In this document: in pieces, positions 1-64,000 of the stretch
Position numbering within the stretch: position 1 is the first letter of the stretch
Layout: each line of letters starts with the position of its first letter
Origin: an uncultured Acidimicrobiaceae bacterium
Lineage (GTDB): Bacteria > Actinomycetota > Acidimicrobiia > Acidimicrobiales > RAAP-2
DNA: 64,000 bases
Assembly (NCBI GenBank): GCA_963839925.1
Contig: CAWIWV010000001.1
Location: forward strand, 630,094-694,093
Reading direction: 5' to 3'
Made by a program: the position numbers and the translations under genes
The notes under the pieces: generated by a model
Database searches by the model: none
The model's input: only the letters and a program-made list of their open reading frames with translations
What the model was told of the DNA's origin: nothing

Positions 1-879
1 GCGAACACGATCGCCATCGCCTTCCCCTTCTACACCGCAAGCCTCAAGTCGAACAGTGTGTTCGCAGCCAACCAGTGCCCAGGCAGCAGCGATCCTGACC
101 CGGGTCTCAATCCGCAGTCGCCCACGGCTGCGCGACTGGCAGTCCTCGTGAAGAGCGCGCAAGCGCACGGCCTCCATGTCCTGCTCCGACCGGAGCTGAA
201 CGAGGTCGATCTGCGACCAAAGTGGCGAGGGGTGATCGCTCCCACCAACACGACGGCTTGGTTCGCCAGCTATCAGAGCATGATGAAGCCGTACCTGCAG
301 ATGGCACAGACCGAGAAGGTCACCCGGTTCGACATCTCGGTCGAGCTGAGCAGCATGGCCGGCGCAAAGCAGTGGGCCTCGGCGATCACCGCTGACCGGA
401 AGCTGTATACCGGACAACTCGTCTTCGACGGCGATTGGGTCGGTCCGGGGTCCGGAAGCGTCGGCTTGGCACCGCACGCCAACACTGCGTGGGCCGTGGA
501 CACCTATCCGAAGGTCACCAAGTCGACTCCCTCGTCGTCGGTCTCCCAGTTGTTGACCCAGTGGAACTCGCTGCTGGCGGCACAGAAGTTCCCGGTTGCG
601 GACACCAGCGCCACCATCGACGAGGTGGGGATCATCGCTCAGGACGGCGCCTATGCGAATCCTTCGACCTTCTCCGGTGGAACCTTCGACCCGAAGATCC
701 AAGCGAACTGGTTCACCGCTGCTTGCGATTTCATGAAGGCCCACAAGTTCGCTGGCATCTACTTCTGGGGTCCCGAGTTCTCCTACAACTCGGGCAACCT
801 GCCGGCCACGAGCGACTCGACTCAGCCCACGGAACTCCAGCCGCAGGCACAATCGGCCATCAAGGCCTGCTTCAAATGA
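1..879 (+). CDS. Glycoside-hydrolase-like domain protein, 3' fragment (5' end outside the window); copy 1 of a 4-member paralog family
   Basis: Frame 1 is open from nt 1 (ANTIAIAFPFYTASL...) to the stop at 877-879. It is colinear with 3508-4614(-), 6863-7831(+) and 11770-12728(-). Shared blocks: GANS[VI].I.FP, LLRPE[LI][NQ]E, QMAQ...V.RF.I.[VI]EL, [IL]DE[VA]GI, QANWFTAAC, GIYFWG, ELQP...AI[KR]ACF[KQ]. Confidence 0.8.
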   Translation, partial: ANTIAIAFPFYTASLKSNSVFAANQCPGSSDPDPGLNPQSPTAARLAVLVKSAQAHGLHVLLRPELNEVDLRPKWRGVIAPTNTTAWFASYQSMMKPYLQMAQTEKVTRFDISVELSSMAGAKQWASAITADRKLYTGQLVFDGDWVGPGSGSVGLAPHANTAWAVDTYPKVTKSTPSSSVSQLLTQWNSLLAAQKFPVADTSATIDEVGIIAQDGAYANPSTFSGGTFDPKIQANWFTAACDFMKAHKFAGIYFWGPEFSYNSGNLPATSDSTQPTELQPQAQSAIKACFK

Positions 880-977
880 TGGTCGCGTGCGAACGCGACC
901 ATCATTGATCGACTTCTGTCTCTCCGGTTAGCGTGAGGGTCAACTGACCCCTTCCCACTAGCTCCCCCGGTCGGAAC

Positions 978-3530
978 ATGAGAACTGAAGTTGACGGGCG
1001 GGTGTGGTCGGTCCGGCGACGACGCCCCGTGTTGACCGCGAGTGCCATCGTGCTGGCGGTCATCCTCGTGCAGTCGGTTGGGCGAACGTCTGCGGCCTCC
1101 GCTGAACCCGCCCTCTCCCAATCGGACGCCACGGCCTCGTGCCCCTGGGTCAGCTCCACCGCCCCGATCCCGCAACGGGTCGCCGAGGTGATGGACAAGA
1201 TGACCGAGACGCAGGAACTCCAACTGGTCGACGGAACCAAGGGCAACTACGTCTTCAACCTGCCTGCGATCCCGACGCTGTGTATTCCCGCGCTCAACAT
1301 GGAGGACGGACCCCAGGGGGTGGGCGACTATCTCACCGGGGCGACCCAGCTGCCGTCAGCAGTGGCTGCCGCCTCCACCTGGAACACCGGTCTGGAGAAG
1401 CAGTATGGCTCCGTCGTTGGTGCCGAGGACATGGGCAAAGGCGTCAACGTGGACCTCGGCCCGACCGTCAACATCGTGCGCGATCCACGTTGGGGAAGGG
1501 CATTCGAGAGTTACGGCGAGGACCCCTACCTGAGCGGGCAGATGGCCGCCGCCTACATCGGAGGCCTCCAGAGCAAACGGGTCATCGCCCAGGTCAAGCA
1601 CTATGCGGTCTACAACAACGAGACCCACAGGAACACGCTCGCCGATGACGATGTCATCACCGAGCGAACCGAACAGGAGATCTACCTGCCGGCCTTCCAG
1701 GCCGCCGTCAACGCCGGGGCGGGCTCGGTGATGTGCGCGTACAGTCAGCCCAACGGTGTGCCGGCGTGTGAGAACTCCTACCTGCTCGGAGCACTCGACA
1801 GGCAGATGGGATTCGGGGGATTCGTCGGCTCGGACTGGGGTGCGACACCAAACAACCCGGCGGCGGCCATCGAGGCGGGCGAAGACGTCGACATGCCGGG
1901 GAACTCCTATTTCGGCTCCGTGTTGCAGGCCGACATTCCGAGCCAAGTCCCGCAGGCCTTTCTCGACGACGCGGTCGAGCGCATCCTGACCGAACTGTTC
2001 CGGGCAGGACTGATGGGCAGCGCCACGACAGGGTCGCCGGGCGCGAACGTGACCAGCGCGGCCCACGTCGCAACAGCGACCCAGGTCGCCGAAGAGGGAA
2101 CGGTCCTGCTCAAGAACGCAGACAGTCTGTTGCCGTTGCAGTCGTCCAGTGTCGGCTCGATTGCGGTGATCGGTCGCAACGCCGACACCCATTCCGATGA
2201 GTGCGGGACCGGCTCGAGTGGGAACCTCGATTCGGCCTATCCCTACTCCGGTGGCGGGAGCGCGTGCGTCGAGGGCTCGGTCAACGGCTCGGGGAGGGAG
2301 ATCACCCCACTCGCCGGCATCAAGGCGGCTGCACCGAACGCGCATGTCAGCTATCGCAGCGGCTCCCAGCTCTCGGCTGCAGTGGCGGCGGCCAAGGCCG
2401 CCAAGGTGGCGGTCGTTTTCGCGGGTTACCCCGAGAGCGAGTGCTCGCTGACCACCTACGCCGTCTGTTCGGACCTCACCACGATCGACCTGGGGCAGGC
2501 AGAGGACAAGCTTATTGACGCGGTGGCCGCCGCACAACCGAACACGATCGTCGTGCTGAACACAGGATCCGCGGTCACCATGCCCTGGCTCCGCCACGTC
2601 CGTGGCGTGCTCGAACAGTGGTACCCGGGTCAGGTCGACGGAGCTGCCCTGGCGGCACTCCTCTTCGGGAGTGTCGACCCGTCGGGCCACCTGCCGGTGA
2701 CGTTCCCGACCAGTCTGTCCGAAGTTCCCGCCAAGACCCCCCAGCAATTTCCGGGGACGGGGAACGCCGTCGACTACAGCGAGGGCATCGACGTCGGGTA
2801 TCGGTGGTACCAGTCCAAGGGCCTGGCTCCGCTGTTCCCGTTCGGGTTCGGGCTCTCGTACACCAAGTTCGCCTTTTCGAATCTGTCGGTCAGCGCCTTC
2901 AACGCTTCCCGGGTCGCGACGGTCACCGCAACCGTCACCAACGTCGGTTCGGTCTCCGGGTCAGACGTGGCCCAGCTGTATGTGGGTGATCCGGCCAGTA
3001 CCGGGGAACCGCCGTGGCAGCTGAAAGGATTTCGACGGGTGAGCCTGGCACCGGGTGCCTCCACATCGGTCACCTTCACCGTTCCCGTCCACGACCTCAC
3101 CTCGTGGGGAGGTCCTGGGGCCGGCGGTTATCCCCCGGCTGCCGCAGCCACGGATACCGATGGGTGGGAGGCGCCTGCCGGGTCCTACCCCGTCGGTGTC
3201 GGCGACTCCTCGGCCAACCTGCCCCTCCGGGCATCGCTGGCGTTGCCCTCGGCAGTCGGTCCCGACACGGTGAAGGTGCCGACGCAGAGAAGCCAGACAT
3301 CGGTGATCGGAGCCGCGGTCCTGCTCCCGATCAAAGCGGTCGACTCGGCGCCGGGTCAGCAGCTTCGCTATGCCGCCAGCGGGTTGCCGGGCGGGTTGTC
3401 CATCGACCCGTCGACCGGCACCATCACCGGGACGCCGTTCCATGCGGGTGTGAGCACGGTGACGGTCACCGCGATCGATCAGAATGCATTCGAAGGCGGT
3501 GCCTCGTTCAGCTGGACGATCGTTCCTTGA
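978..3530 (+). CDS. Glycoside hydrolase family 3 (beta-glucosidase-like) with C-terminal Ig-like module
   Basis: 850 aa. The N-terminus has RRRRP plus a hydrophobic signal. GH3 blocks present: GVNVDLGPTVNIVRDPRWGRAFESYGEDPYL and the nucleophile context GFVGSDWGA. The C-terminal LPGGLSIDPSTGTITGTP motif is typical of putative-Ig/cadherin-like modules. Confidence 0.9.
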   Translation: MRTEVDGRVWSVRRRRPVLTASAIVLAVILVQSVGRTSAASAEPALSQSDATASCPWVSSTAPIPQRVAEVMDKMTETQELQLVDGTKGNYVFNLPAIPTLCIPALNMEDGPQGVGDYLTGATQLPSAVAAASTWNTGLEKQYGSVVGAEDMGKGVNVDLGPTVNIVRDPRWGRAFESYGEDPYLSGQMAAAYIGGLQSKRVIAQVKHYAVYNNETHRNTLADDDVITERTEQEIYLPAFQAAVNAGAGSVMCAYSQPNGVPACENSYLLGALDRQMGFGGFVGSDWGATPNNPAAAIEAGEDVDMPGNSYFGSVLQADIPSQVPQAFLDDAVERILTELFRAGLMGSATTGSPGANVTSAAHVATATQVAEEGTVLLKNADSLLPLQSSSVGSIAVIGRNADTHSDECGTGSSGNLDSAYPYSGGGSACVEGSVNGSGREITPLAGIKAAAPNAHVSYRSGSQLSAAVAAAKAAKVAVVFAGYPESECSLTTYAVCSDLTTIDLGQAEDKLIDAVAAAQPNTIVVLNTGSAVTMPWLRHVRGVLEQWYPGQVDGAALAALLFGSVDPSGHLPVTFPTSLSEVPAKTPQQFPGTGNAVDYSEGIDVGYRWYQSKGLAPLFPFGFGLSYTKFAFSNLSVSAFNASRVATVTATVTNVGSVSGSDVAQLYVGDPASTGEPPWQLKGFRRVSLAPGASTSVTFTVPVHDLTSWGGPGAGGYPPAAAATDTDGWEAPAGSYPVGVGDSSANLPLRASLALPSAVGPDTVKVPTQRSQTSVIGAAVLLPIKAVDSAPGQQLRYAASGLPGGLSIDPSTGTITGTPFHAGVSTVTVTAIDQNAFEGGASFSWTIVP

Positions 3531-4614
3531 AACACGCCCGGATTGCGGCTTGTGTCTGCGGTTGCAATTCGGTCGGTTGGTTCGGTGAAGGGACGGTCAA
3601 GAGCTTGCCGAAGTTGTACGAGAACTCAGGGCCCCAGAAGTAGATCCCAGCGAACTGATGTTCTTTCATGAACTGGCACGCAGCGGTGAACCAGTTCGCC
3701 TGCACTGTCTGGTTGAAGGTTCCCGGCGCGTACGTCGAAGGATTGACGTACGCGCCATCGACAGAACTGATCCCTGCTTCATCGATGGTGATGTCCGAGT
3801 CCGCAAGTGGGAAGCTTTGGTCGGAGAGCGTTTTGTCCCACGCCGCAACCAGCTGGGTGACCGATCCCGACGGCGTCGACTTGGGGATCTTTGGATAGGT
3901 GTCGACGGCGAAGGTCGTGTGCGGATGCGGGACGACTCCCACGCTTCCCCGGCCAGGTCCCACCCAGTCTGCGTCGAACACCAAGTTGAAGTGGTAGAAG
4001 TTCTTCGCGAACGCGATGGTGGAGGCCCATTCTTTGGAGTTGCCCAGGCTGGCCAGCTCGACGGCGATGTCGAACCGGGCCACCTTGTAGCGCTGTGCCA
4101 TCTGCAGGTAGGGCTTCATCATCTGGTCATAGCTCGCGAACCACGCCGATCTGCTGGTCGGAGTGATGGCTCCCCGCCATTTGGGTCTGAGGACGTCTTC
4201 GTTGAGCTCGGGGCGAAGCAGGACGAAGAGGTGGTGGGTCTGGGCTGCCCGGACCAGCACCGCCAGGCGTGCCGCGGTCGGCGACTGGGGAGTGAGCTCA
4301 GGATCGGGGTCGATGCTGCGGGGGCAGTGATTGGCAGCGAAGATCTGATTGGATGTCAGGCCTGTGGTGTAAAAGGGAAAGGCGATGGCAACCGAGTTGG
4401 CCCCCAGGGATTTGACGCTCGTCATCTGGTTGTTCGCCTCGGCCTGCCAGACTGCCGGCGGCACACAGTTGTCGGTGACGTAGATGTTGATCCCGTACTG
4501 GACCGGACCCGTCTTGGGCGTCGGCGCGATCAGCAGCACGACGACGGTGACCGCAACGGCGATGGCCACGACCGCACCGGCCATCGCGAGGTAGGACCGG
4601 CGGGTGCTGGGCAT
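3508..4614 (-). CDS. Membrane-anchored glycoside-hydrolase-like domain protein (paralog copy 2)
   Basis: ATG at 4614 (MPSTRRSYLAMAGAVVAIAVAVTVVVLLIA, a basic N-terminus plus one TM); an upstream in-frame ATG at 4644 is also possible. The rest aligns with the other three copies (QYGINIYVTDNC ... LLRPELNED ... TIDEAGIS ... GIYFWGPEFSYN ... AIRACFK). Confidence 0.8.
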   Translation of the reverse strand: MPSTRRSYLAMAGAVVAIAVAVTVVVLLIAPTPKTGPVQYGINIYVTDNCVPPAVWQAEANNQMTSVKSLGANSVAIAFPFYTTGLTSNQIFAANHCPRSIDPDPELTPQSPTAARLAVLVRAAQTHHLFVLLRPELNEDVLRPKWRGAITPTSRSAWFASYDQMMKPYLQMAQRYKVARFDIAVELASLGNSKEWASTIAFAKNFYHFNLVFDADWVGPGRGSVGVVPHPHTTFAVDTYPKIPKSTPSGSVTQLVAAWDKTLSDQSFPLADSDITIDEAGISSVDGAYVNPSTYAPGTFNQTVQANWFTAACQFMKEHQFAGIYFWGPEFSYNFGKLLTVPSPNQPTELQPQTQAAIRACFKERSSS

Positions 4615-4776
4615 GCGTAGCCAGGTCACCCGCCATCCCTCCATTCGGAACCGACCTCCGGGTCACCCCGGTCGTCGAACTCTTCGCGCACGTCGGTCCA
4701 GATGACCGTCAAGATACCCGGTGTCGGCCGGATCGCGGCGTAGCCCCCGCGGCATGTTGGCCGTTCTGGCACCGAA

Positions 4777-4804
4777 GGAGGGATGCCGATGTCTCCATCC
4801 CTCC
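4777..4804. repeat. Perfect 9-bp inverted repeat (GGAGGGATG-N10-CATCCCTCC) in the divergent intergenic region
   Basis: Read directly: arms at 4777-4785 and 4796-4804. It lies between the divergently transcribed genes 3508-4614(-) and 4922-7834(+). Confidence 0.5.
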
Positions 4805-4921
4805 CCCGATGTTGTCGCCTCTCTTCTTGCGTCTCGATCCGGCAGTTTCTAAAGGAGAAATAAGGGAAAGACCAGGCAATCCCGCTAGAAGAACGCGACG
4901 GCGCCATGCAATACTTTCTCT

Positions 4922-7834
4922 ATGCAGTTCTCACCGGGGTGGGGAGAGACTTTCTTCGGAAAGAGAACCTGGATCGGCCGTTCATCAAAATTGATGATGG
5001 CCGTGTTGGCATTGGCCGCACTGGTGCTGGTGGGGGCGGCGCCGGCGGGCGCGACCGGCTGCACTCCCGGCCCCGGCGCAGAGTTGGCCGGCTGCAACTT
5101 CACCGGATCCAGCATGTACGGCGTCGATCTCGCAGGCGCGGACCTGACCGGTGCGACGCTGACCGGCGCCAACCTGACCGATGCCAACCTCGACCAGGCC
5201 ACCCTGACCAATGTGACGGGCACGTCGGCAGACCTGCAGGGCGCCGCGATCACCGACGCCGACCTGACCAACGCAAACTTCGGCGGCGGGCTCTTCGACG
5301 GTGCCGATCTCCAGGGATCGACCATCACCGATAGTCAGTTCACCGGGTCCGACTTCACCGGTGTGCAATCCGGAGGAGTGACCGGAAGCGGATACACCCT
5401 TCCCTCCAACTGGTCGTTGGCGGGCGGGTACCTTGCCGGGCCGCGCGCGAATCTCACCAATGCAGATCTGTCGGCGACCGATCTGACGGGTGCAGATCTC
5501 GCCTCCGCCTATCTGACCGGAACCAACCTGACGGGGACCGATCTCAGTGGCGCCAACCTGACTGGAATCATCACCGGCGGAGTCACCGGCACGCCCTCGA
5601 ATCTTCCGGCCAACTGGTCCCTCGTGAACGGGTACCTGATCGGGCCCTCTGCCTTTCTCTACGGCGCCGACCTCACCAACGCCGACCTCAATGGTGTCGA
5701 CGCGGCCGGTGCCAACATCGAAGGCGCAAACCTGACGGGTGCCGACCTCACGGGAGCAAACTTCACCAACGCCGACGGGATCAACTCGACGCTCACCGGG
5801 GCCATCTTGAGCTCCGCCAACCTGACCGGTTCCGACTTGGACGATGTGACGTCCGGCAGCATCACCGGTGTCCCCGCGAGCTTGCCCTCGTCGAGCTGGC
5901 AGCTCGACAGTGGGTACCTCGCCGGTCCCTATGCCAATCTGGCGAACGCCGACCTGGCCGACGCAAACCTCGCCAACAGCAATCTCACCAAGGCCATTCT
6001 GACCGGCGCCAACCTGACCGGCGCCAGTCTCATGTCGTCGAATCTCAGCTTTTCCGTGATGGGAACTGCGAATCTCACGGATGCCTCGTTTACCAGCGCC
6101 ACGGTGACCGGCGCCACGCTGACCGGTGCCACGGTGTCGGGTGCAGTCTTCACGTCCGCGAGCCTCGCCGGCGTGATCACCGGGGGGCTCGTCGGAAGGC
6201 CGGGGCCGCTTCCCCTGGGCTGGCGGGTCGACGACGGCTACCTCATCGGTCCCTACGCCTCTCTCGTCAAGGCCAATCTTCAGGGTGCCAACCTCTCGAA
6301 GACCGTGTTCGTCGGTGCGAACGCCACCGGAGCGAACCTGAAGTCCGCCACCCTGACCGGCTCCAACCTCGCGTCGGCAGTGTTCAGCGGTGCCACGCTC
6401 ACCGGAGTCACCTCCGGGGGCATCACCGGCAAGCCCCAGTCATTGCCGACCGGATGGTCCCTCGAGGGTGGTTATCTCGTCGGGCCGGGCGCAAACCTCG
6501 CCAAGGCCAATCTGCAGAAGGCCAATCTCTCGAAGGCCGATCTCCAAGGTGCGAACGCCACCGGGGCGAACCTGAAGTCCAGCACCCTGACCGGCGCCAA
6601 CCTCGCGTCAGCGCAGTTGAGTGGCGCCGCGCTCGCCGGGGTGGTCTCCGGGGGGATCACCGGAAAGCCGCAATCACTCCCAGCCGGTTGGGAGTTGGTC
6701 AAGGGGGTCCTGCGGCTGATCCCCAAGTCGAAGGCGAAGCCGGCAATCAAGACTGTTTCCAAGACGAAGCCATCCTCGAGAGCCAAAGCCATTCTCTTGT
6801 CCTCGTCCTCCGAGTCCAGTCACGTGTCCGGGGCTGAGACCGCAAAGACGACCACGACGCCGCAGTACGGGATCGACGTCTACGCCCCCGACAACTGCGC
6901 CTCATCGTCTGTGTGGCAGAGCGAGGCCACCAACACGATGGAGGGGTTCAAGTCGCTCGGCGCGAACAGCGTCGGCATCACCTTTCCGATCTACACAGCG
7001 GATTGGAACTCGAATTCGGTCTTCACCGCCGATCTGTGCAACGAGCCCTCCGCGACTCCAGTACCGCTCCAGACTCCCAGCCCGGGCCGAGTCGCCGTTC
7101 TGGTGCACGCCGCCCAGCTGGCGGGTCTCCATGTCCTCCTTCGCCCCGAAATTCAGGAGTCGAATCTCTACCTCACCGGTCACTGGCGGGGCACGCTCGC
7201 ACCGACCGACAAGACCGCGTGGTTCCAGAGCTACCAATCCGTGCTCCAGCCCTATCTGCAGATGGCCCAGGCGAACGGCGTGACTCGATTCAGTATCGCG
7301 ATCGAGCTGGTCAGTCTGGGTTCGTCGAGCACACAGTGGAAGGCGACCATCGCCGGCGCGCAACAGCTCTACAAGGGCCAGCTGGTATTCGCCGCGAGCT
7401 GGGAAGCGGGATACGGGGTGTCCTACGCCAACACGGCGGCAGCAGAGGATGCCTATCCGGACCTGACCCAGGCAGGTTCCTCGTGGTCGGTGAGCCAACT
7501 GCTCGCCGCGTGGAACGCGAACTTGAAGACCGTCCACTTTCCGGTGGCCGCCACCAGCGAGACCATCGACGAGGTGGGGATCCTCGCACTCGACGGTGCC
7601 TATGGGCTTCCCTGTTGTTACTCCGCCCCGAACGAGGTCTTCAACCAGAACATCCAGGCCAACTGGTTCACCGCCGCCTGTAACTTCGTGAAGACCAACA
7701 AGCTGACGGGCATCTACTTTTGGGGTCCCTTCCTCGCGTTCAACTCTGGAAACCTCCTGACCCAGCCGAACTCTTCGAGCCCGGCCGAGCTCCAACCAGC
7801 CGGCCAGGCCGCGATTCGTGCCTGCTTCAAATAG
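4922..7834 (+). CDS. Secreted pentapeptide-repeat array fused to the glycoside-hydrolase-like domain (paralog copy 3)
   Basis: 970-aa ORF; an alternative start at ATG 4994 gives MMAVLALAALVLVGAAPAGA. About 600 aa of A[DN]L..-type pentapeptide repeats (ADLTGATLTGANLTDANLDQATL...), then a K/S/T/P linker, then the GH-like domain from QYGIDVY (6863) to ACFK. Confidence 0.85.
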   Translation: MQFSPGWGETFFGKRTWIGRSSKLMMAVLALAALVLVGAAPAGATGCTPGPGAELAGCNFTGSSMYGVDLAGADLTGATLTGANLTDANLDQATLTNVTGTSADLQGAAITDADLTNANFGGGLFDGADLQGSTITDSQFTGSDFTGVQSGGVTGSGYTLPSNWSLAGGYLAGPRANLTNADLSATDLTGADLASAYLTGTNLTGTDLSGANLTGIITGGVTGTPSNLPANWSLVNGYLIGPSAFLYGADLTNADLNGVDAAGANIEGANLTGADLTGANFTNADGINSTLTGAILSSANLTGSDLDDVTSGSITGVPASLPSSSWQLDSGYLAGPYANLANADLADANLANSNLTKAILTGANLTGASLMSSNLSFSVMGTANLTDASFTSATVTGATLTGATVSGAVFTSASLAGVITGGLVGRPGPLPLGWRVDDGYLIGPYASLVKANLQGANLSKTVFVGANATGANLKSATLTGSNLASAVFSGATLTGVTSGGITGKPQSLPTGWSLEGGYLVGPGANLAKANLQKANLSKADLQGANATGANLKSSTLTGANLASAQLSGAALAGVVSGGITGKPQSLPAGWELVKGVLRLIPKSKAKPAIKTVSKTKPSSRAKAILLSSSSESSHVSGAETAKTTTTPQYGIDVYAPDNCASSSVWQSEATNTMEGFKSLGANSVGITFPIYTADWNSNSVFTADLCNEPSATPVPLQTPSPGRVAVLVHAAQLAGLHVLLRPEIQESNLYLTGHWRGTLAPTDKTAWFQSYQSVLQPYLQMAQANGVTRFSIAIELVSLGSSSTQWKATIAGAQQLYKGQLVFAASWEAGYGVSYANTAAAEDAYPDLTQAGSSWSVSQLLAAWNANLKTVHFPVAATSETIDEVGILALDGAYGLPCCYSAPNEVFNQNIQANWFTAACNFVKTNKLTGIYFWGPFLAFNSGNLLTQPNSSSPAELQPAGQAAIRACFK
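6272..6700 (+). repeat. Internal tandem duplication (period 234 nt = 78 codons) inside the pentapeptide-repeat gene
   Basis: The unit starting at 6272 (gccaatcttcagggtgccaacctctcgaag...) recurs at 6506 (gccaatctgcagaaggccaatctctcgaag...). The two peptide copies are ANLQGANLSK..GANATGANLKSATLTGSNLASA...SGGITGKPQSLPTGWSL and ANLQKANLSK..GANATGANLKSSTLTGANLASA...SGGITGKPQSLPAGWEL. Confidence 0.75.
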
Positions 7835-8954
7835 CGGCCGGCAACAGCTCGACAAGGGAGGGGTTCCCGAGCTCAGCGTGGTGGTCGCCTCCTACAACGG
7901 AGCGCGCCACCTGCCCGACTGCCTGGTCAGCCTCTGCGAACAAGAGGGTTGCCCCGGGCTGGAGATCATCGTCGTCGACGACGGATCGACGGACGACACC
8001 TGGAAGCAGATCGAGAAGTTCGATGTCCAAGGGGTCCGGCTTCCCGAGAACCGGGGTCTGTCGGCGGCCCGCAACGCAGGGCTTGCCCGAGCCACCGGGA
8101 CGGTGGTCGCGTTCGTGGACGACGACGAGGTCGCTCCCCCCGGCTGGGCCGCCGGGATCGTTTCGTTCTGGAAGAGCGCTCCGGCCGGAGTAGCCGTCCT
8201 CTGCGGGTTCGCCTCCCCTCTGGAAGTCGACACCTTCAACCGTCGGTTCGCCAGGTGGCACCGACCCTTCGTGCCGGTCGACCAGCTGCCCGACGGCGCC
8301 GGCCAGATCGTCGGACGTTTCAGCCGGTACCTCCGTTGGCTGTGGCACTCGACTCCTGGTTCCGGTCGACCGGTGGCGAGGACCGCCGGGGGGGTGATGT
8401 CGATACGGACCGCCGACTTGATCGAACTCGGAGGGTTCGCCGAAGACATCCGCTTCGGGGGCGAGGACGACCAGCTGTCCCTGCGCGTGCTGGAACGGTA
8501 CGGACCGAATTCGATCTGGTTCGATCCATCGATCGAGCTCCTCCACGATTTCGAGACGTCGTTCCGCTCCACACTGCGTCGATTCAGGCTCTACGGGTTG
8601 GGACAGGCCCGTTTGCAGGCAACGGAAGGCGGCTTCCCTCCCCTGCAACCGATGCCGGTGCTCTGCTTGACGGCGGCGATCGGGGTCGGTGTGATGCGGC
8701 CGCGTTGGGCGATCGGTGCCGCGCTGGCTGTTCCCTACGCACTGACCTTCCCGCGATTGATCCCCGCGCTGCGACGTGACGGATTGGTCTCGTTGGCTTA
8801 CCCGGTCGCGTTACTCTCGCTGGAGGCTGCGGCAGACGTCGGATTGATGCGTGGCCTGCTCGGGGGTGGCGGCCCGCGCCCGGGCGATCGGTCAGCCGGT
8901 TCGCCGGGTGACCGGACCGGCCTGCAAGGTCTGGACGGCCAATTGGATGGGTGA
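7818..8954 (+). CDS. Family 2 glycosyltransferase with C-terminal membrane segments
   Basis: SVVVASYNGARHLPDCL, IIVVDDGSTDDT and FVDDDE (DxD) motifs, plus a hydrophobic C-terminal third. The start is uncertain: GTG 7818 overlaps the upstream stop, and in-frame GTGs at 7878/7881 are alternatives. Confidence 0.85.
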   Translation: MPASNSGRQQLDKGGVPELSVVVASYNGARHLPDCLVSLCEQEGCPGLEIIVVDDGSTDDTWKQIEKFDVQGVRLPENRGLSAARNAGLARATGTVVAFVDDDEVAPPGWAAGIVSFWKSAPAGVAVLCGFASPLEVDTFNRRFARWHRPFVPVDQLPDGAGQIVGRFSRYLRWLWHSTPGSGRPVARTAGGVMSIRTADLIELGGFAEDIRFGGEDDQLSLRVLERYGPNSIWFDPSIELLHDFETSFRSTLRRFRLYGLGQARLQATEGGFPPLQPMPVLCLTAAIGVGVMRPRWAIGAALAVPYALTFPRLIPALRRDGLVSLAYPVALLSLEAAADVGLMRGLLGGGGPRPGDRSAGSPGDRTGLQGLDGQLDG

Positions 8955-9399
8955 CGAGGACACAGTAGGGGGGAGTGCAAAGCGACGGCCGGCTGTGGGT
9001 CGCAACCGAGCGGTTGCGATCGTCGGGACGTGTCTCGTCATCTTGCTGCTTGCCTACGGGCTGCTGTCCACATCGGTTGTCAACGGAATCGCGAGCGCGG
9101 TGGGTGGGCGACCGAACACCTCGTTCGTCGCGCTCTCCTTCGCCGATCCAAGAGCCGTCTCCGCATACGTCGTCAAGGGGACGCCTGTCGAGGTGGCGGT
9201 GTCCAACCAGTCACCGCGCAGCCGGACATTCGACTGGTCGACGTCGAGCTCCGGCGTGACCCTCCAGCGCGGTTCTCTCGCGGTGCCTGGAGACTCGACG
9301 CGGACTTTCGTCGTGCAAACCGAACAAGTCCAACCGAGCAACTGGTTCTCGGTGAAGCTGGATGGAACCTCCCTCGTCATCACGACCTGGGTCGTCTAG
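8947..9399 (+). CDS. Small membrane-anchored protein of unknown function
   Basis: ATG 8947 overlaps the GT2 stop by 8 nt. A basic N-terminus and one TM (AVAIVGTCLVILLLAYGLL) are followed by a beta-rich ectodomain of about 110 aa. No family recognised. Confidence 0.6.
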   Translation: MGDEDTVGGSAKRRPAVGRNRAVAIVGTCLVILLLAYGLLSTSVVNGIASAVGGRPNTSFVALSFADPRAVSAYVVKGTPVEVAVSNQSPRSRTFDWSTSSSGVTLQRGSLAVPGDSTRTFVVQTEQVQPSNWFSVKLDGTSLVITTWVV

Positions 9400-9414
9400 T
9401 CAGAGGGACGTACT

Positions 9415-11759
9415 ATGACGACCGAAACGGGACTCCTCGCCTCTGCATCTCCAGGACCCACCGCCGACGCCCGCTCGAAGGAAGCGAGGGGAGCGTCGCT
9501 CCCGGTCTGGACAGCCGCTGCAGCCACCCTGACCGCGTTCGCCATGCTCGTCCCGGCGGAACCCGGGGCGAAGGCACTCGCCACCATCGGCATCATCGCG
9601 GTGCCCGGGGCGACGATCATCAGCTTGCTGGGTCTGATGCCGAAGGGACTGACCCAGCGCATCTTCTTCACGCTGGTCACCGGGGTCGCCTTCTTGATGG
9701 GTGTCGGGGTGGTCTGCGCATTGGGCCTGCGGCTCGTCGGAATCGGGCACCCACTCACCCGAGGACCGATGTTGGTCGTCTGGCTGCTGGTGCTCGCCGG
9801 TTCGGTGCTTCTACCCGCGCGAACCCGACGCGACCCTCTGCGCCTGACGCTGGATGGCGTCCGCCCAGCACACTGCTGGTGGTTGGTCGGGCTGAGCACA
9901 CTTCCCGCCCTCGCGCTGGCCGGTGCGGCCCGCCTCAACGCGGGACACGGCGGAGCGCTCGCCGTCTCGGTGTGCGTTGCCTGTGTCGCGGTGCTCTTGT
10001 TGGTGCTGGTCACGACCGCGTGGAACCGGGCCGTGCTTCCAGCCGGACCCGCGATCTTCATGTCGGTCGTCGCCCTGGTCTGGCAGGAGACGGCCCGCGG
10101 CAATTGGCTCTTCGGGAGCGACATCCAGCACGAGTACTTCGTGGCGAACCAGGCCGCGACGACCGGGCAGTACTCGCTCGCCGTCCACGGGGACCCCTAC
10201 CGAATCATGCTGTCGTTGACCGTGCTCCCCGCGCAGCTCCATGTGCTCACCTCGGCATCGGTGGAGATGTTGTTGCAGCTCCTGCCGGCAGTCATCCTCG
10301 GCCTGGTGGTCATCGGGGGCCTGTGCATCTTCCGCTCGCTGCTGTCCGAAGGGTTGGCGGTGGGATTCACCCTGTTGTTCGTCGGGGTCAACTCGGCCCT
10401 CTTGACCGAGCTCCCCTCCGTCACCCGCCAGTGCTACGGGCTGCTGATGTTCGTGGCGATGCTCGTGCTGGTGGTCGCTCCGCCCCTTCCGATCCGGCGG
10501 GCTCAAGCCCTCTTCGTCGCCCTGGGCGTCGCCATGGTGCTCGCGCACTACTCGACCGCATTCATCGGCATCCCGGTCCTGGTGGTCGGGTGGGTTTCGC
10601 GGTGTGGTTCTCACCGGCTACCGCCGAGGACAACTCCGCCGTCGACGAGGCAGCCTCGAGGTCGCTGATCGTCCGGAGAGATCGAACGCGTCGTCGCCGA
10701 GGGAGAACCGTGGTGATCGGAGTCCTCGCTGCGGTCCTGGTGGGGGCTGTGGTTGCCAGCACTCGAGGCCAGCTCTCCAGCCTGCGCAAGTCGATCAGCT
10801 CGAATGGGCTGGGGATCCTCCCGGGTCATGGAGGGCTGCTCAGCCGCTGGATCCACGGGGCAGGCTCCAAGACGATCAGTGCAACCGCTCTGCAGAACTA
10901 CGACCAGACCCACACCACCGATCGGATCGCACACTATGTCGACCCCCGGTCGCTGACCTACCACCTGACCAACGCGTCTGCTCCGAAGAAGCCGTCGGTG
11001 CACGTGTTTGCTCCCACCTCGTCGGCAGTGGTGACGATCGCGAACGAACTGCTCCTCGTCGCCTCGGTGATCGCAGTCGTGGTCTGCGTCGTGTGGCTCT
11101 TCCGCCGGACCCACCATGTCCGGCCCGAGCTGGTCGGCTTGGCAGTCGGTGCAGTCGCTCTCGATGCGGTCGCGCGACTCTCCGGTTCGGTCGCGCAGAG
11201 CTTCGGACCCGAACGGGTGCAGGCGCAACTCGGGATTCTGCTGCTCATTCCACTGGCGCTGGTCATCGTGTCCGCGACCTGGGGCTCGTCGCGCACGCTC
11301 CGATGCGGCATCATCGTTTTGGCGTCGATCGAACTTGCGAGCACCACCGGATTGTTCGCCACGGCGTTCGGGGGCGTTCCCCCCGCCAGCCTCTCGACCT
11401 ACGGCGAGAACGTCGAGCGGTTCGTGGTGACCACTCCGAGTCTCTACACCGCCCAATGGGTGGTGGATCACGTCGGGACGCGGGTGATCCAGGCGGACCC
11501 CTATGGTTCGTTGGTCCTGTCCGACTTCACCGGTGGGCAGCGCTCATCGACCTTCGACTCGGTCGACCCGAGGGCGGTGTACCGGTTTGCGTGGATCTAC
11601 GCGACCCCGGCCAACATCGTCGACGGGCGCGCCCGAGGGTCGGCAAACGGCAACGTCGGAGTGTTCGTCTTCCCGCAAACCCTCTACGACCGGACCCGAC
11701 CGGTCCTCTTCACGACGGGTACAACCAGGGTCTACGGGCAGGTTGCGACGGACAACTGA
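9415..11759 (+). pseudogene. Large polytopic membrane protein with C-terminal soluble domain; frame broken near 10585-10600 (or two overlapping genes)
   Basis: GAGGGA Shine-Dalgarno (SD) sequence upstream of ATG 9415. Frame 1 reads as many TM helices up to ...AHYSTAFIGIPVLVVGW, then turns into an Arg/Pro-rich tail. Frame 0 continues VGFAVWFSPATAEDN... with five more TM helices and a soluble C-terminus to 11759. The span is 2345 nt (3n+2). Confidence 0.55.
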
Positions 11760-11769
11760 GTCGGCGCGG

Positions 11770-14161
11770 TCATTGGAAACAGGAGCGGATCGCCGTCTGG
11801 GTTGCCGGTTGGAAAGCCCAGGGGTTCTGAGGGTCTGGCTGGGTGAGGAGGTTTCCGGAGTTGAAGGTGAGAAACGCTCCCCAAAAATAGATTCCCGCCA
11901 GTTTCTCGGCCTTGAGGAACTGGCAGGCAGTGGTGATCCACTGCGCCTGAATCGTCTGGTTGAAGGTGGAGCCGGGAGTGCTGTAGCAGCACGAGTCCCG
12001 GTAGGCCCCGTCGAGCGCGCTGATGCCGACCTCGTCCAAGCTGACATCGGACTTGGCCGTCGGGAAGGGTAGGTACCTGAGCGTGATTTCCCACTGTTTC
12101 AGCGAGCGCGGCAACCGAGGTCGAGGGTGTTGCGTTGGGGACGTCCGGGTAGGCATCCTCTCCCGTGGCGACCCCGCTGAAGACCTTGCCGGGGTTCAAC
12201 CAGTTGGAGTCGAAGACGAGCTTTCCTTTGAAGATTGCTCGCGCGGCGGCGATGTTCGTGTTCCAGAGTGGGCTGCTCGTGAGGCTTGCGAGCTCCACCG
12301 CGATGCTGAAGCGGGTGACTCCGTTCGCTTGCGCCATCTCGAGGTAGGGCCTGAGCATCTGGTTGTAGCTCGCGAACCAGGCGGTGGTGTTGGTCGGAGC
12401 GATCGTTCCTCTCCATCCGACGAACAGATTGGCCTCTTGCAGCTCCGGGCGGATCAGGACTTGGAGCCCCGCTGCCTCGGCCGCCTGCACCACGACAGCG
12501 AGACGGGCGGGGCTCGGTGTCTGCAGCGGGACGAGAGTCCCGGGCTGGTTGCAGACGTTCGCGGTAAAGACGGTGTTCGAAGTGGGGCTCGGGGTGAAGA
12601 AGGGAATGGTGATGCCGACGCTGTTCGCCCCCAGTGATTTGATGCTCGCCATCTCGTTGGTTGCGTTCGTCTGCCACTCGGCGGGGGACGAGCAGTTGTC
12701 GATCGTGTAGACGTCGATCCCGTACTGGGGAGGAGTCGAGGCGGCTGCGGTCGTCTTCTTCGGGGGAGCTGTCGAAGCAGTCGTGACTTTGGCAGCGGTG
12801 TGTTTGACGTTGGTGGTGGGGGGCGGCCCCCCGGGTGCCCAAGGCGAGACCGGAGCCCAGGTGGATCCTGGCGGAGGAGTGATCGGTGACGAGCTCACCG
12901 CCTTTCCGGTCGGGATCTTCCGGAGAATACCGAGCACCAGCTGCCAGCCACTCGGCAGCGAATACGGCGTGCCGGTGATCTTTCCGGAGGTCACACCGTT
13001 GAGCGTCGCGCCGCTCAAGAACGCGGCCATCAGATAAGCGGCATGGAGATTGGCGTCCGCCAGGTTGGCGTCCTGGACGTTGGCGCCGTGCAGGTTGGCG
13101 CTCGAGAGGTTCGCCCTACTCAGGTTGGCGTTCTGAAGGTTGGCGTAGGGACCGACCAGGTAGCCGTCGTCGAGCTGCCAGTTGGAAGGGGTGGCGTGGG
13201 GAAGGCTGGCGGGGACGCCGGTGATTCCACCGGAGGTCACCCTGGCAAGCTGTGCCCCGCTCAATGTTGTGCCTGCCACGTTGGTCCCGACCATCGACAC
13301 GTTGATCGCATTCGTGTTGGACAGGTTGGCGCCGGCCAGGTTGGCGCCCGACAGGTCGGCCCCCTCCATGTTGGCCCCGGCCGCATCGTCCCCGCTCAGG
13401 TCCGCGCCGGCCAGGTTGGCGTTGTAGAGGAAGGCGCCCGGCCCGATCAGGTAGCCGTTGACGACGGTCCAGTTGGCCGGGAGTGCGGCCGGTGTGCCGG
13501 TGAGGCCACTCGTGATGGCCCCGGCGAGGTTCGCGCCGGTGAGGATGGCTCCATCCAGGTCAGCTCCGCTCAGGGTCGCCGAAGCAAGGTCGACGCCGGT
13601 CAAGTCGACCCCGGAGAGATCGGCGTTCGTGAGATCTGCACCCGGTCCGATCAGAAAGCCCCCGTTGAGCGACCAGTTGGTCGGCAGGGTGAGATCGCCA
13701 CCAGTGACTTGTGAGGACTGCACGCCGTTGAAGTCTGACCCGGTGAAGGTGGCGCCGGTCATCGTCGACTCGTCGACGTTGGCGCCGTCGAAGAATCCGT
13801 TCGGGATGTTGGCCTGGGTCAGATCAGCTGCGAACAGTTGGGCGCCCTGGAGATCGACCGACGATCCTTGGACATCGGTGAGGTTGGCCTGGTTGAGGTT
13901 GGCGTCGGTCAGGTTCGCCTGGGAGAGATTCGCGCCGGTCAGATCCGCACCCGACAGGTTGGCGCCGTAGAGGTTGGCGTTCGCAAGATTGCAGCCCGCG
14001 AGCTCGGCCCCCGGACCCGGGACGCAGCCGTCCGCGCCCGCTCGAACCGGGTTCGGTAATGTCAGCGCGAGCACCATTCCGACGGCGACCACCGACGCCG
14101 TTCGGCGCACCGCTGAACGAAAGCCCCTCGTGGGCCAACCCCCCAAGGTCCGCATCCTCAA
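11770..14161 (-). pseudogene. Secreted pentapeptide-repeat array fused to the GH-like domain (paralog copy 4), interrupted by a +1 frameshift at about 12097-12099
   Basis: Signal peptide MRMRTLGGW...VVAVGMVLALTLPNPVRAGA, about 400 aa of pentapeptide repeats, then the GH-like domain. The true C-terminus (SLDEVGISALDGAY...GIYFWGAFLTFNSGNL...AIRSCFQ) is in the frame of ORF 11770-12156. The span is 2392 nt (3n+1). Confidence 0.8.
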
Positions 14162-14227
14162 AGTATTGCAGGACCCGGTGCGTTTTCGCTCGGCGACCTG
14201 GCCATATTTCGAGGCGGAACCGACCGG

Positions 14228-15640
14228 TCAGGAGCGGCCCGACACCCTCACCCGTGGACACACGGGACCGAACGAACGCGACCTGAAGCACCCGGTCCAT
14301 ACGCCCGCCCCGTAGCAGAGGTCGTCCACGACCGAGGCCAGCGTCCAGCGGACCGGGTCGAGACCCGGACGGTGCTTCCACCAGTCGACCAGGGGCGGAG
14401 CGAGGAGCAGGACTGCCGCTGCCCTCCGTGCACGTCCACCCCGGAGCAGCGCCATCACGAGGACGGGTCCGGCAAGCATGGTCGAAGCCCGGCCCATGCC
14501 GACGATCGCCCAGCAAGGGCTCGCCACGTTCCAACGAACGATCGCGCCCAGAGTGATGCCGCGACCGCGGATCCGCACACCGGTCGATGCCGTCGAAGCA
14601 GCGACCAAACCCATCGCGGTGCGGTACCGGCCGCTCAGCGCGGCGAGGGCGGCGGCTGCAGGCAACAGGCGGACGTCAACCGGTGCAAGACGGCCGGCGT
14701 GGCGCTTCGAGAGCGGAGCCGCTGAGGTGCCATACCGGAAACGACGGGCGAGGGTGCCCGGCCAGGTTCGGGGCTCCTCGTGAAACACGATGCTCGACGG
14801 TTCGTAGCGGACTCGCCATCCTGCGCCCGCCAGCCGCCAGACGAGGTCCACGTCCTCGCCGACCCGCAGTCGGGAATCGAATCCGCCCGCCGAATCAAAC
14901 GCTTCCCTCCGAATCACCAATGCTGCGGACGGAACGTAGCGAACACTCCTGATCGGATCCACCTCACTCGGTTCGGGTCCCATGTCGAGTGCCGAGTGCG
15001 CGTCGGCGAACCGGGTGAGGGCCCCCGGGTCCGCATCCGGGGTGGCCCGATCCGGCCGAACCCGCGGTGCCACAGCGCCCATGTCAGGGTCTTCGAACAT
15101 CCACACCAGCTGCTCGAGCCATCCGTCGGTCACCCGGCAGTCGGCGTCGACGAAGGCGACCAGATCGGTGGTGACGACGTCGACCGCCTGGTTCCGAGCC
15201 GCAGCCGGTCCACCGTTGATCGGTCGACGAATCAGCTGCGCCCGATGTCGATCGCAGACCGCCGCGACCGCGTCCGGGTCGTCGGAGGCGTCGTCGACCA
15301 CCACCACCGGCGTCGTCGTCCCCAGCGACGCAAGGCAACGGTCGAGTGCCTCGGCATGGTTGTGGACCGGCACGACGACCGTGAGGTCGGTGATTTCCGT
15401 GTTGCCGTTCACCACCTCGGGACGACGGGGGTGTGCCATGCCGGCATCGACCAGGCGCTGCGCGAGCTGACGTGATCCGTCGTTCGCCTCTTCACCGGCG
15501 AGCAGCGCGTCGAGCGTCGCCACACCTTGCGGTGTCAAGGTGATGAGCCGCCCGGGGGACCCGCCCACCAGCACGGTTCCGTTGCGGAAGGTGCGCGCCG
15601 ACCGGTCGAGCACCAACCCGAACCGCTCAGGAAGGGTCAC
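14228..15640 (-). CDS. mftF: Mycofactocin system glycosyltransferase
   Basis: 470 aa. The N-terminus LPERFGLVLDRSARTFRNGTVLVGGSPGRLITLTPQG is followed by a GT2 core (VVVPVHNH..., VVVVDDASDD, FVDADC). It is the last gene of the mft operon; its GTG start overlaps the upstream stop (GTGA at 15637-15640). Confidence 0.85.
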   Translation of the reverse strand: MTLPERFGLVLDRSARTFRNGTVLVGGSPGRLITLTPQGVATLDALLAGEEANDGSRQLAQRLVDAGMAHPRRPEVVNGNTEITDLTVVVPVHNHAEALDRCLASLGTTTPVVVVDDASDDPDAVAAVCDRHRAQLIRRPINGGPAAARNQAVDVVTTDLVAFVDADCRVTDGWLEQLVWMFEDPDMGAVAPRVRPDRATPDADPGALTRFADAHSALDMGPEPSEVDPIRSVRYVPSAALVIRREAFDSAGGFDSRLRVGEDVDLVWRLAGAGWRVRYEPSSIVFHEEPRTWPGTLARRFRYGTSAAPLSKRHAGRLAPVDVRLLPAAAALAALSGRYRTAMGLVAASTASTGVRIRGRGITLGAIVRWNVASPCWAIVGMGRASTMLAGPVLVMALLRGGRARRAAAVLLLAPPLVDWWKHRPGLDPVRWTLASVVDDLCYGAGVWTGCFRSRSFGPVCPRVRVSGRS

Positions 15641-16458
15641 AGAGACAGTCCGCCGTCCACCGGGATCACCGCCCCGGTGAGGGCTGCCGCATCCGGACCT
15701 GCCAGCCAGACCAGTGCGGCCGCGACCTCCTCGGGCCGGAGGAGCCGCCCGACCGGCTGCTGCTCACCGAACGGTCGGGTGTCCTCGAGGCCGTAGAGCC
15801 GGGCGCTCTCTGCAAGCGTCGCGGTGTCCGTCGACCCGGGGCTGACCGCGTTCGCGGTGATCCCGGTGCCGGCCAGCTCCACCGCGAGTCCGCGGATCAG
15901 TCCGCCCACACCTGCCTTGGCCGCGCCGTAGGCGGCCAGCTTCGGCAGTCCCTTGGTTGCTGCCGCCGAGGCCACCGCGAGGAACCGGCCGTGGCGGGGC
16001 GCGGGGCGCCGGAGCAGTGCCGGGACGGCAGCTCGGGCTGCGGTGATCGGGCCCAGGAGATTGACATGGATGACCGCTTCGAGCTGGTCGTCGGGCATCT
16101 CCCAGAGGTGGGTTCCACCGGCGATCACCCCCGCTGCGGCCACCATCGCGTCGAGACCACCGAAACGTTCCTCCGCGACTGCCACTGCCGCGCTGAGTGC
16201 CACCGGGTCGGTTGTGTCGGCGACGTATCCCACGACCCGGTCCGCGCCGGTCTCCTCTGCTGTGGGCGGCGGGCAGACCGCCAGCGCGTCTGCGACCGTG
16301 CGATCCAATTCCGCCTGCGTCCCCATCGGATAGGGGATCCGGGGGTCGTCCGCTGCCCGATCGACCGCGACGACCGACCAGCCCTGTGCGGCAAGGCCGA
16401 TCACCGTCGCCGCACCGATCCCACGCGCCGCCCCGGTCACGATTGCCACTCGGGTCAT
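15637..16458 (-). CDS. Mycofactocin-coupled SDR family oxidoreductase
   Basis: 273 aa starting at ATG 16458 (MTRVAIVTGAARGIG). The insert DPRIPYPMGTQAELDRT is typical of the mft-associated SDR clade; YGAAKAG active site. The 519-aa track ORF is an upstream out-of-gene extension. Confidence 0.85.
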   Translation of the reverse strand: MTRVAIVTGAARGIGAATVIGLAAQGWSVVAVDRAADDPRIPYPMGTQAELDRTVADALAVCPPPTAEETGADRVVGYVADTTDPVALSAAVAVAEERFGGLDAMVAAAGVIAGGTHLWEMPDDQLEAVIHVNLLGPITAARAAVPALLRRPAPRHGRFLAVASAAATKGLPKLAAYGAAKAGVGGLIRGLAVELAGTGITANAVSPGSTDTATLAESARLYGLEDTRPFGEQQPVGRLLRPEEVAAALVWLAGPDAAALTGAVIPVDGGLSL

Positions 16459-17189
16459 CCGCTCGCCTCCATCATCGATTGGTCGCGGGAGGTCTCGGCA
16501 CGCACCGCCAACGTGTGCGCCGCCGCGACCAGCCGGTCGGCAGCCGCCGACAACAACCGCTGACCCTCCTCGGCCGAAGCACCGGTCGGATCCCCGAGCA
16601 CTCCGTTCCGACTGACCGCTCGGATGCCATGTTCGCGAAGGATCGGCAACAGCAGTTCGATCGGACGTTCGTCGCCGGGCGTTGCGTGATCGAGATGCAC
16701 CCGGTCGGGCGCGATGGCCAGCATCAGTGACGTCTCGGTCCGACCTGCGTGCAGATCGCCACCCCACTGCGATGACCACGCCGCAACCGAGCGCCCTTCC
16801 GCGTTGAGCCGGGCCACCGCCCGGGCAACCGGTTCCGCGTTCCCGCCATGGGCGGTGACCAACATGATCGAATCGAACCCGACCGTCGCCGAGCGACCCA
16901 GCTCCAACAGGACGAGCTCGGTCGCCTCCGAGCCGATGGAGAGCGTTCCGGGGAAGGCCTGGTGCTCGCCGCTCGACCCGTAGGGGAGTGCGGGGGCGAC
17001 CAACAGCCGCGGGTCGCGCCTCGCGGCCGCCAGGGATACTGCGACCGCGATGTCGGTGTCGGTGGTGAGCGGAAGGTGAGGGCCGTGCTGCTCGGTCGAG
17101 CCCAGCGGGACGAGGAGGGTCGCGCGTCTGCCCGCATTTGCACCGAGTGAGTCCACGTCCGGCCAGGTCAGGCACTCCAATCGACTCAT
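16455..17189 (-). CDS. mftE: Mycofactocin precursor peptide peptidase (creatininase fold)
   Basis: 244 aa. LVPLGSTEQHGPHLPLTTD and VTAHGGN motifs of the creatinine amidohydrolase family. ATGA overlaps at both ends (17186-17189 and 16455-16458). Confidence 0.85.
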   Translation of the reverse strand: MSRLECLTWPDVDSLGANAGRRATLLVPLGSTEQHGPHLPLTTDTDIAVAVSLAAARRDPRLLVAPALPYGSSGEHQAFPGTLSIGSEATELVLLELGRSATVGFDSIMLVTAHGGNAEPVARAVARLNAEGRSVAAWSSQWGGDLHAGRTETSLMLAIAPDRVHLDHATPGDERPIELLLPILREHGIRAVSRNGVLGDPTGASAEEGQRLLSAAADRLVAAAHTLAVRAETSRDQSMMEASG

Positions 17190-18190
17190 CGTTCACCTCC
17201 TTCGTCGCCGGCCTCGGGATCCGGAAGGTGCTCGAGATAGCCGTTGCGCACCAGGTATCCGAGCAGCTCGTCCGCAGCCTCGCGGCTGTCGATCGGCCCG
17301 ACGACGGTCGGCGGGTCGTTGGTTGCGAGCGCCCCGGTCAGCGCGAGGAGGCGAATCCGAGGACCGCCTGCAGGTGCCGGGCGTACGTGAGTTCGGACGA
17401 CGAACGGCTGGGTCGGACCGACCCGGGTATGGTCGCTCTGACCCGGCCCTGCTCCCGTGCCGCCTCGCTCCGAGGGGCGGGGATGGCTGAGCGGCACCGT
17501 CAGCTTCTGGGCCTCGAGCGCCCCGGCCAGAGAAGCCCGACGGACTCGGGTACCCGCACCCTCGACCGAGCACACGGCAGGTGTCGGAACCCGGAGCCGC
17601 TCACGCCAGCCGCCATCGAGTCGGCGTTCCGCGAGCAGCGCTCTGTCGGCGACGCCGGCGGCTCCGCGGGGGGCGGCCTCGAGCTTCACCAATCCGAGGG
17701 CCTGGGAGGCACCGAGCTCGTGCGCGAGAAAGGCCGGCACCGCTCCGGTGCCGCGGTCGACCGAGCGATCGCCACACAACACCAGCTGCGGAGGTCCGAA
17801 CGGTTCGATCGCCGCGAGCAACACCCTGGCCAACTCGCGCTCGTCGCCCGCGAGCTCTCGCGCGTACCCGTGTTCGACTCGCTGATCGGCCATCGGCACT
17901 CGCAGCACCGACGCGCCGAGTGCCGCGACCTGTCGGAGCACGGGCTCGACGTTCGCCGGTCCGGCAGTGACCGCCACCAGGCGTCCCGACCACGCATCGC
18001 AGACACGGAGCGCGTGTTCGAGTGCGGCTTCGTCGGCCGGGGAGAGGCCGATCCCCCAGGGGTCCTGGCGCACCGAGCCGGTGAGCGGGTCGACCTCGGG
18101 CCGGAGGTCGGTGATCCTCAGGAACACCACCACCAGCGGGCGCTCCATGTCGGTCGTGTCACTGGCCATGGACTGGCTCGGCGGGTTCAT
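17186..18190 (-). CDS. Electron transfer flavoprotein beta subunit (FixA/EtfB-like) with C-terminal extension
   Basis: ATG 18190 overlaps the fixX stop (ATGA). ETF-beta blocks: VVVFLRITDLRPEVDPLTG and LVLCGDRSVDRGTGAVPAFLAHELG. The first 124 codons of the 458-aa track ORF are out-of-frame read-through of fixX. Confidence 0.8.
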   Translation of the reverse strand: MNPPSQSMASDTTDMERPLVVVFLRITDLRPEVDPLTGSVRQDPWGIGLSPADEAALEHALRVCDAWSGRLVAVTAGPANVEPVLRQVAALGASVLRVPMADQRVEHGYARELAGDERELARVLLAAIEPFGPPQLVLCGDRSVDRGTGAVPAFLAHELGASQALGLVKLEAAPRGAAGVADRALLAERRLDGGWRERLRVPTPAVCSVEGAGTRVRRASLAGALEAQKLTVPLSHPRPSERGGTGAGPGQSDHTRVGPTQPFVVRTHVRPAPAGGPRIRLLALTGALATNDPPTVVGPIDSREAADELLGYLVRNGYLEHLPDPEAGDEGGER

Positions 18191-18444
18191 CCGTGGTGGA
18201 AGACGACACCGAAGCCGCCGTCGGGATAGGTCCAGGTGATCGCGCCCTCCGAGTTGCAGACCATGTAGCAGGTCCCACATTCGAAGCACTCTTCGTAGTT
18301 GAAGAGGATGCCCCCGTCCGAGGTTGGAACGAACAGGTTGGCCGGGCACGCGGTCACGCACGCTCGGGTGGTGCACGAACGGCAGACGTCCGAGTCGACC
18401 GTGATATGGGCCCGATCGCCGACCCGGAAGTCCACGGTGGCCAT
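18187..18444 (-). CDS. fixX: FixX-type ferredoxin-like protein (minimal ORF; possibly extends to ATG 18562, see findings)
   Basis: 85 aa with Cys clusters CRSCTTRACVTACP and CFECGTC, and the C-terminus WTYPDGGFGVVFHHG as in FixX proteins. Confidence 0.85.
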   Translation of the reverse strand: MATVDFRVGDRAHITVDSDVCRSCTTRACVTACPANLFVPTSDGGILFNYEECFECGTCYMVCNSEGAITWTYPDGGFGVVFHHG

Positions 18445-18464
18445 GCGCTCCTCGAAGGAGATGC

Positions 18465-18549
18465 CGCGCCACTGGTCGCCTCCGGCTCCGCGCCACTGGT
18501 CGCCTCCGGCTCCGCGCCACTCGGTCGCCTCCGGCTCCGCTCCACTGGT
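18465..18549 (-). repeat. 24-bp tandem repeat, 3.5 copies (third copy is 25 bp)
   Basis: cgcgccactggtcgcctccggctc at 18465-18488 and 18489-18512; cgcgccactCggtcgcctccggctc at 18513-18537, with an extra C at 18522; partial copy at 18538-18549. Confidence 0.9.
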
Positions 18550-18558
18550 TGTGCTCGC

Positions 18559-19884
18559 TCATCCGAAGATCCTCATCCCCCGCAGGGTGTCGACCGCGAG
18601 CTCGCGGAGTTTCACCCCGTGCTTGGCGGCGGCTGCCCGGGTCAGCCGCAGGCCGCCGGCTTTCGGCGTCGGGTTGGTCACCGTGAACATCCCTTCCGCC
18701 AGGTCGCAGATGAGGCCCGGGTAACGACGTTGCACCCGCTCGGAGAGGACCAGCGCGGGGGCCTTGCGCAACCGTTTGTGATCTGCGAGTACGAACTGCT
18801 GCTCGAGGTCGGTGCGGTAGGAGGCGAGTCCACCTGCCGAGCAGTCACCCGAGGCGATGGCACGGTCCACCGCCCGGCCGGCGGCGAAGCCCGACCCGAT
18901 GGCGAAGTTGACCCCTTCGAGCCAGATCCCTGCGGCCAGGGTCATGGCTGCCGCGTCTCCGGCGATGAGCATCCCGTCCATGGCGAGTGGCGGCATGGTG
19001 TCGTAGCCGCCTTCGGGGATCAGATGGGCCGCGTACTCTCGCAGTGTCGCGCCGCGCAGGTACGGTGCGATCGATGGATGGGCCTTCAGGTCGGCGATCA
19101 GCTCCTCGGGGCGGATTCCCGAGGCGGCGAGGTGGGGGAGCGAGAGCACCAGACCGACGCTGACGGTCGCGGCATTCGTGTAGAGGAACCCGCCGCCCGG
19201 GATGTCACGGGTGCAGCCGAGCATCTCGAAGTCCACCCCTTGGTGGTCACGGACCCCGAAGCGCTCGTTGATCGTCTCCGCGGGGAGTTCGAGGACCTCT
19301 TTCACCCCAAGGGTGTGGTGGGCGGCCTCGGCGCGAGCGACCAGCCCGGCTTCCTTGGCGAGCAGCGAGTTCACGCCGTCACATGCGATGACCACCTCGG
19401 ACCGCAGCTCGGCGCCGGCTCGATCGGTGCGCACCCCGACCACCCGGCCTCGGTCGTCCCGCAACAACCCGGTCGCCACGGTCGAGGTGAGGAGCTCGGC
19501 GCCGGCTTCGCGCGCCTTGGACGCGAGCCAGTTGTCGAAGTGGGACCGCACGGTGGTCATCCCGTTGAAGGGTGCCGACCCCCACGCCTCGGACCGGTAG
19601 TCGATCGACATCGACTGGGTCTCGGTCATCATGACCGTCGACCGGCGGACCACCCACCGCTCGGCGGGTGTCTCTTCCCACCAGCGCGGGATGATGTCGT
19701 CGAGCACTCTGCCGTAGACGACGCCCCCATAGACGTTCTTCGATCCGGGGAAGGGGCCTCGCTCCACCATCACCACCGAACGACCGGCCCGTGCGAGCGC
19801 GATCGCCGCAGCTGCTCCCGCCGGACCGGCGCCCACCACCACCGCGTCGAAGTTGGCCACGTCTGTCGATGCCATCCCGGTCAT
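18559..19884 (-). CDS. fixC: FixC / ETF-quinone-oxidoreductase-like FAD-dependent oxidoreductase
   Basis: 441 aa from ATG 19884 (MTGMASTDVANFDAVVVGAGPAGAAAAIALARAG). The ATGA overlaps the fixB stop. The 820-aa track ORF joins it to the out-of-frame N-terminal half of fixB. Confidence 0.85.
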   Translation of the reverse strand: MTGMASTDVANFDAVVVGAGPAGAAAAIALARAGRSVVMVERGPFPGSKNVYGGVVYGRVLDDIIPRWWEETPAERWVVRRSTVMMTETQSMSIDYRSEAWGSAPFNGMTTVRSHFDNWLASKAREAGAELLTSTVATGLLRDDRGRVVGVRTDRAGAELRSEVVIACDGVNSLLAKEAGLVARAEAAHHTLGVKEVLELPAETINERFGVRDHQGVDFEMLGCTRDIPGGGFLYTNAATVSVGLVLSLPHLAASGIRPEELIADLKAHPSIAPYLRGATLREYAAHLIPEGGYDTMPPLAMDGMLIAGDAAAMTLAAGIWLEGVNFAIGSGFAAGRAVDRAIASGDCSAGGLASYRTDLEQQFVLADHKRLRKAPALVLSERVQRRYPGLICDLAEGMFTVTNPTPKAGGLRLTRAAAAKHGVKLRELAVDTLRGMRIFG

Positions 19885-20958
19885 GAGCGGTCCCCATTCT
19901 CCTCGGGCAGCCTGATCCCGAATCGTCGGCCGAGCTCGACGAGGAGGCCTCCGGCGTCGGTGACCAGGCCGAGATCGGCCATGGCGGTCATCGGCGACGA
20001 CGGATCGGTGTTGACGCTCACCAGGTGGCGGGGGGTCCCGAGGCCACCGATGTGCTGCGCCGCCCCGGACACGCCGAACGCAACGTAGAGGTCCGGGTCG
20101 ATGGCGACCCCGGTGGTACCGATCTGCCGTTCGTAACCGGTCCAGCCGGCATCGGTTGCCACCCGGGTCGCACCAGCGGAGCCACCGACCGCTTCGGCTA
20201 CTCGGGACAGCAGATCGAACAGCGCCTTCGCCCCGGGTTCGTCGGAACCTGCCGCCAGCCCAGCGCCACCGGCCAGCACTCTGGTTGCGTCCGCCAGGTC
20301 CATCGTGCGGAGATCGGGCTCGAGCACGTCGAGAACCTCTGGATCGGCTGGACCGGCGCCGGATCTCCCTGAACTCCTCACGAATTCCGGGGAGCGGATC
20401 CACCGCACATCCCTGCCGTTGCGAGTCGACCGAGCGAACCCCCGGCGTCAGCGTTGCGACTGCGGGACCGTCCACGACGACGGGCACCAGGACCCGGTCG
20501 TCGAGCCGGGACACCACGGCGCGCACCTGACAGGACGGCTGCTCGGTCTCCGCAGCTGGAAGTGGACCGCATTCGACCCGGATCGTCTGAGCGATCAAAT
20601 CGCGGTCCATCGCAGCGGCAAGGCGCGGGGCGAGATCGCGACCGTCAGGGGATGCCGGCAGGACCACCAGCGGCACCCGCTCGAGCAGGGGAGCCAGCGC
20701 CGCCGCAAGGGAAGCCGGTCGGAGTCCCGCGCCGGTCTCGCCCCAGAAGGCCTGGTGTGCGCTGGTCAGCGCTCGGGCGCCCTGCTCGGCTCCCGAGCCG
20801 ACCACGACGGCAACCCCACCCGCTTCGGCCACGGTCTCGTCTGCACCGGTGGGAAGCCTCCCGTCCCGCGCCACGATCACCGCGAGCGCAGACGTCCGCG
20901 TGTCGCCGGTTTCGAAGAACGGGGTGCGAGGACCGCTCGCCTGTTCGACCCGGCTCAC
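19881..20958 (-). pseudogene. Electron transfer flavoprotein alpha subunit (FixB/EtfA-like) with a frameshift at about 20340-20410
   Basis: GTG 20958 overlaps the upstream stop (GTGA). The N-domain (ALAVIVARDGRLP...VPLVVLPASPDGRDLAPRLAA) is in one frame. The FAD domain (VLAGGAGL...ATRVATDAGW...YVAFGVSGAAQH) is in the frame of ORF 19881-20408. The span is 1078 nt (3n+1). Confidence 0.75.
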
Positions 20959-22925
20959 AGGGCCACCGCCACCTGGTGACCCTCCACGACCGCTGCGTGC
21001 GCTCGCCGGGGGGCAACGCAATCACCGACCCGGTGCACGGGAAAGGAGCACTGGGCAAGCTCCCGCCACAGGTCGTTCTCGGGTTGCTGATGGACCGAGC
21101 AGACCACCCAGTCGCACGACCGTTCGACCGTGGTGCCTGTGGGGTGGTGCTGCAGCTCGAGCATGACCCCACCACTTGCTCCGTCCGCCTCGCGCACTCC
21201 CATCGGCACCAGGTCGACGCTCTGGCCGATCTCTTTCGCGTGCGCTTTCACGTTCCAGATCTCCATGTCGAGGGTCACCCCGAGGTCCTGTGCCACCACC
21301 ATCCCGTTGGTCACGATCTCGACGCGGCACCCGCGGTCGGCCAGCAGTTCGGCGGTGGAGGTGGCCTGGTGGAACCCGAGCTCGTCGACGACGACCACCG
21401 ATCCCTGGGGGTGGGACCGCCCCTCGAGGACGTCGCGTACGTCGACCACCCTCGGGTGATCGCCGGCCCACCACGGCCGGGCCGGTCTGGCTCCGGTCGC
21501 GAGGATCACCGCATCGGGCCGCTGCGCCTGGATCGCCGCCCGAGTTGCCTCGGTTCCGGTCAGGAGTTCGACACCGAGCCGGTGTGCGGCCACGACCAGG
21601 TTTCGGGTGATGTCGAGGAACTCGGCGCGGCTGGGCACCGAGGCGGCGACCTGCACCTGGCCTCCGAGCCGTGCGGCCCGTTCGAACAAGGTCACCCGGT
21701 GTCCCCGTTCCGCCGCGCTGACCGCGGCCTGCAACCCTCCCGGCCCACCTCCGACGACGACCACCTTGTGGCGTCGACGAGGCGGTGGGACGAAGGCCGT
21801 GGCTTCTTTGCCGGTCAGCGGGTTCTCGATGCAGCCGAGCCATCGGTTGAGTCCCATGCGCCCCACACACTCCTGGTTGCAGGAGAGGCAGGTGCGGATG
21901 TCGACGGCGTGCCCCGAGCGGGCCTTGGCGCCGAAGTCCGCGTCGGCGATCTGACCGCGGACGATGCCGACCAGATCGCAGAGCCCCTCGTCGAGAGCGC
22001 GGTCCGCCTGTCGCGGGTCCTTGAACCGCCCGACGCCGACGACCGGAATGTCGACGGCTTCCCTGATCGCGCTCGGGATGAACATGGCGTAGCCGGGGGG
22101 CACCTGCATGCTCGCCTCGATCATGTACAACGTGGCGGTGGCCACGCCGATCGAGGTGTTGATGTAGTCGACCTGACCGGAGGCGTCCACCATGCGGGCA
22201 ACCGCGACCGCATCCTCGATGGTGGTGCCGCCCTCGATCAGCTCGTCCCCGCACAGGCGTACGCCGAGCACCCGATCGCGACCGATCACCGACCGGACCG
22301 CGTCGACGATCTCGAGCAACAGCCGCGCCCGGTTGGGCAGCGCGCCGCCGTAGTCGTCCTCTCGGTGGTTGGTCGCCGGGGACAGGAACCCGCGCACAAT
22401 CGACGAGTGGGAGCACTGGAGCTCGATGCCGTCGAAGCCGCCCTCCATGCAGTGGCCGGCCACCGTCGCATAGCCGGCGACCAGCTCCGTGATCTCATGG
22501 ATCTCGACTGCCTTGGGCACCTCCCGGAAGAGGGGATCGGGCACCGGACTGGGTGCCCACACCGGCAGGCGCGAGTACATGCTCGAGGCCTGGCCCCCGT
22601 TGTGGTTGATCTGGGCGAGGATGGGCACGTCGTACGCGTGGACGGCCTCGGTGATCCGACGGTATCCCTCGACCACCTCCGGATTGAAGCCGTGGATGAG
22701 CTTCTCGTAGGGCCAGTCGGTGGGATGGGTGGAGTGTTCCTCCGTGATGATCAGCCCGGCACCCCCCGCAGCCCGCGCCCGGTAGTAGGCCGCATGCTGC
22801 TCGGTCGGCAGCCCGGTGCGCGCGTAGTTGGTGAGGTGGGCCGAGAACACGATCCTGTTCGCGAGGGTCAGCGGGCCGATCCGAAGCGGGCTGAAGAGAT
22901 GGCGGTACTGACCTCCCGCGCTCAT
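20955..22925 (-). CDS. FadH/OYE-family flavoprotein oxidoreductase (2,4-dienoyl-CoA-reductase-like; mycofactocin-system type)
   Basis: 656 aa. OYE barrel (LANRIVFSAHLTN, INHNGGQ), Cys-rich linker CLSCNQECVGR, then a GGGPGG Rossmann domain. Confidence 0.85.
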   Translation of the reverse strand: MSAGGQYRHLFSPLRIGPLTLANRIVFSAHLTNYARTGLPTEQHAAYYRARAAGGAGLIITEEHSTHPTDWPYEKLIHGFNPEVVEGYRRITEAVHAYDVPILAQINHNGGQASSMYSRLPVWAPSPVPDPLFREVPKAVEIHEITELVAGYATVAGHCMEGGFDGIELQCSHSSIVRGFLSPATNHREDDYGGALPNRARLLLEIVDAVRSVIGRDRVLGVRLCGDELIEGGTTIEDAVAVARMVDASGQVDYINTSIGVATATLYMIEASMQVPPGYAMFIPSAIREAVDIPVVGVGRFKDPRQADRALDEGLCDLVGIVRGQIADADFGAKARSGHAVDIRTCLSCNQECVGRMGLNRWLGCIENPLTGKEATAFVPPPRRRHKVVVVGGGPGGLQAAVSAAERGHRVTLFERAARLGGQVQVAASVPSRAEFLDITRNLVVAAHRLGVELLTGTEATRAAIQAQRPDAVILATGARPARPWWAGDHPRVVDVRDVLEGRSHPQGSVVVVDELGFHQATSTAELLADRGCRVEIVTNGMVVAQDLGVTLDMEIWNVKAHAKEIGQSVDLVPMGVREADGASGGVMLELQHHPTGTTVERSCDWVVCSVHQQPENDLWRELAQCSFPVHRVGDCVAPRRAHAAVVEGHQVAVAL

Positions 22926-22964
22926 CGGGTCAACCCACCCTCACCGAACTGCTTCGGACATGGT

Positions 22965-23810
22965 TCACCGTGTCGCCGATCCGGCGTCGACGGTGAGGGT
23001 GAGCCCGGTGACCATGCGGGACTCGTCCGAGGAGAGGAACACCAACGCTTCGCTCACGTCAGCGGGCGTGACCAGATCCACGGGCAGCGAGTTGAGGAAG
23101 ACCGAACCGGTCCGCGGGTTCGAGTCGATGCACTCGCCCAGTCCGGAGAGGCCGGCGAGCATCGGCGTGTCCACACCGGTCGGGTGGATCGAGTTGACCC
23201 GGATGTCGTACATGGCGAGCTCGACCGCCAGCGACCGCATCACGCCGACCAGTGCGTGTTTCGACGCCGTGTAGGGATGGAAGAACGGTTGCCCCTTGAG
23301 GCCGGCGACCGAGCTGATCAGCACCATCGAGCCACCGCCCGCGGCGATGAGGTGAGGGGTGGCCGCGACGCAGGTGTTCCAGACCCCGGTCAGGTTGACG
23401 CCGACCACCGTGTCCCACACCGAGGGGGTGACCTCGTCCCACCGTTGCACGGTGCACACCCCGGCGTTGGCGACGGCCACGTCCAGCCGCCCGAGATGGC
23501 CGACACCGTCGTCGACGGCGGCCGACAGCGCGCCGGAGTCGCGCACGTCGACTCGATGACTGACCATCGTTCGCCCGGTCTCTGCGACCAACCGAGCCGT
23601 CTCTTCGAGGTCCGCGGGTGTCGCGAGCGGGTAGGGGATCCCCGGCAGGTCGTCGCAGATGTCGATGCCGATGATGTCTGCGCCCTCACGCGCGAGTCGC
23701 ACCGCATGGGACCGGCCTTGTCCACGTGCGGCTCCGGTGATCAGGGCCACCTTGCCCCTGACCCGGCCGCTGCTCTCCGCCGGCTCCGCGGGCGCGCCTG
23801 CGGTGGTCAC
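22965..23810 (-). CDS. Mycofactocin-coupled SDR family oxidoreductase (second copy)
   Basis: 281 aa. GKVALITGAARGQGRS, the clade insert DLPGIPYPLATPADLEET, and YTASKHA. The GTG start overlaps the upstream stop (GTGA at 23807-23810). Confidence 0.85.
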   Translation of the reverse strand: MTTAGAPAEPAESSGRVRGKVALITGAARGQGRSHAVRLAREGADIIGIDICDDLPGIPYPLATPADLEETARLVAETGRTMVSHRVDVRDSGALSAAVDDGVGHLGRLDVAVANAGVCTVQRWDEVTPSVWDTVVGVNLTGVWNTCVAATPHLIAAGGGSMVLISSVAGLKGQPFFHPYTASKHALVGVMRSLAVELAMYDIRVNSIHPTGVDTPMLAGLSGLGECIDSNPRTGSVFLNSLPVDLVTPADVSEALVFLSSDESRMVTGLTLTVDAGSATR

Positions 23811-25781
23811 TGGTTCGCCCCCACCAACATCGGGATCCCCGGCGCGCCGTCACCGCCCGCAATCGCCAGGGCCGCACGCCGTCCCTCGAGCACCGCGTCG
23901 AGCACCCCTCTCGGCGCCACGCAGTCGCCCACCCGCCACGCGCCCGGCCGCAGGAGCGAGAGCGAATCGTCAGGGAGGCGATGGCCGCAGTCGATGATCG
24001 CCGCGCAGCCGATCGCTCGTTGCTCGCCGGTCCAGCGGTCTTCGAGGAGCGCCTCCCCGCCACCGGCGCTGCGCAAGAGCGCTCGCAGTTCGCGACGGAC
24101 GCCCGCCCGTTGGAGTCGGGTGTTGGCGTCGGCCAGATCCCCGGTCAACGACAGCAGGGTTCCCGCCACCTGGTCTTGGGTGACGAGGGCAACCTCGCGC
24201 TCGAGACCGGCCAGCCATTCCGCGACCCCCACCCCGACCGGACCGCCCACCGGATCGAGCACGACCACCGGGCCATCCGGTAGGAGCTCGGGCCCGCCGT
24301 CGAGCACCTCCAACGGATCGAACACCGGGCAACCTTCGACCGGGACGGCGATCGGAGCCCTCCGCGAGCCGGTGGCGAGCACCACCTCGGTGCCCTCCGA
24401 ATGTGCCACGTCGAGATCGGCCGCAGACGCCTCCACCCCGGTCTCGATCGCCACACCTCGTGCCCCGCACTCGTCGACCAGCCACGAGACGAGACGCGCG
24501 ATCCGGTCGCGGCCCGGACCGACCGCACAGGTGCGGGCCGTCCCCCCGGCACGCTCCGTTCGCTCCACGATCCGGACCCGGTGCCCTCGGGCACTCAGCA
24601 CCCTCGCGCATTCGAGGCCTGCGACCCCTGCGCCGACGATGAGCACCTGCCGGGTGACCGGATCACTGCCGGCAACCGATGGCTCGATGGTCTCGTAGCC
24701 ACTGCGCGGCTCACCGATGCAGCTCACGATCGGGTTGCGGTTGTCGCGAACCCGACAGGCTTGGTTGCAGAGCACGCACGGGCGAATCCGGGAGGTCTGC
24801 CCACTTCGGATGAGCTGGACCAGTCGCGGCTCGGCGATCTGGGCGCGGGTCATCTCCACCAGGTCGGACGTCCCGTCGTCGAGGGCCGACTGAGCCGCAT
24901 CGGGATCGACGACGCTCCCTTGGAGGACGACAGCGGCCCGACCGTCGGCGGCCTCGCGGATCTGGCGGCAGAGCGCGAGGTTGAAAGAGGGTTCGGCGTG
25001 GCCGTCCGGGCGGTAGGCCGACGTCGAGAAGGGACCGCCGCGCACCACGACCAGCAGGTCCACCAGCTCTGCGAGTTCGGCGACGTGCTGCACCGCCTGT
25101 TCGGGGGTGACTCCCGCCCATGGGGCGAGCTCGTCGCAGCTGAGACGCAAGGAGAGCACCCGGTCGGTGCCGATTGCCGCTCGCACCGTGCGGAGCACGT
25201 CACGGGTGACACGGAGCCGATCCGTTCCGTACGAGTCGCTCCGCAGGTTGGTCAGCCCCGAATGGAACTGGCGCAGCAGCGAAAAGGCTCCGGCATCGAT
25301 CTCCACCCCGTCGAGATCCGACCGGACGGCGTTCCCCGCCGCCGCGGTGAACGCGTCGACCAACTGCTCGATCTCGCGGGCCTCCATCTCCATGGGCATC
25401 TCGCGGGTCGCGACGTCGGCCACCGGGGAGGGCGCCCAAAGGACCGACTGGGAGTAGGCGCTCGATCCTTGCCCGCCGGCGTGGCCGAGGCCCGCCAGCA
25501 CCAGCGCTCCGTGCCGGTGGCACGCGGCGGCGATGGCAGACCAGCCCGGGCCGCAGTCGTCGGCGAGCGGCGCCCGCTCGTAGGGCCAATCCGACGGATG
25601 GACCGACGCCGTCTCGGTGACCACGATCCCCGCGCCGCCGGCCGCGCGCTCCTCGTAGTAGGCGAGATGGCGCGCTCGAGAACGCGCGTTCCTCGCCGAG
25701 GTTGGTCTCGTGGGGGCCGAAGACCACCCGTGCGGGTGCGCGGCGCCCGGCCAGGACGACCGGGTCCTCCAGACGTGTCAT
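23807..25781 (-). pseudogene. FadH/OYE-family flavoprotein oxidoreductase (second paralog) with a frame break at 25667-25682
   Basis: ATG 25781 gives MTRLEDPVVLAGRRAPARVVFGPHETNLGEERAFS in one frame. The protein continues RARHLAYYEERAAGGAGIVVTETASVHPSDWPYE... in the frame of the 605-aa ORF. CVLCNQACRVR linker and IVGAGVAGLECA Rossmann motif. The span is 1975 nt (3n+1). Confidence 0.75.
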
Positions 25782-25784
25782 CGA

Positions 25785-27011
25785 TCAGCGCCGGTGGGTG
25801 CCTTGTGCCGCACCAGCGAGCGGGCTCTCGTCGCACGGTCGGGTCGGAGGTCGTGCGAGGAGGGCGACCGGTGCACCCCTCCTCCGGCGGGAGTGGTCAA
25901 CCGTTGGGGCAGGAGGAGCACTGCTGCGCGCCTCGAGTGCGCTCTCTCCGTGGCCGAGCACGCATTCGGGATCGGGACCGTCGAGTGGGAGACCGGTGAA
26001 GAACTTCGCAGCCATGCACCCACCCCGACACCCGTCGTAGTGGCCGCACGATGCGCACGCCCCGGCACTCTGTGGGCGACGGAGTTCTTCGAAGAGATCG
26101 GAGTGACGCCAAACCTCCGCGAACCCGCCACGGGAGCGGACGTTTCCGGCAAGGAACTCGTCGTGGATCGCGAACGGGCACGCGTAGACGTCGCCGACCG
26201 GGTCGATCAGGCACACCACCCTTCCCGCACCGCACAGGTTCAATCCGGGCAGCGCGTCGCCGTAGCCCGCAAGATGGAAGAACGAATCACCGGTGAGGAC
26301 CGCTTCGCCCTTTCGCAACAGCCAGTCGTAGAGGATCCGTTGCTGGTCGGAGGTCGGGTGCAGTTCGTCCCAGACCGTGGCGCCCCGCCCCGAGGGTCTC
26401 AGCCGGGTGAGGCGGAGCTGTGCGCGGTAGCGCTGGGCGAGCTCCTCAAAGGCATCGAGCTGGGGGATGTTGTGCCGGGTGGCGACAACCGACAGCTTGA
26501 ACCCGGCGAACCCGGCATTGGCCAGGTGGTCCATCGCTGTGATCGCGGTGTCGAAGGAACCCTCCCCGCGGATGGCGTCGTTCACCGCCGCATCGGCGCC
26601 ATCCAGGGAGATCTGGACGTCGACGTAGTCGCTTGCCGCCAACCGCTCGGCCACAACGGGTGTGATTCGAGAACCGTTCGTGGAGAATTTGATGCCCACT
26701 CGGTGGGACGTGGCGTACTCCACCAGCTCCCAGAAGTCGGCCCGCACCGTCGGTTCGCCGCCTCCGATGTTGACGTAGAAGATCTGCATGCGCTCGAACT
26801 CGTCGATGAGCGCCTTGCATTCGTCGGTGGAGAGCTCGCGTGGATCCCGTCGACCGGAGCTCGAGAGGCAGTGGGTGCAGGCAAGGTTGCACGCGTAGGT
26901 GAGTTCCCAGGTGAGACAGATCGGCGCGTCCAGGCCGCGTTCGAACCGGTCGACCAGTCGGAAGGTTGCAGGAACTCGCGTGGAGGACTCCTGCACGCCG
27001 ACCACGGTCAC
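25785..27011 (-). CDS. mftC: Mycofactocin radical SAM maturase
   Basis: GTG 27011 overlaps the mftB stop (GTGA). CNLACTHC radical-SAM cluster motif, then a Cys-rich SPASM-like C-terminal region (CGAGRVVC...CPF...CASCGHYDGCRGGC). Confidence 0.9.
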   Translation of the reverse strand: MTVVGVQESSTRVPATFRLVDRFERGLDAPICLTWELTYACNLACTHCLSSSGRRDPRELSTDECKALIDEFERMQIFYVNIGGGEPTVRADFWELVEYATSHRVGIKFSTNGSRITPVVAERLAASDYVDVQISLDGADAAVNDAIRGEGSFDTAITAMDHLANAGFAGFKLSVVATRHNIPQLDAFEELAQRYRAQLRLTRLRPSGRGATVWDELHPTSDQQRILYDWLLRKGEAVLTGDSFFHLAGYGDALPGLNLCGAGRVVCLIDPVGDVYACPFAIHDEFLAGNVRSRGGFAEVWRHSDLFEELRRPQSAGACASCGHYDGCRGGCMAAKFFTGLPLDGPDPECVLGHGESALEARSSAPPAPTVDHSRRRRGAPVALLARPPTRPCDESPLAGAAQGTHRR

Positions 27012-27331
27012 GGCTCGTCCCGTCTGCAGATCATGTCGGTGCGGGCGAGCGTTTCGAGGGCCCGGTCGTAGGTGTCGAGCTCGGAGATCGCCACCCCGGC
27101 CGCGAGGCACGCGTCACGGGCGGACGACTGCTCGTCCAGCGATTGAAGGATGGCCAAGAGGGTCCGGCTCTTCACGAAGGAGAGCCGCCGGGTGCCGAAG
27201 TGGTAGGCGAGCGCGCCGAACTCCTCGGGTCGCAAGGAGACCTGTGGATGGAGTCTCCAGGGGAACGACGGGTCGTAGGGGGACGAACGGTCGTGCTTCA
27301 AGGAGACGGCGTCAGGTGTGGCAGGCGACAT
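27008..27331 (-). CDS. mftB: Mycofactocin biosynthesis chaperone (RiPP recognition protein)
   Basis: 107 aa from ATG 27331 (MSPATPDAV...). The block PWRLHPQVSLRPEEFGALAYHFGTRRLSFVKS is typical of MftB. The longer track ORF start at 27394 would overlap mftA. Confidence 0.85.
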   Translation of the reverse strand: MSPATPDAVSLKHDRSSPYDPSFPWRLHPQVSLRPEEFGALAYHFGTRRLSFVKSRTLLAILQSLDEQSSARDACLAAGVAISELDTYDRALETLARTDMICRRDEP

Positions 27332-27378
27332 CAGCGCGCGTTGGGGGTCGATCGCCGGAGCGGGCAGGGCGGATGGCG

Positions 27379-27537
27379 TCAGTAGACGCCGCACATCCCG
27401 TCGATGGAGACGTCCTCGACCAACAGATCGGACTCGACCAGCACGACCTCCTCCGGCGATTCGGTTCGGATCTGATCGGCCGGTTTCGCCTGCGACTCGG
27501 TGGTGACGGTCGGTTGGTCGGATGCGGCGATGCTCAT
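27379..27537 (-). CDS. mftA: Mycofactocin precursor peptide
   Basis: 52-aa ORF, below the length cutoff of the supplied track: MSIAASDQPTVTTESQAKPADQIRTESPEEVVLVESDLLVEDVSIDGMCGVY. GGAGGA SD 5 nt upstream of the ATG. The C-terminal IDGMCGVY is the MftA hallmark. Confidence 0.9.
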   Translation of the reverse strand: MSIAASDQPTVTTESQAKPADQIRTESPEEVVLVESDLLVEDVSIDGMCGVY

Positions 27538-27629
27538 GGATCCTCCGATGTTCGGCCGGCCTCAGCCGGAGTTGCAGGCGGAAAAGTCGTGGTCGACCCC
27601 GGCTTCCCGGAAGCCGTCGGGGTCATCGG

Positions 27630-27662
27630 TTCCAATTTATAGCACTCGATGTCAAAATGGAA
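27630..27662. promoter_or_regulatory. Imperfect inverted repeat in an AT-rich island between mftA and mftR; candidate MftR operator and promoter region
   Basis: TTCCAATTT (27630-27638), N15, AAAATGGAA (27654-27662): 8 of 9 positions are complementary. Extended -10-like TGcTATAAA on the minus strand (TATAAA at 27641-27636). CAAAAT on the plus strand ends 9 nt before the mftR ATG. Confidence 0.4.
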
Positions 27663-27667
27663 GTCTC

Positions 27668-28306
27668 ATGACTCCCGGCGAGGCAACGACAGGAGGGGAT
27701 GGCGTGCAGGACCAGGCGGCAAGGGGACGCCGTCCGAGCACCACCCGGCGAGAGGTCGCCCGCGCCGCGCTCGAGCTGTTCGCCAGCCAGGGGTACGAAG
27801 AGACCAGCATCGACGAGATCGCCGCCGCGGTGGGCATCAGCCGTCGGACCTTCTTCCGGTACTACGAATCCAAGCGCGAAGTGGTCTGGGGCGAGTTCGA
27901 CGCCGAGCTGGTTCGGCTGCGCGACCGGCTCGATGCGTCCGGCGACGACGAACCGATGATGGAGGTGCTCCGCAGCGCAGTCATCGACATCAACCAATTC
28001 GGAGCCGGCGAGCTCGACGAACTACGCATCCGGATCGGTCTGACCAGCACGGTTCCCACGCTGATTGCCCACTCGGCAGTCAGGTATGCGGAGTGGTGCG
28101 AGGTGGTTGCGAGGTTCGCGGCGCGACGCCTCGGTACCTCGCCCGAGGATCTCGCGCCCCAAACCGTTGCGCGCGCCGCGCTCGGGGCGGCGATGTCTGC
28201 TTTCGTCTACTGGGCCAACCGTGGTGGTGACGATCTCGCGACAGAGGTGGACCGCGCGTTCAGGATGCTCGCCGCCGGATTCGACCCGAGTCGGATGCCC
28301 GGCTGA
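27668..28306 (+). CDS. mftR: TetR-family transcriptional regulator of the mycofactocin system
   Basis: ATG 27668. TetR HTH block REVARAALELFASQGYEETSIDEIAAAVGISRRTFFRYYESK. Divergent from mftA. Confidence 0.8.
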   Translation: MTPGEATTGGDGVQDQAARGRRPSTTRREVARAALELFASQGYEETSIDEIAAAVGISRRTFFRYYESKREVVWGEFDAELVRLRDRLDASGDDEPMMEVLRSAVIDINQFGAGELDELRIRIGLTSTVPTLIAHSAVRYAEWCEVVARFAARRLGTSPEDLAPQTVARAALGAAMSAFVYWANRGGDDLATEVDRAFRMLAAGFDPSRMPG

Positions 28307-28329
28307 CGCCGGAGCGGGGGGCATAGGGT

Positions 28330-28812
28330 GTGACCGTGCGCTTCGTCATCGGTTCCGACCACGCCGGCTTCACCCTGAAGGGCGCCTTCGGCTCCCACCT
28401 CGAAGGCGCGGGACATCAGGTCGAAGATGTCGGGACGACCTCCCTCGATCCGGTCGACTACCCGCCGATCTGCGCGCACGTGGCCCGGGTGGTCGTCCAG
28501 GGAGGTGCCGATCTCGGCATCGTCATCGGGGGCAGCGGACAAGGGGAGGCGATCGCCGCCAACAAGGTCCACGGTGCCAGGGCTGCGCTGTGCCACGACG
28601 AGTACACCGCTCGGCTCGCCCGACAGCACAACGATGCCAATGTCCTCTCGGTCGGAGCCAGGGTGGTTGCCACCGAGTTGGCCCTCGACATCCTCGACGT
28701 CTTCATCGCGACGCAGTTCGAGGGAGGACGGCATGTGCCCCGCATCGAGGAGATCGCCGCGATCGAATCGGAGGAGGCCGCCGGGTCCGGAGGCTCCTCA
28801 CCCGCTCGTTAG
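28330..28812 (+). CDS. rpiB: Ribose-5-phosphate isomerase B
   Basis: RFVIGSDHAGFTLK, GGSGQGEAIAANKV, NDANVLSVGARV blocks; 160 aa. Confidence 0.9.
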   Translation: MTVRFVIGSDHAGFTLKGAFGSHLEGAGHQVEDVGTTSLDPVDYPPICAHVARVVVQGGADLGIVIGGSGQGEAIAANKVHGARAALCHDEYTARLARQHNDANVLSVGARVVATELALDILDVFIATQFEGGRHVPRIEEIAAIESEEAAGSGGSSPAR

Positions 28813-29223
28813 TCGGGGGAGTACTCCCCCGACCCTGCTCACCCCTCGGTGTGTGACTTCGAGCGCGTCGAGGGCTCCCTGGTAGATTGTGACCATCAGG
28901 TCGGCCATCTCGTCGGGCTTGGCGTCGACCACCCAGGTCACATGGCTGGTGTCCCCGGTCGGCACCACGGTGATGACCGCTTCATGGCTCTCGACGGGAG
29001 CCCCGTCGGCGATCGAGTAGGTGAGGGCGCGAGCCGCATCGTCCTTCGACACCAGCCGCTCGGTGATGGTCATGCCCATCGTCTCGAGGATCCGGTTCTC
29101 ACCCTCGACCCGGCACGAATCGATCCCCGGCATCCACGATCCGATCCCCCCGAAGTCACCGATCACCGCCCACACCTGGTCGGCGGGCTTGGCGATGTCG
29201 ATCTCTGCCGTGGCGGTTCCCAT
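28798..29223 (-). CDS. SRPBCC (START/polyketide-cyclase-like) family protein
   Basis: 141 aa from ATG 29223 (MGTATAEIDIAKPADQVWAVIGDFGGIGSWMPGI...), a typical SRPBCC N-terminal pattern. The upstream part of the 286-aa track ORF is not protein-like. Confidence 0.75.
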   Translation of the reverse strand: MGTATAEIDIAKPADQVWAVIGDFGGIGSWMPGIDSCRVEGENRILETMGMTITERLVSKDDAARALTYSIADGAPVESHEAVITVVPTGDTSHVTWVVDAKPDEMADLMVTIYQGALDALEVTHRGVSRVGGVLPRLTSG

Positions 29224-29320
29224 GGGTCTCCCTACCTCTCTGTTCGTGCACTCGCTCGGTGCACGATGGTCGGTGTCGCCAGATGGTAGGCGAGAAGATG
29301 GACCAGTAGCGTCGCTCCGA

Positions 29321-31009
29321 GTGGTGACCTCCTCGCACGCTTCCGACCCGACCTCCACGGTGGCCGGGCTCCTCCTCGCCAGAGCCGACGACGACCGGCC
29401 TGGTCTGCGCTTCGACGACCGTGAGTGGAGCTGGCGCGAGGTCGTCTCGGCGAGTGCCGCACGGGCGTCGTGGATGAGCTCGGTGGCCGGTCCTCGCCCG
29501 ATCCACCTCGGAGTCCTCCTCGGCAACCTTCCCGAGTACCTCTTCTGGTTGGGGGCAGCCGCACTCCGCGGCGACGTGGTGGTCGGGATCAACCCGACCC
29601 GGCGAGGTGGCGCGCTCGCCGGCGACATCATCCGCACCGACTGCTCGGTGCTGATCACCGACGAGGAAGGCGCGGCGCTTCTCGAGGGGCTCGAGTTCGG
29701 CGTACCGGCCGAGCGGGTGATCCGGATCGACGACGTGGGCTACCAGGCAACGCTGCAACCTCATGAACCGGCGGGAGGCGGGCTCCCCACGTTCGGGGAA
29801 CCGCCCGCTCCAGAGGATCTCTACCTCCTGCTGTTCACCTCGGGAACGACGGGCGACCCCAAGGCGGTGCGCTGCACCCAGGGACGGCTCGCTTCCATCG
29901 CCAAGCGTGCGGCCGAGGCCTACGGGTTCAACAAGGACGACGTCGCCTACTGCACCATGCCGCTCTTCCACGGCAATGCGCTGATGGCTCTGTGGGGCCC
30001 GGCGCTCGTGGTGGGGGCGACCGTCGCCCTCGCCCGCCGGTTCAGCACGTCGGGATTCGTGGGTGACGTCCGCAGGTACCGAGCAACCACCTTCACCTAC
30101 GTGGGGAAGGCCCTCGCCTACGTCCTCGCCACACCGCCTTCGCCGGACGACGCCTCCATCACCCTGCGGCGCGGCTTCGGCACCGAGGCGTCGGTCGTCG
30201 ACCATCTGGCCTTCGAGCGTCGGTTCGGTTGCCAGCTGACCGAGGGGTACGGGTCGAGCGAGGGAGGGGCGACCATCATGCGGACCCCGGACACCCCGAT
30301 CGGCGCACTGGGGCGGGCGACCAGTGATGTCGCAGTCGTCGATCCCGAGACCCGCGCCGAGTGCCCGCCCGCCAGGTTCGACGCGGAGGGTCGCATGTGC
30401 AACGGCTCCGAGTGCATCGGAGAGATCGTCAATCGATCCGGAGTCGGCGGCTTCGAGGGGTACTACGCCGACGAGGAGGCCTCCGCATCGCGGACCAGGG
30501 ACGGGTGGTACTGGACAGGTGACCTCGCCTACCGCGACGAGGAGGGGTTCTTCTACTTCGCAGGTCGGGGTGGCGACTGGATGCGGGTCGATTCGGAGAA
30601 CCTGACCGCCGGACCCGTCGAACGACTCTTGCTCCGTTACGACGGAGCCGCGGCTGTGGCGGTCTACGCGGTACCCGACCCGCGCTCGGGCGATCAGGTG
30701 ATGGCCGCGTTCGAGATGCTGCCCGATCGCTCGCTCGATCCCGAAGCATTCGCCGGCTTCTTGGCGTCGCAACCGGACCTCGGCACCAAATGGAGTCCGT
30801 CGTTCGTCAGGGTGACGAACGGGTTGCCGCAGACGGCCAGCGGCAAGGTGACCAAGGGCCCACTCCGGGCGGAGGGTTGGTGGGCCGGTGCGGATCCGGT
30901 GTACCGACGGACCATCGACGGCGCGTACCTGCCGATGGACGAGGAGGACCGTCGCGCGCTGCGAGACGAACACCGTCGCCACGGTCGAGAAGGTCTCGTC
31001 GGTGGGTGA
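29321..31009 (+). CDS. AMP-dependent acyl-CoA synthetase/ligase (FadD-like)
   Basis: LLFTSGTTGDPK AMP-binding motif, YWTGDLAYRDEEGFFYFAGRGGDWMRVDSENL, and a C-terminal GKVTKGPLR. The start is uncertain (GTG 29321, 29324 or 29357). Confidence 0.8.
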   Translation: MVTSSHASDPTSTVAGLLLARADDDRPGLRFDDREWSWREVVSASAARASWMSSVAGPRPIHLGVLLGNLPEYLFWLGAAALRGDVVVGINPTRRGGALAGDIIRTDCSVLITDEEGAALLEGLEFGVPAERVIRIDDVGYQATLQPHEPAGGGLPTFGEPPAPEDLYLLLFTSGTTGDPKAVRCTQGRLASIAKRAAEAYGFNKDDVAYCTMPLFHGNALMALWGPALVVGATVALARRFSTSGFVGDVRRYRATTFTYVGKALAYVLATPPSPDDASITLRRGFGTEASVVDHLAFERRFGCQLTEGYGSSEGGATIMRTPDTPIGALGRATSDVAVVDPETRAECPPARFDAEGRMCNGSECIGEIVNRSGVGGFEGYYADEEASASRTRDGWYWTGDLAYRDEEGFFYFAGRGGDWMRVDSENLTAGPVERLLLRYDGAAAVAVYAVPDPRSGDQVMAAFEMLPDRSLDPEAFAGFLASQPDLGTKWSPSFVRVTNGLPQTASGKVTKGPLRAEGWWAGADPVYRRTIDGAYLPMDEEDRRALRDEHRRHGREGLVGG

Positions 31010-31036
31010 CCGGAGAGGGCGTCTGGAGCCCGCGAC

Positions 31037-32182
31037 GTGAAGATCCTGCTCATTCCGCATCTCCCGTCAGAGCAGACACGTGGGAACTCTCTGGCGAACG
31101 CGCTCGCCGACCAGGGGCACGAGGTGCACATGATCACCTGGAGCATGCCGTACCCCCTTGTGGCGAAGAACATCGTCGACAACGTCATGCACTCGTGGAA
31201 GAAGCGAGAGTACAGGGCCGGCTCCGTGGTCATGCACAAGGTGCGCCGCCTGCCGCTGTTCGTTCCGCCGGTGAACAGACGATGGTTCAAGAAGCAGGTG
31301 CGGTCGGTCTTCGAGCGGTACTCCATCGACTTCGTCTGGTCCGCGTCCTACTTCAACGAGACCGAACCGCCCCTCGATCTGCCGCTCTTCTACGACATGA
31401 CTGACGATCACGAAGCGTTCGCCGAGATCTACGGTTCGCCGCTCTACAAGCTCACCTTCAAACTGCTTGCCGTGCGTAGGACGATCGTCGACCAGATCAA
31501 GGCGAGCCGAGCGGTCTTCTGCGTCTCCCATGCGTTGGCCGCCTATGCCAAGAGCTACCGCGACAACAAGGTCTTCCTGTTTCCGAACGGCGTCGAGGAG
31601 TGGGCTCTCGACATTCCCTACTCCGCGGGGAAGCGCCATTCGCTCGTCTACGTCACCAACTTCGGTCGGTGGTCGATGTTGATCCCGCTGATTCAGCTCG
31701 TGCAAGAGTTGCGCGCGACCATCGAGGACATCTCGTTGACGCTGGTGGGGGACGGGCCGGTGCTCGCCGAGGCGAAGCAGTACGTCAAGGACCATCGATT
31801 GGACCGGTGGGTGCACTTCCGCGGCGTGATCACCGACCGCAGGGAACTGTTCGAAGAGATCAACGCGCACGAAGTGTGCCTCAACATCTCGGAGAAGAAC
31901 CGATTCCGCGACGCGGCGAGCCCGATGAAGGTGTTCGAATACTCGTCATTGGGGAAGAAGGTGGTGTCGAGCGAGCTCGACGAGGTCAAACGACTTCCCT
32001 TCGGGAACCTGTTCTTCTTCGACAACGATTCGTTCGCGGGCAGCGCGAAGGCGGCTGTCGAAGCGGCATTCGATGCGACGGTGGATCCGGAGGCGATTCG
32101 CGCTCAGGTTGCGCAGTACTCGTGGCCGGTGTTGGTGGGGCGAACGGAGCGGATCGTCGAATCGGAGCTGTCGGGAGCCTGA
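31037..32182 (+). CDS. GT-B fold glycosyltransferase (family 4-like)
   Basis: 381 aa. The N-terminus MKILLIPHLPSEQTRGNSLANALADQGHEV and the C-terminal EX7E-like region PMKVFEYSSLGKKVVSSEL. Confidence 0.8.
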   Translation: MKILLIPHLPSEQTRGNSLANALADQGHEVHMITWSMPYPLVAKNIVDNVMHSWKKREYRAGSVVMHKVRRLPLFVPPVNRRWFKKQVRSVFERYSIDFVWSASYFNETEPPLDLPLFYDMTDDHEAFAEIYGSPLYKLTFKLLAVRRTIVDQIKASRAVFCVSHALAAYAKSYRDNKVFLFPNGVEEWALDIPYSAGKRHSLVYVTNFGRWSMLIPLIQLVQELRATIEDISLTLVGDGPVLAEAKQYVKDHRLDRWVHFRGVITDRRELFEEINAHEVCLNISEKNRFRDAASPMKVFEYSSLGKKVVSSELDEVKRLPFGNLFFFDNDSFAGSAKAAVEAAFDATVDPEAIRAQVAQYSWPVLVGRTERIVESELSGA

Positions 32183-32224
32183 GAGCCCGAGGTCAGGAGT
32201 CTGACCGTCCGTCTCAGTGCACGC

Positions 32225-32680
32225 TCAGTGAGGCGTCCATGCGTCCGGATTGGACGTCAGTTCGACGACCGACTTGGGAAGCTTGCCGCCGGCGATGTCG
32301 GCGATGGTGACGTTCTCGAGCACCGATCGGAGGCTGGCCCGCACCGCCACCCACACCGATTGGAGCTGCTCGGCCGGTCCTTCGTAGCTGGTCGCCTCGG
32401 GTCGAAGACCACGCACCTCGGCGAGCGGACCGTCGAGCGGTCGGATCACGTCGGCCACGGTGATCTCCGACGCCGGCCTCGAGAGACGGTAGCCACCGTC
32501 AGCGCCCCGTTGGCTGTGGAGGATCCCTGCTCGACGCATGTCGTTCAGGATGCTCTCGAGGAATTTGGCGGGAAGATGCTGAGAGCGAGCCAGCGACTCT
32601 GCGGTGATCGGACGTTGACCGCCGTCTGCCAGGGTGCAGAGCGCACGCACCGCGTAGTCGACCTTTGCCGAGATGTACAC
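32225..32680 (-). CDS. Rrf2 family transcriptional regulator
   Basis: YISAKVDYAVRALCTLA...ITAESLARSQHLPAKFLESILNDMRRAGILHSQRGADGGYRL; GTG start at 32680. Confidence 0.85.
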   Translation of the reverse strand: MYISAKVDYAVRALCTLADGGQRPITAESLARSQHLPAKFLESILNDMRRAGILHSQRGADGGYRLSRPASEITVADVIRPLDGPLAEVRGLRPEATSYEGPAEQLQSVWVAVRASLRSVLENVTIADIAGGKLPKSVVELTSNPDAWTPH

Positions 32681-32733
32681 GTATGGATTCTGTCAGAGGA
32701 TTCCCAGGCAGGGGGACCAGAAGGGAAACCGGC

Positions 32734-33594
32734 TCACTTGAGGAGGCGGGACAGCCTGCGATCCGCCAGCGGCTTCCCGCCGGTCTGACAGGTCGGGCAG
32801 TACTGGAGTGACTTGGTGGCGAAGGACACCTGCCGGATGGTGTCACCACACACCGGGCAGGCCTCACCTGTCCGTCCGTGCACCTGCATCGCTCGTTTCT
32901 TGTCCCCCTTGAGCTCGTCGGGATCGAGAGAGGAGGCGCGTTCGAGCGCCTCGGTGAGCACGCCCACCAACGCGTCGTGCAACCGAGCCACCTCGGCGGC
33001 GTCCAGAGAGGTCGTCTTCTTGTACGGCGACAGGCCGGCGCGGTGGAGGGCTTCGTCCGAATAGGCGTTGCCGACCCCCGCGATCAGCGATTGGGTGGTG
33101 AGAGCGGTCTTGAGGGTCGACGGGGCGCTCGCCAACAGCTGCTCGAAGCGCTCCACCGTGAGCTCGGGGCTCAAGGGGTCGCAACCCAGCGTTGCCACCG
33201 GTTCGATCTCGTCGGGTGATCGGGTCACCCAGATGGCGACCCGCTTCTCGGTGCCCATCTCGGTGACGTCGAACCCCTGCCCACCCTCGAGCCTGAGCCG
33301 CAGTGCGATCGGGCTTCTGCCCGGACGGAGCGCAGTCTTCGGGAGGGAGTCGTACCACCTGACCCATCCACCTCGGGCCAAGTGGAAGACCAACCACAGC
33401 CCGTCGGCGTCGATGCAGACGAACTTGCCCTTGCGCCGCACCCCGGTGATCGTGCGCCCGACCAGCTCGTCCAGTGCCGGATCGACCGTCTTCAGCGCCG
33501 AGAACGAGAGCAGGCGGCAGTTCTCGACGACCTGGCCGACCATGCGGGCGTCCAGCCCGGCGACCAGCGCTTGGACCTCGGGAAGCTCGGGCAC
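32734..33594 (-). CDS. Fpg/Nei family DNA glycosylase / AP lyase
   Basis: The start is placed at GTG 33594 so that the mature N-terminus is PELPEV (catalytic Pro2). C-terminal zinc finger CPVCGDTIRQVSFATKSLQYCPTCQ. Confidence 0.85.
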   Translation of the reverse strand: MPELPEVQALVAGLDARMVGQVVENCRLLSFSALKTVDPALDELVGRTITGVRRKGKFVCIDADGLWLVFHLARGGWVRWYDSLPKTALRPGRSPIALRLRLEGGQGFDVTEMGTEKRVAIWVTRSPDEIEPVATLGCDPLSPELTVERFEQLLASAPSTLKTALTTQSLIAGVGNAYSDEALHRAGLSPYKKTTSLDAAEVARLHDALVGVLTEALERASSLDPDELKGDKKRAMQVHGRTGEACPVCGDTIRQVSFATKSLQYCPTCQTGGKPLADRRLSRLLK

Positions 33595-33668
33595 GGGCCA
33601 ATTGTGGACCACGCGCTCGATCCGCGTTGGCGCCCGTAGTATCTGCTCGACCCGAAAGGACCTGACCG

Positions 33669-36600
33669 TTGTTCCGCCCCGTCCCTGCCGATGCCGATTT
33701 CAGCGCCGTTGAAGGGGACGAGCTCGCCCGTTGGCGTAAGCACCGTGTGTTCGAACGATCGGTCGAGCTCCGATCGGGGGCCGAACCGTGGGTCTTTTAC
33801 GAGGGACCCCCGACGGCCAACGGCCGCCCCGGTCTCCACCACGTGTGGGCTCGGGTCTACAAGGATCTGTTCTGCCGCTTTCGCACCATGCGCGGCTTTT
33901 CGGTGGCCCGGAAAGCCGGGTGGGACACGCACGGCCTTCCGGTGGAGGTCGAGGTGGAAAAGCAGCTGGGGATCACCGCCAAGAACCAGATCGAGGACGG
34001 GGTCGGGATCGCCGAGTTCACCCGGCTCTGTCGCGAGTCCGTGCGCAACTATGTCGACGACTGGAAGAGTCTCACCGAGCGGATCGGCTACTGGATCGAC
34101 AGCGAGAGCGCCTATTGGACGTTCGCCCCCGAGTACGTCGAGTCGGTCTGGTGGAATCTGAAGAGCCTGTGGGACGGGGGCCTCCTCTACGAGGACATCA
34201 AGGTGGTTCCCTACTGCCCTCGCTGTGGGACGGCGTTGAGCAGTCACGAGCTCGCCCAGCCCGATGTCTACCGCGAGGTGGTGGACGAATCCGCCTACGT
34301 GATGCTCCCGCTCACCGACGAAGGAGACGCGGCCCAGGCGTTGCGCACCACGCTCGGGGTCGACACACTGACCGGTCTGTCGCTGGTCGCCTGGACGACC
34401 ACGCCTTGGACGCTGCTGTCCAACACCGGCGCCGCGGTCGGACCTGACCTCGAGTATGCGCTGGTCGACGGAAAGATCGTTGCCTCCAGCCTGGTCGAGC
34501 AGATCTTCGGCGAAGGAGCGGTGGTGCAGCACCGCCTGCCGGGGAGCGCACTGGTCGGTCTGCACTACGAGCGTCCCTTCGACGACGTGTCGCCTCCCGC
34601 CGGATCGCCGGCAGGCGGAGAAGGCGGTTGGCGAGTGGTCCCCGGTCCTTTCGTCGAGGCGGACGAGGGAACCGGCATCGTGCATCTGGCCCCGGCGTTC
34701 GGCGAGGTCGACCGCCAGGCCGGCCGGGACAACGGGCTGCCCACCCTCAACCCGGTGGGGGCCGATGGACGGTTCGATGCCGAGGTCACGTGGCTCCAGG
34801 GCCAGAGTGTGCGCGATACCAACGGAGCGGTCAACGACCGCCTCGAAGCGGCAGGCCGGCTCGTTCGCCGCCAGCCCTACGCCCATGCCTACCCTCACTG
34901 TTGGAGGTGTGACACCCCACTCATCTATTGGGGCAAGCCGAGCTGGTACGTGAGGACGTCCGAGCGAAAGAACGACCTCGTTGCGCAGAACCAGACCATC
35001 GGATGGCACCCCGAGCACATCCGGGACGGCCGGATGGGGGAGTGGCTGGCCAACAATGTTGACTGGGCTCTCTCCCGTGACCGGTTCTGGGGGACGCCGC
35101 TTCCGATCTGGCGGTGCGACGCAGGCCACACCCTCTGCGTCGGGTCGCTGGCCGAGCTGTCGGAGTTGGCCGGTCGCGACGTGACCGCCGTCGATCCCCA
35201 CCGGCCCGCCATCGACGAGATCACCTTCCCCTGCCCGCAGTGCGCGGACGCTGGAGACCAAGAGATGCGTCGAGTCGAGCCGGTGATCGACGCCTGGTTC
35301 GATTCGGGCTCGATGCCCACCGCACAGTGGGGCTACCCGCTCGCCGAGGGGTCGGCCGACAACTTCGTCTATCCGGCTGACTTCATCTGCGAGGCGATCG
35401 ACCAGACCCGCGGGTGGTTCTACTCGCTGCTGGCGGTGAACACCCTGGTGCGGGGCGCCACGCCGTACCGCAACGTCCTCTGCCTGGGTCATCTGGTCGA
35501 TGCTGACGGTCGCAAGATGTCCAAAAGCGTGGGCAACGTCATCGACCCTTGGGAGATCCTCGACACCCGGGGCGCCGACCCGCTCCGCTGGTGGATGTTC
35601 TCCCAGGGCTCGCCCTGGACTCCCACCAGGGTCAGCTTCGACGCCATCGACGCGGCGATGCGGGACACCTTGCTCACCTTGTGGAACACGTGGTCCTTCT
35701 TCACCACCTACGCGTCGCTCAACCAGTTCGATCCGAACGACCCGGCCATCCCCGAACCGGGGGACCGGTCGGTCCTCGACCGGTGGATGCTCTCCCGCCT
35801 GGCCGCGACGGTCGGGGCGGTCACCGAAGCCCTCGACGGGTACGAGCCCTTTCCCGCTGCGACCGCCATCGCCGAGCTCATCGACGACGCCTCCAACTGG
35901 TACGTGCGCCGGAGCCGACGTCGGTTCTGGCGGACCGATCCGGACGTCGACCCGGGCGACGCGCTCGGCGCCCAGGCGACGCTCTACGACGTGCTGACGA
36001 CCACGGCGCAGCTCCTTGCACCCCTGTGCCCGTTCGTCGCCGACCGGATCTGGCGCGATCTCACCGATGCGGCCGAGGACGATTCGGTGCACCTCTCCGA
36101 CTGGCCGGCGCCCCGACCGGCGTCACGCGATCCGCGTCTCGAAGAGGAGATGGGTCTCGCGAGACGACTCTCGTCCCTCGGTCGGGCGGCGCGGGCCGAA
36201 GCGGGGGTGAAGGTCCGCCAACCGCTCGGGCGGGCACTCGTCTTCCTTCCACCGGGCAGCCCGGTGCCACCTGCGGGGGTGGTCGAGGACGAGCTCAACG
36301 TGGACCGGGTCGAGGCGATCGGAGAGCTGAGCGACATCCTCACCTATGAGCTGGTCCCCAACTTCAAGCTGCTCGGGCCCCGGCTGGGATCCCGGGTGCA
36401 GCAGCTCCGAGCGGCGATGGGCTCGGTGGACGGAGCTGCCGCAGCAGCCGGTCTGGCCGAAGGGCGGCCCGTCGTGGTCGACCTCGCGGACGGACCGGTG
36501 GAGTTGAGCGGTGACGAGGTAGAGCTCCGGGTGCGGGCCCAGCCGGGTTTCGCCGTCTCACGTGACGGAGCTGAAGTGGTCGCCCTCGACCTCACCCTCG

Positions 36601-36869
36601 ACGACGACCTCTTGCGACGGGGTCTCGTGCGAGAGGTGATCAGGCACGTGCAAGAGCTGCGCAAGACGGTCGGGTTGGAGGTCTCCGACTGGATCCATCT
36701 CCACCTGGTCGGTGTCGACGACCTCGGGCCCTTCTTCGACCTGATCGCCCGTGAGGTGCTGGCTCGGACGGTCCAGCCGACCCCACTCGTTGGAGCCGGC
36801 CCGGGGACGGTGCTCGAACTCGACGACGATCCACCTCGTCGAGCAGAGGCCTGGGTCGTCAAGGCGTGA
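33669..36869 (+). CDS. ileS: Isoleucine--tRNA ligase
   Basis: 1066 aa. HIGH-type PGLHHVWARV, KMSKS (RKMSKSVGN), and a zinc-binding CPRCGT. TTG start, with an in-frame stop 2 codons upstream. Confidence 0.95.
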   Translation: MFRPVPADADFSAVEGDELARWRKHRVFERSVELRSGAEPWVFYEGPPTANGRPGLHHVWARVYKDLFCRFRTMRGFSVARKAGWDTHGLPVEVEVEKQLGITAKNQIEDGVGIAEFTRLCRESVRNYVDDWKSLTERIGYWIDSESAYWTFAPEYVESVWWNLKSLWDGGLLYEDIKVVPYCPRCGTALSSHELAQPDVYREVVDESAYVMLPLTDEGDAAQALRTTLGVDTLTGLSLVAWTTTPWTLLSNTGAAVGPDLEYALVDGKIVASSLVEQIFGEGAVVQHRLPGSALVGLHYERPFDDVSPPAGSPAGGEGGWRVVPGPFVEADEGTGIVHLAPAFGEVDRQAGRDNGLPTLNPVGADGRFDAEVTWLQGQSVRDTNGAVNDRLEAAGRLVRRQPYAHAYPHCWRCDTPLIYWGKPSWYVRTSERKNDLVAQNQTIGWHPEHIRDGRMGEWLANNVDWALSRDRFWGTPLPIWRCDAGHTLCVGSLAELSELAGRDVTAVDPHRPAIDEITFPCPQCADAGDQEMRRVEPVIDAWFDSGSMPTAQWGYPLAEGSADNFVYPADFICEAIDQTRGWFYSLLAVNTLVRGATPYRNVLCLGHLVDADGRKMSKSVGNVIDPWEILDTRGADPLRWWMFSQGSPWTPTRVSFDAIDAAMRDTLLTLWNTWSFFTTYASLNQFDPNDPAIPEPGDRSVLDRWMLSRLAATVGAVTEALDGYEPFPAATAIAELIDDASNWYVRRSRRRFWRTDPDVDPGDALGAQATLYDVLTTTAQLLAPLCPFVADRIWRDLTDAAEDDSVHLSDWPAPRPASRDPRLEEEMGLARRLSSLGRAARAEAGVKVRQPLGRALVFLPPGSPVPPAGVVEDELNVDRVEAIGELSDILTYELVPNFKLLGPRLGSRVQQLRAAMGSVDGAAAAAGLAEGRPVVVDLADGPVELSGDEVELRVRAQPGFAVSRDGAEVVALDLTLDDDLLRRGLVREVIRHVQELRKTVGLEVSDWIHLHLVGVDDLGPFFDLIAREVLARTVQPTPLVGAGPGTVLELDDDPPRRAEAWVVKA

Positions 36870-38431
36870 GTACCGACCGGACCGGAGGTGGTGCAGACGG
36901 CTACGTGCTGGCCATCGACCTCGGCACCGGCGGTCCCAAGGTGGCGGTGGTCTCGATCACGGGACGGATCGTCGCCCACGCATTCGAGCCGGTCGCCTTG
37001 CACCTGCTCGAAGGAGGGGGAGCCGAGCAGGATCCTGCCGAGTGGTGGTCGGCAATCTGCAGTGCGTCTCGCCGTGCAATCGCTGACGCTGACGTCGCTG
37101 CGGACCAGATGCTCGGCGTGGGCTGCACCGCACAGTGGTTGGGGACGGTCGCGGTCGGCGCCGACGGGTCGCCACTGATGCGGGCGGTGATCTGGCTCGA
37201 CTCACGGGGCAACAAGGCGATCCGCAAGGTGGCCGGTGGACCCCTGAACGTCCTCGGCTATGACCCGCGCAAGATCCAACGTTGGATACGGGTGACCGGT
37301 GGGGCGCCGGGGCTCTCGGGCAAGGACCCGGTCTCGCACATCCTGTTCATCCGTGACCAGTTCCCCGAAGTCTACGGACGGACCGCGACGTTTCTCGAGC
37401 CGGTCGACTACCTCAACCTCAAGATGACCGGTCGCACCTGTGCTTCGTTCGACTCCATCGCCGCCCACTGGGTCACCGACAACCGATCCATCGACCGGGT
37501 GACCTATGACGACCAGCTGCTCGAGATCACCGGCCTCGACCGCTCCAAGCTGCCGGATCTGGTGCCGCCGGGGTCGGTCATCGGTGCACTGACCGCGGAT
37601 GCGGCCGCAGATCTCGGCATGCCCGCCGGGGTGTCGGTGGCCGTCGGGTCGGGTGACGCCCACTCGGCGGTCTTCGGGTCCGGAGCGGTCGCCGACTTCG
37701 AGGCGCATCTCTACATCGGCACGTCGTCGTGGATCTCCGCCCACGTCCCGTTCAAGAAAACCGCGCCGATCTCCAACGTGGCCTCCATTCCGGCGGCGCT
37801 GGCCGGCAAATACGTCATGGTGGATGAGCACGAAACGGCTGGGGCGTGCCTGACCTTCGCCCGTGACACCCTGGGGTTCGCCGAGAGCTTCGACGCGATG
37901 AACGAGATGGTGGATTCGGTCGCGCCGGGGAGCGGGCGGGTGCTGTTCACACCGTGGCTCAACGGCGAGCGTTCGCCGGTCGACGACCACACGATCAGGG
38001 GCGGGTTCCACAACCTCTCGCTGAGCACGACCCGTGCACAGATGGTCCGGGCGATCTACGAGGGTGTCGCGTTCAACTCGCGGTGGCTCCTCGGCGCGGT
38101 CGAGAAGTTCGCAGGACGGAAATTCAACTCACTTGCCTTCATCGGTGGCGGGGCCAACTCGGAACAGTGGGCCCAGATCCATGCCGACGTACTCGGACGG
38201 GAGATCCGCCAGGTTGCCGATCCGGTACTGGCCAACGTACGGGGCGCCGCCCTCATCGCACTGCTCGCGCTCGGTCGGATCGAGGTCGGTGACATCCCCG
38301 GCATGGTGGAAGTGCGCCGCACCTTCACACCCGACCCATCCAACGCTGCCGAGTACGAGGCGTTGTCCGACGAGTTCGTGAACCTCTACAAGCAGACCAA
38401 GGCGATCCACAAGAGACTGAACCGGTTCTGA
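36866..38431 (+). CDS. FGGY-family carbohydrate kinase (xylulokinase-like)
   Basis: YVLAIDLGTGGPKVAVVS N-terminal ATPase motif and FIGGGANSEQW C-terminal motif. The GTG start overlaps the ileS stop (GTGA). Confidence 0.85.
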   Translation: MSTDRTGGGADGYVLAIDLGTGGPKVAVVSITGRIVAHAFEPVALHLLEGGGAEQDPAEWWSAICSASRRAIADADVAADQMLGVGCTAQWLGTVAVGADGSPLMRAVIWLDSRGNKAIRKVAGGPLNVLGYDPRKIQRWIRVTGGAPGLSGKDPVSHILFIRDQFPEVYGRTATFLEPVDYLNLKMTGRTCASFDSIAAHWVTDNRSIDRVTYDDQLLEITGLDRSKLPDLVPPGSVIGALTADAAADLGMPAGVSVAVGSGDAHSAVFGSGAVADFEAHLYIGTSSWISAHVPFKKTAPISNVASIPAALAGKYVMVDEHETAGACLTFARDTLGFAESFDAMNEMVDSVAPGSGRVLFTPWLNGERSPVDDHTIRGGFHNLSLSTTRAQMVRAIYEGVAFNSRWLLGAVEKFAGRKFNSLAFIGGGANSEQWAQIHADVLGREIRQVADPVLANVRGAALIALLALGRIEVGDIPGMVEVRRTFTPDPSNAAEYEALSDEFVNLYKQTKAIHKRLNRF

Positions 38432-38439
38432 ACCGCTGT

Positions 38440-39090
38440 TCAGTCGATCGCGGGATCGGTGGTGGCGACGAAGAGCAGGTCGAAGGCCAAGGTGTGAAGC
38501 GCAGTTCTCGACGTTGACCACGTGTTGTGCCGGTCGAGCCAGTGACCGAAGGTGGGAAAGAGCTCCCGAAACCGGCGGCTGGGGAGCCGGATGACGTGGA
38601 ATACCAGCGCCACGTAGTACGACGCGAGATAGCCGAGGGTCTCGAAGGTGCCGCCGAACACGACCACCTCGCCCGGTCCGAAGACCTCGGAGCCGAGCTG
38701 TTCCAGCCCCTCGGCGGTGAAGCGCCAGTAGTCGTGGCTGTCGTGCCGCGGGACGGCGGAGGGGACCGACACGATGACCGTCCCGCCGGGTTTGAGAATC
38801 CGGGCGATCTCGCGGAGAACCCCTGCAGGTTGGGTGACGTGCTCGATCAGCTCGAGGGCGAGCACCACGTCGGCGCAGTCGTTGGCGAGTGGGATGGCCG
38901 TCGCCTCCGACGCGAAGTCGACGTTGTCCAGCACCCGCAGATCGGTTGCCAGGTAGCGGGCACCGTTCTGCGGCTCGAATCGCCGCACAACCCCGCAACC
39001 CACGTTGACAACCAACGCGTCCGGGCGGAGTCCGACCAGACGGTCGTCGATGAACCGGTCCCTCCGGGTGATGGCGTCGTTCTTCTTCAT
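38440..39090 (-). CDS. Class I SAM-dependent methyltransferase
   Basis: VVNVGCGVV motif I and DVVLALELIEHV...LKPGGTVIVSVP blocks. Confidence 0.8.
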   Translation of the reverse strand: MKKNDAITRRDRFIDDRLVGLRPDALVVNVGCGVVRRFEPQNGARYLATDLRVLDNVDFASEATAIPLANDCADVVLALELIEHVTQPAGVLREIARILKPGGTVIVSVPSAVPRHDSHDYWRFTAEGLEQLGSEVFGPGEVVVFGGTFETLGYLASYYVALVFHVIRLPSRRFRELFPTFGHWLDRHNTWSTSRTALHTLAFDLLFVATTDPAID

Positions 39091-39126
39091 CGGGCGAGCT
39101 TCATGGATTCGGCGGCCGCAGACCGG

Positions 39127-41157
<2,031 letters not shown>

Positions 41158-41260
41158 TCAACTGCAACGATTGGCGTTTGTCATCTCGATCTGGGGGGTC
41201 GGCGTCGTAACGTCGGTGTCCACGGATTCATGGATCCATGGGAACACAAGGAGCAGACAT

Positions 41261-41923
41261 ATGTTGCGAAAGTTGTTTGTGGTCGCCGCAGCGATCACAA
41301 TTCCTGTCAGCATCATCGCTGTGGGGGGTGGTTTCGCGAACGCGGCGAGTCCTCACACCGCTGCCGCGGACACGGTGAGCTGCAAGACCCTCAGCGGGAC
41401 CCTCGCTTTCTCGCGGAAGGTTGACTCGGCCGGGTACACGTCGGGCCATACCTCGATCAAGGCCTCGATCACAGTGACCGGCTGCACGGTGACCGGATCG
41501 ACCAAGCTCACCATCGCCAAGGGAGTGATGACTGGGACCCTTTCCGGCGCCACCGGAACTCCGGGCAAGCCCACCGGCAGCTGCACCGGGCTGCAAGGGA
41601 GTACTCCCGCAACAGGCACCCTGACCACAAAGTGGACCGTGAGCAAGGGTGGCGGGATTGTGAACTCGGTTCTCAATGTCAAGAGCGTCAAAACCGCGCC
41701 CGTGGGAAGCGGAGCCAACGAGCACGGCGCCTTCACCATCCCAGGTTCTACGAAGTCCACCGCCGCTGGGTCTTTTGTAGGCACAGACAAGGGAGCCAAG
41801 GACAAGGTGGTCGCAGAGATCTCGGAGCCCTACATCACCATGGCCTCTACCTGTGAAAAGAGCGGCCTGACGAGCTTGAAGGTCCAGAACGAGTCGGGCA
41901 CCGCCGCCCTCACGCTGGGCTAA
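41261..41923 (+). CDS. Secreted four-cysteine beta-rich protein, family copy P1 (unknown function)
   Basis: AAGGAG SD 7 nt upstream of ATG 41261. Signal peptide MLRKLFVVAAAITIPVSIIAVGGGFANA. 220 aa with 4 conserved Cys. Paralogous to 42173-42835 and 56641-57273. Confidence 0.8.
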   Translation: MLRKLFVVAAAITIPVSIIAVGGGFANAASPHTAAADTVSCKTLSGTLAFSRKVDSAGYTSGHTSIKASITVTGCTVTGSTKLTIAKGVMTGTLSGATGTPGKPTGSCTGLQGSTPATGTLTTKWTVSKGGGIVNSVLNVKSVKTAPVGSGANEHGAFTIPGSTKSTAAGSFVGTDKGAKDKVVAEISEPYITMASTCEKSGLTSLKVQNESGTAALTLG

Positions 41924-41966
41924 TAGCACTTGGGGCCGGCACCGTTCGGCCTTTCACCGTACCGAT

Positions 41967-41992
41967 GAGAGCGGGGCCTCGGCTCCGCTCTC
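41967..41992 (+). terminator. GC-rich hairpin downstream of P1 (no U-tract)
   Basis: GAGAGCGGGGCC-tc-GGCTCCGCTCTC, homologous to the hairpins after P2 and P3. Confidence 0.55.
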
Positions 41993-42047
41993 TTCGCGCG
42001 ATCTGCCCAGATCCCCCAGAACTCCGGACGCCGACGGCGCCTTCGTT

Positions 42048-42076
42048 GTGTAACGAATCGGGTTACTGGGTAGTTA
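42048..42076 (+). promoter_or_regulatory. Candidate promoter GTGTAACGAAT..(GTAAC-N18-GTTA) upstream of P2
   Basis: Motif shared with 41129-41157 and 46511-46539. Confidence 0.3.
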
Positions 42077-42172
42077 ACAAGTGTGGGACCGGCGCATGCC
42101 ATCCCGACTTGGGGGGAAGCCGGCGTCGTAGGGCGTCGGTTCCATGGATCCATGGATGAACAAGGAGCGAAT

Positions 42173-42835
42173 ATGTTGCGAAAGATGTTTGTGATCGCTG
42201 CAGCGATCACAATTCCTGTAAGCGTCGTCGCTGTCGGTGGAGGTCTGGCCAGCGCAGCCAATCCTCACACCGCTGCCGCCGACACGATCATCTGCAAGAC
42301 CCTCACCGGGAGTCTCGCGTTCTCGCCGAAGATCGATGCAGCCGGCTACAAGTCAGGCCACATCTCCACCAAAGTCACGGCCACGCTGAGCGGCTGCACG
42401 GTGAAGGGATCGACGCCGATCACCATCACCAAGGGCACGGTGACCGGTACCCTCGTCGGCGCCACCGGGACGTCGAGCAAGCCCACCGGCAGCTGCGGCG
42501 GGCTCAGCGGCAATGGCACCGAAACGGGCAACCTGACCACAAAGTGGACGGCCAGCAAGGGTGGACCCGTTCCAAACTCGGTCCTCGGCGTCAAGAGTGA
42601 TATCGGTGGCCATGTGGGCAGCGGATCCTCGGAGCACGGTACGTTCACCATCCCGGGTTCGACGAAGGGGACGGCCAGTGGCTCGTTCTTGGGTAGCAAC
42701 AAGGGTGCGTCGGACAAGTCCGTGGCAGAGACGTCGCAGAGCTACACCACCGTCGCTGCGACCTGTGTGAAGAGCGGCTTGACGACTCTGAAGATTCAGA
42801 ACGAGTCGAGCACCCCCGCCCTCTCACTGGGCTAG
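42173..42835 (+). CDS. Secreted four-cysteine beta-rich protein, family copy P2
   Basis: AAGGAG SD 5 nt upstream of ATG 42173. MLRKMFVIAAAITIPVSVVAVGGGLASA signal peptide. 220 aa, colinear with P1. Confidence 0.8.
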   Translation: MLRKMFVIAAAITIPVSVVAVGGGLASAANPHTAAADTIICKTLTGSLAFSPKIDAAGYKSGHISTKVTATLSGCTVKGSTPITITKGTVTGTLVGATGTSSKPTGSCGGLSGNGTETGNLTTKWTASKGGPVPNSVLGVKSDIGGHVGSGSSEHGTFTIPGSTKGTASGSFLGSNKGASDKSVAETSQSYTTVAATCVKSGLTTLKIQNESSTPALSLG

Positions 42836-42874
42836 TAGCACTCGGAGCCGGCACTGACCGACCATCGCCGTACC

Positions 42875-42906
42875 GAAGAGGGCGGGGCCTCGGCCCCGCC
42901 CTCTTC
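42875..42906 (+). terminator. Perfect 15-bp-arm GC-rich hairpin downstream of P2
   Basis: GAAGAGGGCGGGGCC-tc-GGCCCCGCCCTCTTC. Confidence 0.6.
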
Positions 42907-42929
42907 GCGCGATCTCGGTCACGTTGCTG

Positions 42930-43796
42930 TCAGCGCTCGAAGCGTCCGCCTATCGGGGTGACCTCGGGGATGTCCCCCATAGCCATGACGGCTCGTGCAA
43001 GCGGTGCGAGCGCGTCGAGCAGTCTTTGGAGCTGCTCATCGTCGAGGGTGTCGTAGGCCGAGAGGGCGCTTCGATCGGTGCGGTCCTCGACGTGGGCTCT
43101 CGTCTCCCTGCCGAGGTCGGTGAGGCTGCCGTCCGGGTCGAGCAGCCCACGATCGACGAGTCTCGTCGAGACGGTGGCCCACTCGGCGTCGTCATAGCGC
43201 CGAGACACCCCGAAGATGTCGCGTGGAACCACACCAGCGGCGGATTGCATGACGTTGGCCTCGCGGCCGCCGATTCCGGCCGCAGTCAGTGCGGCGACGT
43301 GGCCATCACCTCGATGTTCGCGGAGCAACGTGGCGGCATGCCACAAGGCGGCTGTCGGTTCCTCCGGCCAAGGCAACCCCCGATTGGCAGCGAAAAGGGT
43401 GCGCCCTTCCATCGGCGCGGACACTGCCGCGGTCCTTGCCAAATCGGCGGCTGTTTCGATTGCTGGGCCGAGGTTCTTTTCGCCGACCGCCCGCTCCAAC
43501 GCCGCGACCGAGCCCTGTCGCCGGGCCTCCAATGCGGCAGCAGGGGATGCGTAGGCCCAGGCATCGGGTAGGGCCCTGCTGACGTGTTCGATCGAGAAGT
43601 TGTAGAAGGTGGCGAACACGACCTCGGGTCCGACCAGGCCGAGCGGCGCTGCTCGGCCTGCGAAATAGCCCATCCAGAAGCCTTTGTACCCTGCGTCTGC
43701 GAGCGCGCCGAGTGCCTCGGGTGAGAAATAGGTGACGCAGTGGATCGGTTCCAGCCTCGACCACAGTTGGCGGGCCCGTTGCACGTCCCGGATCAT
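42930..43796 (-). CDS. Conserved hypothetical helical protein
   Basis: 288 aa with protein-like composition throughout (WSRLEPIHCVTYFSPEA...GYFAGRAAPLG...LLREHRGDGHVAAL). I do not confidently recognise the family. Confidence 0.7.
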   Translation of the reverse strand: MIRDVQRARQLWSRLEPIHCVTYFSPEALGALADAGYKGFWMGYFAGRAAPLGLVGPEVVFATFYNFSIEHVSRALPDAWAYASPAAALEARRQGSVAALERAVGEKNLGPAIETAADLARTAAVSAPMEGRTLFAANRGLPWPEEPTAALWHAATLLREHRGDGHVAALTAAGIGGREANVMQSAAGVVPRDIFGVSRRYDDAEWATVSTRLVDRGLLDPDGSLTDLGRETRAHVEDRTDRSALSAYDTLDDEQLQRLLDALAPLARAVMAMGDIPEVTPIGGRFER

Positions 43797-43866
43797 CGGT
43801 AGTCAGTCTGGCTGGCCCTAGGGACGAACGACAACTGGATCAACTGGAGCCGGACGGGTTGTCGGC

Positions 43867-44772
43867 TCAGTTATGCAGCCAGGCGATGCTGAAGGCAGAT
43901 CCAGCGTTGGTCAGAGCCGAAGGCTGGGCCCTGACGACACCTTTGGTCGCCATGGTGATCTGGGTCTGGGTGAACCCGATCTTGGTGTTCGTCGCCTTCC
44001 CGGCGAACGCCAGTTTCGAGAAGTTGACGGTGCCAAAGTCAGCCAGCGGCAGCAGTTTGCAAGGAGATCCCGTGCAAGGCGCTTCGGCAATCCACTCGGC
44101 GGAGGCGACCTTCGGCGCACTGGATGCGGTCTTCACGACGGAGATTCCCCATAGCGCTTTTCCTCCTGAAGTCGCGCTGATCTGGAGCGTGAATTTCTTG
44201 CCGGAGCCCTTGACTATTGCGTTGAACACGTCGCCGGGCGCCACCGGCTTCGACACCACGACCGCAGCGGCCGGGTACATCTCGTACCAGGTGTAGTACT
44301 TGGGTTTCCCCTTGACGCATTGCGCAGCGGTACCGATCTGCTCGATGGTCGGATCGGTCGACTGGAGCCCGTCGATCCCGACCCAGAACGCCGCACCCTG
44401 GGTCGTCTTGTTCGGGCAGGTCACCGCCGGCTCGGTCCAACTGCCTGAGACCAGGTTGAACGCGCCACCCGAAAGCGCCCATCCCGCCCAGTTGGCCGAC
44501 GACTCCGGGCCGAACCCCCCACTTGCCCTGGCTTGGAACGTGAGGTGGCGCGGTGAAACACTCGGTTGGGAGCCGACCTGGACTGCGGGAGACACTGCCT
44601 GAGAAGTCGCCAGCCCGAAACCTACGGCAAGGAGCCCGACTCCCAGGATTCTCGCACCACGTGAGCGGGTGTTGCCGCTCGACTTCAGCGAACGATCGTT
44701 GGGCCGATTCTGTGGCGACCGCGAGCTACCTTCGGCGAACGATTGATTCTCACTGGTTCGCGGTCGTGTCAT
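43867..44772 (-). CDS. Secreted G1-family (eqolisin / scytalidoglutamic-type, peptidase A4) glutamic peptidase
   Basis: Basic N-terminus plus TM/signal (ARILGVGLLAVGFGLATSQA). Family blocks SANWAGWA, AFWVGIDG, YTWYEMYP, SAEWIAEAP. Confidence 0.75.
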   Translation of the reverse strand: MTRPRTSENQSFAEGSSRSPQNRPNDRSLKSSGNTRSRGARILGVGLLAVGFGLATSQAVSPAVQVGSQPSVSPRHLTFQARASGGFGPESSANWAGWALSGGAFNLVSGSWTEPAVTCPNKTTQGAAFWVGIDGLQSTDPTIEQIGTAAQCVKGKPKYYTWYEMYPAAAVVVSKPVAPGDVFNAIVKGSGKKFTLQISATSGGKALWGISVVKTASSAPKVASAEWIAEAPCTGSPCKLLPLADFGTVNFSKLAFAGKATNTKIGFTQTQITMATKGVVRAQPSALTNAGSAFSIAWLHN

Positions 44773-45751
44773 CCTCGTTCGTGCCGGACGGTCCGCTGGA
44801 CGTGGAGTTCTGCGTCCCAGCGCCGTTGACCTCCTGCTCGACGGTACCACTGACCTGGTTTCCTCCAGCGGTCGGGGCTACCTCTCCACTGCCTGTCGGA
44901 GGTGCCTGATTCACAACCGACGGAGGGGCCCCCTTTGTTACGGGAGGTGTTGTGCTGCCCGTTGTGGTCGGGGTGGTTGTGCCCGTCGTGGTCGGTGTGG
45001 TCGTCCCGCCCTGATTGACGGGAATCGTCTCGCCGCCCGTGGAGCCACTGCCAGTGCCGTCGCCGGAACCGTTTGATTGGTTGCCGCCCATGTAGGTGGC
45101 CCCATCACCCGTTCCGGATCCGCTCGTTCCTTGATCTCCCGTCCCGCCTGACACGGGCAGGCTGTGCCCTGTCGCCGCCGCCACCGCGGCCTGCGCCGCC
45201 TGGCTGTTCAGAGCCGGATTGGCGGTGTTCGGAGCAGCTTGCGCGCGGGCCACCGGAGCTGGCTGCGGGGCTGGAGGAGCTTGGGCCATGTTCGGTCGGC
45301 GGGCTCGGGGCCACGGTCGTCGAGTTGGCGGTCGGCACGTTGTTCGACGGCGGCGTCGGGCCGACCCCCCGAGCTGGCTCGGCACCGACGGCGAAATATT
45401 GATGTCGACCTGGTGCAGTGCCTTGTCCACAATGTTGGCGGCCGGCGAGGGCAGGACCGATGCTGCTGCCAACACGGTGGTGGTGGTGGCGAGGAGGCTC
45501 GCCGCGGACACGGCAACGACGGCTATCCGGGCAGGACGGACTCGGCGCTTTGGCTTGGACCAGTTCGCCGCGGTCGACGCGAAGATCGCACGAGCCTGAG
45601 CCTCTCCGCTCAGCTCTTCGGGCATGGCCGGACCGGAGGCGGCGGCGAGCAGGTCTGCGAGCGGTCCTTCGACCTGGTTCGGGAACTCGAGGACGGTGGT
45701 GTCCGTCCCGGCGTCCTCGTAGAAGAGGTGGCTGATGCTGGTGTCAGCCAT
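44750..45751 (-). CDS. Putative anti-sigma factor / membrane protein with low-complexity extracytoplasmic region
   Basis: ATG 45751 overlaps the sigma-gene stop by 8 nt. Short cytoplasmic N-terminus, one TM (IAVVAVSAASLLATTTTVLAAA), then an S/T/G/P-rich tail (TTTPTTTGTTTPTTTGSTTPP). Confidence 0.6.
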   Translation of the reverse strand: MADTSISHLFYEDAGTDTTVLEFPNQVEGPLADLLAAASGPAMPEELSGEAQARAIFASTAANWSKPKRRVRPARIAVVAVSAASLLATTTTVLAAASVLPSPAANIVDKALHQVDINISPSVPSQLGGSARRRRRTTCRPPTRRPWPRARRPNMAQAPPAPQPAPVARAQAAPNTANPALNSQAAQAAVAAATGHSLPVSGGTGDQGTSGSGTGDGATYMGGNQSNGSGDGTGSGSTGGETIPVNQGGTTTPTTTGTTTPTTTGSTTPPVTKGAPPSVVNQAPPTGSGEVAPTAGGNQVSGTVEQEVNGAGTQNSTSSGPSGTNEDDTTANQ

Positions 45752-46415
45752 GGGCCCGAACCCCCGGAAGGAGTTGCAGATCGACCGGAGCTGCATGGGT
45801 CACTGTGGCCGTGGACAAGCCCTCTCCGGTGACCGAAGTAACGGCACCCTCGCTCAGCATGACCTCGAGTCGGCGGAGACCACGGTGGCAGAGGACTCGC
45901 ACCGATCCGGGTGACCGCTTCATGACTTTCGCCACTGCGGCCACATTGAGTCCCGCCACGACACGCAGCATGACTGCCTCGGACTGATCCGGTGGGAGCT
46001 GTGAGATGAGGGAGAGAGCGCTGCGGGTCGCAGAGTTCTCGTCGGCATCGGCTTCCACGTTGCTGGTCGAAGGAGCCAGATCCAGCTGTGCGTGCTCCGC
46101 GTACTCGTATCGCTTGGACGATCCCCGATACCAGTCGATCACCCGGTTGCGTGCAGCGGTGAACAACCAGGCCCGGAACCCTGCCTCGTCGCCTTCGAAG
46201 TCGGGGAGGGCTCGCAGCACCCTCAACCAGGTGTCGGCGGCCAGGTCCTCGGCGGCCGGTCCTGCTTTGATCATCAAGTAACGGAGAAGACCGGGCTGGA
46301 ACTGCTTCCAGATCCTCGCAAATGCGTCTTGATCGCCACGTTTGGCGGCACGCAGGTCCTTTTGGAAGGTACTTGCCGCCTTTTTCGTGCCGCTCTCCGA
46401 CTCAACAGGAACCAT
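45744..46415 (-). CDS. ECF (group 4) RNA polymerase sigma factor
   Basis: Region 2 (DQDAFARIWKQFQPGLLRYL...AEDLAADTWLRVL...FRAWLFTAARNRVIDWYR) and region 4 (LPPDQSEAVMLRVVAGLNVAAVAKVMKRSPGSVRVLCHRGLRRL). Confidence 0.9.
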   Translation of the reverse strand: MVPVESESGTKKAASTFQKDLRAAKRGDQDAFARIWKQFQPGLLRYLMIKAGPAAEDLAADTWLRVLRALPDFEGDEAGFRAWLFTAARNRVIDWYRGSSKRYEYAEHAQLDLAPSTSNVEADADENSATRSALSLISQLPPDQSEAVMLRVVAGLNVAAVAKVMKRSPGSVRVLCHRGLRRLEVMLSEGAVTSVTGEGLSTATVTHAAPVDLQLLPGVRAHG

Positions 46416-46427
46416 GCCATCCCCCTT

Positions 46428-46451
46428 AACTGATGTCTTACACCCGGTTCC
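46428..46451 (-). promoter_or_regulatory. ECF-type promoter-like motif GGAAC-N16-GTT just upstream of the ECF sigma gene
   Basis: Minus strand: GGGAACCgggtgtaagacatcaGTTaagggggatggcATG. Confidence 0.3.
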
Positions 46452-46510
46452 CTGTCTCGTCCAGTCATTTTCGCGCTGAGAATTACGTGGTCAGCGCCCT
46501 AATTCGGCAG

Positions 46511-46539
46511 GTGTAACGGAATTGCAGCCTGGTCCGTTC
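46511..46539 (+). promoter_or_regulatory. Third copy of the GTGTAACG..(GTAAC-N18-GTTC) motif, with no downstream plus-strand gene
   Basis: GTGTAACGGAAttgcagcctggtccGTTC. It points into the 3' end of the convergent SDR gene. Confidence 0.25.
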
Positions 46540-46599
46540 TCTAGGGCAGGCGGGGTGTCGGCGGAATCCCCTTTTCGTAACATTTCATGCCGAGCTGCA

Positions 46600-46639
46600 C
46601 TATTCGGGCGTGACGTAGAACTATTCGGGCGTGACGTAG
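46600..46639. repeat. Tandem duplication (period 21 bp) of the last codons plus stop of the SDR gene
   Basis: ctattcgggcgtgacgtag occurs at 46600-46618 and again at 46621-46639. The second copy encodes ...YVTPE-stop of gene 46621-47397(-). Confidence 0.9.
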
Positions 46640-47397
46640 GCGGAAGTGATGCCACCGTCCACGACGAGTGCGGATCCGGTCACGAACGACGAATCGTCGG
46701 AGGCGAGGAACAAAGCGGCCTTGGCGATCTCCTCTGGACGGCCGAAGCGCCCCATCGGGATATGGACGAGCCGTCGTTGGCGGCGAACCGGGTCGGCAAG
46801 CAGCTCCTCGAGCAGAGGAGTCTCGATCGGCCCCGGGCAGATCGAGTTGGCCCTGATTCCACTGCGCGCGTATTCGACAGCTACTTCGCGGGTCATCGAG
46901 AGGACGGCGCCCTTCGACGCGGTGTACCCGAGCTGGGCTGTCGCCGCTCCCATGAGGGCGACGAACGAAGCAACGTTGACGATCGACCCTCCCCCCGAAG
47001 CCATCATGGCGGGAACTGCAGCACGACACCCCAGCCAAACGCCCTTCAGGTTCACGTCCATCACCCGCTGCCATGTCGCAGGGGGCGTGTCGAGCAGCCC
47101 GCCGTCGTCGTCGGGGAAGATCCCGGCATTGTTGAACATCACGTCCAGCCGTCCGTAGGTGTCGACGGCAGTCCGGACCATGTCTCCGACCTGGCGCTCG
47201 TCGGTCACGTCGACCACCGATGCGGTTGCCGTCCCACCGTTTGCGGTGATCTCCGCCACGGCTGACTCCGCGTGATCGCCGAGCACATCGGCGACGACCA
47301 CCTGTGCTCCGACCGAGGCGAAGAGACTTGCCGCCGCCCGACCGATGCCACTTCCGGCACCGGTGATCACCGCGACCTTTCCGTCGAGTCGAGACAT
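46621..47397 (-). CDS. SDR family oxidoreductase
   Basis: 258 aa from ATG 47397. GKVAVITGAGSGIGRA, NNAG, YTASKGA motifs. Confidence 0.85.
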   Translation of the reverse strand: MSRLDGKVAVITGAGSGIGRAAASLFASVGAQVVVADVLGDHAESAVAEITANGGTATASVVDVTDERQVGDMVRTAVDTYGRLDVMFNNAGIFPDDDGGLLDTPPATWQRVMDVNLKGVWLGCRAAVPAMMASGGGSIVNVASFVALMGAATAQLGYTASKGAVLSMTREVAVEYARSGIRANSICPGPIETPLLEELLADPVRRQRRLVHIPMGRFGRPEEIAKAALFLASDDSSFVTGSALVVDGGITSAYVTPE

Positions 47398-47512
47398 CGC
47401 TTCCTCTCTCGAGCCGCACGCGACTCTCAACAAGTGGTTGAGGCTTCGAGGTTACTTCGGCGGTCGGGTTCGCCTCCGCTGGCCGATTCGACCCGGTGGG
47501 ATACTGTCCGCC

Positions 47513-48268
47513 ATGTCACCGACCCGGCCTCGCCCCCTGGTCGGAGTCTCCATGTACCGCCAGACCACCTCGTGGTGGTCGTGGGATCGTGACGCCGCGT
47601 TGGTACCGGGCGTCTACCTCGACGTCCTGGAGTCGGCGGGAGGGCAAGCGGTGCTCATCCCCCCCGGCGGTGATGGCCCGGCCGATGGGCACTCGCCCGA
47701 CGCAGTCGACGGGCTGGTCGAGGCGCTGGATGGACTACTCCTGATCGGAGGTGGTGACATCGACGCCCGGCGATACGGCCAGGCCGCCGACGAGCGGAAC
47801 GGTGGCGTCTGCGATCGACGAGACGAGATCGAGCTCGCCTTGCTGGACGCGGCACTCCGACAGGAACTTCCGGTCCTTGCCGTCTGTCGGGGCATGCAAC
47901 TCCTCAACGTCCACCTCGGAGGGGATCTGATCCAGCACCTGCCGGATGAGATCGGATCGAAGCGGCATCAGCCACGCCCGGGATCCTTCGGGACGATCGA
48001 CGTGTCGACCCGGGACGGCAGCGTCGTGCGAGGGCTGTTGGGCGAGCGCACCGAGGTGCTGTGCAGTCATCACCAGGCGGTCGGCGCACTGGGTCGAGAG
48101 TTGGTGGTGACCGCGACCAGTGACGACGGCGTGATCGAAGCGGTCGAACTGCCCGGTCACCCGTTCGCCGTCGGAGTCCAGTGGCACCCCGAGGAGTCCG
48201 GCGACACGAGGTTGTTCGAAGCGTTGGTCGAAGCGGCGCGGACCCAGCCCAGCGGACAGCGATCGTGA
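47513..48268 (+). CDS. Class I glutamine amidotransferase-like hydrolase (peptidase C26 / PuuD-like)
   Basis: ATG 47513. AVCRGMQLLNV (nucleophile Cys), HHQAV, VQWHPE blocks. Confidence 0.85.
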   Translation: MSPTRPRPLVGVSMYRQTTSWWSWDRDAALVPGVYLDVLESAGGQAVLIPPGGDGPADGHSPDAVDGLVEALDGLLLIGGGDIDARRYGQAADERNGGVCDRRDEIELALLDAALRQELPVLAVCRGMQLLNVHLGGDLIQHLPDEIGSKRHQPRPGSFGTIDVSTRDGSVVRGLLGERTEVLCSHHQAVGALGRELVVTATSDDGVIEAVELPGHPFAVGVQWHPEESGDTRLFEALVEAARTQPSGQRS

Positions 48269-49032
48269 GCGGGCTCGCCCGTTCGCACTCCGGCCAGGTT
48301 GCCGTGGTCACCGGTGCCAGCAGAGGACTCGGTGCCGGCCTTGCAGCTGCGTTCGCCACAGAGGGTCTGAGGCTCGGTCTCTGCGCGCGCACCGTCCCGC
48401 AATCCCCGGACCAGTCGGAGTCGCTCTGCATGTCGGTGGACGTCTCTGACGCAGCGATGGTCGACGCTTTCTGCACAGCGGTGGTCGAGCGATTCGGACA
48501 GATCGACCTCTGGATCAACAATGCCGGGGTCCTCGAGCCGATCGGCAGGGTCGTCGACGACGACCCTGAATCTCTTCGCGCCCACGTCGAGACCAACGTC
48601 CTCGGGGCGATGTACGGATCCGCCACGTTCGCCCGCCACGTCGGCCAACGACCGGGGACCGGAGTGCTGGTCAACATCACCTCGGGCGCGGCGACCACCC
48701 CGTATGAGGGTTGGGCTCCCTACTGCGCGTCCAAGGCCGCGGTGGACATGTTCACCGAAGTCATCGCCAGGGAGGAACGCGGTCACGGTCTCGCTGCGTA
48801 CGCGTTGGCGCCGGGTCACGTGGACACCGACATGCAGGCCCTCATCCGAGCGACACCTCCTGACGTGCTCCCGTCGGTCGGTCGATTTCAACGCGTCCAC
48901 GACGAGCGCCGCTTCAACCCACCCGCCCACGTGGCCCGCTACATCCTGGATCATCTCCTCGCCGGGCCACCCGGAGGTCCAGTGCGGGACCCGGTCGGGC
49001 CGATCCGGTTGCGGGTGCCGGACGGCTTCTGA
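48265..49032 (+). CDS. SDR family oxidoreductase
   Basis: The GTG start overlaps the upstream stop (GTGA at 48265-48268). VAVVTGASRGLG, NNAG, YCASKAA motifs. Confidence 0.8.
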   Translation: MSGLARSHSGQVAVVTGASRGLGAGLAAAFATEGLRLGLCARTVPQSPDQSESLCMSVDVSDAAMVDAFCTAVVERFGQIDLWINNAGVLEPIGRVVDDDPESLRAHVETNVLGAMYGSATFARHVGQRPGTGVLVNITSGAATTPYEGWAPYCASKAAVDMFTEVIAREERGHGLAAYALAPGHVDTDMQALIRATPPDVLPSVGRFQRVHDERRFNPPAHVARYILDHLLAGPPGGPVRDPVGPIRLRVPDGF

Positions 49033-49087
49033 ACCGGACGTGGCACGCGCTCGCTGGGGAGGTCGCAGGGGCGGGTAACGTCGTTCC

Positions 49088-49207
49088 ATGTCTGATCGCT
49101 CCCGAAAGATCGCGAAACCGGCAGCTGCCTTCGGGCTGCTGGCCACCATGGCGAGCATCTGGTGGTTCGCACTACGGCCTCGGCGCAGGAACAAGCCCGA
49201 CCGGTAG
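49088..49207 (+). CDS. Possible 39-aa single-TM small protein
   Basis: MSDRSRKIAKPAAAFGLLATMASIWWFALRPRRRNKPDR: basic-hydrophobic-basic topology. No clear SD sequence. Below the ORF-track cutoff. Confidence 0.25.
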   Translation: MSDRSRKIAKPAAAFGLLATMASIWWFALRPRRRNKPDR

Positions 49208-49221
49208 TTCGGCTGGCGGGC

Positions 49222-50620
49222 ATGTCTTCGTTGCCCGGAGGGGCCACGGTCGAGGTCCTGAGCGCCGGCGTCGCGGAGGCGGCCCAGCGCCGCGCCGCCG
49301 GGGCGCTGCAAGCGTCAGGTCTCGGCCCAGGCGATCGGGTGGCGTTCTGCCTGCCTTCGTCGGCACCTCTCCTGTGCGCCGTCCTCGGTGCGTTGCGAGT
49401 CGGGATCGTGCCGGTGCTGTTGAACGCGACCTTGACCGATCGGGAACAACGCGAGCTGATCGACGACGCTCGTCCGGGCCTGGTCATCACCAGCCCCGGC
49501 CAGCTGCACTCGCTGGCAGCTGGACCACCCACCGAGCTCGCGCCCTATCCACTCGGTCGGCCCATGCACTACACCTCGGGCACGACCGGCCGTTCGAAGG
49601 GAGTCTGGTCGGGCCTGTGGGACGAATCCACGGCCGAGGCGGCGTTTCGCGACGAGGCCGATCTCTGGTCGTTCGATCCCGACGACGTCCATCTGGTCTG
49701 TTCGCCGATGTACCACTCGGTGTCGATCCGGTTCGCCGCGGGGACGCTTCTGTGCGGGGGAACCTGCCTGGTGCTCAGCCGGTTCCACGCCGGGGCGGCG
49801 CTGTCTGCGCTCCGCGGCGAGCACGGATCGGTGCCGACCACGACCTTCATGGCGCCGGCGGTGCTCGCCCGGCTGCTCGACGAACTCGACGCCCAGGGCG
49901 GAGGTGCCGAGCGTTTCGACTCGCTTCGCCTGCTGGTGCACGCCGGGTCTCCCTGCCCGCCGGCACTCAAACGCCGGGCGATGTCGCGAGTGGGTGAAGG
50001 TGTGCTCTGGGAGTTCTACGGCTCGACCGAAGGGCAGTTCACGGTGTGCTCGCCGACAGAATGGGTGGCACATCCCGGTTCGGTCGGACGGGCGCGGAGC
50101 GGGAGGACACTCTCGGTCGACCCGGATGGGACCATCTGGTGCAAGGCTCCCGTTTTTGCCAGGTTCAGCTACTGGGGAGACGAGGCCAAGACCGCAGCTG
50201 CCTGGCGAGACGGGTCCTTCACCGTGGGCGACCTGGGACGACTCGATGCCGACGGCTATCTCTTTCTCGACGGCCGCCGTGACGACCTCATCATCAGCGG
50301 AGGGGTGAACGTCTACCCGGCCGAGGTGGAGGCGATGCTCGGAGACGTCGAGGGCGTGGGTGACCTCGCAGTGTTCGGCCTTCCCGACGAGCGGTGGGGC
50401 CAGCGGGTCTGCGCCGCAGTGGTACCCGCAGGTGGGGCGACAGCGGCCGTGGTCGAGGCTCGTCCGCTCCCGTGCCTCGGAGCAGCTCGCGCCGTACAAG
50501 CAGCCGAAGCAGTACGTGCTGCTCGAGTCGCTCCCTCGGACGGCGACCGGAAAGATCCAACGGAACCTGATCCCCGGCGTCATCGAGGAGCGAGCCGTCG
50601 AGGAGATACTGGAGCAATGA
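49222..50620 (+). pseudogene. AMP-dependent acyl-CoA ligase with a frame break at about 50440-50475
   Basis: YTSGTTGRSKG motif. The body is in the frame of the 953-aa track ORF. The authentic C-terminus (EQLAPYKQPKQYVLLESLPRTATGKIQR) is in the frame of ORF 50360-50620. The span is 1399 nt (3n+1). Confidence 0.75.
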
Positions 50621-52023
50621 CCCCGGCAGATGCTGGTCCACCGATCGCGACGGTGAACCCGGTCAACGGTGAGGTACTCCAGTGCTTCGAACCGTTCGAC
50701 GCGGTTGGCGTGGAGCGCGCGCTGGCGAGCGCAGGGGAGACCGCTCGCCGCTGGGCGTCGAGCAGTTTCGCGGAGCGCTCGATTCTGCTCAACACCGTGG
50801 CCGAGCTTCTCGAGGGAGAGCTCCCGGACATCGCCCACGGGGTGACCACCGAGATGGGCAAACCGTTCGCCCAAGCCAAGGGAGAAGTGGCCAGGTGCGC
50901 AAGCGCCTTCCGGTGGTTCGCGGAACAGGGCGAAGCGTTGCTTGCCGACCAGGAGGTGCCGCTCGGCACCTCGGTGGGACGGGTCACCTACCGGCCGCTT
51001 GGCGCGGTGCTCGTCGTGACCTCGTGGAGTTTTCCCCTGTGGCAGGCCACCCGGTTCGTCTGCTCCGCGGTGACGGCTGGGAATGTCGTCCTGTTCAAGG
51101 GAGCGCCGAACGTGCCGCGCACCACCCTGGTCTTCGGGGACCTCTTTCGGCGGGCCGGTGCGCCCGAGGGTCTGCTGCAGGCACTGCTGATCGGGTCCGA
51201 CCAGCTGCCCGCGATCATCGCCGACTGTCGGGTCACAGCCGTGGCCGCGGCCGGGACGGTCGAGGAGGGGAGGGCGGTGGCTGCCCAGGCAGGAGCCGCC
51301 GGCAAGAAGGTCGTCCTCGAGCTCGGCGGCAGCGATCCGTTCGTCGTCCTCCCGTCGGCAGATGTGGCGAGAGCGGTCTCGGTCGGGGTGGAGGCCCGGA
51401 CCCACAACGCCGGTCAATCATCGATCGCTGCCACTCGATTCATCGTCCACGACGAGGTGGCAGAGGAGTTCACCCGAGGGTTCGTCGACGCAATGGACGG
51501 CCTGTCGGTGGGAGACCCGTTCGAGCCCGCGACCGAGGTGGGACCGCTTGCGAGCGAAGGTGCACGCGACACCCTTGCTGCCCAGGTCGAAGACGCCCGT
51601 GCGCGTGGAGCGACCGTGCTCTGTGGCGGCCGGTCCCTGGACGGCCCGGGGGGTTCGGAGCGCTCCGGTTACTTCTACAGTCCCACGGTCATCACCGGCG
51701 TCACCTCAGAGATGCGGGTGGCGAACGAGGAGCTGGTCGGACCGGTCGCGCTCCTCTCGGTGGTCGCGGACGCGGACGAGGCACTGGCACAGGCCAATGC
51801 GTCGGACTTCGGCATGGGGGCGAGTGTCTGGACCAGCGAACCCGACGAACAGCGACGGTTCGCCGAGGAGCTCGAGTCCGGTCAGGTCTCCATCAACGGC
51901 CCGGTGGTCGTTCGGCCGGAGCTCCCGTTCGGGGGCACCAAGAGCTCCGGCTTCGGGCGCGAGCTCTCGTCGTTCGGGTTGTACGAGTTCTGCAACATCA
52001 AGTCGGTCTGGAGCGCGTCGTGA
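50617..52023 (+). CDS. Aldehyde dehydrogenase family protein (succinate-semialdehyde-DH-like) with Ser at the catalytic Cys position
   Basis: ATG 50617 overlaps the upstream stop (ATGA). ALDH blocks VVLELGGSDPFVV and EELVGPV. The active-site block reads HNAGQSSIAATRF where the family has G-Q-x-C. Confidence 0.85.
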   Translation: MTPADAGPPIATVNPVNGEVLQCFEPFDAVGVERALASAGETARRWASSSFAERSILLNTVAELLEGELPDIAHGVTTEMGKPFAQAKGEVARCASAFRWFAEQGEALLADQEVPLGTSVGRVTYRPLGAVLVVTSWSFPLWQATRFVCSAVTAGNVVLFKGAPNVPRTTLVFGDLFRRAGAPEGLLQALLIGSDQLPAIIADCRVTAVAAAGTVEEGRAVAAQAGAAGKKVVLELGGSDPFVVLPSADVARAVSVGVEARTHNAGQSSIAATRFIVHDEVAEEFTRGFVDAMDGLSVGDPFEPATEVGPLASEGARDTLAAQVEDARARGATVLCGGRSLDGPGGSERSGYFYSPTVITGVTSEMRVANEELVGPVALLSVVADADEALAQANASDFGMGASVWTSEPDEQRRFAEELESGQVSINGPVVVRPELPFGGTKSSGFGRELSSFGLYEFCNIKSVWSAS

Positions 52024-53180
52024 CCGATCGGGCCTACCTCGACCATGCGGCGACGACCCCGATGCGACCAGAGGCGCTCGAGGCGATGCTTCCCTATCTG
52101 TCGGACCACTTCGGCAACCCGTCGGGAGGCCACGCCGAATCGCGGCTCGCCCGGAAAGCGCTCGACGACGCACGCGATCAGATCGCGGCTCTGCTGGGGG
52201 CCGACTTCAGCGAGATCGTGTTCACCTCCGGCGGGACCGAGGCCGACAACCTGGGAATCGTCGGCGGCTGGGAGGCTCGATCCGACACACGCAACGACGC
52301 CCGGGCGATCGTCTGTGCGGGCCTGGAGCATCACGCGGTGTTGAACACTTGCCGGGCGCTCGCAGGTCGAGAGAGTGCGGACCTTGCCGAGGTGGGGGCA
52401 GGAAAGGACGGGATCGTGGACCTGGAGGCGCTTGCCACGGCCTGCGGTCCGGAGGTGGCCCTGGTGTCGGTCATGGCGGTGAACAACGAGATCGGCACCG
52501 TCCAGCCACTCGACGAGGTGGCCGAGGTGGTGCGGTCGAGATCCCCGGGGGCGGTACTCCATACCGACGCTGTCCAGGCGGTTCCCTGGCTGGACGTGTC
52601 CAGATCGACCCGGTGTGCAGACCTGGTGGCGATCAGCGCGCACAAGTTCGGCGGTCCGAAGGGAGTCGGCGCGCTCGTCGTCCGCAATGGGACGACCGTC
52701 TTCCCGTTGATCCACGGTGGAGGCCAGGAGCGCGAGCGCAGGAGCGGCACCCCGAACGTGGCGGGTGCGGTGGCCATGGCAGCCGCTCTGTCGGCGACGG
52801 TGGCCGAGCGGGGTCGGGTGGGCCCTGTGGTGGCCCGCATGCGCGACCGGCTGGGCGATGGCCTGCTCGCGTCGGTGACCGGATCGGTCGAGACGGGACG
52901 GCGTGAGCAGAGAACGGCCGGACATCTCCATCTGCGTTTTGCCGGCATCGACGCCGAGGCCCTGGTCGTGTTGCTCGACGAGGCAGGTGTGGCGGTGTCG
53001 GCCGGAGCAGCCTGCTCGAGTGGGGCGGTGGAGCCGAGCCACGTGTTGCTCTCGATGGGGCTGGGCCACGACGAGGCGGCGAGTGGGATCCGCTTCAGCC
53101 TCGGAAGGGACACCACCGAGGGAGAGATCGAACACGTACTCCGAGCCGTTCCGCAGGCTGTCGCCCAACTGAGAGACTGA
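52020..53180 (+). CDS. Cysteine desulfurase (class V aminotransferase, IscS/NifS-like)
   Basis: The GTG start overlaps the upstream stop (GTGA). YLDHAATTP, SAHKFGGPKG (PLP Lys), SAGAACSSG (catalytic Cys). Confidence 0.9.
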   Translation: MTDRAYLDHAATTPMRPEALEAMLPYLSDHFGNPSGGHAESRLARKALDDARDQIAALLGADFSEIVFTSGGTEADNLGIVGGWEARSDTRNDARAIVCAGLEHHAVLNTCRALAGRESADLAEVGAGKDGIVDLEALATACGPEVALVSVMAVNNEIGTVQPLDEVAEVVRSRSPGAVLHTDAVQAVPWLDVSRSTRCADLVAISAHKFGGPKGVGALVVRNGTTVFPLIHGGGQERERRSGTPNVAGAVAMAAALSATVAERGRVGPVVARMRDRLGDGLLASVTGSVETGRREQRTAGHLHLRFAGIDAEALVVLLDEAGVAVSAGAACSSGAVEPSHVLLSMGLGHDEAASGIRFSLGRDTTEGEIEHVLRAVPQAVAQLRD

Positions 53181-53185
53181 ACCCC

Positions 53186-56376
<3,191 letters not shown>

Positions 56377-56451
56377 CCTCTCCACCCTTGATCTCAGGGT
56401 TACTCCACGGTAAGCTTTGTGGCGCTGGTCTGTTTTGAGTGCGTGGGGGGA

Positions 56452-56475
56452 GGAACAAGTTCGCACCGCAGCGTT
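56452..56475 (+). promoter_or_regulatory. ECF-type promoter-like motif GGAAC-N15-CGTT upstream of P3
   Basis: GGAACaagttcgcaccgcagCGTT. The AAC-to-GTT spacing (16 nt) is the same as in the motif upstream of the ECF sigma gene. Confidence 0.3.
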
Positions 56476-56640
56476 TGGCCTGCCGCAGAGTGCTTCGAAT
56501 CGAAGCACCGAGCAGGTCGTTTGGGGGAAATCTGATCCGAGCTTGCGTGCTCGCGCGGACCGGCAGGTATGTCACGTTAGGGGGCAAAGGTCGCCTGACT
56601 TCGAACTCCATGGAGACATGGAAGAACCAAGGAGCACTAC

Positions 56641-57273
56641 ATGATTCGCAAGTTGCTTGTGGTCGCTGCGGCGATCGCGATGCCTGTCAGTGTGATTGCC
56701 GTGAGTGGCGGGACGGCCAGTGCGTCGAACTCGCACAGCACGACCACCGCTACCGCTACCTGCACGGGCCTCAAGGGCTCAATTGCCTTCACGCCGCATC
56801 TGAGCTCGAAGGGCGATGGAACGACTCCGATCACGGCAAAGGTGACCGCCACGCTGACCGGTTGCAAGGGCGTCGGCGCCACGATCACCGGCGGCTCGGT
56901 TTCCGGCAGCCTCAAGGGTGCCCCAGGCACGAAGACCAAGCCTTCTGGGACCTGCGCGGGTCTGGCGTCCGGCAATGCCTCGGAAGTCGGAGCCCTGACC
57001 ATCAAGTGGACCCCGTCGTCGGTTCCCGCCACGGTGCTCAACGTGAAGAGCGATAAGGGTGGCACCGTCGGAGGACACGGGAGCTTCGCCATCCCCGGCA
57101 ACGTCAAGTCGACGGTTTCGGGCTCGTTCCAAGGCTCTGACAAGGGAGCGAAGGACAGCTCGCTGGCGGAGACGACCTTGACCGCCGCGTCGATCCTGAC
57201 CTCATGCACCAAGGGGATCGCCTCCCTCGCCATCCAGAATGTGCCTGGGAAGACCGCGGTCACCCTCGGCTAG
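56641..57273 (+). CDS. Secreted four-cysteine beta-rich protein, family copy P3
   Basis: AAGGAG SD 6 nt upstream of the ATG. MIRKLLVVAAAIAMPVSVIAVSGGTASA signal peptide. 210 aa, colinear with P1 and P2, with the same four Cys. Confidence 0.8.
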   Translation: MIRKLLVVAAAIAMPVSVIAVSGGTASASNSHSTTTATATCTGLKGSIAFTPHLSSKGDGTTPITAKVTATLTGCKGVGATITGGSVSGSLKGAPGTKTKPSGTCAGLASGNASEVGALTIKWTPSSVPATVLNVKSDKGGTVGGHGSFAIPGNVKSTVSGSFQGSDKGAKDSSLAETTLTAASILTSCTKGIASLAIQNVPGKTAVTLG

Positions 57274-57316
57274 TTAGCAACAGCCCGATCCATCGGGCAC
57301 GCAGTACCGCCGTACC

Positions 57317-57348
57317 GAAGAGGACGGGGCCCCGGCCCCGTCCTCTTC
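57317..57348 (+). terminator. Perfect 15-bp-arm GC-rich hairpin downstream of P3
   Basis: GAAGAGGACGGGGCC-cc-GGCCCCGTCCTCTTC, preceded by the CCGTACC that also precedes the P1 and P2 hairpins. Confidence 0.6.
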
Positions 57349-57406
57349 ACGTCTCCGGCCCCTCCACCGCTTGGGTAAGCCCAGTCGCTAGCCTTGAAAC
57401 GCCGCC

Positions 57407-59371
57407 ATGCCGAGTATCACCGACTCCATCGGGCGTGTCCTCGGCGACCGCTACCGACTCGTCACCGCCCTGGGAACTGGCGCGTCCTCGCACGTCTACC
57501 TGGCCGATGATGTCGGGCTCCACCGCCGGGTGGCTATCAAGGTGCTCCACCCTGCGCTCGCCGGCGACAGGGCCTTTCTCAAGCGCTTCCAGGCCGAGGC
57601 CCAAGCGGTCGCCGCCCTCAACCATCCCAACATCCTCCAGGTCTACGACTGGGGCGAGCAGGACGGCGTCCCTTACCTGGTCCTCGAGTACCTGGCAGGT
57701 GGCAGCCTCCGCCAGGTCTACGACACCGGGGTCCTACTGACTCCTCAGCAGGCTGCGCGGATCGGCATCGAAGCCGCTGCCGGACTCGACTACGCCCACC
57801 GTCGCGGTCTGGTCCATCGGGACATCAAACCGGCCAATCTCCTCTTCGACGGCGAGCAACGTCTCCGGATCGCCGATTTCGGACTGGCCCGCGCGCTTGC
57901 CGAGGCCTCGTGGACCGAGCCGGACGGGGCGATCCTCGGGACCGCTCGCTATTCATCGCCCGAGCAGGTCGAGGGCTGGGTGCTCAACGGCAAGGCCGAC
58001 GTCTATGCACTCTCCCTGGTGCTCTACGAGGGAGTCACCGGCGAGGCGCCGTTCGTCGGGGATACCACCCTGAGCACGCTCATGGCTCGGGTGGGTGTGC
58101 TGCTCCCCGAGAACGACGCGCTCGGCCCCCTCTACGACGTGTTGGTGTGGGGCGCTGCACCGGAGCCTTCGGAGCGCTACGACGCTTCGCAACTGCGGGT
58201 CCGACTCGAGGCGCTCGCGGCGTCACTTCCGGAGCCCGAGCCCCTGCCGACAGGCGAAGCCGACGGGGACGACCTGGCTCCCGGCGTGCTCCACCGCACG
58301 AACGGGCTCGATCTCACCGAGCTCGGCGCGCCGAGCTCCGGCGAAGGTGCCGGTACCGCGACGAGCCGGGTCCCGATCATCGGGGGCCTCAAGAAAGCGA
58401 AGGGACCCGACGGCTCGGGTTCCCCGAACGGGGCAAAGCCCTACTCGCGACGGCAGCGGCGACGCACCGCTCGGATGGCGGCGCTCGCGCTCGTCGTCTG
58501 TGCTCTGATCGCCGGAGCCGCACTCCTCGTCTCGCGAAGCGGGGTGCTGACGCCGAGCAAAACGGTGCCGCAGCTGGTGGGCAAGTCCCTTTCCCAGGCA
58601 ACCGCGGCCGTCCGCAACGGTCATTTCGTCGTGAAGACCACCGGCCACGCCTACAACAACACGCTCGCAGTGGGCGTCGTCCTGAGTCAGCATCCCGCCG
58701 CCACCGTCAAAGGCAGACCGGTCACCGCCAAACAGGGCTCGACCATCGATGTGGTGGTCTCACGCGGTCCGGGGCCGGTGCGGTTCCCGCCGATGGCCCG
58801 CCTGAGCTGCGCGGTTGCCGTCGGGCAACTGCACGCACTCGGCCTGGTCGGCACCTGCCCTCCGACGGCTGCGCAGTACAGCTCGACGGTGCCCGCGAAC
58901 GAAGTCATCACCACGTCGCCGTCAGGCACCGCCCTCCACGGTTCGACGGTGACCATCGTCGTCTCGAAGGGCCACGCACCGGTGCCTGTTCCTGCAGTCA
59001 CTGGAAATACCTTCCTCTACTCGGGAGCCAAGGCTGCACTCACCGCCGCCGGGTTCGTGCCGACCGAAAAGGGGGAGTACAGCTCCTCGGTGCAGAACGG
59101 GGCGGTCATCAGCACCGTTCCCTCCGCCACGTCCGGCCTGCAGCCATTCGGTTCACCGGTGACCGTCTACGTCTCACTCGGACCCCCGCTGGTCAAGGTT
59201 CCCGACGTGTCCGGCGACTCGGTGGCTTCGGCCGCCAACACGCTCGAATCCGACGGCCTGCACGTCGCCGGTCCCTACGGCCCACCCCGGGCGAAGGTGG
59301 TGGTCTCGACCGATCCCTCGGCCGGTACCTCGGTTCCCATCGGCAGCACCGTCGACCTCTACACACGGTGA
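57407..59371 (+). CDS. Ser/Thr protein kinase with transmembrane segment and four PASTA domains (PknB-like)
   Basis: VAIKVL, HRDIKPANLL, ADFGLA and SPEQ kinase motifs. TM MAALALVVCALIAGAALLV. Four repeats of about 65 aa ending in V.VS.G-type PASTA signatures. Confidence 0.9.
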   Translation: MPSITDSIGRVLGDRYRLVTALGTGASSHVYLADDVGLHRRVAIKVLHPALAGDRAFLKRFQAEAQAVAALNHPNILQVYDWGEQDGVPYLVLEYLAGGSLRQVYDTGVLLTPQQAARIGIEAAAGLDYAHRRGLVHRDIKPANLLFDGEQRLRIADFGLARALAEASWTEPDGAILGTARYSSPEQVEGWVLNGKADVYALSLVLYEGVTGEAPFVGDTTLSTLMARVGVLLPENDALGPLYDVLVWGAAPEPSERYDASQLRVRLEALAASLPEPEPLPTGEADGDDLAPGVLHRTNGLDLTELGAPSSGEGAGTATSRVPIIGGLKKAKGPDGSGSPNGAKPYSRRQRRRTARMAALALVVCALIAGAALLVSRSGVLTPSKTVPQLVGKSLSQATAAVRNGHFVVKTTGHAYNNTLAVGVVLSQHPAATVKGRPVTAKQGSTIDVVVSRGPGPVRFPPMARLSCAVAVGQLHALGLVGTCPPTAAQYSSTVPANEVITTSPSGTALHGSTVTIVVSKGHAPVPVPAVTGNTFLYSGAKAALTAAGFVPTEKGEYSSSVQNGAVISTVPSATSGLQPFGSPVTVYVSLGPPLVKVPDVSGDSVASAANTLESDGLHVAGPYGPPRAKVVVSTDPSAGTSVPIGSTVDLYTR

Positions 59372-59679
59372 GCGAACCCGAACCCGGTTGCGAGCTCTGC
59401 GAGGCCGCCCGGATCACCGAGTGGTTCCACGAGGACGACCTGTGCTGGGTCGCTGCCTGTGAGGTCTGCGACGTGCCGATGGTGGTCTGGAAGAGCCACG
59501 GCAACTCGCCACCCGACGCCGAGGTCGACCACATGCTCGAACAGCTCGGACGCGTCGCCGACGAGCAGCTGGGCGCCGGGGTGTGGTCCTTCGACCGGGT
59601 GATGCGCCAGATCCCCGACCACTTCCACGCGCACGCCCGCGACCCGAACTGGTGGTTCCGTCGGTTCGGGCGCCGGTGA
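59368..59679 (+). CDS. Small HIT-like zinc-ribbon/histidine-triad-like protein
   Basis: The GTG start overlaps the kinase stop (GTGA). 103 aa. CELCEAA...DDLCWVAACEVCDVPMVVWKSHG...PDHFHAHARD parallels the CxxC...H.H.H.. layout of HIT proteins. The assignment is tentative. Confidence 0.55.
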   Translation: MSEPEPGCELCEAARITEWFHEDDLCWVAACEVCDVPMVVWKSHGNSPPDAEVDHMLEQLGRVADEQLGAGVWSFDRVMRQIPDHFHAHARDPNWWFRRFGRR

Positions 59680-59687
59680 GCTGAGCG

Positions 59688-60818
59688 ATGATCAAGTACC
59701 TCGGCTCCAAGCGGCGCTTGGTGCCCGCGCTCACCCTGTTGGCCGAGGTCTCGGGTGCCCGGACGGCGCTCGACCTGTTCTGTGGGACCACCCGGGTGGC
59801 ACAGGCATGGAAGGAGCTGGGGATCGAGGTGACCGCCGTCGACCGGACCCGTTTCGCCCACGCGCTCGCCCGCTGTTATGTGGCGACCGACCCGGTGGCG
59901 GATCCGACGCTCGTCGAGCGAACAGCGGCCGCTGTCGATCAACTCAACGCCCTTCCCGGACGGCCCGGTTACGTCACCGCCACCTTCTGCGAGCAGGCCC
60001 GGTACTTCCGGCCCGAGAACGGAGCCCGCATCGACGCGGTGCGGGATGCGATCGAGCACGACTACGCGGGCAGCGATCTCTGGCCCGTCCTGATCACCAG
60101 CCTGCTCGAGGCCGCCGATCGGGTGGACTCGACCACGGGCCTCCAGATGGCCTACCTGAAGCAGTGGGCGCCGCGTGCCCACCAACCACTCGTGTTGCGG
60201 GTGCCGCTCATGATCGGCGGGCCGGGACGGGCGTTGCGCGGGGATGCGGCGCTGCTCGCCGGCACCCCCGAGCTCGATCCGGTCGACCTTGCCTACCTCG
60301 ATCCCCCGTACAACCAGCACCGCTACGACTCGAACTACCACGTGTGGGAGACGATCGTGGCCTGGGACGCCCCCGACCACTACGGCGTCGCCTGCAAGCG
60401 CGAGGAGTTGCGGGACCCGCTCCAGAAGAGCGCCTTCAACGGTCGGCGGACCATGCCGGTCGCGCTGGCCCAGGTGCTCGACGCGGTCCGCGCCGAGGTG
60501 GTCCTGCTCTCGTACAACAACGAGTCGTGGTTGAGTTTCGACGAGCTGATCGACATGTGCCGGTCGCGCGGCCATGTGGAGGTGCTGGCGTTCGACTCTG
60601 CCCGCTACGTGGGGGCGAGGATCGGCATCCACGACCCGGAAGGACGAAAAGTCGGCTCGGTCTCCCACCTCCGCAACACCGAGTACGTGGTGGTGGCCGG
60701 CGACCGGCGCCGGGTGCGCCCGATGGTCCGATCGGTCGTCGAGGCAGGTCTGGGGGCACGGGTCGAGCGCCCGGTGCTCGTGGCAACCGGACCCTCCAAG
60801 GAGTCGCTACCGGTTTGA
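59688..60818 (+). CDS. D12-class N6-adenine DNA methyltransferase (no adjacent endonuclease)
   Basis: MIKYLGSKRRL N-terminus, LDLFCGTTRV (SAM motif I), LDPPYNQHRY (DPPY catalytic motif), LLSYNNESW. Confidence 0.85.
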   Translation: MIKYLGSKRRLVPALTLLAEVSGARTALDLFCGTTRVAQAWKELGIEVTAVDRTRFAHALARCYVATDPVADPTLVERTAAAVDQLNALPGRPGYVTATFCEQARYFRPENGARIDAVRDAIEHDYAGSDLWPVLITSLLEAADRVDSTTGLQMAYLKQWAPRAHQPLVLRVPLMIGGPGRALRGDAALLAGTPELDPVDLAYLDPPYNQHRYDSNYHVWETIVAWDAPDHYGVACKREELRDPLQKSAFNGRRTMPVALAQVLDAVRAEVVLLSYNNESWLSFDELIDMCRSRGHVEVLAFDSARYVGARIGIHDPEGRKVGSVSHLRNTEYVVVAGDRRRVRPMVRSVVEAGLGARVERPVLVATGPSKESLPV

Positions 60819-60939
60819 CCTGGGTGTGGGGGCCTGTCAACGTGGTCGCCGACGGTTCGTCGCCAGCCTGTTGAGCGGGCGCGAGCACCTGGCCGAACAT
60901 CGCTGTCGGACAGCCGCCAACAACCGGGGGAGTGACGTC

Positions 60940-61818
60940 ATGGGAGCACTGGACGGACGGGTCGCGATCATCACCGGTGCCGGTCGCGGCATCGGGCGCG
61001 AGCATGCCCTCCTCTTCGCAGCCGAAGGGGCCAGCGTGGTCGTCAACGACCTGGGCGGCGCCGTCGACGGATCGGGGGACGATCGAACCCCGGCCCAGCA
61101 GGTGGTGGACGAGATCACCGCCGCCGGGGGCAAGGCGGTGGTCAATGCCGACGACATCTGTGACTGGGAGGGCGGCAAGCGCCTCATCGACACCGCGCTC
61201 GAGGCCTTCGGGGATCTCCATGTCCTGGTCAACAACGCGGGCATCCTGCGCGACCGGGTGCTGGTCAACATGTCGGAGGCGGACTGGGACTCGGTGATCC
61301 ACGTCCATCTGAAGGGTCACTTCGTCCCCACCCGGCACGCCGCCGCCTACTGGCGCGAGCAGACCAAGGCAGGTCGCCAGATCAAGGCGTCGGTGGTCAA
61401 CACCTCCTCGACGTCGGGGCTGCTCGGCAATCCGGGCCAGTCCAACTACGGTGCGGCGAAGGCGGGCATCGCGGCCTTCACCACCATCGCCGCCGACGAG
61501 CTGGTCCGCTACGGCGTGCGGGTCAACGCGATCGCCCCGGCTGCTCGCACCCGGATGACCGAGCAGACCCCCGGCCTCTCCGACATCGTGCAGGCGCCGG
61601 CCGACCCCTCGGTGTTCGACAGCTGGGACCCCGCGAACATCTCCCCGCTGGTGGCCTACCTGGCCACCGAGGACTGCCCGGCAACCGGAAGGGTGTACTT
61701 CATCCAGGGAGGGCAGATCCGCCTGTTCCAGCCCTGGACGATGACCACCACCCTCGAGCAGCCGGAACGCTGGACCGTCGCTCGGTTGCAGGCCGAGATG
61801 ACACCGCTCGTGAGCTGA
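60940..61818 (+). CDS. SDR family oxidoreductase
   Basis: GRVAIITGAGRGIGRE, NNAG, YGAAKAG motifs; 292 aa. Confidence 0.85.
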   Translation: MGALDGRVAIITGAGRGIGREHALLFAAEGASVVVNDLGGAVDGSGDDRTPAQQVVDEITAAGGKAVVNADDICDWEGGKRLIDTALEAFGDLHVLVNNAGILRDRVLVNMSEADWDSVIHVHLKGHFVPTRHAAAYWREQTKAGRQIKASVVNTSSTSGLLGNPGQSNYGAAKAGIAAFTTIAADELVRYGVRVNAIAPAARTRMTEQTPGLSDIVQAPADPSVFDSWDPANISPLVAYLATEDCPATGRVYFIQGGQIRLFQPWTMTTTLEQPERWTVARLQAEMTPLVS

Positions 61819-61899
61819 ACGGTGCCGCCGGCAACCATGCCGGGCGGAGCCGATGCGGACGATGGGTCCGACGCCAGCGATGTCGTCCAGGCCGAGGCG

Positions 61900-63408
61900 A
61901 TGCTCAGCGGGACCCGGGCGGGTGCCGAGGGGGGGATCGTCGCGCCCTGGCCCCTCTTGTTCAGGCACCGGATCCACCACCGCCTGACCCGTTCCGAGCG
62001 GTACCAGTGGTGGGTGCTCTGGACACTGCTCGCCGGACTGCTGTCGGTGAACATCACCTTCACCGTCTTCGTGGTCGCCCTGCCCAAAGTCGCCCACGAG
62101 CTGCACACCACCATCTCGACCCTGACCTGGACCTCCACCGGTCCGCTGCTGGCCTTCGGCGTCGCAGCACCGATCCTCGGCAAGCTCGGAGACCTGCACG
62201 GCTATCGACGCCTCTACCTCGCCGGCCTGCTCGGAGCCGCGGTCAGCGTGGTACTCACCGCCTCGGCGCCGACCGTCGGGGTGCTCATCGCCGCGCGGAT
62301 CTTCGACGGGGTCCAGGGTGCGGCCACCGGTGCGGCGTCGATGGCCCTCATCCTTCGGGTCTTCTCCCACGGGGACCGGGTCAAGGCTCTCGGATGGTGG
62401 GCGCTGGTGGCGGCCGGAGGCCCGGTGCTCGGTGTCACCATCGGCGCCCCGGTGATCCAGTACTTCGGATGGCGAGCGCTGTTCTGGGGCGAGCTGCCCC
62501 TCATGGCACTCGCCGCGATCTTGGCGGTGATCGTGCTTCCTGCCGGCAATCCGGTGGTCGCCGAACGGAGCGAGGTTCGGACCCAGAGCACCTGGCGGAC
62601 CCTCGACTGGAAGGGGTCACTGGCTCTGTCGACCTCGGTGACGACGTTCCTGCTCGCCCTCAACGTCGGGCCATCCTGGGGATTCTCGGCGCCGGCAACG
62701 CTGTGCATCTTCGGAATCAGTGCTCTGGCGCTCGCCGCATTCGTACTCCAGGAGCGCCGTGCCGCCCATCCGCTCATCCCCCTCCGCTACTTCCGGATGA
62801 GGAACTTCGTATTCCCGAACGGGGCGGCGATGTTCATCAACTTCGCGTACATGGGTGGGTTCTTCCTCTTCCCGATCCTGATGGAGGGGATCTACGGCTA
62901 CAGCGAAACCCGAGCGGGCCTGGTCTCGACGGCTCGTCCACTCATGTTCTCGCTGCTCGCGCCTATTGCCGGCTATGCCGCCGTCAGGCTGGGGGAGCGC
63001 CTGATGGCGGTGGCCGGGGCCGTCGCTCTGGTCGTCTCGATGTACGTCTTCACCCGACTCGGCCCCACCCCGTCGTTGTCGGTGATCCTCTTCGCACTGG
63101 CGATGTCCGGGGTGGCGAACGGCCTCGCCAGCCCCTCGACCACCGCTTCGGCGTCCAATGAGCTTGCCCCCGACGAGCTCGGGGTGATGAGCGCCGCCCA
63201 ACAGCTGATCGGCCAGATCGGCGTCGTCGCGGGTATCCAGGTGATGGTCACCGTGCAGGCATCGGCACACGGCGGGGTGGGCTCGTTGGCCTCGTTCCAC
63301 CGCGCGTACGCGGTCGGGCTCGTCGCTGCGGTGCTCGCCGGAGTGTGCGGGTTGTTCATGCAGAACACCCCCGGGCACGGGCGGAAGCCCGCACCGGTCA
63401 CTTCTTAG
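61900..63408 (+). CDS. MFS transporter (14-TM drug:H+ antiporter-like)
   Basis: Multiple TM helices and the motif LGKLGDLHGYRRLYL (MFS motif A-like). The start is uncertain (ATG 61900 or GTG 61822). Confidence 0.8.
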   Translation: MLSGTRAGAEGGIVAPWPLLFRHRIHHRLTRSERYQWWVLWTLLAGLLSVNITFTVFVVALPKVAHELHTTISTLTWTSTGPLLAFGVAAPILGKLGDLHGYRRLYLAGLLGAAVSVVLTASAPTVGVLIAARIFDGVQGAATGAASMALILRVFSHGDRVKALGWWALVAAGGPVLGVTIGAPVIQYFGWRALFWGELPLMALAAILAVIVLPAGNPVVAERSEVRTQSTWRTLDWKGSLALSTSVTTFLLALNVGPSWGFSAPATLCIFGISALALAAFVLQERRAAHPLIPLRYFRMRNFVFPNGAAMFINFAYMGGFFLFPILMEGIYGYSETRAGLVSTARPLMFSLLAPIAGYAAVRLGERLMAVAGAVALVVSMYVFTRLGPTPSLSVILFALAMSGVANGLASPSTTASASNELAPDELGVMSAAQQLIGQIGVVAGIQVMVTVQASAHGGVGSLASFHRAYAVGLVAAVLAGVCGLFMQNTPGHGRKPAPVTS

Positions 63409-63812
63409 GCGGTCATCGCCAGAATGCGGGCACCGATCTCGGCGGTGACCGGGTCCGGGGTGATCGACTGGAGGGCCATCAGTTTGGAGATGTCCCCTTC
63501 GACTTTGATCTTGCCCGACAAGAAGGCCTGGATCCCGGCCTGCGGATTGCCCTCGACCAGGATGGCCTTGGCGACGTCATACTCGAGCGACACCAGGAGG
63601 TCGACCGGATCGATGTGCCCTGTGTCGAGCATCAGCTCGCCAGTCGTGGTGTCCACGTGGGCGTCGATGGCGCCGTCGCCGAAGGGAACCGCGTCGACGA
63701 CCAGATTGATCCGGATCGACTGGTCGATGGTGCCGCCCTTTCCTTCGAATTCCTCCCGTATCACCCGGGTCTCGGCCAGCCATTCGTTACTCAGAAACTG
63801 ATAGGTGGCCAT
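63405..63812 (-). CDS. SCP2 sterol-binding-domain protein
   Basis: 135 aa. FLSNEWLAE...VSLEYDVAKAILVEGNPQAGIQAFLSGKIKVEGDISKLMAL is a typical SCP2 C-terminal pattern. Confidence 0.8.
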   Translation of the reverse strand: MATYQFLSNEWLAETRVIREEFEGKGGTIDQSIRINLVVDAVPFGDGAIDAHVDTTTGELMLDTGHIDPVDLLVSLEYDVAKAILVEGNPQAGIQAFLSGKIKVEGDISKLMALQSITPDPVTAEIGARILAMTA

Positions 63813-63914
63813 CGGGCGCGCTGCTCCTTCGTGTGCTGGACAAGGGGACTCTCCGTCCGCTCACTCTACTGTTCGCCTTCCAGGGCAACGACTCTGCCCG
63901 GTAGCATCCCCACC

Positions 63915-64000
63915 ATGCCGACTCCGATCATCCCTGGTGCCGAGCCCTGGTCCGCCCCCGGTGGCCCCGGAGGTGTGCTCGTGCTGCACGGCTTCACCGG
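63915..64000 (+). CDS. Alpha/beta hydrolase (esterase/lipase-like), 5' fragment running off the window
   Basis: MPTPIIPGAEPWSAPGGPGGVLVLHGFTG: only 28 codons are visible. Confidence 0.45.
   Translation, partial: MPTPIIPGAEPWSAPGGPGGVLVLHGFT

Follow-up and report, generated by a model that had tools for sequence, protein, structure and literature searches.

An uncultured Acidimicrobiaceae bacterium encodes a 970-aa protein in which a long array of pentapeptide repeats is fused to a glycosidase-like domain. The gene occupies positions 4922..7834 (+ strand, stop codon included) of the window, i.e., the whole stretch of 64,000 nucleotides that was analyzed. According to the ORF list, the translation and Pfam, the protein consists, from the N- to the C-terminus, of a signal-like N-terminus, a Cys-x10-Cys cap, pentapeptide repeats, a linker and a GH113-like domain. 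The pentapeptide-repeat/GH113 fusion is real, rare and built from known parts. It is apparently also new to the literature: a full-text search found this fusion described nowhere, and no source assigns a function to it. Two claims of the first-pass annotation held up, namely that a signal-bearing repeat array is joined by a linker to a hydrolase-like domain (ORF, Pfam PF00805 and PF22612) and that this architecture is apparently undescribed. As to its role, we lean towards a secreted glycanase which acts on a cell-surface glycan and is carried by the repeat solenoid, probably a rigid stalk or scaffold.

Results

Fusion gene, export and N-terminal cap

The orthologue P0002 is 82% identical to the fusion protein with end-to-end coverage. 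The gene call for the same protein in the protein collection (P0001) starts 24 codons downstream and yields 946 aa. The fusion protein has eight cysteines in total, several of them invariant, in paired positions.

The signal-like N-terminus (aa 1-44, 4922..5053, + strand) was delimited by hydropathy and by conservation among orthologues. Here a basic n-region (K14, R15, R20, K23) is combined with a hydrophobic core whose best 15-residue Kyte-Doolittle mean, from aa 24, is 2.81, and the sequence A-G-A directly precedes T45-G46-C47. This arrangement of basic n-region, hydrophobic core and AxA is kept in the orthologues. A Sec-type signal peptide would be cleaved at or near A-G-A, and the mature protein would open with a two-cysteine cap, probably disulfide-bonded. 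The orthologue alignment defines this cap as GCxPGPxAxLxGC (5057..5101, + strand) with C47 and C58, both invariant in 13 orthologues. At the C-terminal end of the array there is no cysteine; the next one is C659, inside the GH domain. A search of the fusion protein for a surface anchor gave no sortase motif, and a lipobox (A-T-G-C47) matches the permissive pattern only; reading it as a lipobox is further weakened because it clashes with the conserved C47/C58 pair. We infer from the conserved signal-like N-terminus that the protein is exported and extracytoplasmic. Also counted towards this location were the Pro/Thr/Ser-rich linker, the paired cysteines, the fn3, CarboxypepD_reg, SdrD_B and MBG domains borne by relatives and the precedent of secreted repeat proteins with Cys pairs at the helix ends (PMC12864828).

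The pentapeptide-repeat solenoid

The repeats extend over 555 aa (aa 46-600, 5057..6721, + strand). PF00805 matches the fusion protein in 13 stretches with E=4.9e-82 (269 bits, cut-off 20.2), and PF13599 and PF13576 also match the array. In the best register the central residue is hydrophobic in 64 of the 69 units of the six canonical segments. The repeats predicted in the first-pass annotation are therefore confirmed by Pfam, its length of about 600 aa being somewhat too high. The array is acidic (pI 4.05).

In the full AF2 model the solenoid has a pLDDT of about 85-95, and a fragment spanning two of the motifs described below (aa 46-308) reached a pLDDT of 96.7 and a pTM of 0.88. This fragment has a strand every 5 residues, with longer strands recurring every 20 residues. 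The best Foldseek matches to the solenoid are solved pentapeptide-repeat structures (probability 1.0). The global TM values against straight pentapeptide-repeat structures are poor (0.26-0.51), which may reflect kinks or an artefact of aligning repeats. As modelled, the solenoid is a right-handed quadrilateral beta-helix with 20 residues per coil; about 27 coils at an assumed rise of about 4.8 A each would give a rod of roughly 13 nm.

A 28-residue motif punctuates the repeats

Six times the array carries a 28-aa motif with the consensus G[VI]xSGGITGxPxxLPxxWxLxxGYLxGP. All six copies lie on the + strand: motif 1 at aa 147-175 (5360..5446, GVQSGGVTGSGYTLPSNWSLAGGYLAGPR), motif 2 at aa 215-243 (5564..5650), motif 3 at aa 309-337 (5846..5932), which is one residue longer (LPSSSW), motif 4 at aa 417-445 (6170..6256), motif 5 at aa 495-523 (6404..6490) and motif 6 at aa 573-599 (6638..6718). 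The core LPx(2-4)Wx[LV]xxG[YFV]L occurs six times in the region and in none of 10,000 shuffles of it. All six Trp of the mature repeat region lie inside the motifs, as do all Pro except those of the N-terminal cap, and the Tyr/Phe position of the motif is 85% conserved. Motif 6 ends the solenoid and would therefore act as a C-terminal cap; in every orthologue the array ends with the same motif and the linker follows immediately.

The first-pass annotation had correctly counted six of these elements, and four in the paralog, and had described them as inserts of about 25 aa. The high-confidence AF2 model contradicts the latter: the 5-residue beat of strands carries on through the first 15 residues of the motif, and only bulges of +2 and +1 residues flank the strands formed by WxL and GYL. 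In the model the degenerate pentapeptides GVxSG, GITGx and PxxLP would stay in register and be followed by the two bulged strands; the bulges would therefore shift the register by 3 residues per motif. The motif thus reads as a non-canonical coil which adds 3 residues, with no looped-out insert.

A regular higher-order module, which had also been proposed, was not borne out. The module lengths are uneven (68, 94, 108, 78 and 78 aa); modules 5 and 6, of 78 aa each, are 71% identical in protein and DNA alike. Among 120 relatives, 249 of 426 Trp-to-Trp spacings equal 5n+3 residues without any fixed period, and these spacings are spread about evenly over the four mod-20 classes, so that whole 20-residue coils are not favoured. 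This even spread argues against motifs aligned on one face of the beta-helix, an arrangement which the first-pass annotation had suggested looking for.

The motif is not specific to the fusion protein. Its profile finds 1,737 protein clusters at E<=1e-3, most of them without a GH domain; a single protein can carry as many as 41 copies, and the proteins reach lengths of 4,802 aa. We infer that it has a structural function throughout a class of long extracytoplasmic pentapeptide-repeat proteins.

Linker and GH113-like domain

The linker (aa 601-647, 6722..6862, + strand) is basic and rich in Lys, Ser, Thr and Pro (pI 10.5) and has an AF2 pLDDT below 50. It would be flexible and couple the rod to the C-terminal domain (aa 648-970, 6863..7831, + strand), a GH113-like domain of clan GH-A with six cysteines, identified by PF22612 and profile alignment and presumably a (beta/alpha)8 fold with both putative catalytic Glu present. 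PF22612 (GH113) matches aa 668-934 with E=9e-16 (58.5 bits, cut-off 27; model positions 16-266 of 289). A family profile of 26 sequences finds GH113 structures with E=2e-15 to 1e-10; for the beta-mannanases AaManA (3civ/4cd6), BaMan113A (7dv7) and AxMan113A (5ylh) the values are 2e-15 to 1e-11, BaMan113A being the best at E=2e-15. Foldseek against GH113 structures gave a probability of 1.0; the AF2 model of the GH domain itself is of low confidence (pLDDT mostly below 60).

All of 26 homologues keep two Glu residues, E795 (IAIELVS, 7304-7306, + strand) and E884 (TIDEVGI, 7571-7573, + strand). In the alignment the counterpart of E795 in BaMan113A is the Glu of IGCEM, replaced by Ala in the variants 7dvz/7dw8, and that in AaManA is E151 (GCEMT), which we take to be the acid/base of that enzyme. 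By this alignment E795 is the putative acid/base at the end of strand beta-4. E884 is the putative nucleophile, expected at the end of strand beta-7. Alignments to most GH113 structures end before it, and only a weak match (E=1.2) pairs its DAYP...xEVGI with DGYP...ITETGWP of the solved catalytic domain 8akp, i.e., with the Glu of WITETGWP; ITETGWP is a nucleophile motif of clan GH-A. Because of the membership in clan GH-A the domain is predicted to be a retaining enzyme that cuts a beta-linked glycan. It is only 14-22% identical to characterised GH113 enzymes, and substrate specificity is therefore not transferable from them.

Paralog and distribution

The window contains a paralogous fusion gene (11773..14161, - strand), found by Pfam, motif search and frame analysis, with four motifs starting at aa 146, 214, about 311 and 389. 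Its frame is shifted by one base, apparently a single extra base near 12100-12138; past this point the frame stays open to a normal ...CFQ stop at 11773, and intact orthologues exist (P0005, 785 aa; P0006, 769 aa). The frameshifted paralog noted in the first pass is thus confirmed.

When a collection of 5.8 billion proteins is clustered at 90% identity, the GH113 fusion accounts for about 18 clusters. Wherever the source is named, it is a MAG of Acidimicrobiales or Acidimicrobiaceae, and the habitat is soil; the other clusters stem from metagenome samples. We found the fusion at 15 genome loci in at least 5 MAGs. The GH113-like subfamily is restricted to Actinomycetota (Acidimicrobiales, Actinoplanes, Catenulispora, Actinospica).

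Gene neighbourhood

Upstream of the fusion gene, a standalone GH113-like gene (1..876, + strand) is truncated by the window edge. Next comes a GH3 glycosidase (978..3530, + strand) which has Fn3-like and He_PIG domains as well as a signal-like N-terminus rich in Arg. A second standalone GH113-like paralog (3526..4644, - strand), whose N-terminus is hydrophobic, is oriented divergently to the fusion gene. Directly 3′ of the fusion gene follows a GT2 glycosyltransferase (7818..8954, + strand), then a small protein (8938..9399, + strand; about 154 aa) that has a single transmembrane anchor and no family match and a polytopic membrane protein (9415..11759, + strand) which is frameshifted near 10596 and has 781 aa in a relative. 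Distant homologues of the latter carry DUF2206 (PF09971) and one carries PMT_2 (PF13231), and it is therefore probably a GT-C-type glycosyltransferase.

A conserved context, in which the fusion gene is convergent with a 750-780-aa membrane protein and the small protein and adjoins a standalone GH113 gene, was counted in the loci L001, L002, L003/L021, L008, L012 and L022 (44-82% identity). At L017, a more distant locus, the membrane protein and GT2 are accompanied by a gene with GH113 only, and several paralogs in other genomes are without GT2 or membrane-protein neighbours.

The paralog follows mftF on the same strand at a distance of 67 bp. MftF scores 394 bits (cut-off 280), and the genes for MftE, MftC, MftR and mycofactocin-coupled SDR, OYE and ETF proteins occupy 14.2-28.3 kb. 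The order mftE-SDR-mftF-fusion gene recurs in L001, L002 and L022. In L003/L021 mftE and the SDR gene lie upstream with no mftF match, and in L012 part of mftF is matched at the edge of the locus.

Discussion

Comparison with known systems

The first-pass annotation held that the characterised pentapeptide-repeat proteins known to it (Qnr/MfpA-type DNA mimics, cyanobacterial Rfr/HglK proteins) are not extracellular enzyme fusions. This contrast is overstated in view of the secreted YjbI, the lumenal Rfr32 and TL15 and the enzyme fusion NleL. Caulobacter YjbI is secreted, has 183 residues and carries Cys pairs flanking its beta-helix (PMC12864828). As predicted for the fusion protein, YjbI/PerA of Caulobacter crescentus, Rfr32 (2g0y) and Arabidopsis TL15 (3n90) combine an export signal with an extracytoplasmic quadrilateral beta-helix, and the YjbI type shares the conserved Cys pair at a helix end. 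JGI labels members of the fusion family "YjbI with pentapeptide repeats". YjbI-type proteins, however, are small and single-domain, without punctuation motif or enzyme, whereas the fusion has 555 aa of repeats, six motifs and a glycosidase. To judge from the sequence, the fusion protein resembles this type without being a plain member of it, having the Cys pair at the N-terminal end only.

The effectors NleL and SopA (3naw, 3sqv) are likewise secreted and join a pentapeptide-repeat-like beta-helix to a catalytic domain. They reach host cells through type III secretion, their helix is short and unpunctuated, and their catalytic part, a HECT-like E3 ligase, has no homology to that of the fusion. 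Conversely, none of the characterised GH113 enzymes has a pentapeptide-repeat array, and the extra conserved cysteines are the fusion subfamily's own. By analogy only, the system may be likened to glycan-synthesis clusters with a dedicated hydrolase, such as BcsA/BcsZ, PgaC/PgaB and Pel/PelA: here too a secreted glycosidase is encoded beside a glycosyltransferase and a membrane component, in an arrangement that recurs across genomes. The families differ, however, being here a generic GT2, a protein of DUF2206/GT-C-like type and 3-5 copies of GH113-like enzymes.

Alternative explanations

That the fusion is an artefact of assembly or gene calling joining two genes is contradicted by the data, and we give it practically no credence. 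The window does have frameshifts in two adjacent genes, no more than 2 kb apart, and related loci from long-read MAGs contain many fragmented genes. Yet the architecture is uninterrupted in the clusters counted above, which come from independent samples and sources (JGI, ENA, NCBI, Logan), it recurs at the genome loci and in the MAGs listed there, and every copy runs colinearly from the last motif through the linker into the GH domain. Almost as improbable is the chance fusion of an enzyme to a DNA mimic of the Qnr/MfpA type or to some other cytoplasmic repeat protein that binds proteins. Qnr, MfpA and AlbG, which act as dimeric DNA mimics, do share repeat and fold with the array, the array is acidic, and there are partial matches to the Qnr and MfpA models. 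These matches stay far below the NCBIfam cut-offs (Qnr 95.6 against 240, MfpA 76.8 against 360, Qnr subfamilies 45-85 against 425-500), and Qnr/MfpA/AlbG proteins are cytoplasmic and of about 200 aa, against the 555 aa of the array with its signal-like N-terminus, conserved Cys pair, secreted-type linker and glycosidase partner. Short loops interrupt the helices of Qnr and AlbG, but these hold no repeated conserved motif.

A more serious rival, still unlikely in our view, is that the solenoid is a carbohydrate-binding module in which Trp and Tyr/Phe of the motifs form aromatic platforms at intervals along the rod, bind a polysaccharide chain multivalently and feed it to the GH113-like domain. 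Many secreted actinobacterial glycanases carry such a module N-terminal to a linker and catalytic domain, just where the array sits before its Pro/Thr/Ser-type linker. The confinement of Trp to the motifs and the conserved Tyr/Phe position fit this, and by register the motif Tyr would take the outward-pointing i-1 position. Against it, the motif occurs in about 1,700 clusters, most without a carbohydrate-active domain, so that a structural role fits better, and motifs not bound to one face are awkward for a single linear binding groove. Considerably more far-fetched is that the fusion proteins act on a beta-1,4-glucan made by the adjacent MftF. They would then trim or recycle the oligoglucose tail of mycofactocin or a similar glucan that is exported, and the order mftE-SDR-mftF-fusion gene would mark a functional unit. 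The product of MftF is a chain of beta-1,4-glucan, which is digestible by cellulases (PMC9679996). GH113 is a beta-1,4-glycanase family, a GH3 gene is close by, and the paralog follows mftF in the recurrent order given above. However, mycofactocin is a cytoplasmic redox cofactor, at odds with the signal-like N-terminus and conserved Cys pairs, the main fusion gene (4922-7834) does not adjoin mftF, and in more distant loci the two lie 2.6-3 kb apart. The synteny is limited to one family of related genomes, so that shared ancestry may explain it.

A proposed secreted glycanase on a stalk

The reading that we favour is the secreted glycanase acting on a cell-surface glycan. The solenoid would most likely be a rigid stalk or scaffold taking the place of the carbohydrate-binding or spacer module of other secreted glycanases, although the search described above gave no clear anchor for such a stalk. 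The substrate would most likely be a glycan of the cell envelope or the extracellular space, synthesised by the co-conserved GT2, DUF2206/GT-C-like protein and small membrane-anchored protein, and the standalone GH113-like enzymes and the secreted GH3 would attack the same polymer. The paralogs of other genomes that are without these neighbours count against this link. The neighbourhood could also be a polysaccharide-degradation cluster instead of one for glycan remodelling.

Beyond this, it is conceivable, if doubtful, that the punctuated solenoid represents a new class of extracytoplasmic module, a rigid rod whose Trp/Tyr coils bind a glycan or cell-wall polymer. In these Acidimicrobiales it would hold the GH113-like glycanase in position at a surface glycan that a DUF2206-type GT-C enzyme makes. 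The bolder variant, in which the enzyme acts on the beta-1,4-glucan of MftF, would, if true, link mycofactocin-type glycosylation to an exported glycan.

Architecture of the fusion protein

The open reading frame at 4922-7834 (+) translates into a protein of 970 aa, and comparison with Pfam showed that both halves of the protein come from known families. Pentapeptide repeats (PF00805) were matched with E=4.9e-82 over 13 stretches, the models PF13599 and PF13576 matched as well, and at the C-terminus the GH113 model PF22612 covers aa 668-934 (E=9e-16, 58.5 bits with a cut-off of 27). A signal-like N-terminus (aa 1-44) is followed by the repeat array (aa 46-600), which begins at aa 46 with a two-Cys cap (GCTPGPGAELAGC), by a basic Lys/Ser/Thr/Pro linker (aa 601-647, pI 10.5) and by the GH113-like domain (aa 648-970). 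The length of the protein and the succession of repeats, linker and hydrolase-like domain are hence as stated in the first-pass annotation. An antifreeze or ice-binding reading was rejected; the Pfam model CfAFP reached 24.3 bits with a cut-off of 25.9 and no single stretch passing, and a low-complexity resemblance between beta-solenoids accounts for this match.

At the N-terminus a basic n-region precedes a hydrophobic core, and an AxA lies two to four residues before the first Cys; this pattern is kept in the orthologues. A signal-like N-terminus, as noted earlier, is thus present, its use in export being a prediction. The gene call in the protein collection (P0001, 946 aa) starts 24 codons 3′ of the first ATG and leaves out window 4922-4993. 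The basic n-region before the core is present only in the longer form, whose extension recurs in the 82%-identical orthologue P0002 and in P0003, another protein of the collection. The sequence A-T-G-C47 fits only a permissive lipobox pattern of the PROSITE type, and a lipoprotein reading would fit poorly because the invariant C47/C58 pair and the G-A-D-G-C of the paralogs conflict with it. The protein contains eight Cys at conserved, paired-looking positions, its linker is of the secreted type, and N-termini resembling a signal or an anchor are also encoded by the GH3 gene and the standalone GH113 genes nearby. For Caulobacter YjbI it has been shown experimentally that a pentapeptide-repeat protein with helix-flanking Cys pairs is secreted (PMC12864828).

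The paralog at 11773-14161 (-) is built in the same way, and its intact orthologues measure 769 and 785 aa. Its frame is shifted near 12100-12138 by an apparent single extra G in CTCGCTG and then stays open to the normal C-terminus. The gene of the neighbouring membrane protein is likewise frameshifted near 10596 in a G/T-rich run (GGGTGGGTTT), with the downstream frame intact. Since the two frameshifts are only 1.5 kb apart, both in otherwise well-conserved genes, and since the related loci from long-read MAGs are full of fragmented genes, a sequencing error is as likely as a (very recent) pseudogenisation.

The Trp motif as a predicted coil of the solenoid

The Trp punctuation motif begins at aa 147, 215, 309, 417, 495 and 573 of the fusion protein and occurs four times in the paralog, both counts agreeing with those reported before. 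Its core pattern was found in 0 of 10,000 shuffles of the array region. All six Trp of the mature array lie inside motifs, as do all Pro with the exception of the N-terminal cap. An AlphaFold2 model of the full-length protein from a 16-sequence alignment gave a pLDDT of 85-95 over aa 50-600 and below 50 in the linker, the GH domain being modelled poorly. A model of aa 46-308, which spans two motifs, reached a pLDDT of 96.7 and a pTM of 0.88, and this part is therefore predicted to behave as one rigid body. For the whole array (aa 46-600) a rod length of about 13 nm would be expected. In both models the beat of one strand per five residues runs unbroken across GVxSG, GITGx and PxxLP; two additional residues then precede the WxL strand, the GYL strand comes five residues on, and after one more residue (the Pro of GP) the A(N/D)Lxx repeats resume. 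The element had been described as an insert of 25 aa. Because the five-residue beat continues through it with extra residues and nothing is looped out, the most apt description is that of a non-canonical coil of 28 residues (5 x 5 + 3). The array of every orthologue closes with the last copy, which abuts the linker and thus also serves as C-terminal cap. A Foldseek search with the aa 46-308 model retrieved solved pentapeptide-repeat structures at probability 1.0 with a global TM of only 0.26-0.51, a value which is ambiguous and could reflect kinks in the modelled rod or an artefact of repeat alignment. For the motif element itself no Pfam or NCBIfam model was reported on the proteins scanned.

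The modules of the fusion protein measure 68, 94, 108, 78 and 78 aa. In a direct comparison modules 5 and 6, of 78 aa each, were 71% identical in protein and DNA alike, and these last two modules (window 6257-6724) are a tandem duplication, the only recognisable one in the protein. Tandem Repeats Finder reported the 15-bp pentapeptide period only and did not detect the 234-bp module. Close relatives carry 6, 5, 4 or 3 motifs, and the length of the array therefore evolves by gain and loss of modules.

The 120 best homologues contain 572 motif copies, and 249 of their 426 Trp-to-Trp spacings follow the series 43, 48, 53, 58 up to 108, that is 5n+3. The mod-20 classes 3, 8, 13 and 18 are used about equally (51, 66, 75 and 57 spacings), so that no whole-coil constraint acts on the spacing. 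What remains of the regular higher-order module proposed earlier is therefore a register rule with no fixed superperiod, and the spacing census argues against an arrangement of the motifs on one face of the predicted helix.

We compared a 40-column profile of the motif with 1.84 billion cluster representatives and obtained 1,737 proteins at E<=1e-3, 1,087 at E<=1e-10 and 424 at E<=1e-30. These proteins carry up to 41 copies, the longest one listed having 4,802 aa. Four giant pentapeptide-repeat proteins from metagenomic contigs outside the window (P0240, P0261, P0269 and P0297; 4,000-4,800 aa) contain 32-41 copies each and would form extremely long solenoids. Partner domains in the motif class are fn3, CarboxypepD_reg, SdrD_B and MBG, while NHL and GDSL lipase matched more weakly, at scores that did not exceed the Pfam cut-off; where a source is named, it is an Acidimicrobiales, Solirubrobacterales or Micrococcales MAG.

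The GH113-like domain

A profile of 26 domain sequences matched the GH113 beta-mannanases BaMan113A, AaManA and AxMan113A with E=2e-15 to 1e-10. The invariant E795 (IAIELVS) is aligned to E151 of AaManA and, in BaMan113A, to the Glu of IGCEM, a residue that was changed to Ala in deposited variants. A second invariant residue is E884 (TIDEVGI). The search for the nucleophile, in which a profile built from the C-terminal half of this domain was run against the PDB, aligned E884 only weakly (E=1.2) to WITETGWP of another solved catalytic domain. As the identity to characterised enzymes is only 14-22%, the fold and a retaining mechanism are likely and the substrate is not transferable.

The domain has 178 homologues at E<=1e-5. 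The subfamily is mostly standalone (350-400 aa) and is found in Acidimicrobiales, Actinoplanes, Catenulispora and Actinospica; a few members carry the NCBI name GH113. A paper on a hydrolase of the Actinoplanes sporangium matrix turned out to be irrelevant. About 18 clusters show the fusion to pentapeptide repeats, and a scan of 185,579 species-representative genomes located it solely in MAGs from Danish soils and a peat bog, classified as Acidimicrobiaceae, Acidimicrobiales or unclassified Actinomycetota, with several paralogs per genome. The domain is strongly amplified in this region: the window has four GH113-like copies within 14 kb, two of them fused and two standalone (1-876 (+) and 3526-4644 (-)). 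A related locus, L001 (82% identical), has five (2213-4480 among their coordinates) with an IS110 transposase between copies, which is absent from the window.

A conserved glycan-related neighbourhood

In L001 the gene order is GH113, GH113, IS110, GH3, GH113 (-) and fusion gene, then a GT2 gene, a 154-aa anchored protein, a 781-aa polytopic membrane protein and the second fusion gene (-), followed by mftF (-), a mycofactocin-coupled SDR and mftE. The core arrangement, a fusion gene convergent with the genes of the membrane protein and the small protein and a standalone GH113 gene nearby, is kept in five further loci at 44-60% identity; in a more distant locus (L017) the membrane protein and GT2 are accompanied by a gene with GH113 alone. 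Relatives with 44-82% identity have mft genes upstream of the fusion gene; in the five further loci these are mftE, SDR and mftF in L002 and L022 and only mftE and SDR in L003/L021, while in L012 only mftF is matched, in part and at the edge of the locus, and L008 has none.

The membrane protein (9415-11759 (+); L001 14485-16830) is always paired with the 154-aa single-pass protein. It has at least 12 hydrophobic segments, and neither protein gave a significant match in Pfam, NCBIfam or the PDB sequences. Distant homologues of the membrane protein carry DUF2206 and in one case PMT_2, which points to a GT-C-type glycosyltransferase; the protein may belong to such a family, perhaps an unrecognised one. 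The GH3 glycosidase (978-3530 (+)) ends in Fn3-like and He_PIG (putative Ig) domains, and its Arg-rich (RRRR), signal-like N-terminus could be a Tat signal; the gene call in the relative starts at a position equivalent to 1191.

Adjoining the glycan cluster is a large mycofactocin system (14228-28306) with MftF (14228-15640 (-)), the mycofactocin-coupled SDR (15637-16458 (-)), MftE (16458-17189 (-)), MftC (25785-27110 (-)) and MftR (27500-28306 (+)). It also includes an mft-associated ETF beta subunit, OYE_2, SDR_subfam_1, OYE_1 and an ORF that joins an ETF-alpha-like part (below the model cut-off) to a FixC-like part. The frameshifted paralog shares its strand with mftF and starts 67 bp downstream of it.

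Possible functions

We lean, by a small degree, towards a secreted modular glycanase in which the GH113-like domain would be borne by a rigid solenoid stalk or scaffold and the motif would be a structural coil common to the whole class. The gene context suggests a module that builds an extracytoplasmic glycan and has GH113-like enzymes of its own. Exopolysaccharide systems contain synthase/hydrolase pairs, and by analogy the GH113-like enzymes would trim or remodel the glycan made by their neighbours. Instead of being structural, the Trp/Tyr coils might bind glycans in the manner of a CBM, a reading made attractive by the position of the module and its aromatic residues; we consider it rather unlikely, and the presence of the motif in proteins without carbohydrate-active domains weakens it.

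The mycofactocin cofactor is cytoplasmic, which makes it improbable that the fusion enzymes are linked to the beta-1,4-glucan made by MftF, a link that the conserved adjacency of mftF suggests. Since the beta-1,4-glucan tail of mycofactocin is made by MftF (PMC9679996), one can conceive of a functional tie between MftF and the genes of the GH113-like and GH3 enzymes. The array is most unlikely to be a Qnr-like DNA mimic, the scores for that family being far below the cut-offs, and an artefact of assembly can practically be dismissed as the source of the fusion given its many independent copies. Nothing in the current understanding is overturned by this case; we regard it as a useful lead and not as a surprise of principle.

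Known and new features

The premise that characterised pentapeptide-repeat proteins are neither extracellular nor linked to enzymes was too strong. Secreted pentapeptide-repeat proteins are already known; the known effector NleL combines a repeat helix with an enzyme, as the fusion protein does. A full-text literature search returned no description of the fusion or of the motif, in line with the earlier claim of an undescribed architecture, and the glycoside hydrolase fusion, the 28-residue coil with its 5n+3 spacing and the conserved neighbourhood that contains a DUF2206-like membrane protein appear undescribed in the libraries and literature searched.

The 28-residue Trp motif and the 5n+3 rule mark out about 1,700 protein clusters as a subclass, and the motif could be used for annotation and for the design of beta-solenoid proteins. 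The GH113-like subfamily, standalone and fused, is an uncharacterised actinobacterial branch of the mannanase family. Pentapeptide-repeat proteins abound and few have a known function; those that do are almost all cytoplasmic topoisomerase protectors or small secreted proteins. A long and probably exported array, covalently attached to an enzyme of recognisable family and surrounded by conserved glycan-related genes, offers a concrete, testable setting for the function of such solenoids, for which spacer, scaffold and glycan binder are candidate roles outside the cytoplasm.

Follow-up and report, generated by a model that had tools for sequence, protein, structure and literature searches.

The 64-kb stretch of Acidimicrobiaceae DNA analyzed here (the window) carries a mycofactocin operon in which the mftC-mftE interval, the site of mftD in related operons, holds the series OYE1-SDR-OYE2-EtfA-FixC-FixX-EtfB. 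MftD is the FMN-dependent AHDP deaminase of the canonical pathway, and MftG its GMC mycofactocin dehydrogenase. The cassette is a variant of the known mycofactocin system that is already named in annotation models. We tentatively regard the locus as a 'type II' mycofactocin operon, a reading we hold at a little under even confidence, in which an ETF-to-FixCX-to-quinone chain fed by the OYE enzymes would replace MftG and probably MftD. Such a conserved alternative form of the mft cluster offers a testable answer to how the cofactor may be made and recycled without these two proteins.

Gene identities were assigned against the curated NCBIfam cut-offs, using mycofactocin-specific models. The canonical part of the operon comprises mftA, mftB, mftC, mftE, mftF, two mycofactocin-coupled SDR nicotinoproteins and mftR. 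The TetR-family regulator mftR (27668..28306, plus strand; TIGR03968, 235 bits vs cut-off 225) is divergent from the operon, as in 57/59 full related loci; its longest ORF begins at 27500, and the likely start gives 212 aa. All other genes lie on the minus strand. The 52-aa precursor peptide MftA (27379..27537; TIGR03969, 43 bits vs 25) ends in translation with VSIDGMCGVY. Read from its second ATG, the chaperone gene mftB (27008..27331; TIGR03967, 104.5 bits vs 33) encodes 107 aa, the length of MftB in the related locus L002; its longest ORF extends to 27394. The radical SAM/SPASM maturase gene mftC (25785..27011, 408 aa; TIGR03962, 640 bits vs 265) precedes the cassette, and the creatininase-family peptidase gene mftE (16455..17189, 244 aa; TIGR03964, 280 bits vs 172) follows it, succeeded by SDR2 of subfamily 2/4 (15637..16458, 273 aa; TIGR04504, 335 bits vs 250; NF040491, 308 bits vs 265) and the glycosyltransferase gene mftF (14228..15640, 470 aa; TIGR03965, 394 bits vs 280).

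Within the cassette, the mycofactocin-system FadH/OYE oxidoreductase 1 (OYE_1, 23807..25781; TIGR03996, in two frames) is frameshifted, whereas oxidoreductase 2 (OYE_2, 20955..22925, 656 aa; TIGR03997, 995 bits vs 793) is intact. Between them lies SDR1, a nicotinoprotein-type member of mycofactocin-coupled SDR subfamily 1 (22965..23810, 281 aa; TIGR03971, 359 bits vs 300). The ETF is encoded by etfA/fixB (19881..20958, mycofactocin-associated alpha, FixB-like large subunit, frameshifted; NF038209, in two pieces) and etfB/fixA (17186..18190, mycofactocin-associated beta, FixA-like small subunit, 334 aa; TIGR04503, 333 bits vs 200). The two ETF genes flank fixC (18559..19884, 441 aa), a FixC-like FAD oxidoreductase resembling an ETF-quinone-oxidoreductase subunit (NF007542, E = 1.4e-96, 324 bits, below the cut-off of 610), and fixX (18187..18562), a frameshifted ferredoxin-like gene with eight cysteines in two [4Fe-4S] motifs (NF011993, E = 7.6e-15 for the 85-aa part from ATG 18444). 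FixC and FixX match generic FixC/FixX models only, below their cut-offs. EtfB has more than 1000 homologues, several of them labeled mycofactocin-associated ETF beta by NCBI. The models TIGR04503/NF038209 and TIGR03996/TIGR03997 name mycofactocin ETF beta/alpha and FadH/OYE 1/2, so the association with mycofactocin is already present in annotation models, as the preliminary description had stated; no paper describing the cassette, its function or its exclusivity with mftD was found.

The order from mftA to mftF with a divergent mftR, as first described, was borne out by the ORFs and NCBIfam matches. The nine 4-nt ATGA/GTGA overlaps reported then are also present (27008, where the mftB stop and mftC start share GTGA, 23807, 20955, 19881, 18559, 18187, 17186, 16455 and 15637), and the same nine occur in the intact relative L002. 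Four-base overlaps are frequent in high-GC operons, and these reflect operon organization and nothing more unusual. No promoter-like or terminator-like sites were found within the operon on the coding strand.

The arrangement is strongly conserved. A genome scan identified mft-type etfB in at least 156 species-level genomes, and the loci examined were the best-scoring 80 of these 156 matches, nearly all from one order (mostly Acidimicrobiales). EtfB lies inside the mft operon in 78 of these 80 species loci, and the survey of mft neighborhoods called for in the preliminary description gave an identical core order in all 59 loci that span mftC to mftF, with an internal gap above 500 bp in one locus only. 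SDR2 was found in 59/59 and SDR1 in 49/59 full related loci, and fixC always sits between etfA and fixX. OYE1-OYE2-EtfA-FixC-FixX-EtfB stay joined even when separated from the mft genes (L079, L081). The linkage of the ETF/FixCX genes to mft loci is thus specific and not generic, given the EtfB model match and its operon placement. On plasmids carrying mftC (n = 12), six from Streptomyces encode mft-EtfB without MftD, four encode MftD without mft-EtfB and two encode neither; mft-EtfB was not found on plasmids lacking mftC, and the next-best plasmid matches were rhizobial FixA proteins (29% identity). The Streptomyces yangpuensis CM253 plasmid NZ_CP102515.1 (PGAP annotation) carries the same cassette (mftABC, OYE1, OYE2, EtfA, FixC, FixX, EtfB), although its last genes are ordered mftF-mftE, its SDRs differ or are missing, and EtfB identity is 43-48% in this Streptomyces version. 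Both forms exist within the genus, strain NBC_00080 having mftG with mftA-F and S. yangpuensis the cassette.

Compared with the canonical mftR/mftABCDEF(+mftG) system of Mycobacteriales (Tsukamurella L085, M. smegmatis), the locus shares mftR, mftA, mftB, mftC, mftE, mftF and the SDRs, all at or above equivalog or subfamily cut-offs, as well as the divergent regulator, the single operon and the IDGMCGVY tail of MftA. Unlike that system, it has neither mftD nor mftG and inserts seven other genes between mftC and mftE. The absence of both genes from the window, noted earlier, held in tblastn searches with five MftD/MftG reference proteins (best E-value 2.5). Neither was found in 82 related loci (~1.5 Mb; best E-value 0.03) or on the six cassette-bearing Streptomyces plasmids. 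Conversely, EtfA, EtfB, FixC and FixX were not found in 80 MftD-anchored metagenome loci (674 kb), most of them short: 36 include mftC, and nine extend 8 kb or more downstream of mftC. ETF/FixCX and MftD therefore occur together in 0/82 related loci, 0/80 MftD-anchored loci and 0/10 plasmids carrying either gene. In three otherwise syntenic operons (L147, L127, L131), the order is mftR< B C D E SDR2 F, with mftD in the slot of the cassette.

The exchange is narrower than the preliminary description implied when it set the whole FixBCXA/OYE/SDR module in the place of MftD and MftG. OYE1, SDR1 and OYE2 stand alongside MftD and MftG, without the ETF, in L098, L099 and L128. Since the two OYE genes co-occur with mftD and mftG, the exchanged genes are etfA-fixC-fixX-etfB, set against MftD(+MftG), and the OYE enzymes alone are not the substitute. 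To our knowledge, no ETF, FixC or FixX is an amine- or alcohol-oxidizing enzyme. On some long contigs MftD is far from the other mft genes (21 kb in L129; also L117), so an mftD-free window is no proof of an mftD-free genome and the exclusivity applies at the level of the locus. Many MftG-less genomes encode MftD and no ETF (e.g., Thermomicrobium, Amycolatopsis), and the ETF is consequently not the sole solution. The paper on MftG reports that 25% of mftC genomes lack mftG and leaves the substitute open, and a published whole-genome survey lists S. yangpuensis (MftC WP_257858222) without mftG genome-wide.

The cofactor motifs suggest how the cassette may operate. OYE_1 combines an FMN barrel with a CxxCxxxCx11C motif and one GxGxxG, and both motifs are kept in 57 OYE1 and 61 OYE2 orthologues. 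The third domain, like that of histamine dehydrogenase and 6L6J, has D(P/E)xG instead of a further GxGxxG. By these sequence features, OYE1 and OYE2 are predicted to be three-domain FMN/[4Fe-4S] flavoenzymes that lack an NAD(P)H site. The same type of enzyme, with FMN, [4Fe-4S] and ADP-type domains and no NAD(P)H site, is found in the trimethylamine dehydrogenase-ETF (1O94) and Pno-EtfAB-Euo (nicotine degradation) chains, in which the enzyme gene likewise adjoins etfAB and a gene for ETF-quinone oxidoreductase; like Pno, the cassette OYE has no Cys for covalent FMN. Sequence resemblance to these amine dehydrogenases is moderate (E = 1e-24 to 1e-54), and OYE2 is nearer FadH/NCR. The cassette also differs from them in the Fe-S spacing of the OYE enzymes, which is of FadH type, and in its quinone module, which is FixCX and not a single-chain ETF-QO. 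The physiological acceptor of Pno, which has FMN, [4Fe-4S] and ADP with FMN bound non-covalently, is EtfAB, as for trimethylamine and dimethylamine dehydrogenases, and this EtfAB is reoxidized by an ETF:quinone oxidoreductase from the same cluster (PMC7688666). In Thermotoga maritima EtfABCX, electrons leaving the ETF cross two [4Fe-4S] clusters of EtfX and then the FAD of EtfC on their way to menaquinone (PMC10734219).

By analogy with trimethylamine dehydrogenase and 6-hydroxypseudooxynicotine dehydrogenase, electrons would be exchanged between the two OYE enzymes and their dedicated EtfAB, which could then pass them to the two [4Fe-4S] clusters of FixX, the FAD of a membrane-associated FixC and finally menaquinone. 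In this way the chain would do the work of MftG, draining the mycofactocin pool into respiration, and it would probably also provide an O2-independent oxidation at pyrrolidinone C3, converting AHDP to premycofactocin in place of MftD. The direction of electron flow, the pairing of the ETF with the OYE enzymes, quinone as the sink and the subunit acting on AHDP or mycofactocinol are inferred; the gene identities, the operon structure, its conservation, the locus-level exclusivity with mftD and mftG and the cofactor motifs are observed. The ETF route to the quinone pool suggested in the preliminary description is plausible by analogy, and the mft linkage of its ETF/FixCX genes is supported by the survey.

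Two other functions deserve consideration. The direction of electron flow might be reversed: the nearest solved structures to OYE_2 are FadH (1PS9), NCR (6QKG, 2-naphthoyl-CoA reductase), 6L6J, histamine dehydrogenase and TMADH, with E = 1e-77 for FadH and 1e-75 for NCR against 1e-54 to 1e-47 for the amine dehydrogenases, and because OYE2 is nearer to the reductases, electrons might flow into the OYE enzymes and not out. EtfAB would then feed OYE1/OYE2 as FadH/NCR-like ene- or aryl-reductases or in cofactor tailoring, within a mycofactocin-linked catabolic or reductive unit, and mftD would lie elsewhere in the genome. The OYE pair in canonical clusters with MftD and MftG, and the contigs on which MftD is unlinked, fit this view. 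It nevertheless appears unlikely, as it gives no account of the ETF/FixCX-MftD exclusivity, of the cassette's position in the slot of MftD or of six Streptomyces plasmids with a complete mft set and the cassette but no mftD, and the FixCX quinone module would be superfluous if the OYE enzymes were the sink. Alternatively, EtfAB-FixCX could be a flavin-based electron-bifurcating complex that oxidizes NADH or mycofactocinol and reduces both quinone and a ferredoxin or flavodoxin of low potential. Its role might be, for instance, to feed the radical SAM enzyme MftC or to shuttle electrons between the pools of mycofactocin and NAD. The cassette has the same four subunit types as FixABCX/EtfABCX (Azotobacter, Rhodospirillum; T. 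maritima structure 7KOE), down to the two [4Fe-4S] motifs of the FixX-like protein, and its nearest solved ETFs belong to the bifurcating group (EtfB to 4KPU_B and 7KOE_A; EtfA to 5OL2_A, 6FAH_A and 7KOE_B); the rhizobial FixA plasmid matches and the biochemistry on record for EtfABCX (PMC10734219) point the same way. However, the group-2 motif RPxFGG of the large subunit is replaced by R-A-V-V-S-R-L-D-D and RxGV of the small subunit by R(D/Q)xWG, and EtfB resembles its bifurcating counterparts only weakly (E = 1e-13). A C-terminal extension of ~70 aa in EtfB sets the module apart from FixABCX, as does its invariable association with two OYE-family enzymes. Bifurcation would leave these enzymes without a role and the MftD exclusivity without an explanation. 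We consider bifurcation quite improbable, and the proposed replacement of MftG and probably MftD remains our preferred reading.

The preliminary description treated the cassette genes as intact ORFs, which proved incorrect for OYE_1, etfA and fixX. Located against L002, OYE_1 has a +1 insertion at ~25676; residues 1-35 match profile positions 1-33 of TIGR03996, and the remainder matches 35-633 in another frame (862 bits). A net +1 shift at 20374-20387 splits etfA into an N-terminal piece (positions 2-144 of NF038209, 163 bits) and a C-terminal piece in a different frame (160-302, 238 bits), both below the cut-off of 240. The orthologues in L002 are intact (657 and 358 aa, respectively). In fixX, alignment with L001, L002 and L003 places a +1 insertion at 18522, within a tandem repeat at 18464-18549 (24 nt x 3.5). 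As a result, the ferredoxin-like part is read in a different frame from the ATG at 18562, the one that overlaps the stop of fixC. Decay of the cassette in the source genome, with OYE1, etfA and fixX as true pseudogenes, would agree with the absence of such frameshifts from mftA-C, mftE and mftF, yet it is highly improbable. Comparable single-base frameshifts appear in genes unrelated to the cassette, at 12103 and 10591 (in each case relative to L001 and L002) and at ~50440, and L001, ~98% identical, and L002 are intact at the shared and cassette sites, respectively; for these reasons the three shifts most probably arose in sequencing or assembly. Genes are likewise split in 24/59 related MAG loci, sequence outside the indels is well conserved (90-92% DNA identity to L002), and frameshift density is ~1 per 4 kb over the 21 kb compared.

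The operon consists of 13 tightly packed genes on the minus strand (14228 to 27537), with a TetR-family gene diverging from them. NCBIfam profile searches with curated cut-offs, from which the gene names are taken, bear out the gene order and identities given in the preliminary description. The core of a mycofactocin cluster (Haft 2011; TIGR models) is present: MftA (TIGR03969, 43 bits, cut-off 25), whose C-terminal end is the canonical IDGMCGVY, MftB (TIGR03967, 104.5 bits, cut-off 33) and the radical SAM/SPASM protein MftC (TIGR03962, 640 bits, cut-off 265), together with the peptidase MftE (TIGR03964, 280 bits, cut-off 172) and the glycosyltransferase MftF (TIGR03965, 394 bits, cut-off 280). 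The divergent plus-strand gene encodes MftR (TIGR03968). Between mftC and mftE lies a seven-gene cassette encoding, in order, OYE1 (TIGR03996, 'mycofactocin system FadH/OYE family oxidoreductase 1', 862 bits on the main piece, cut-off 628), the mycofactocin-coupled SDR1 (TIGR03971), OYE2 (TIGR03997, 'FadH/OYE oxidoreductase 2', 995 bits, cut-off 793), EtfA (NF038209, 'mycofactocin-associated ETF alpha'), a FAD protein, a ferredoxin with eight cysteines forming two cluster motifs, and EtfB (TIGR04503, 'mycofactocin-associated ETF beta', 333 bits, cut-off 200); a second mycofactocin-coupled SDR, SDR2 (TIGR04504/NF040491), stands between mftE and mftF. The only scores below a curated cut-off belong to the FAD protein (NF007542, 324 bits, cut-off 610) and the ferredoxin (NF011993, 55 bits, cut-off 166), both against generic models and hence named FixC-like and FixX-like here, and to each half of a split EtfA (163 and 238 bits, cut-off 240, covering profile positions 2–144 and 160–302). 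EtfB thus qualifies as mycofactocin-associated by both its TIGR04503 score and its mft neighborhood, while EtfA is cut by a frameshift. All nine ATGA/GTGA start-stop overlaps reported earlier are present, and a scan of the operon's coding strand returned no promoter-like or terminator-like sites.

Three genes of this set are not unbroken reading frames, a point missed in the preliminary description. OYE1 carries a +1 insertion near 25676 that switches the frame past residue 35, EtfA a net +1 shift at 20374 to 20387 that switches it between the two domains, and fixX a +1 insertion at 18522 that puts the ATG overlapping the fixC stop out of frame. The last falls inside a 24-nt tandem repeat of 3.5 copies in the 5' part of fixX (18464 to 18549), which encodes WRGAGGDQ. 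Two relatives identified via exact-protein look-up provide the comparison: an ENA scaffold (L001, ∼98% protein identity) that spans fixC onward downstream, and a 154-kb JGI contig (L002, ∼90% DNA and 87% protein identity) that holds the whole operon. The repeat is shared, in frame, by the window and L001 (FixX of 124 aa) and absent from L002 and a third relative, L003 (FixX of 100 aa). In L002 every gene is intact and in the same order (OYE1 657 aa, EtfA 358 aa, FixX 100 aa), and the nine overlaps are identical to those of the window. Its mftA-mftB gap is 10 nt, lacking ∼37 nt found at 27332 to 27370 in the window.

Relative to both L001 and L002, unbalanced single-base indels also occur at 12103, in a pentapeptide/GH113 gene, and at 10591, in a 781-aa membrane-type gene; near 50440, the frame of an acyl-CoA ligase gene changes so that its C-terminus runs on into an aldehyde dehydrogenase ORF. 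These sites point to indel noise across the window, at a frameshift density of ∼1 per 4 kb over the 21 kb compared. Because the indels extend to unrelated genes, and because genes are in pieces in 24 of 59 related MAG loci, the frameshifts are read as probable assembly noise and not as decay of the module. That the three lesions are real and the cassette is decaying in this genome is highly improbable, since similar indels hit genes unrelated to the operon; pseudogenization limited to the module is unlikely on the same ground.

The absence of mftD and mftG from the window, claimed from the sequence, was confirmed with tblastn, independently of the GC3-based gene call: four proteins of the MftD type (TIGR03966, the FMN-dependent pre-mycofactocin synthase) found no homologue in the 64 kb (best E = 2.5), nor did two MftG proteins of the GMC family (E ≥ 6.7). 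The reference proteins were taken from annotated plasmids of Tsukamurella, Mycolicibacterium chubuense, Thermomicrobium roseum and Streptomyces sp. NBC_00080. Across 82 related loci, totaling ∼1.5 Mb, tblastn likewise detected no MftD or MftG homologue. The MftD family has been described as 'not universal' (Haft 2011), and mftD lay outside the scope of the co-occurrence analysis in the MftM paper. In the table of the MftG paper, mftG is missing genome-wide from Streptomyces yangpuensis, whose MftC accession is the same as that of a cassette-bearing plasmid, and from the Acidimicrobiia included (two Aquihabitans, one Iamia and Ilumatobacter coccineus) (PMC11778925).

A co-occurrence survey of the kind proposed in the preliminary description shows that mft-type ETF and FixCX genes are, at nearly all loci examined, embedded in mft operons. 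An EtfB alignment, run against a single genome for each GTDB species, returned at least 156 genomes with a relative, and the best 80 of the 156 loci, a sample dominated by one order, were examined by tblastn with reference proteins. Nearly all are Acidimicrobiales MAGs, with two Dermatophilaceae and a few labeled only Actinomycetota or Actinomycetes. The core order mftC-OYE1-OYE2-EtfA-FixC-FixX-EtfB-mftE-mftF is kept in all 59 loci of this set that span mftC to mftF, with SDR1 in 49, SDR2 in every one and mftR divergent in 57, and an internal gap of more than 500 bp occurs in one locus only. OYE1-OYE2-EtfA-FixC-FixX-EtfB also stands alone in L079 (3156–10897) and L081 (3166–10984), with no mft gene within 10 kb and in a housekeeping setting (OpcA/6-phosphogluconolactonase/LOG-like genes on one side, glycolate-oxidase-like glcDEF genes on the other); because both loci carry these six genes away from mft genes, the six travel as a unit. 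As a separate observation, a conserved ORF of ∼520 aa with weak similarity to GH43 arabinanases directly follows mftF on the same strand in L056 (14230–15795) and 19 other loci with the ETF/FixCX cassette and no mftD or mftG (hereafter type II; type I is the canonical, mftD-bearing form), and is absent from the window.

The reverse comparison gives the same partition. No EtfA, EtfB, FixC or FixX was found in 80 MftD-anchored metagenome loci (674 kb), most of them short, with mftC in 36 and at least 8 kb downstream of mftC in nine. Twelve plasmids in the plasmid collection carry mftC: six, all from Streptomyces, encode an mft-type EtfB and no MftD, four (Tsukamurella, M. chubuense, Streptomyces NBC_00080 and Thermomicrobium) encode MftD but lack an mft-type EtfB, and two haloarchaeal plasmids encode neither. 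On plasmids without mftC, no mft-type EtfB was found, the next matches being rhizobial FixA at 29% identity. PGAP annotates on the S. yangpuensis CM253 plasmid mftA, mftB, mftC, OYE 1, OYE 2, mft-ETF alpha, a FAD oxidoreductase, a 4Fe-4S protein, mft-ETF beta, mftF and mftE. Three loci (L147, L127 and L131) read mftB-mftC-mftD-mftE-SDR2-mftF with divergent mftR, an arrangement whose surrounding genes match those of the window and which places mftD at the exact site of the window's seven-gene cassette.

What is exchanged at this site is smaller than the whole cassette. The canonical cluster of L098 (7606–20165) reads mftB-mftC-mftD-OYE1-SDR1-OYE2-mftE-mftF-mftG with divergent mftR and no ETF or FixCX gene, and L099 and L128 also combine OYE1-SDR1-OYE2 with mftD and no ETF. 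Because these three loci hold the OYE pair with mftD and without ETF, the pair is an accessory of both cluster types, and EtfA-FixC-FixX-EtfB is the part swapped for mftD(+mftG). The exchange thus concerns less than the redox module of the preliminary description, whose OYE pair is also found with mftD and mftG. The idea that OYE1 and OYE2 replace MftD and MftG one-to-one was dropped, as L098-type clusters hold all four. A rough neighbor-joining tree built from MftC, which has no support values, puts type II sequences of Streptomyces and Dermatophilaceae among type I; this is no more than suggestive, and would imply repeated swapping or horizontal transfer.

Both OYE enzymes have three domains and share the features of amine dehydrogenases of the TMADH/histamine dehydrogenase/Pno type: an FMN barrel, a four-cysteine [4Fe-4S] motif, an ADP-type GxGxxG but not the second, NAD(P)H-type copy, as seen in alignments to 6DE6 and 6L6J. 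The CxxCxxxCx11C motif and the single GxGxxG are kept in 57 OYE1 and 61 OYE2 orthologues, in which D(P/E)xG replaces the second glycine-rich loop of the third domain, a trait shared with histamine dehydrogenase and 6L6J but not with the NADPH domain found in FadH. In OYE2 the alignment to the 2,4-dienoyl-CoA reductase FadH (1PS9) ends at residue 513, and the stretch beyond it has DELGFHQ where a glycine-rich loop would be expected, so that the FadH-type NADPH-binding third domain is not found there. OYE2 retains one active-site histidine (CSHSS), which OYE1 does not, and both lack the cysteine for 6-S-cysteinyl-FMN present in TMADH and HADH, as does Pno. Among solved structures, FadH, 2-naphthoyl-CoA reductase, 6L6J, the histamine dehydrogenases and trimethylamine dehydrogenase come closest. 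Pno, an FMN/[4Fe-4S]/ADP enzyme of nicotine catabolism with non-covalent FMN, performs an oxidative deamination with EtfAB as physiological acceptor, as do trimethylamine and dimethylamine dehydrogenases, and its EtfAB is re-oxidized by an ETF:ubiquinone oxidoreductase from the same gene cluster (PMC7688666). For the mycofactocin OYE enzymes, a corresponding role of the ETF as acceptor in amine deamination is putative and is based on the constant adjacency of etfAB and fixCX.

We tentatively regard an electron-transfer chain from the OYE enzymes through EtfAB and FixCX to quinone, replacing MftG and probably also serving AHDP oxidation, as the most likely mechanism. The mycofactocin-coupled SDRs would reduce mycofactocin, as in other systems; OYE1 and OYE2, with no pyridine-nucleotide site, would trade electrons with the dedicated EtfAB, which would pass them through FixX and FixC to the quinone pool. 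Such a chain would act in place of MftG, and the same chain would probably support the conversion of AHDP to premycofactocin without O2, given that the cassette occupies the slot of MftD and excludes it. AHDP and mycofactocinol differ solely in carrying NH2 or OH at C3, so that one site could in principle serve both. A further reading, in which the last biosynthetic oxidation and mycofactocin recycling are both independent of O2, MftD and MftG, is possible yet somewhat doubtful. Oxidation of C3 of the pyrrolidinone (amine to ketone in AHDP, alcohol to ketone in mycofactocinol) would then fall to an FMN/[4Fe-4S] dehydrogenase of the OYE family or to FixC, with the electrons passing via the dedicated EtfAB and FixCX into menaquinone. 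If so, repeated swaps between mftD(+mftG) and the cassette across actinobacterial lineages would represent two interchangeable solutions.

Two other arrangements deserve consideration. The OYE enzymes could form a reductive unit fed by the ETF, with mftD encoded elsewhere in the genome. MftD is the sole mft gene on some long contigs (L129, 21 kb; L117, 15 kb), so an unlinked mftD may occur in type II genomes; the named matches to the L147 MftD, among the 120 nearest proteins listed, are Mycobacteriales, Jatrophihabitantaceae and Amycolatopsis, and, as a weak test, none of the contigs in that listing equals a type II contig in length. We consider a reductive OYE unit with a distant mftD unlikely. 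A bifurcating complex of the FixABCX type would be in keeping with the closest PDB relatives of the ETF subunits, the bifurcating ETFs 4KPU, 7KOE, 5OL2 and 6FAH, but the group 2 (bifurcating) motifs RPxFGG (large subunit) and RxGV (small subunit; PMC10734219) are not found: only the arginines align, the large subunit reading R-A-V-V-S-R-L-D-D and the small subunit R(D/Q)xWG at these sites. Bifurcation is accordingly quite unlikely. In the EtfABCX of T. maritima, electrons leave the ETF through the clusters of EtfX, reach the EtfC FAD and then pass to menaquinone (PMC10734219), a path resembling that of the preferred OYE-EtfAB-FixCX chain.

In the current pathway model, mycofactocin is not redox-active without MftD and, in mycobacteria, is not regenerated without MftG. 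About one quarter of the genomes with mftC have no mftG, and what takes its place was left as an open question in 2025 (PMC11778925). The type II operon, conserved across at least 156 species-level genomes and also carried by plasmids from culturable Streptomyces, offers a concrete candidate for this role in a compact set of genes. A further question, which we did not see raised in the literature, is how premycofactocin is synthesized when MftD is missing. Should the ETF route prove correct, the mycofactocin pool would be tied to the quinone pool through a different chemistry, and synthesis and use of the cofactor without oxygen may be possible. The protein families themselves are not new, as the link of the ETF and OYE families to mycofactocin loci is already contained in NCBIfam models and PGAP product names. 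Within the library searched in full text, no paper was found that names mycofactocin alongside ETF, describes a cluster of this type or reports its exclusivity with mftD; the papers matching mycofactocin and either old yellow enzyme or dienoyl-CoA reductase were all irrelevant.

Elsewhere in the window, four paralogous genes encode GH113-like domains (1–879; 3508–4662, minus strand; 4889–7834, plus strand; 11732–14161, minus strand), two of them also with long pentapeptide-repeat N-terminal regions, and the copy adjoining mftF keeps its place in L001 and L002. Three paralogous small Thr/Gly-rich ORFs on the plus strand (∼41354–41829, 42347–42741 and 56638–57269) possibly encode secreted proteins. 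The plus-strand gene at 59685 to 60818, for which no restriction partner was apparent, is, as we presume from a DPPY motif recognized by eye, a probable N6-adenine DNA methyltransferase.
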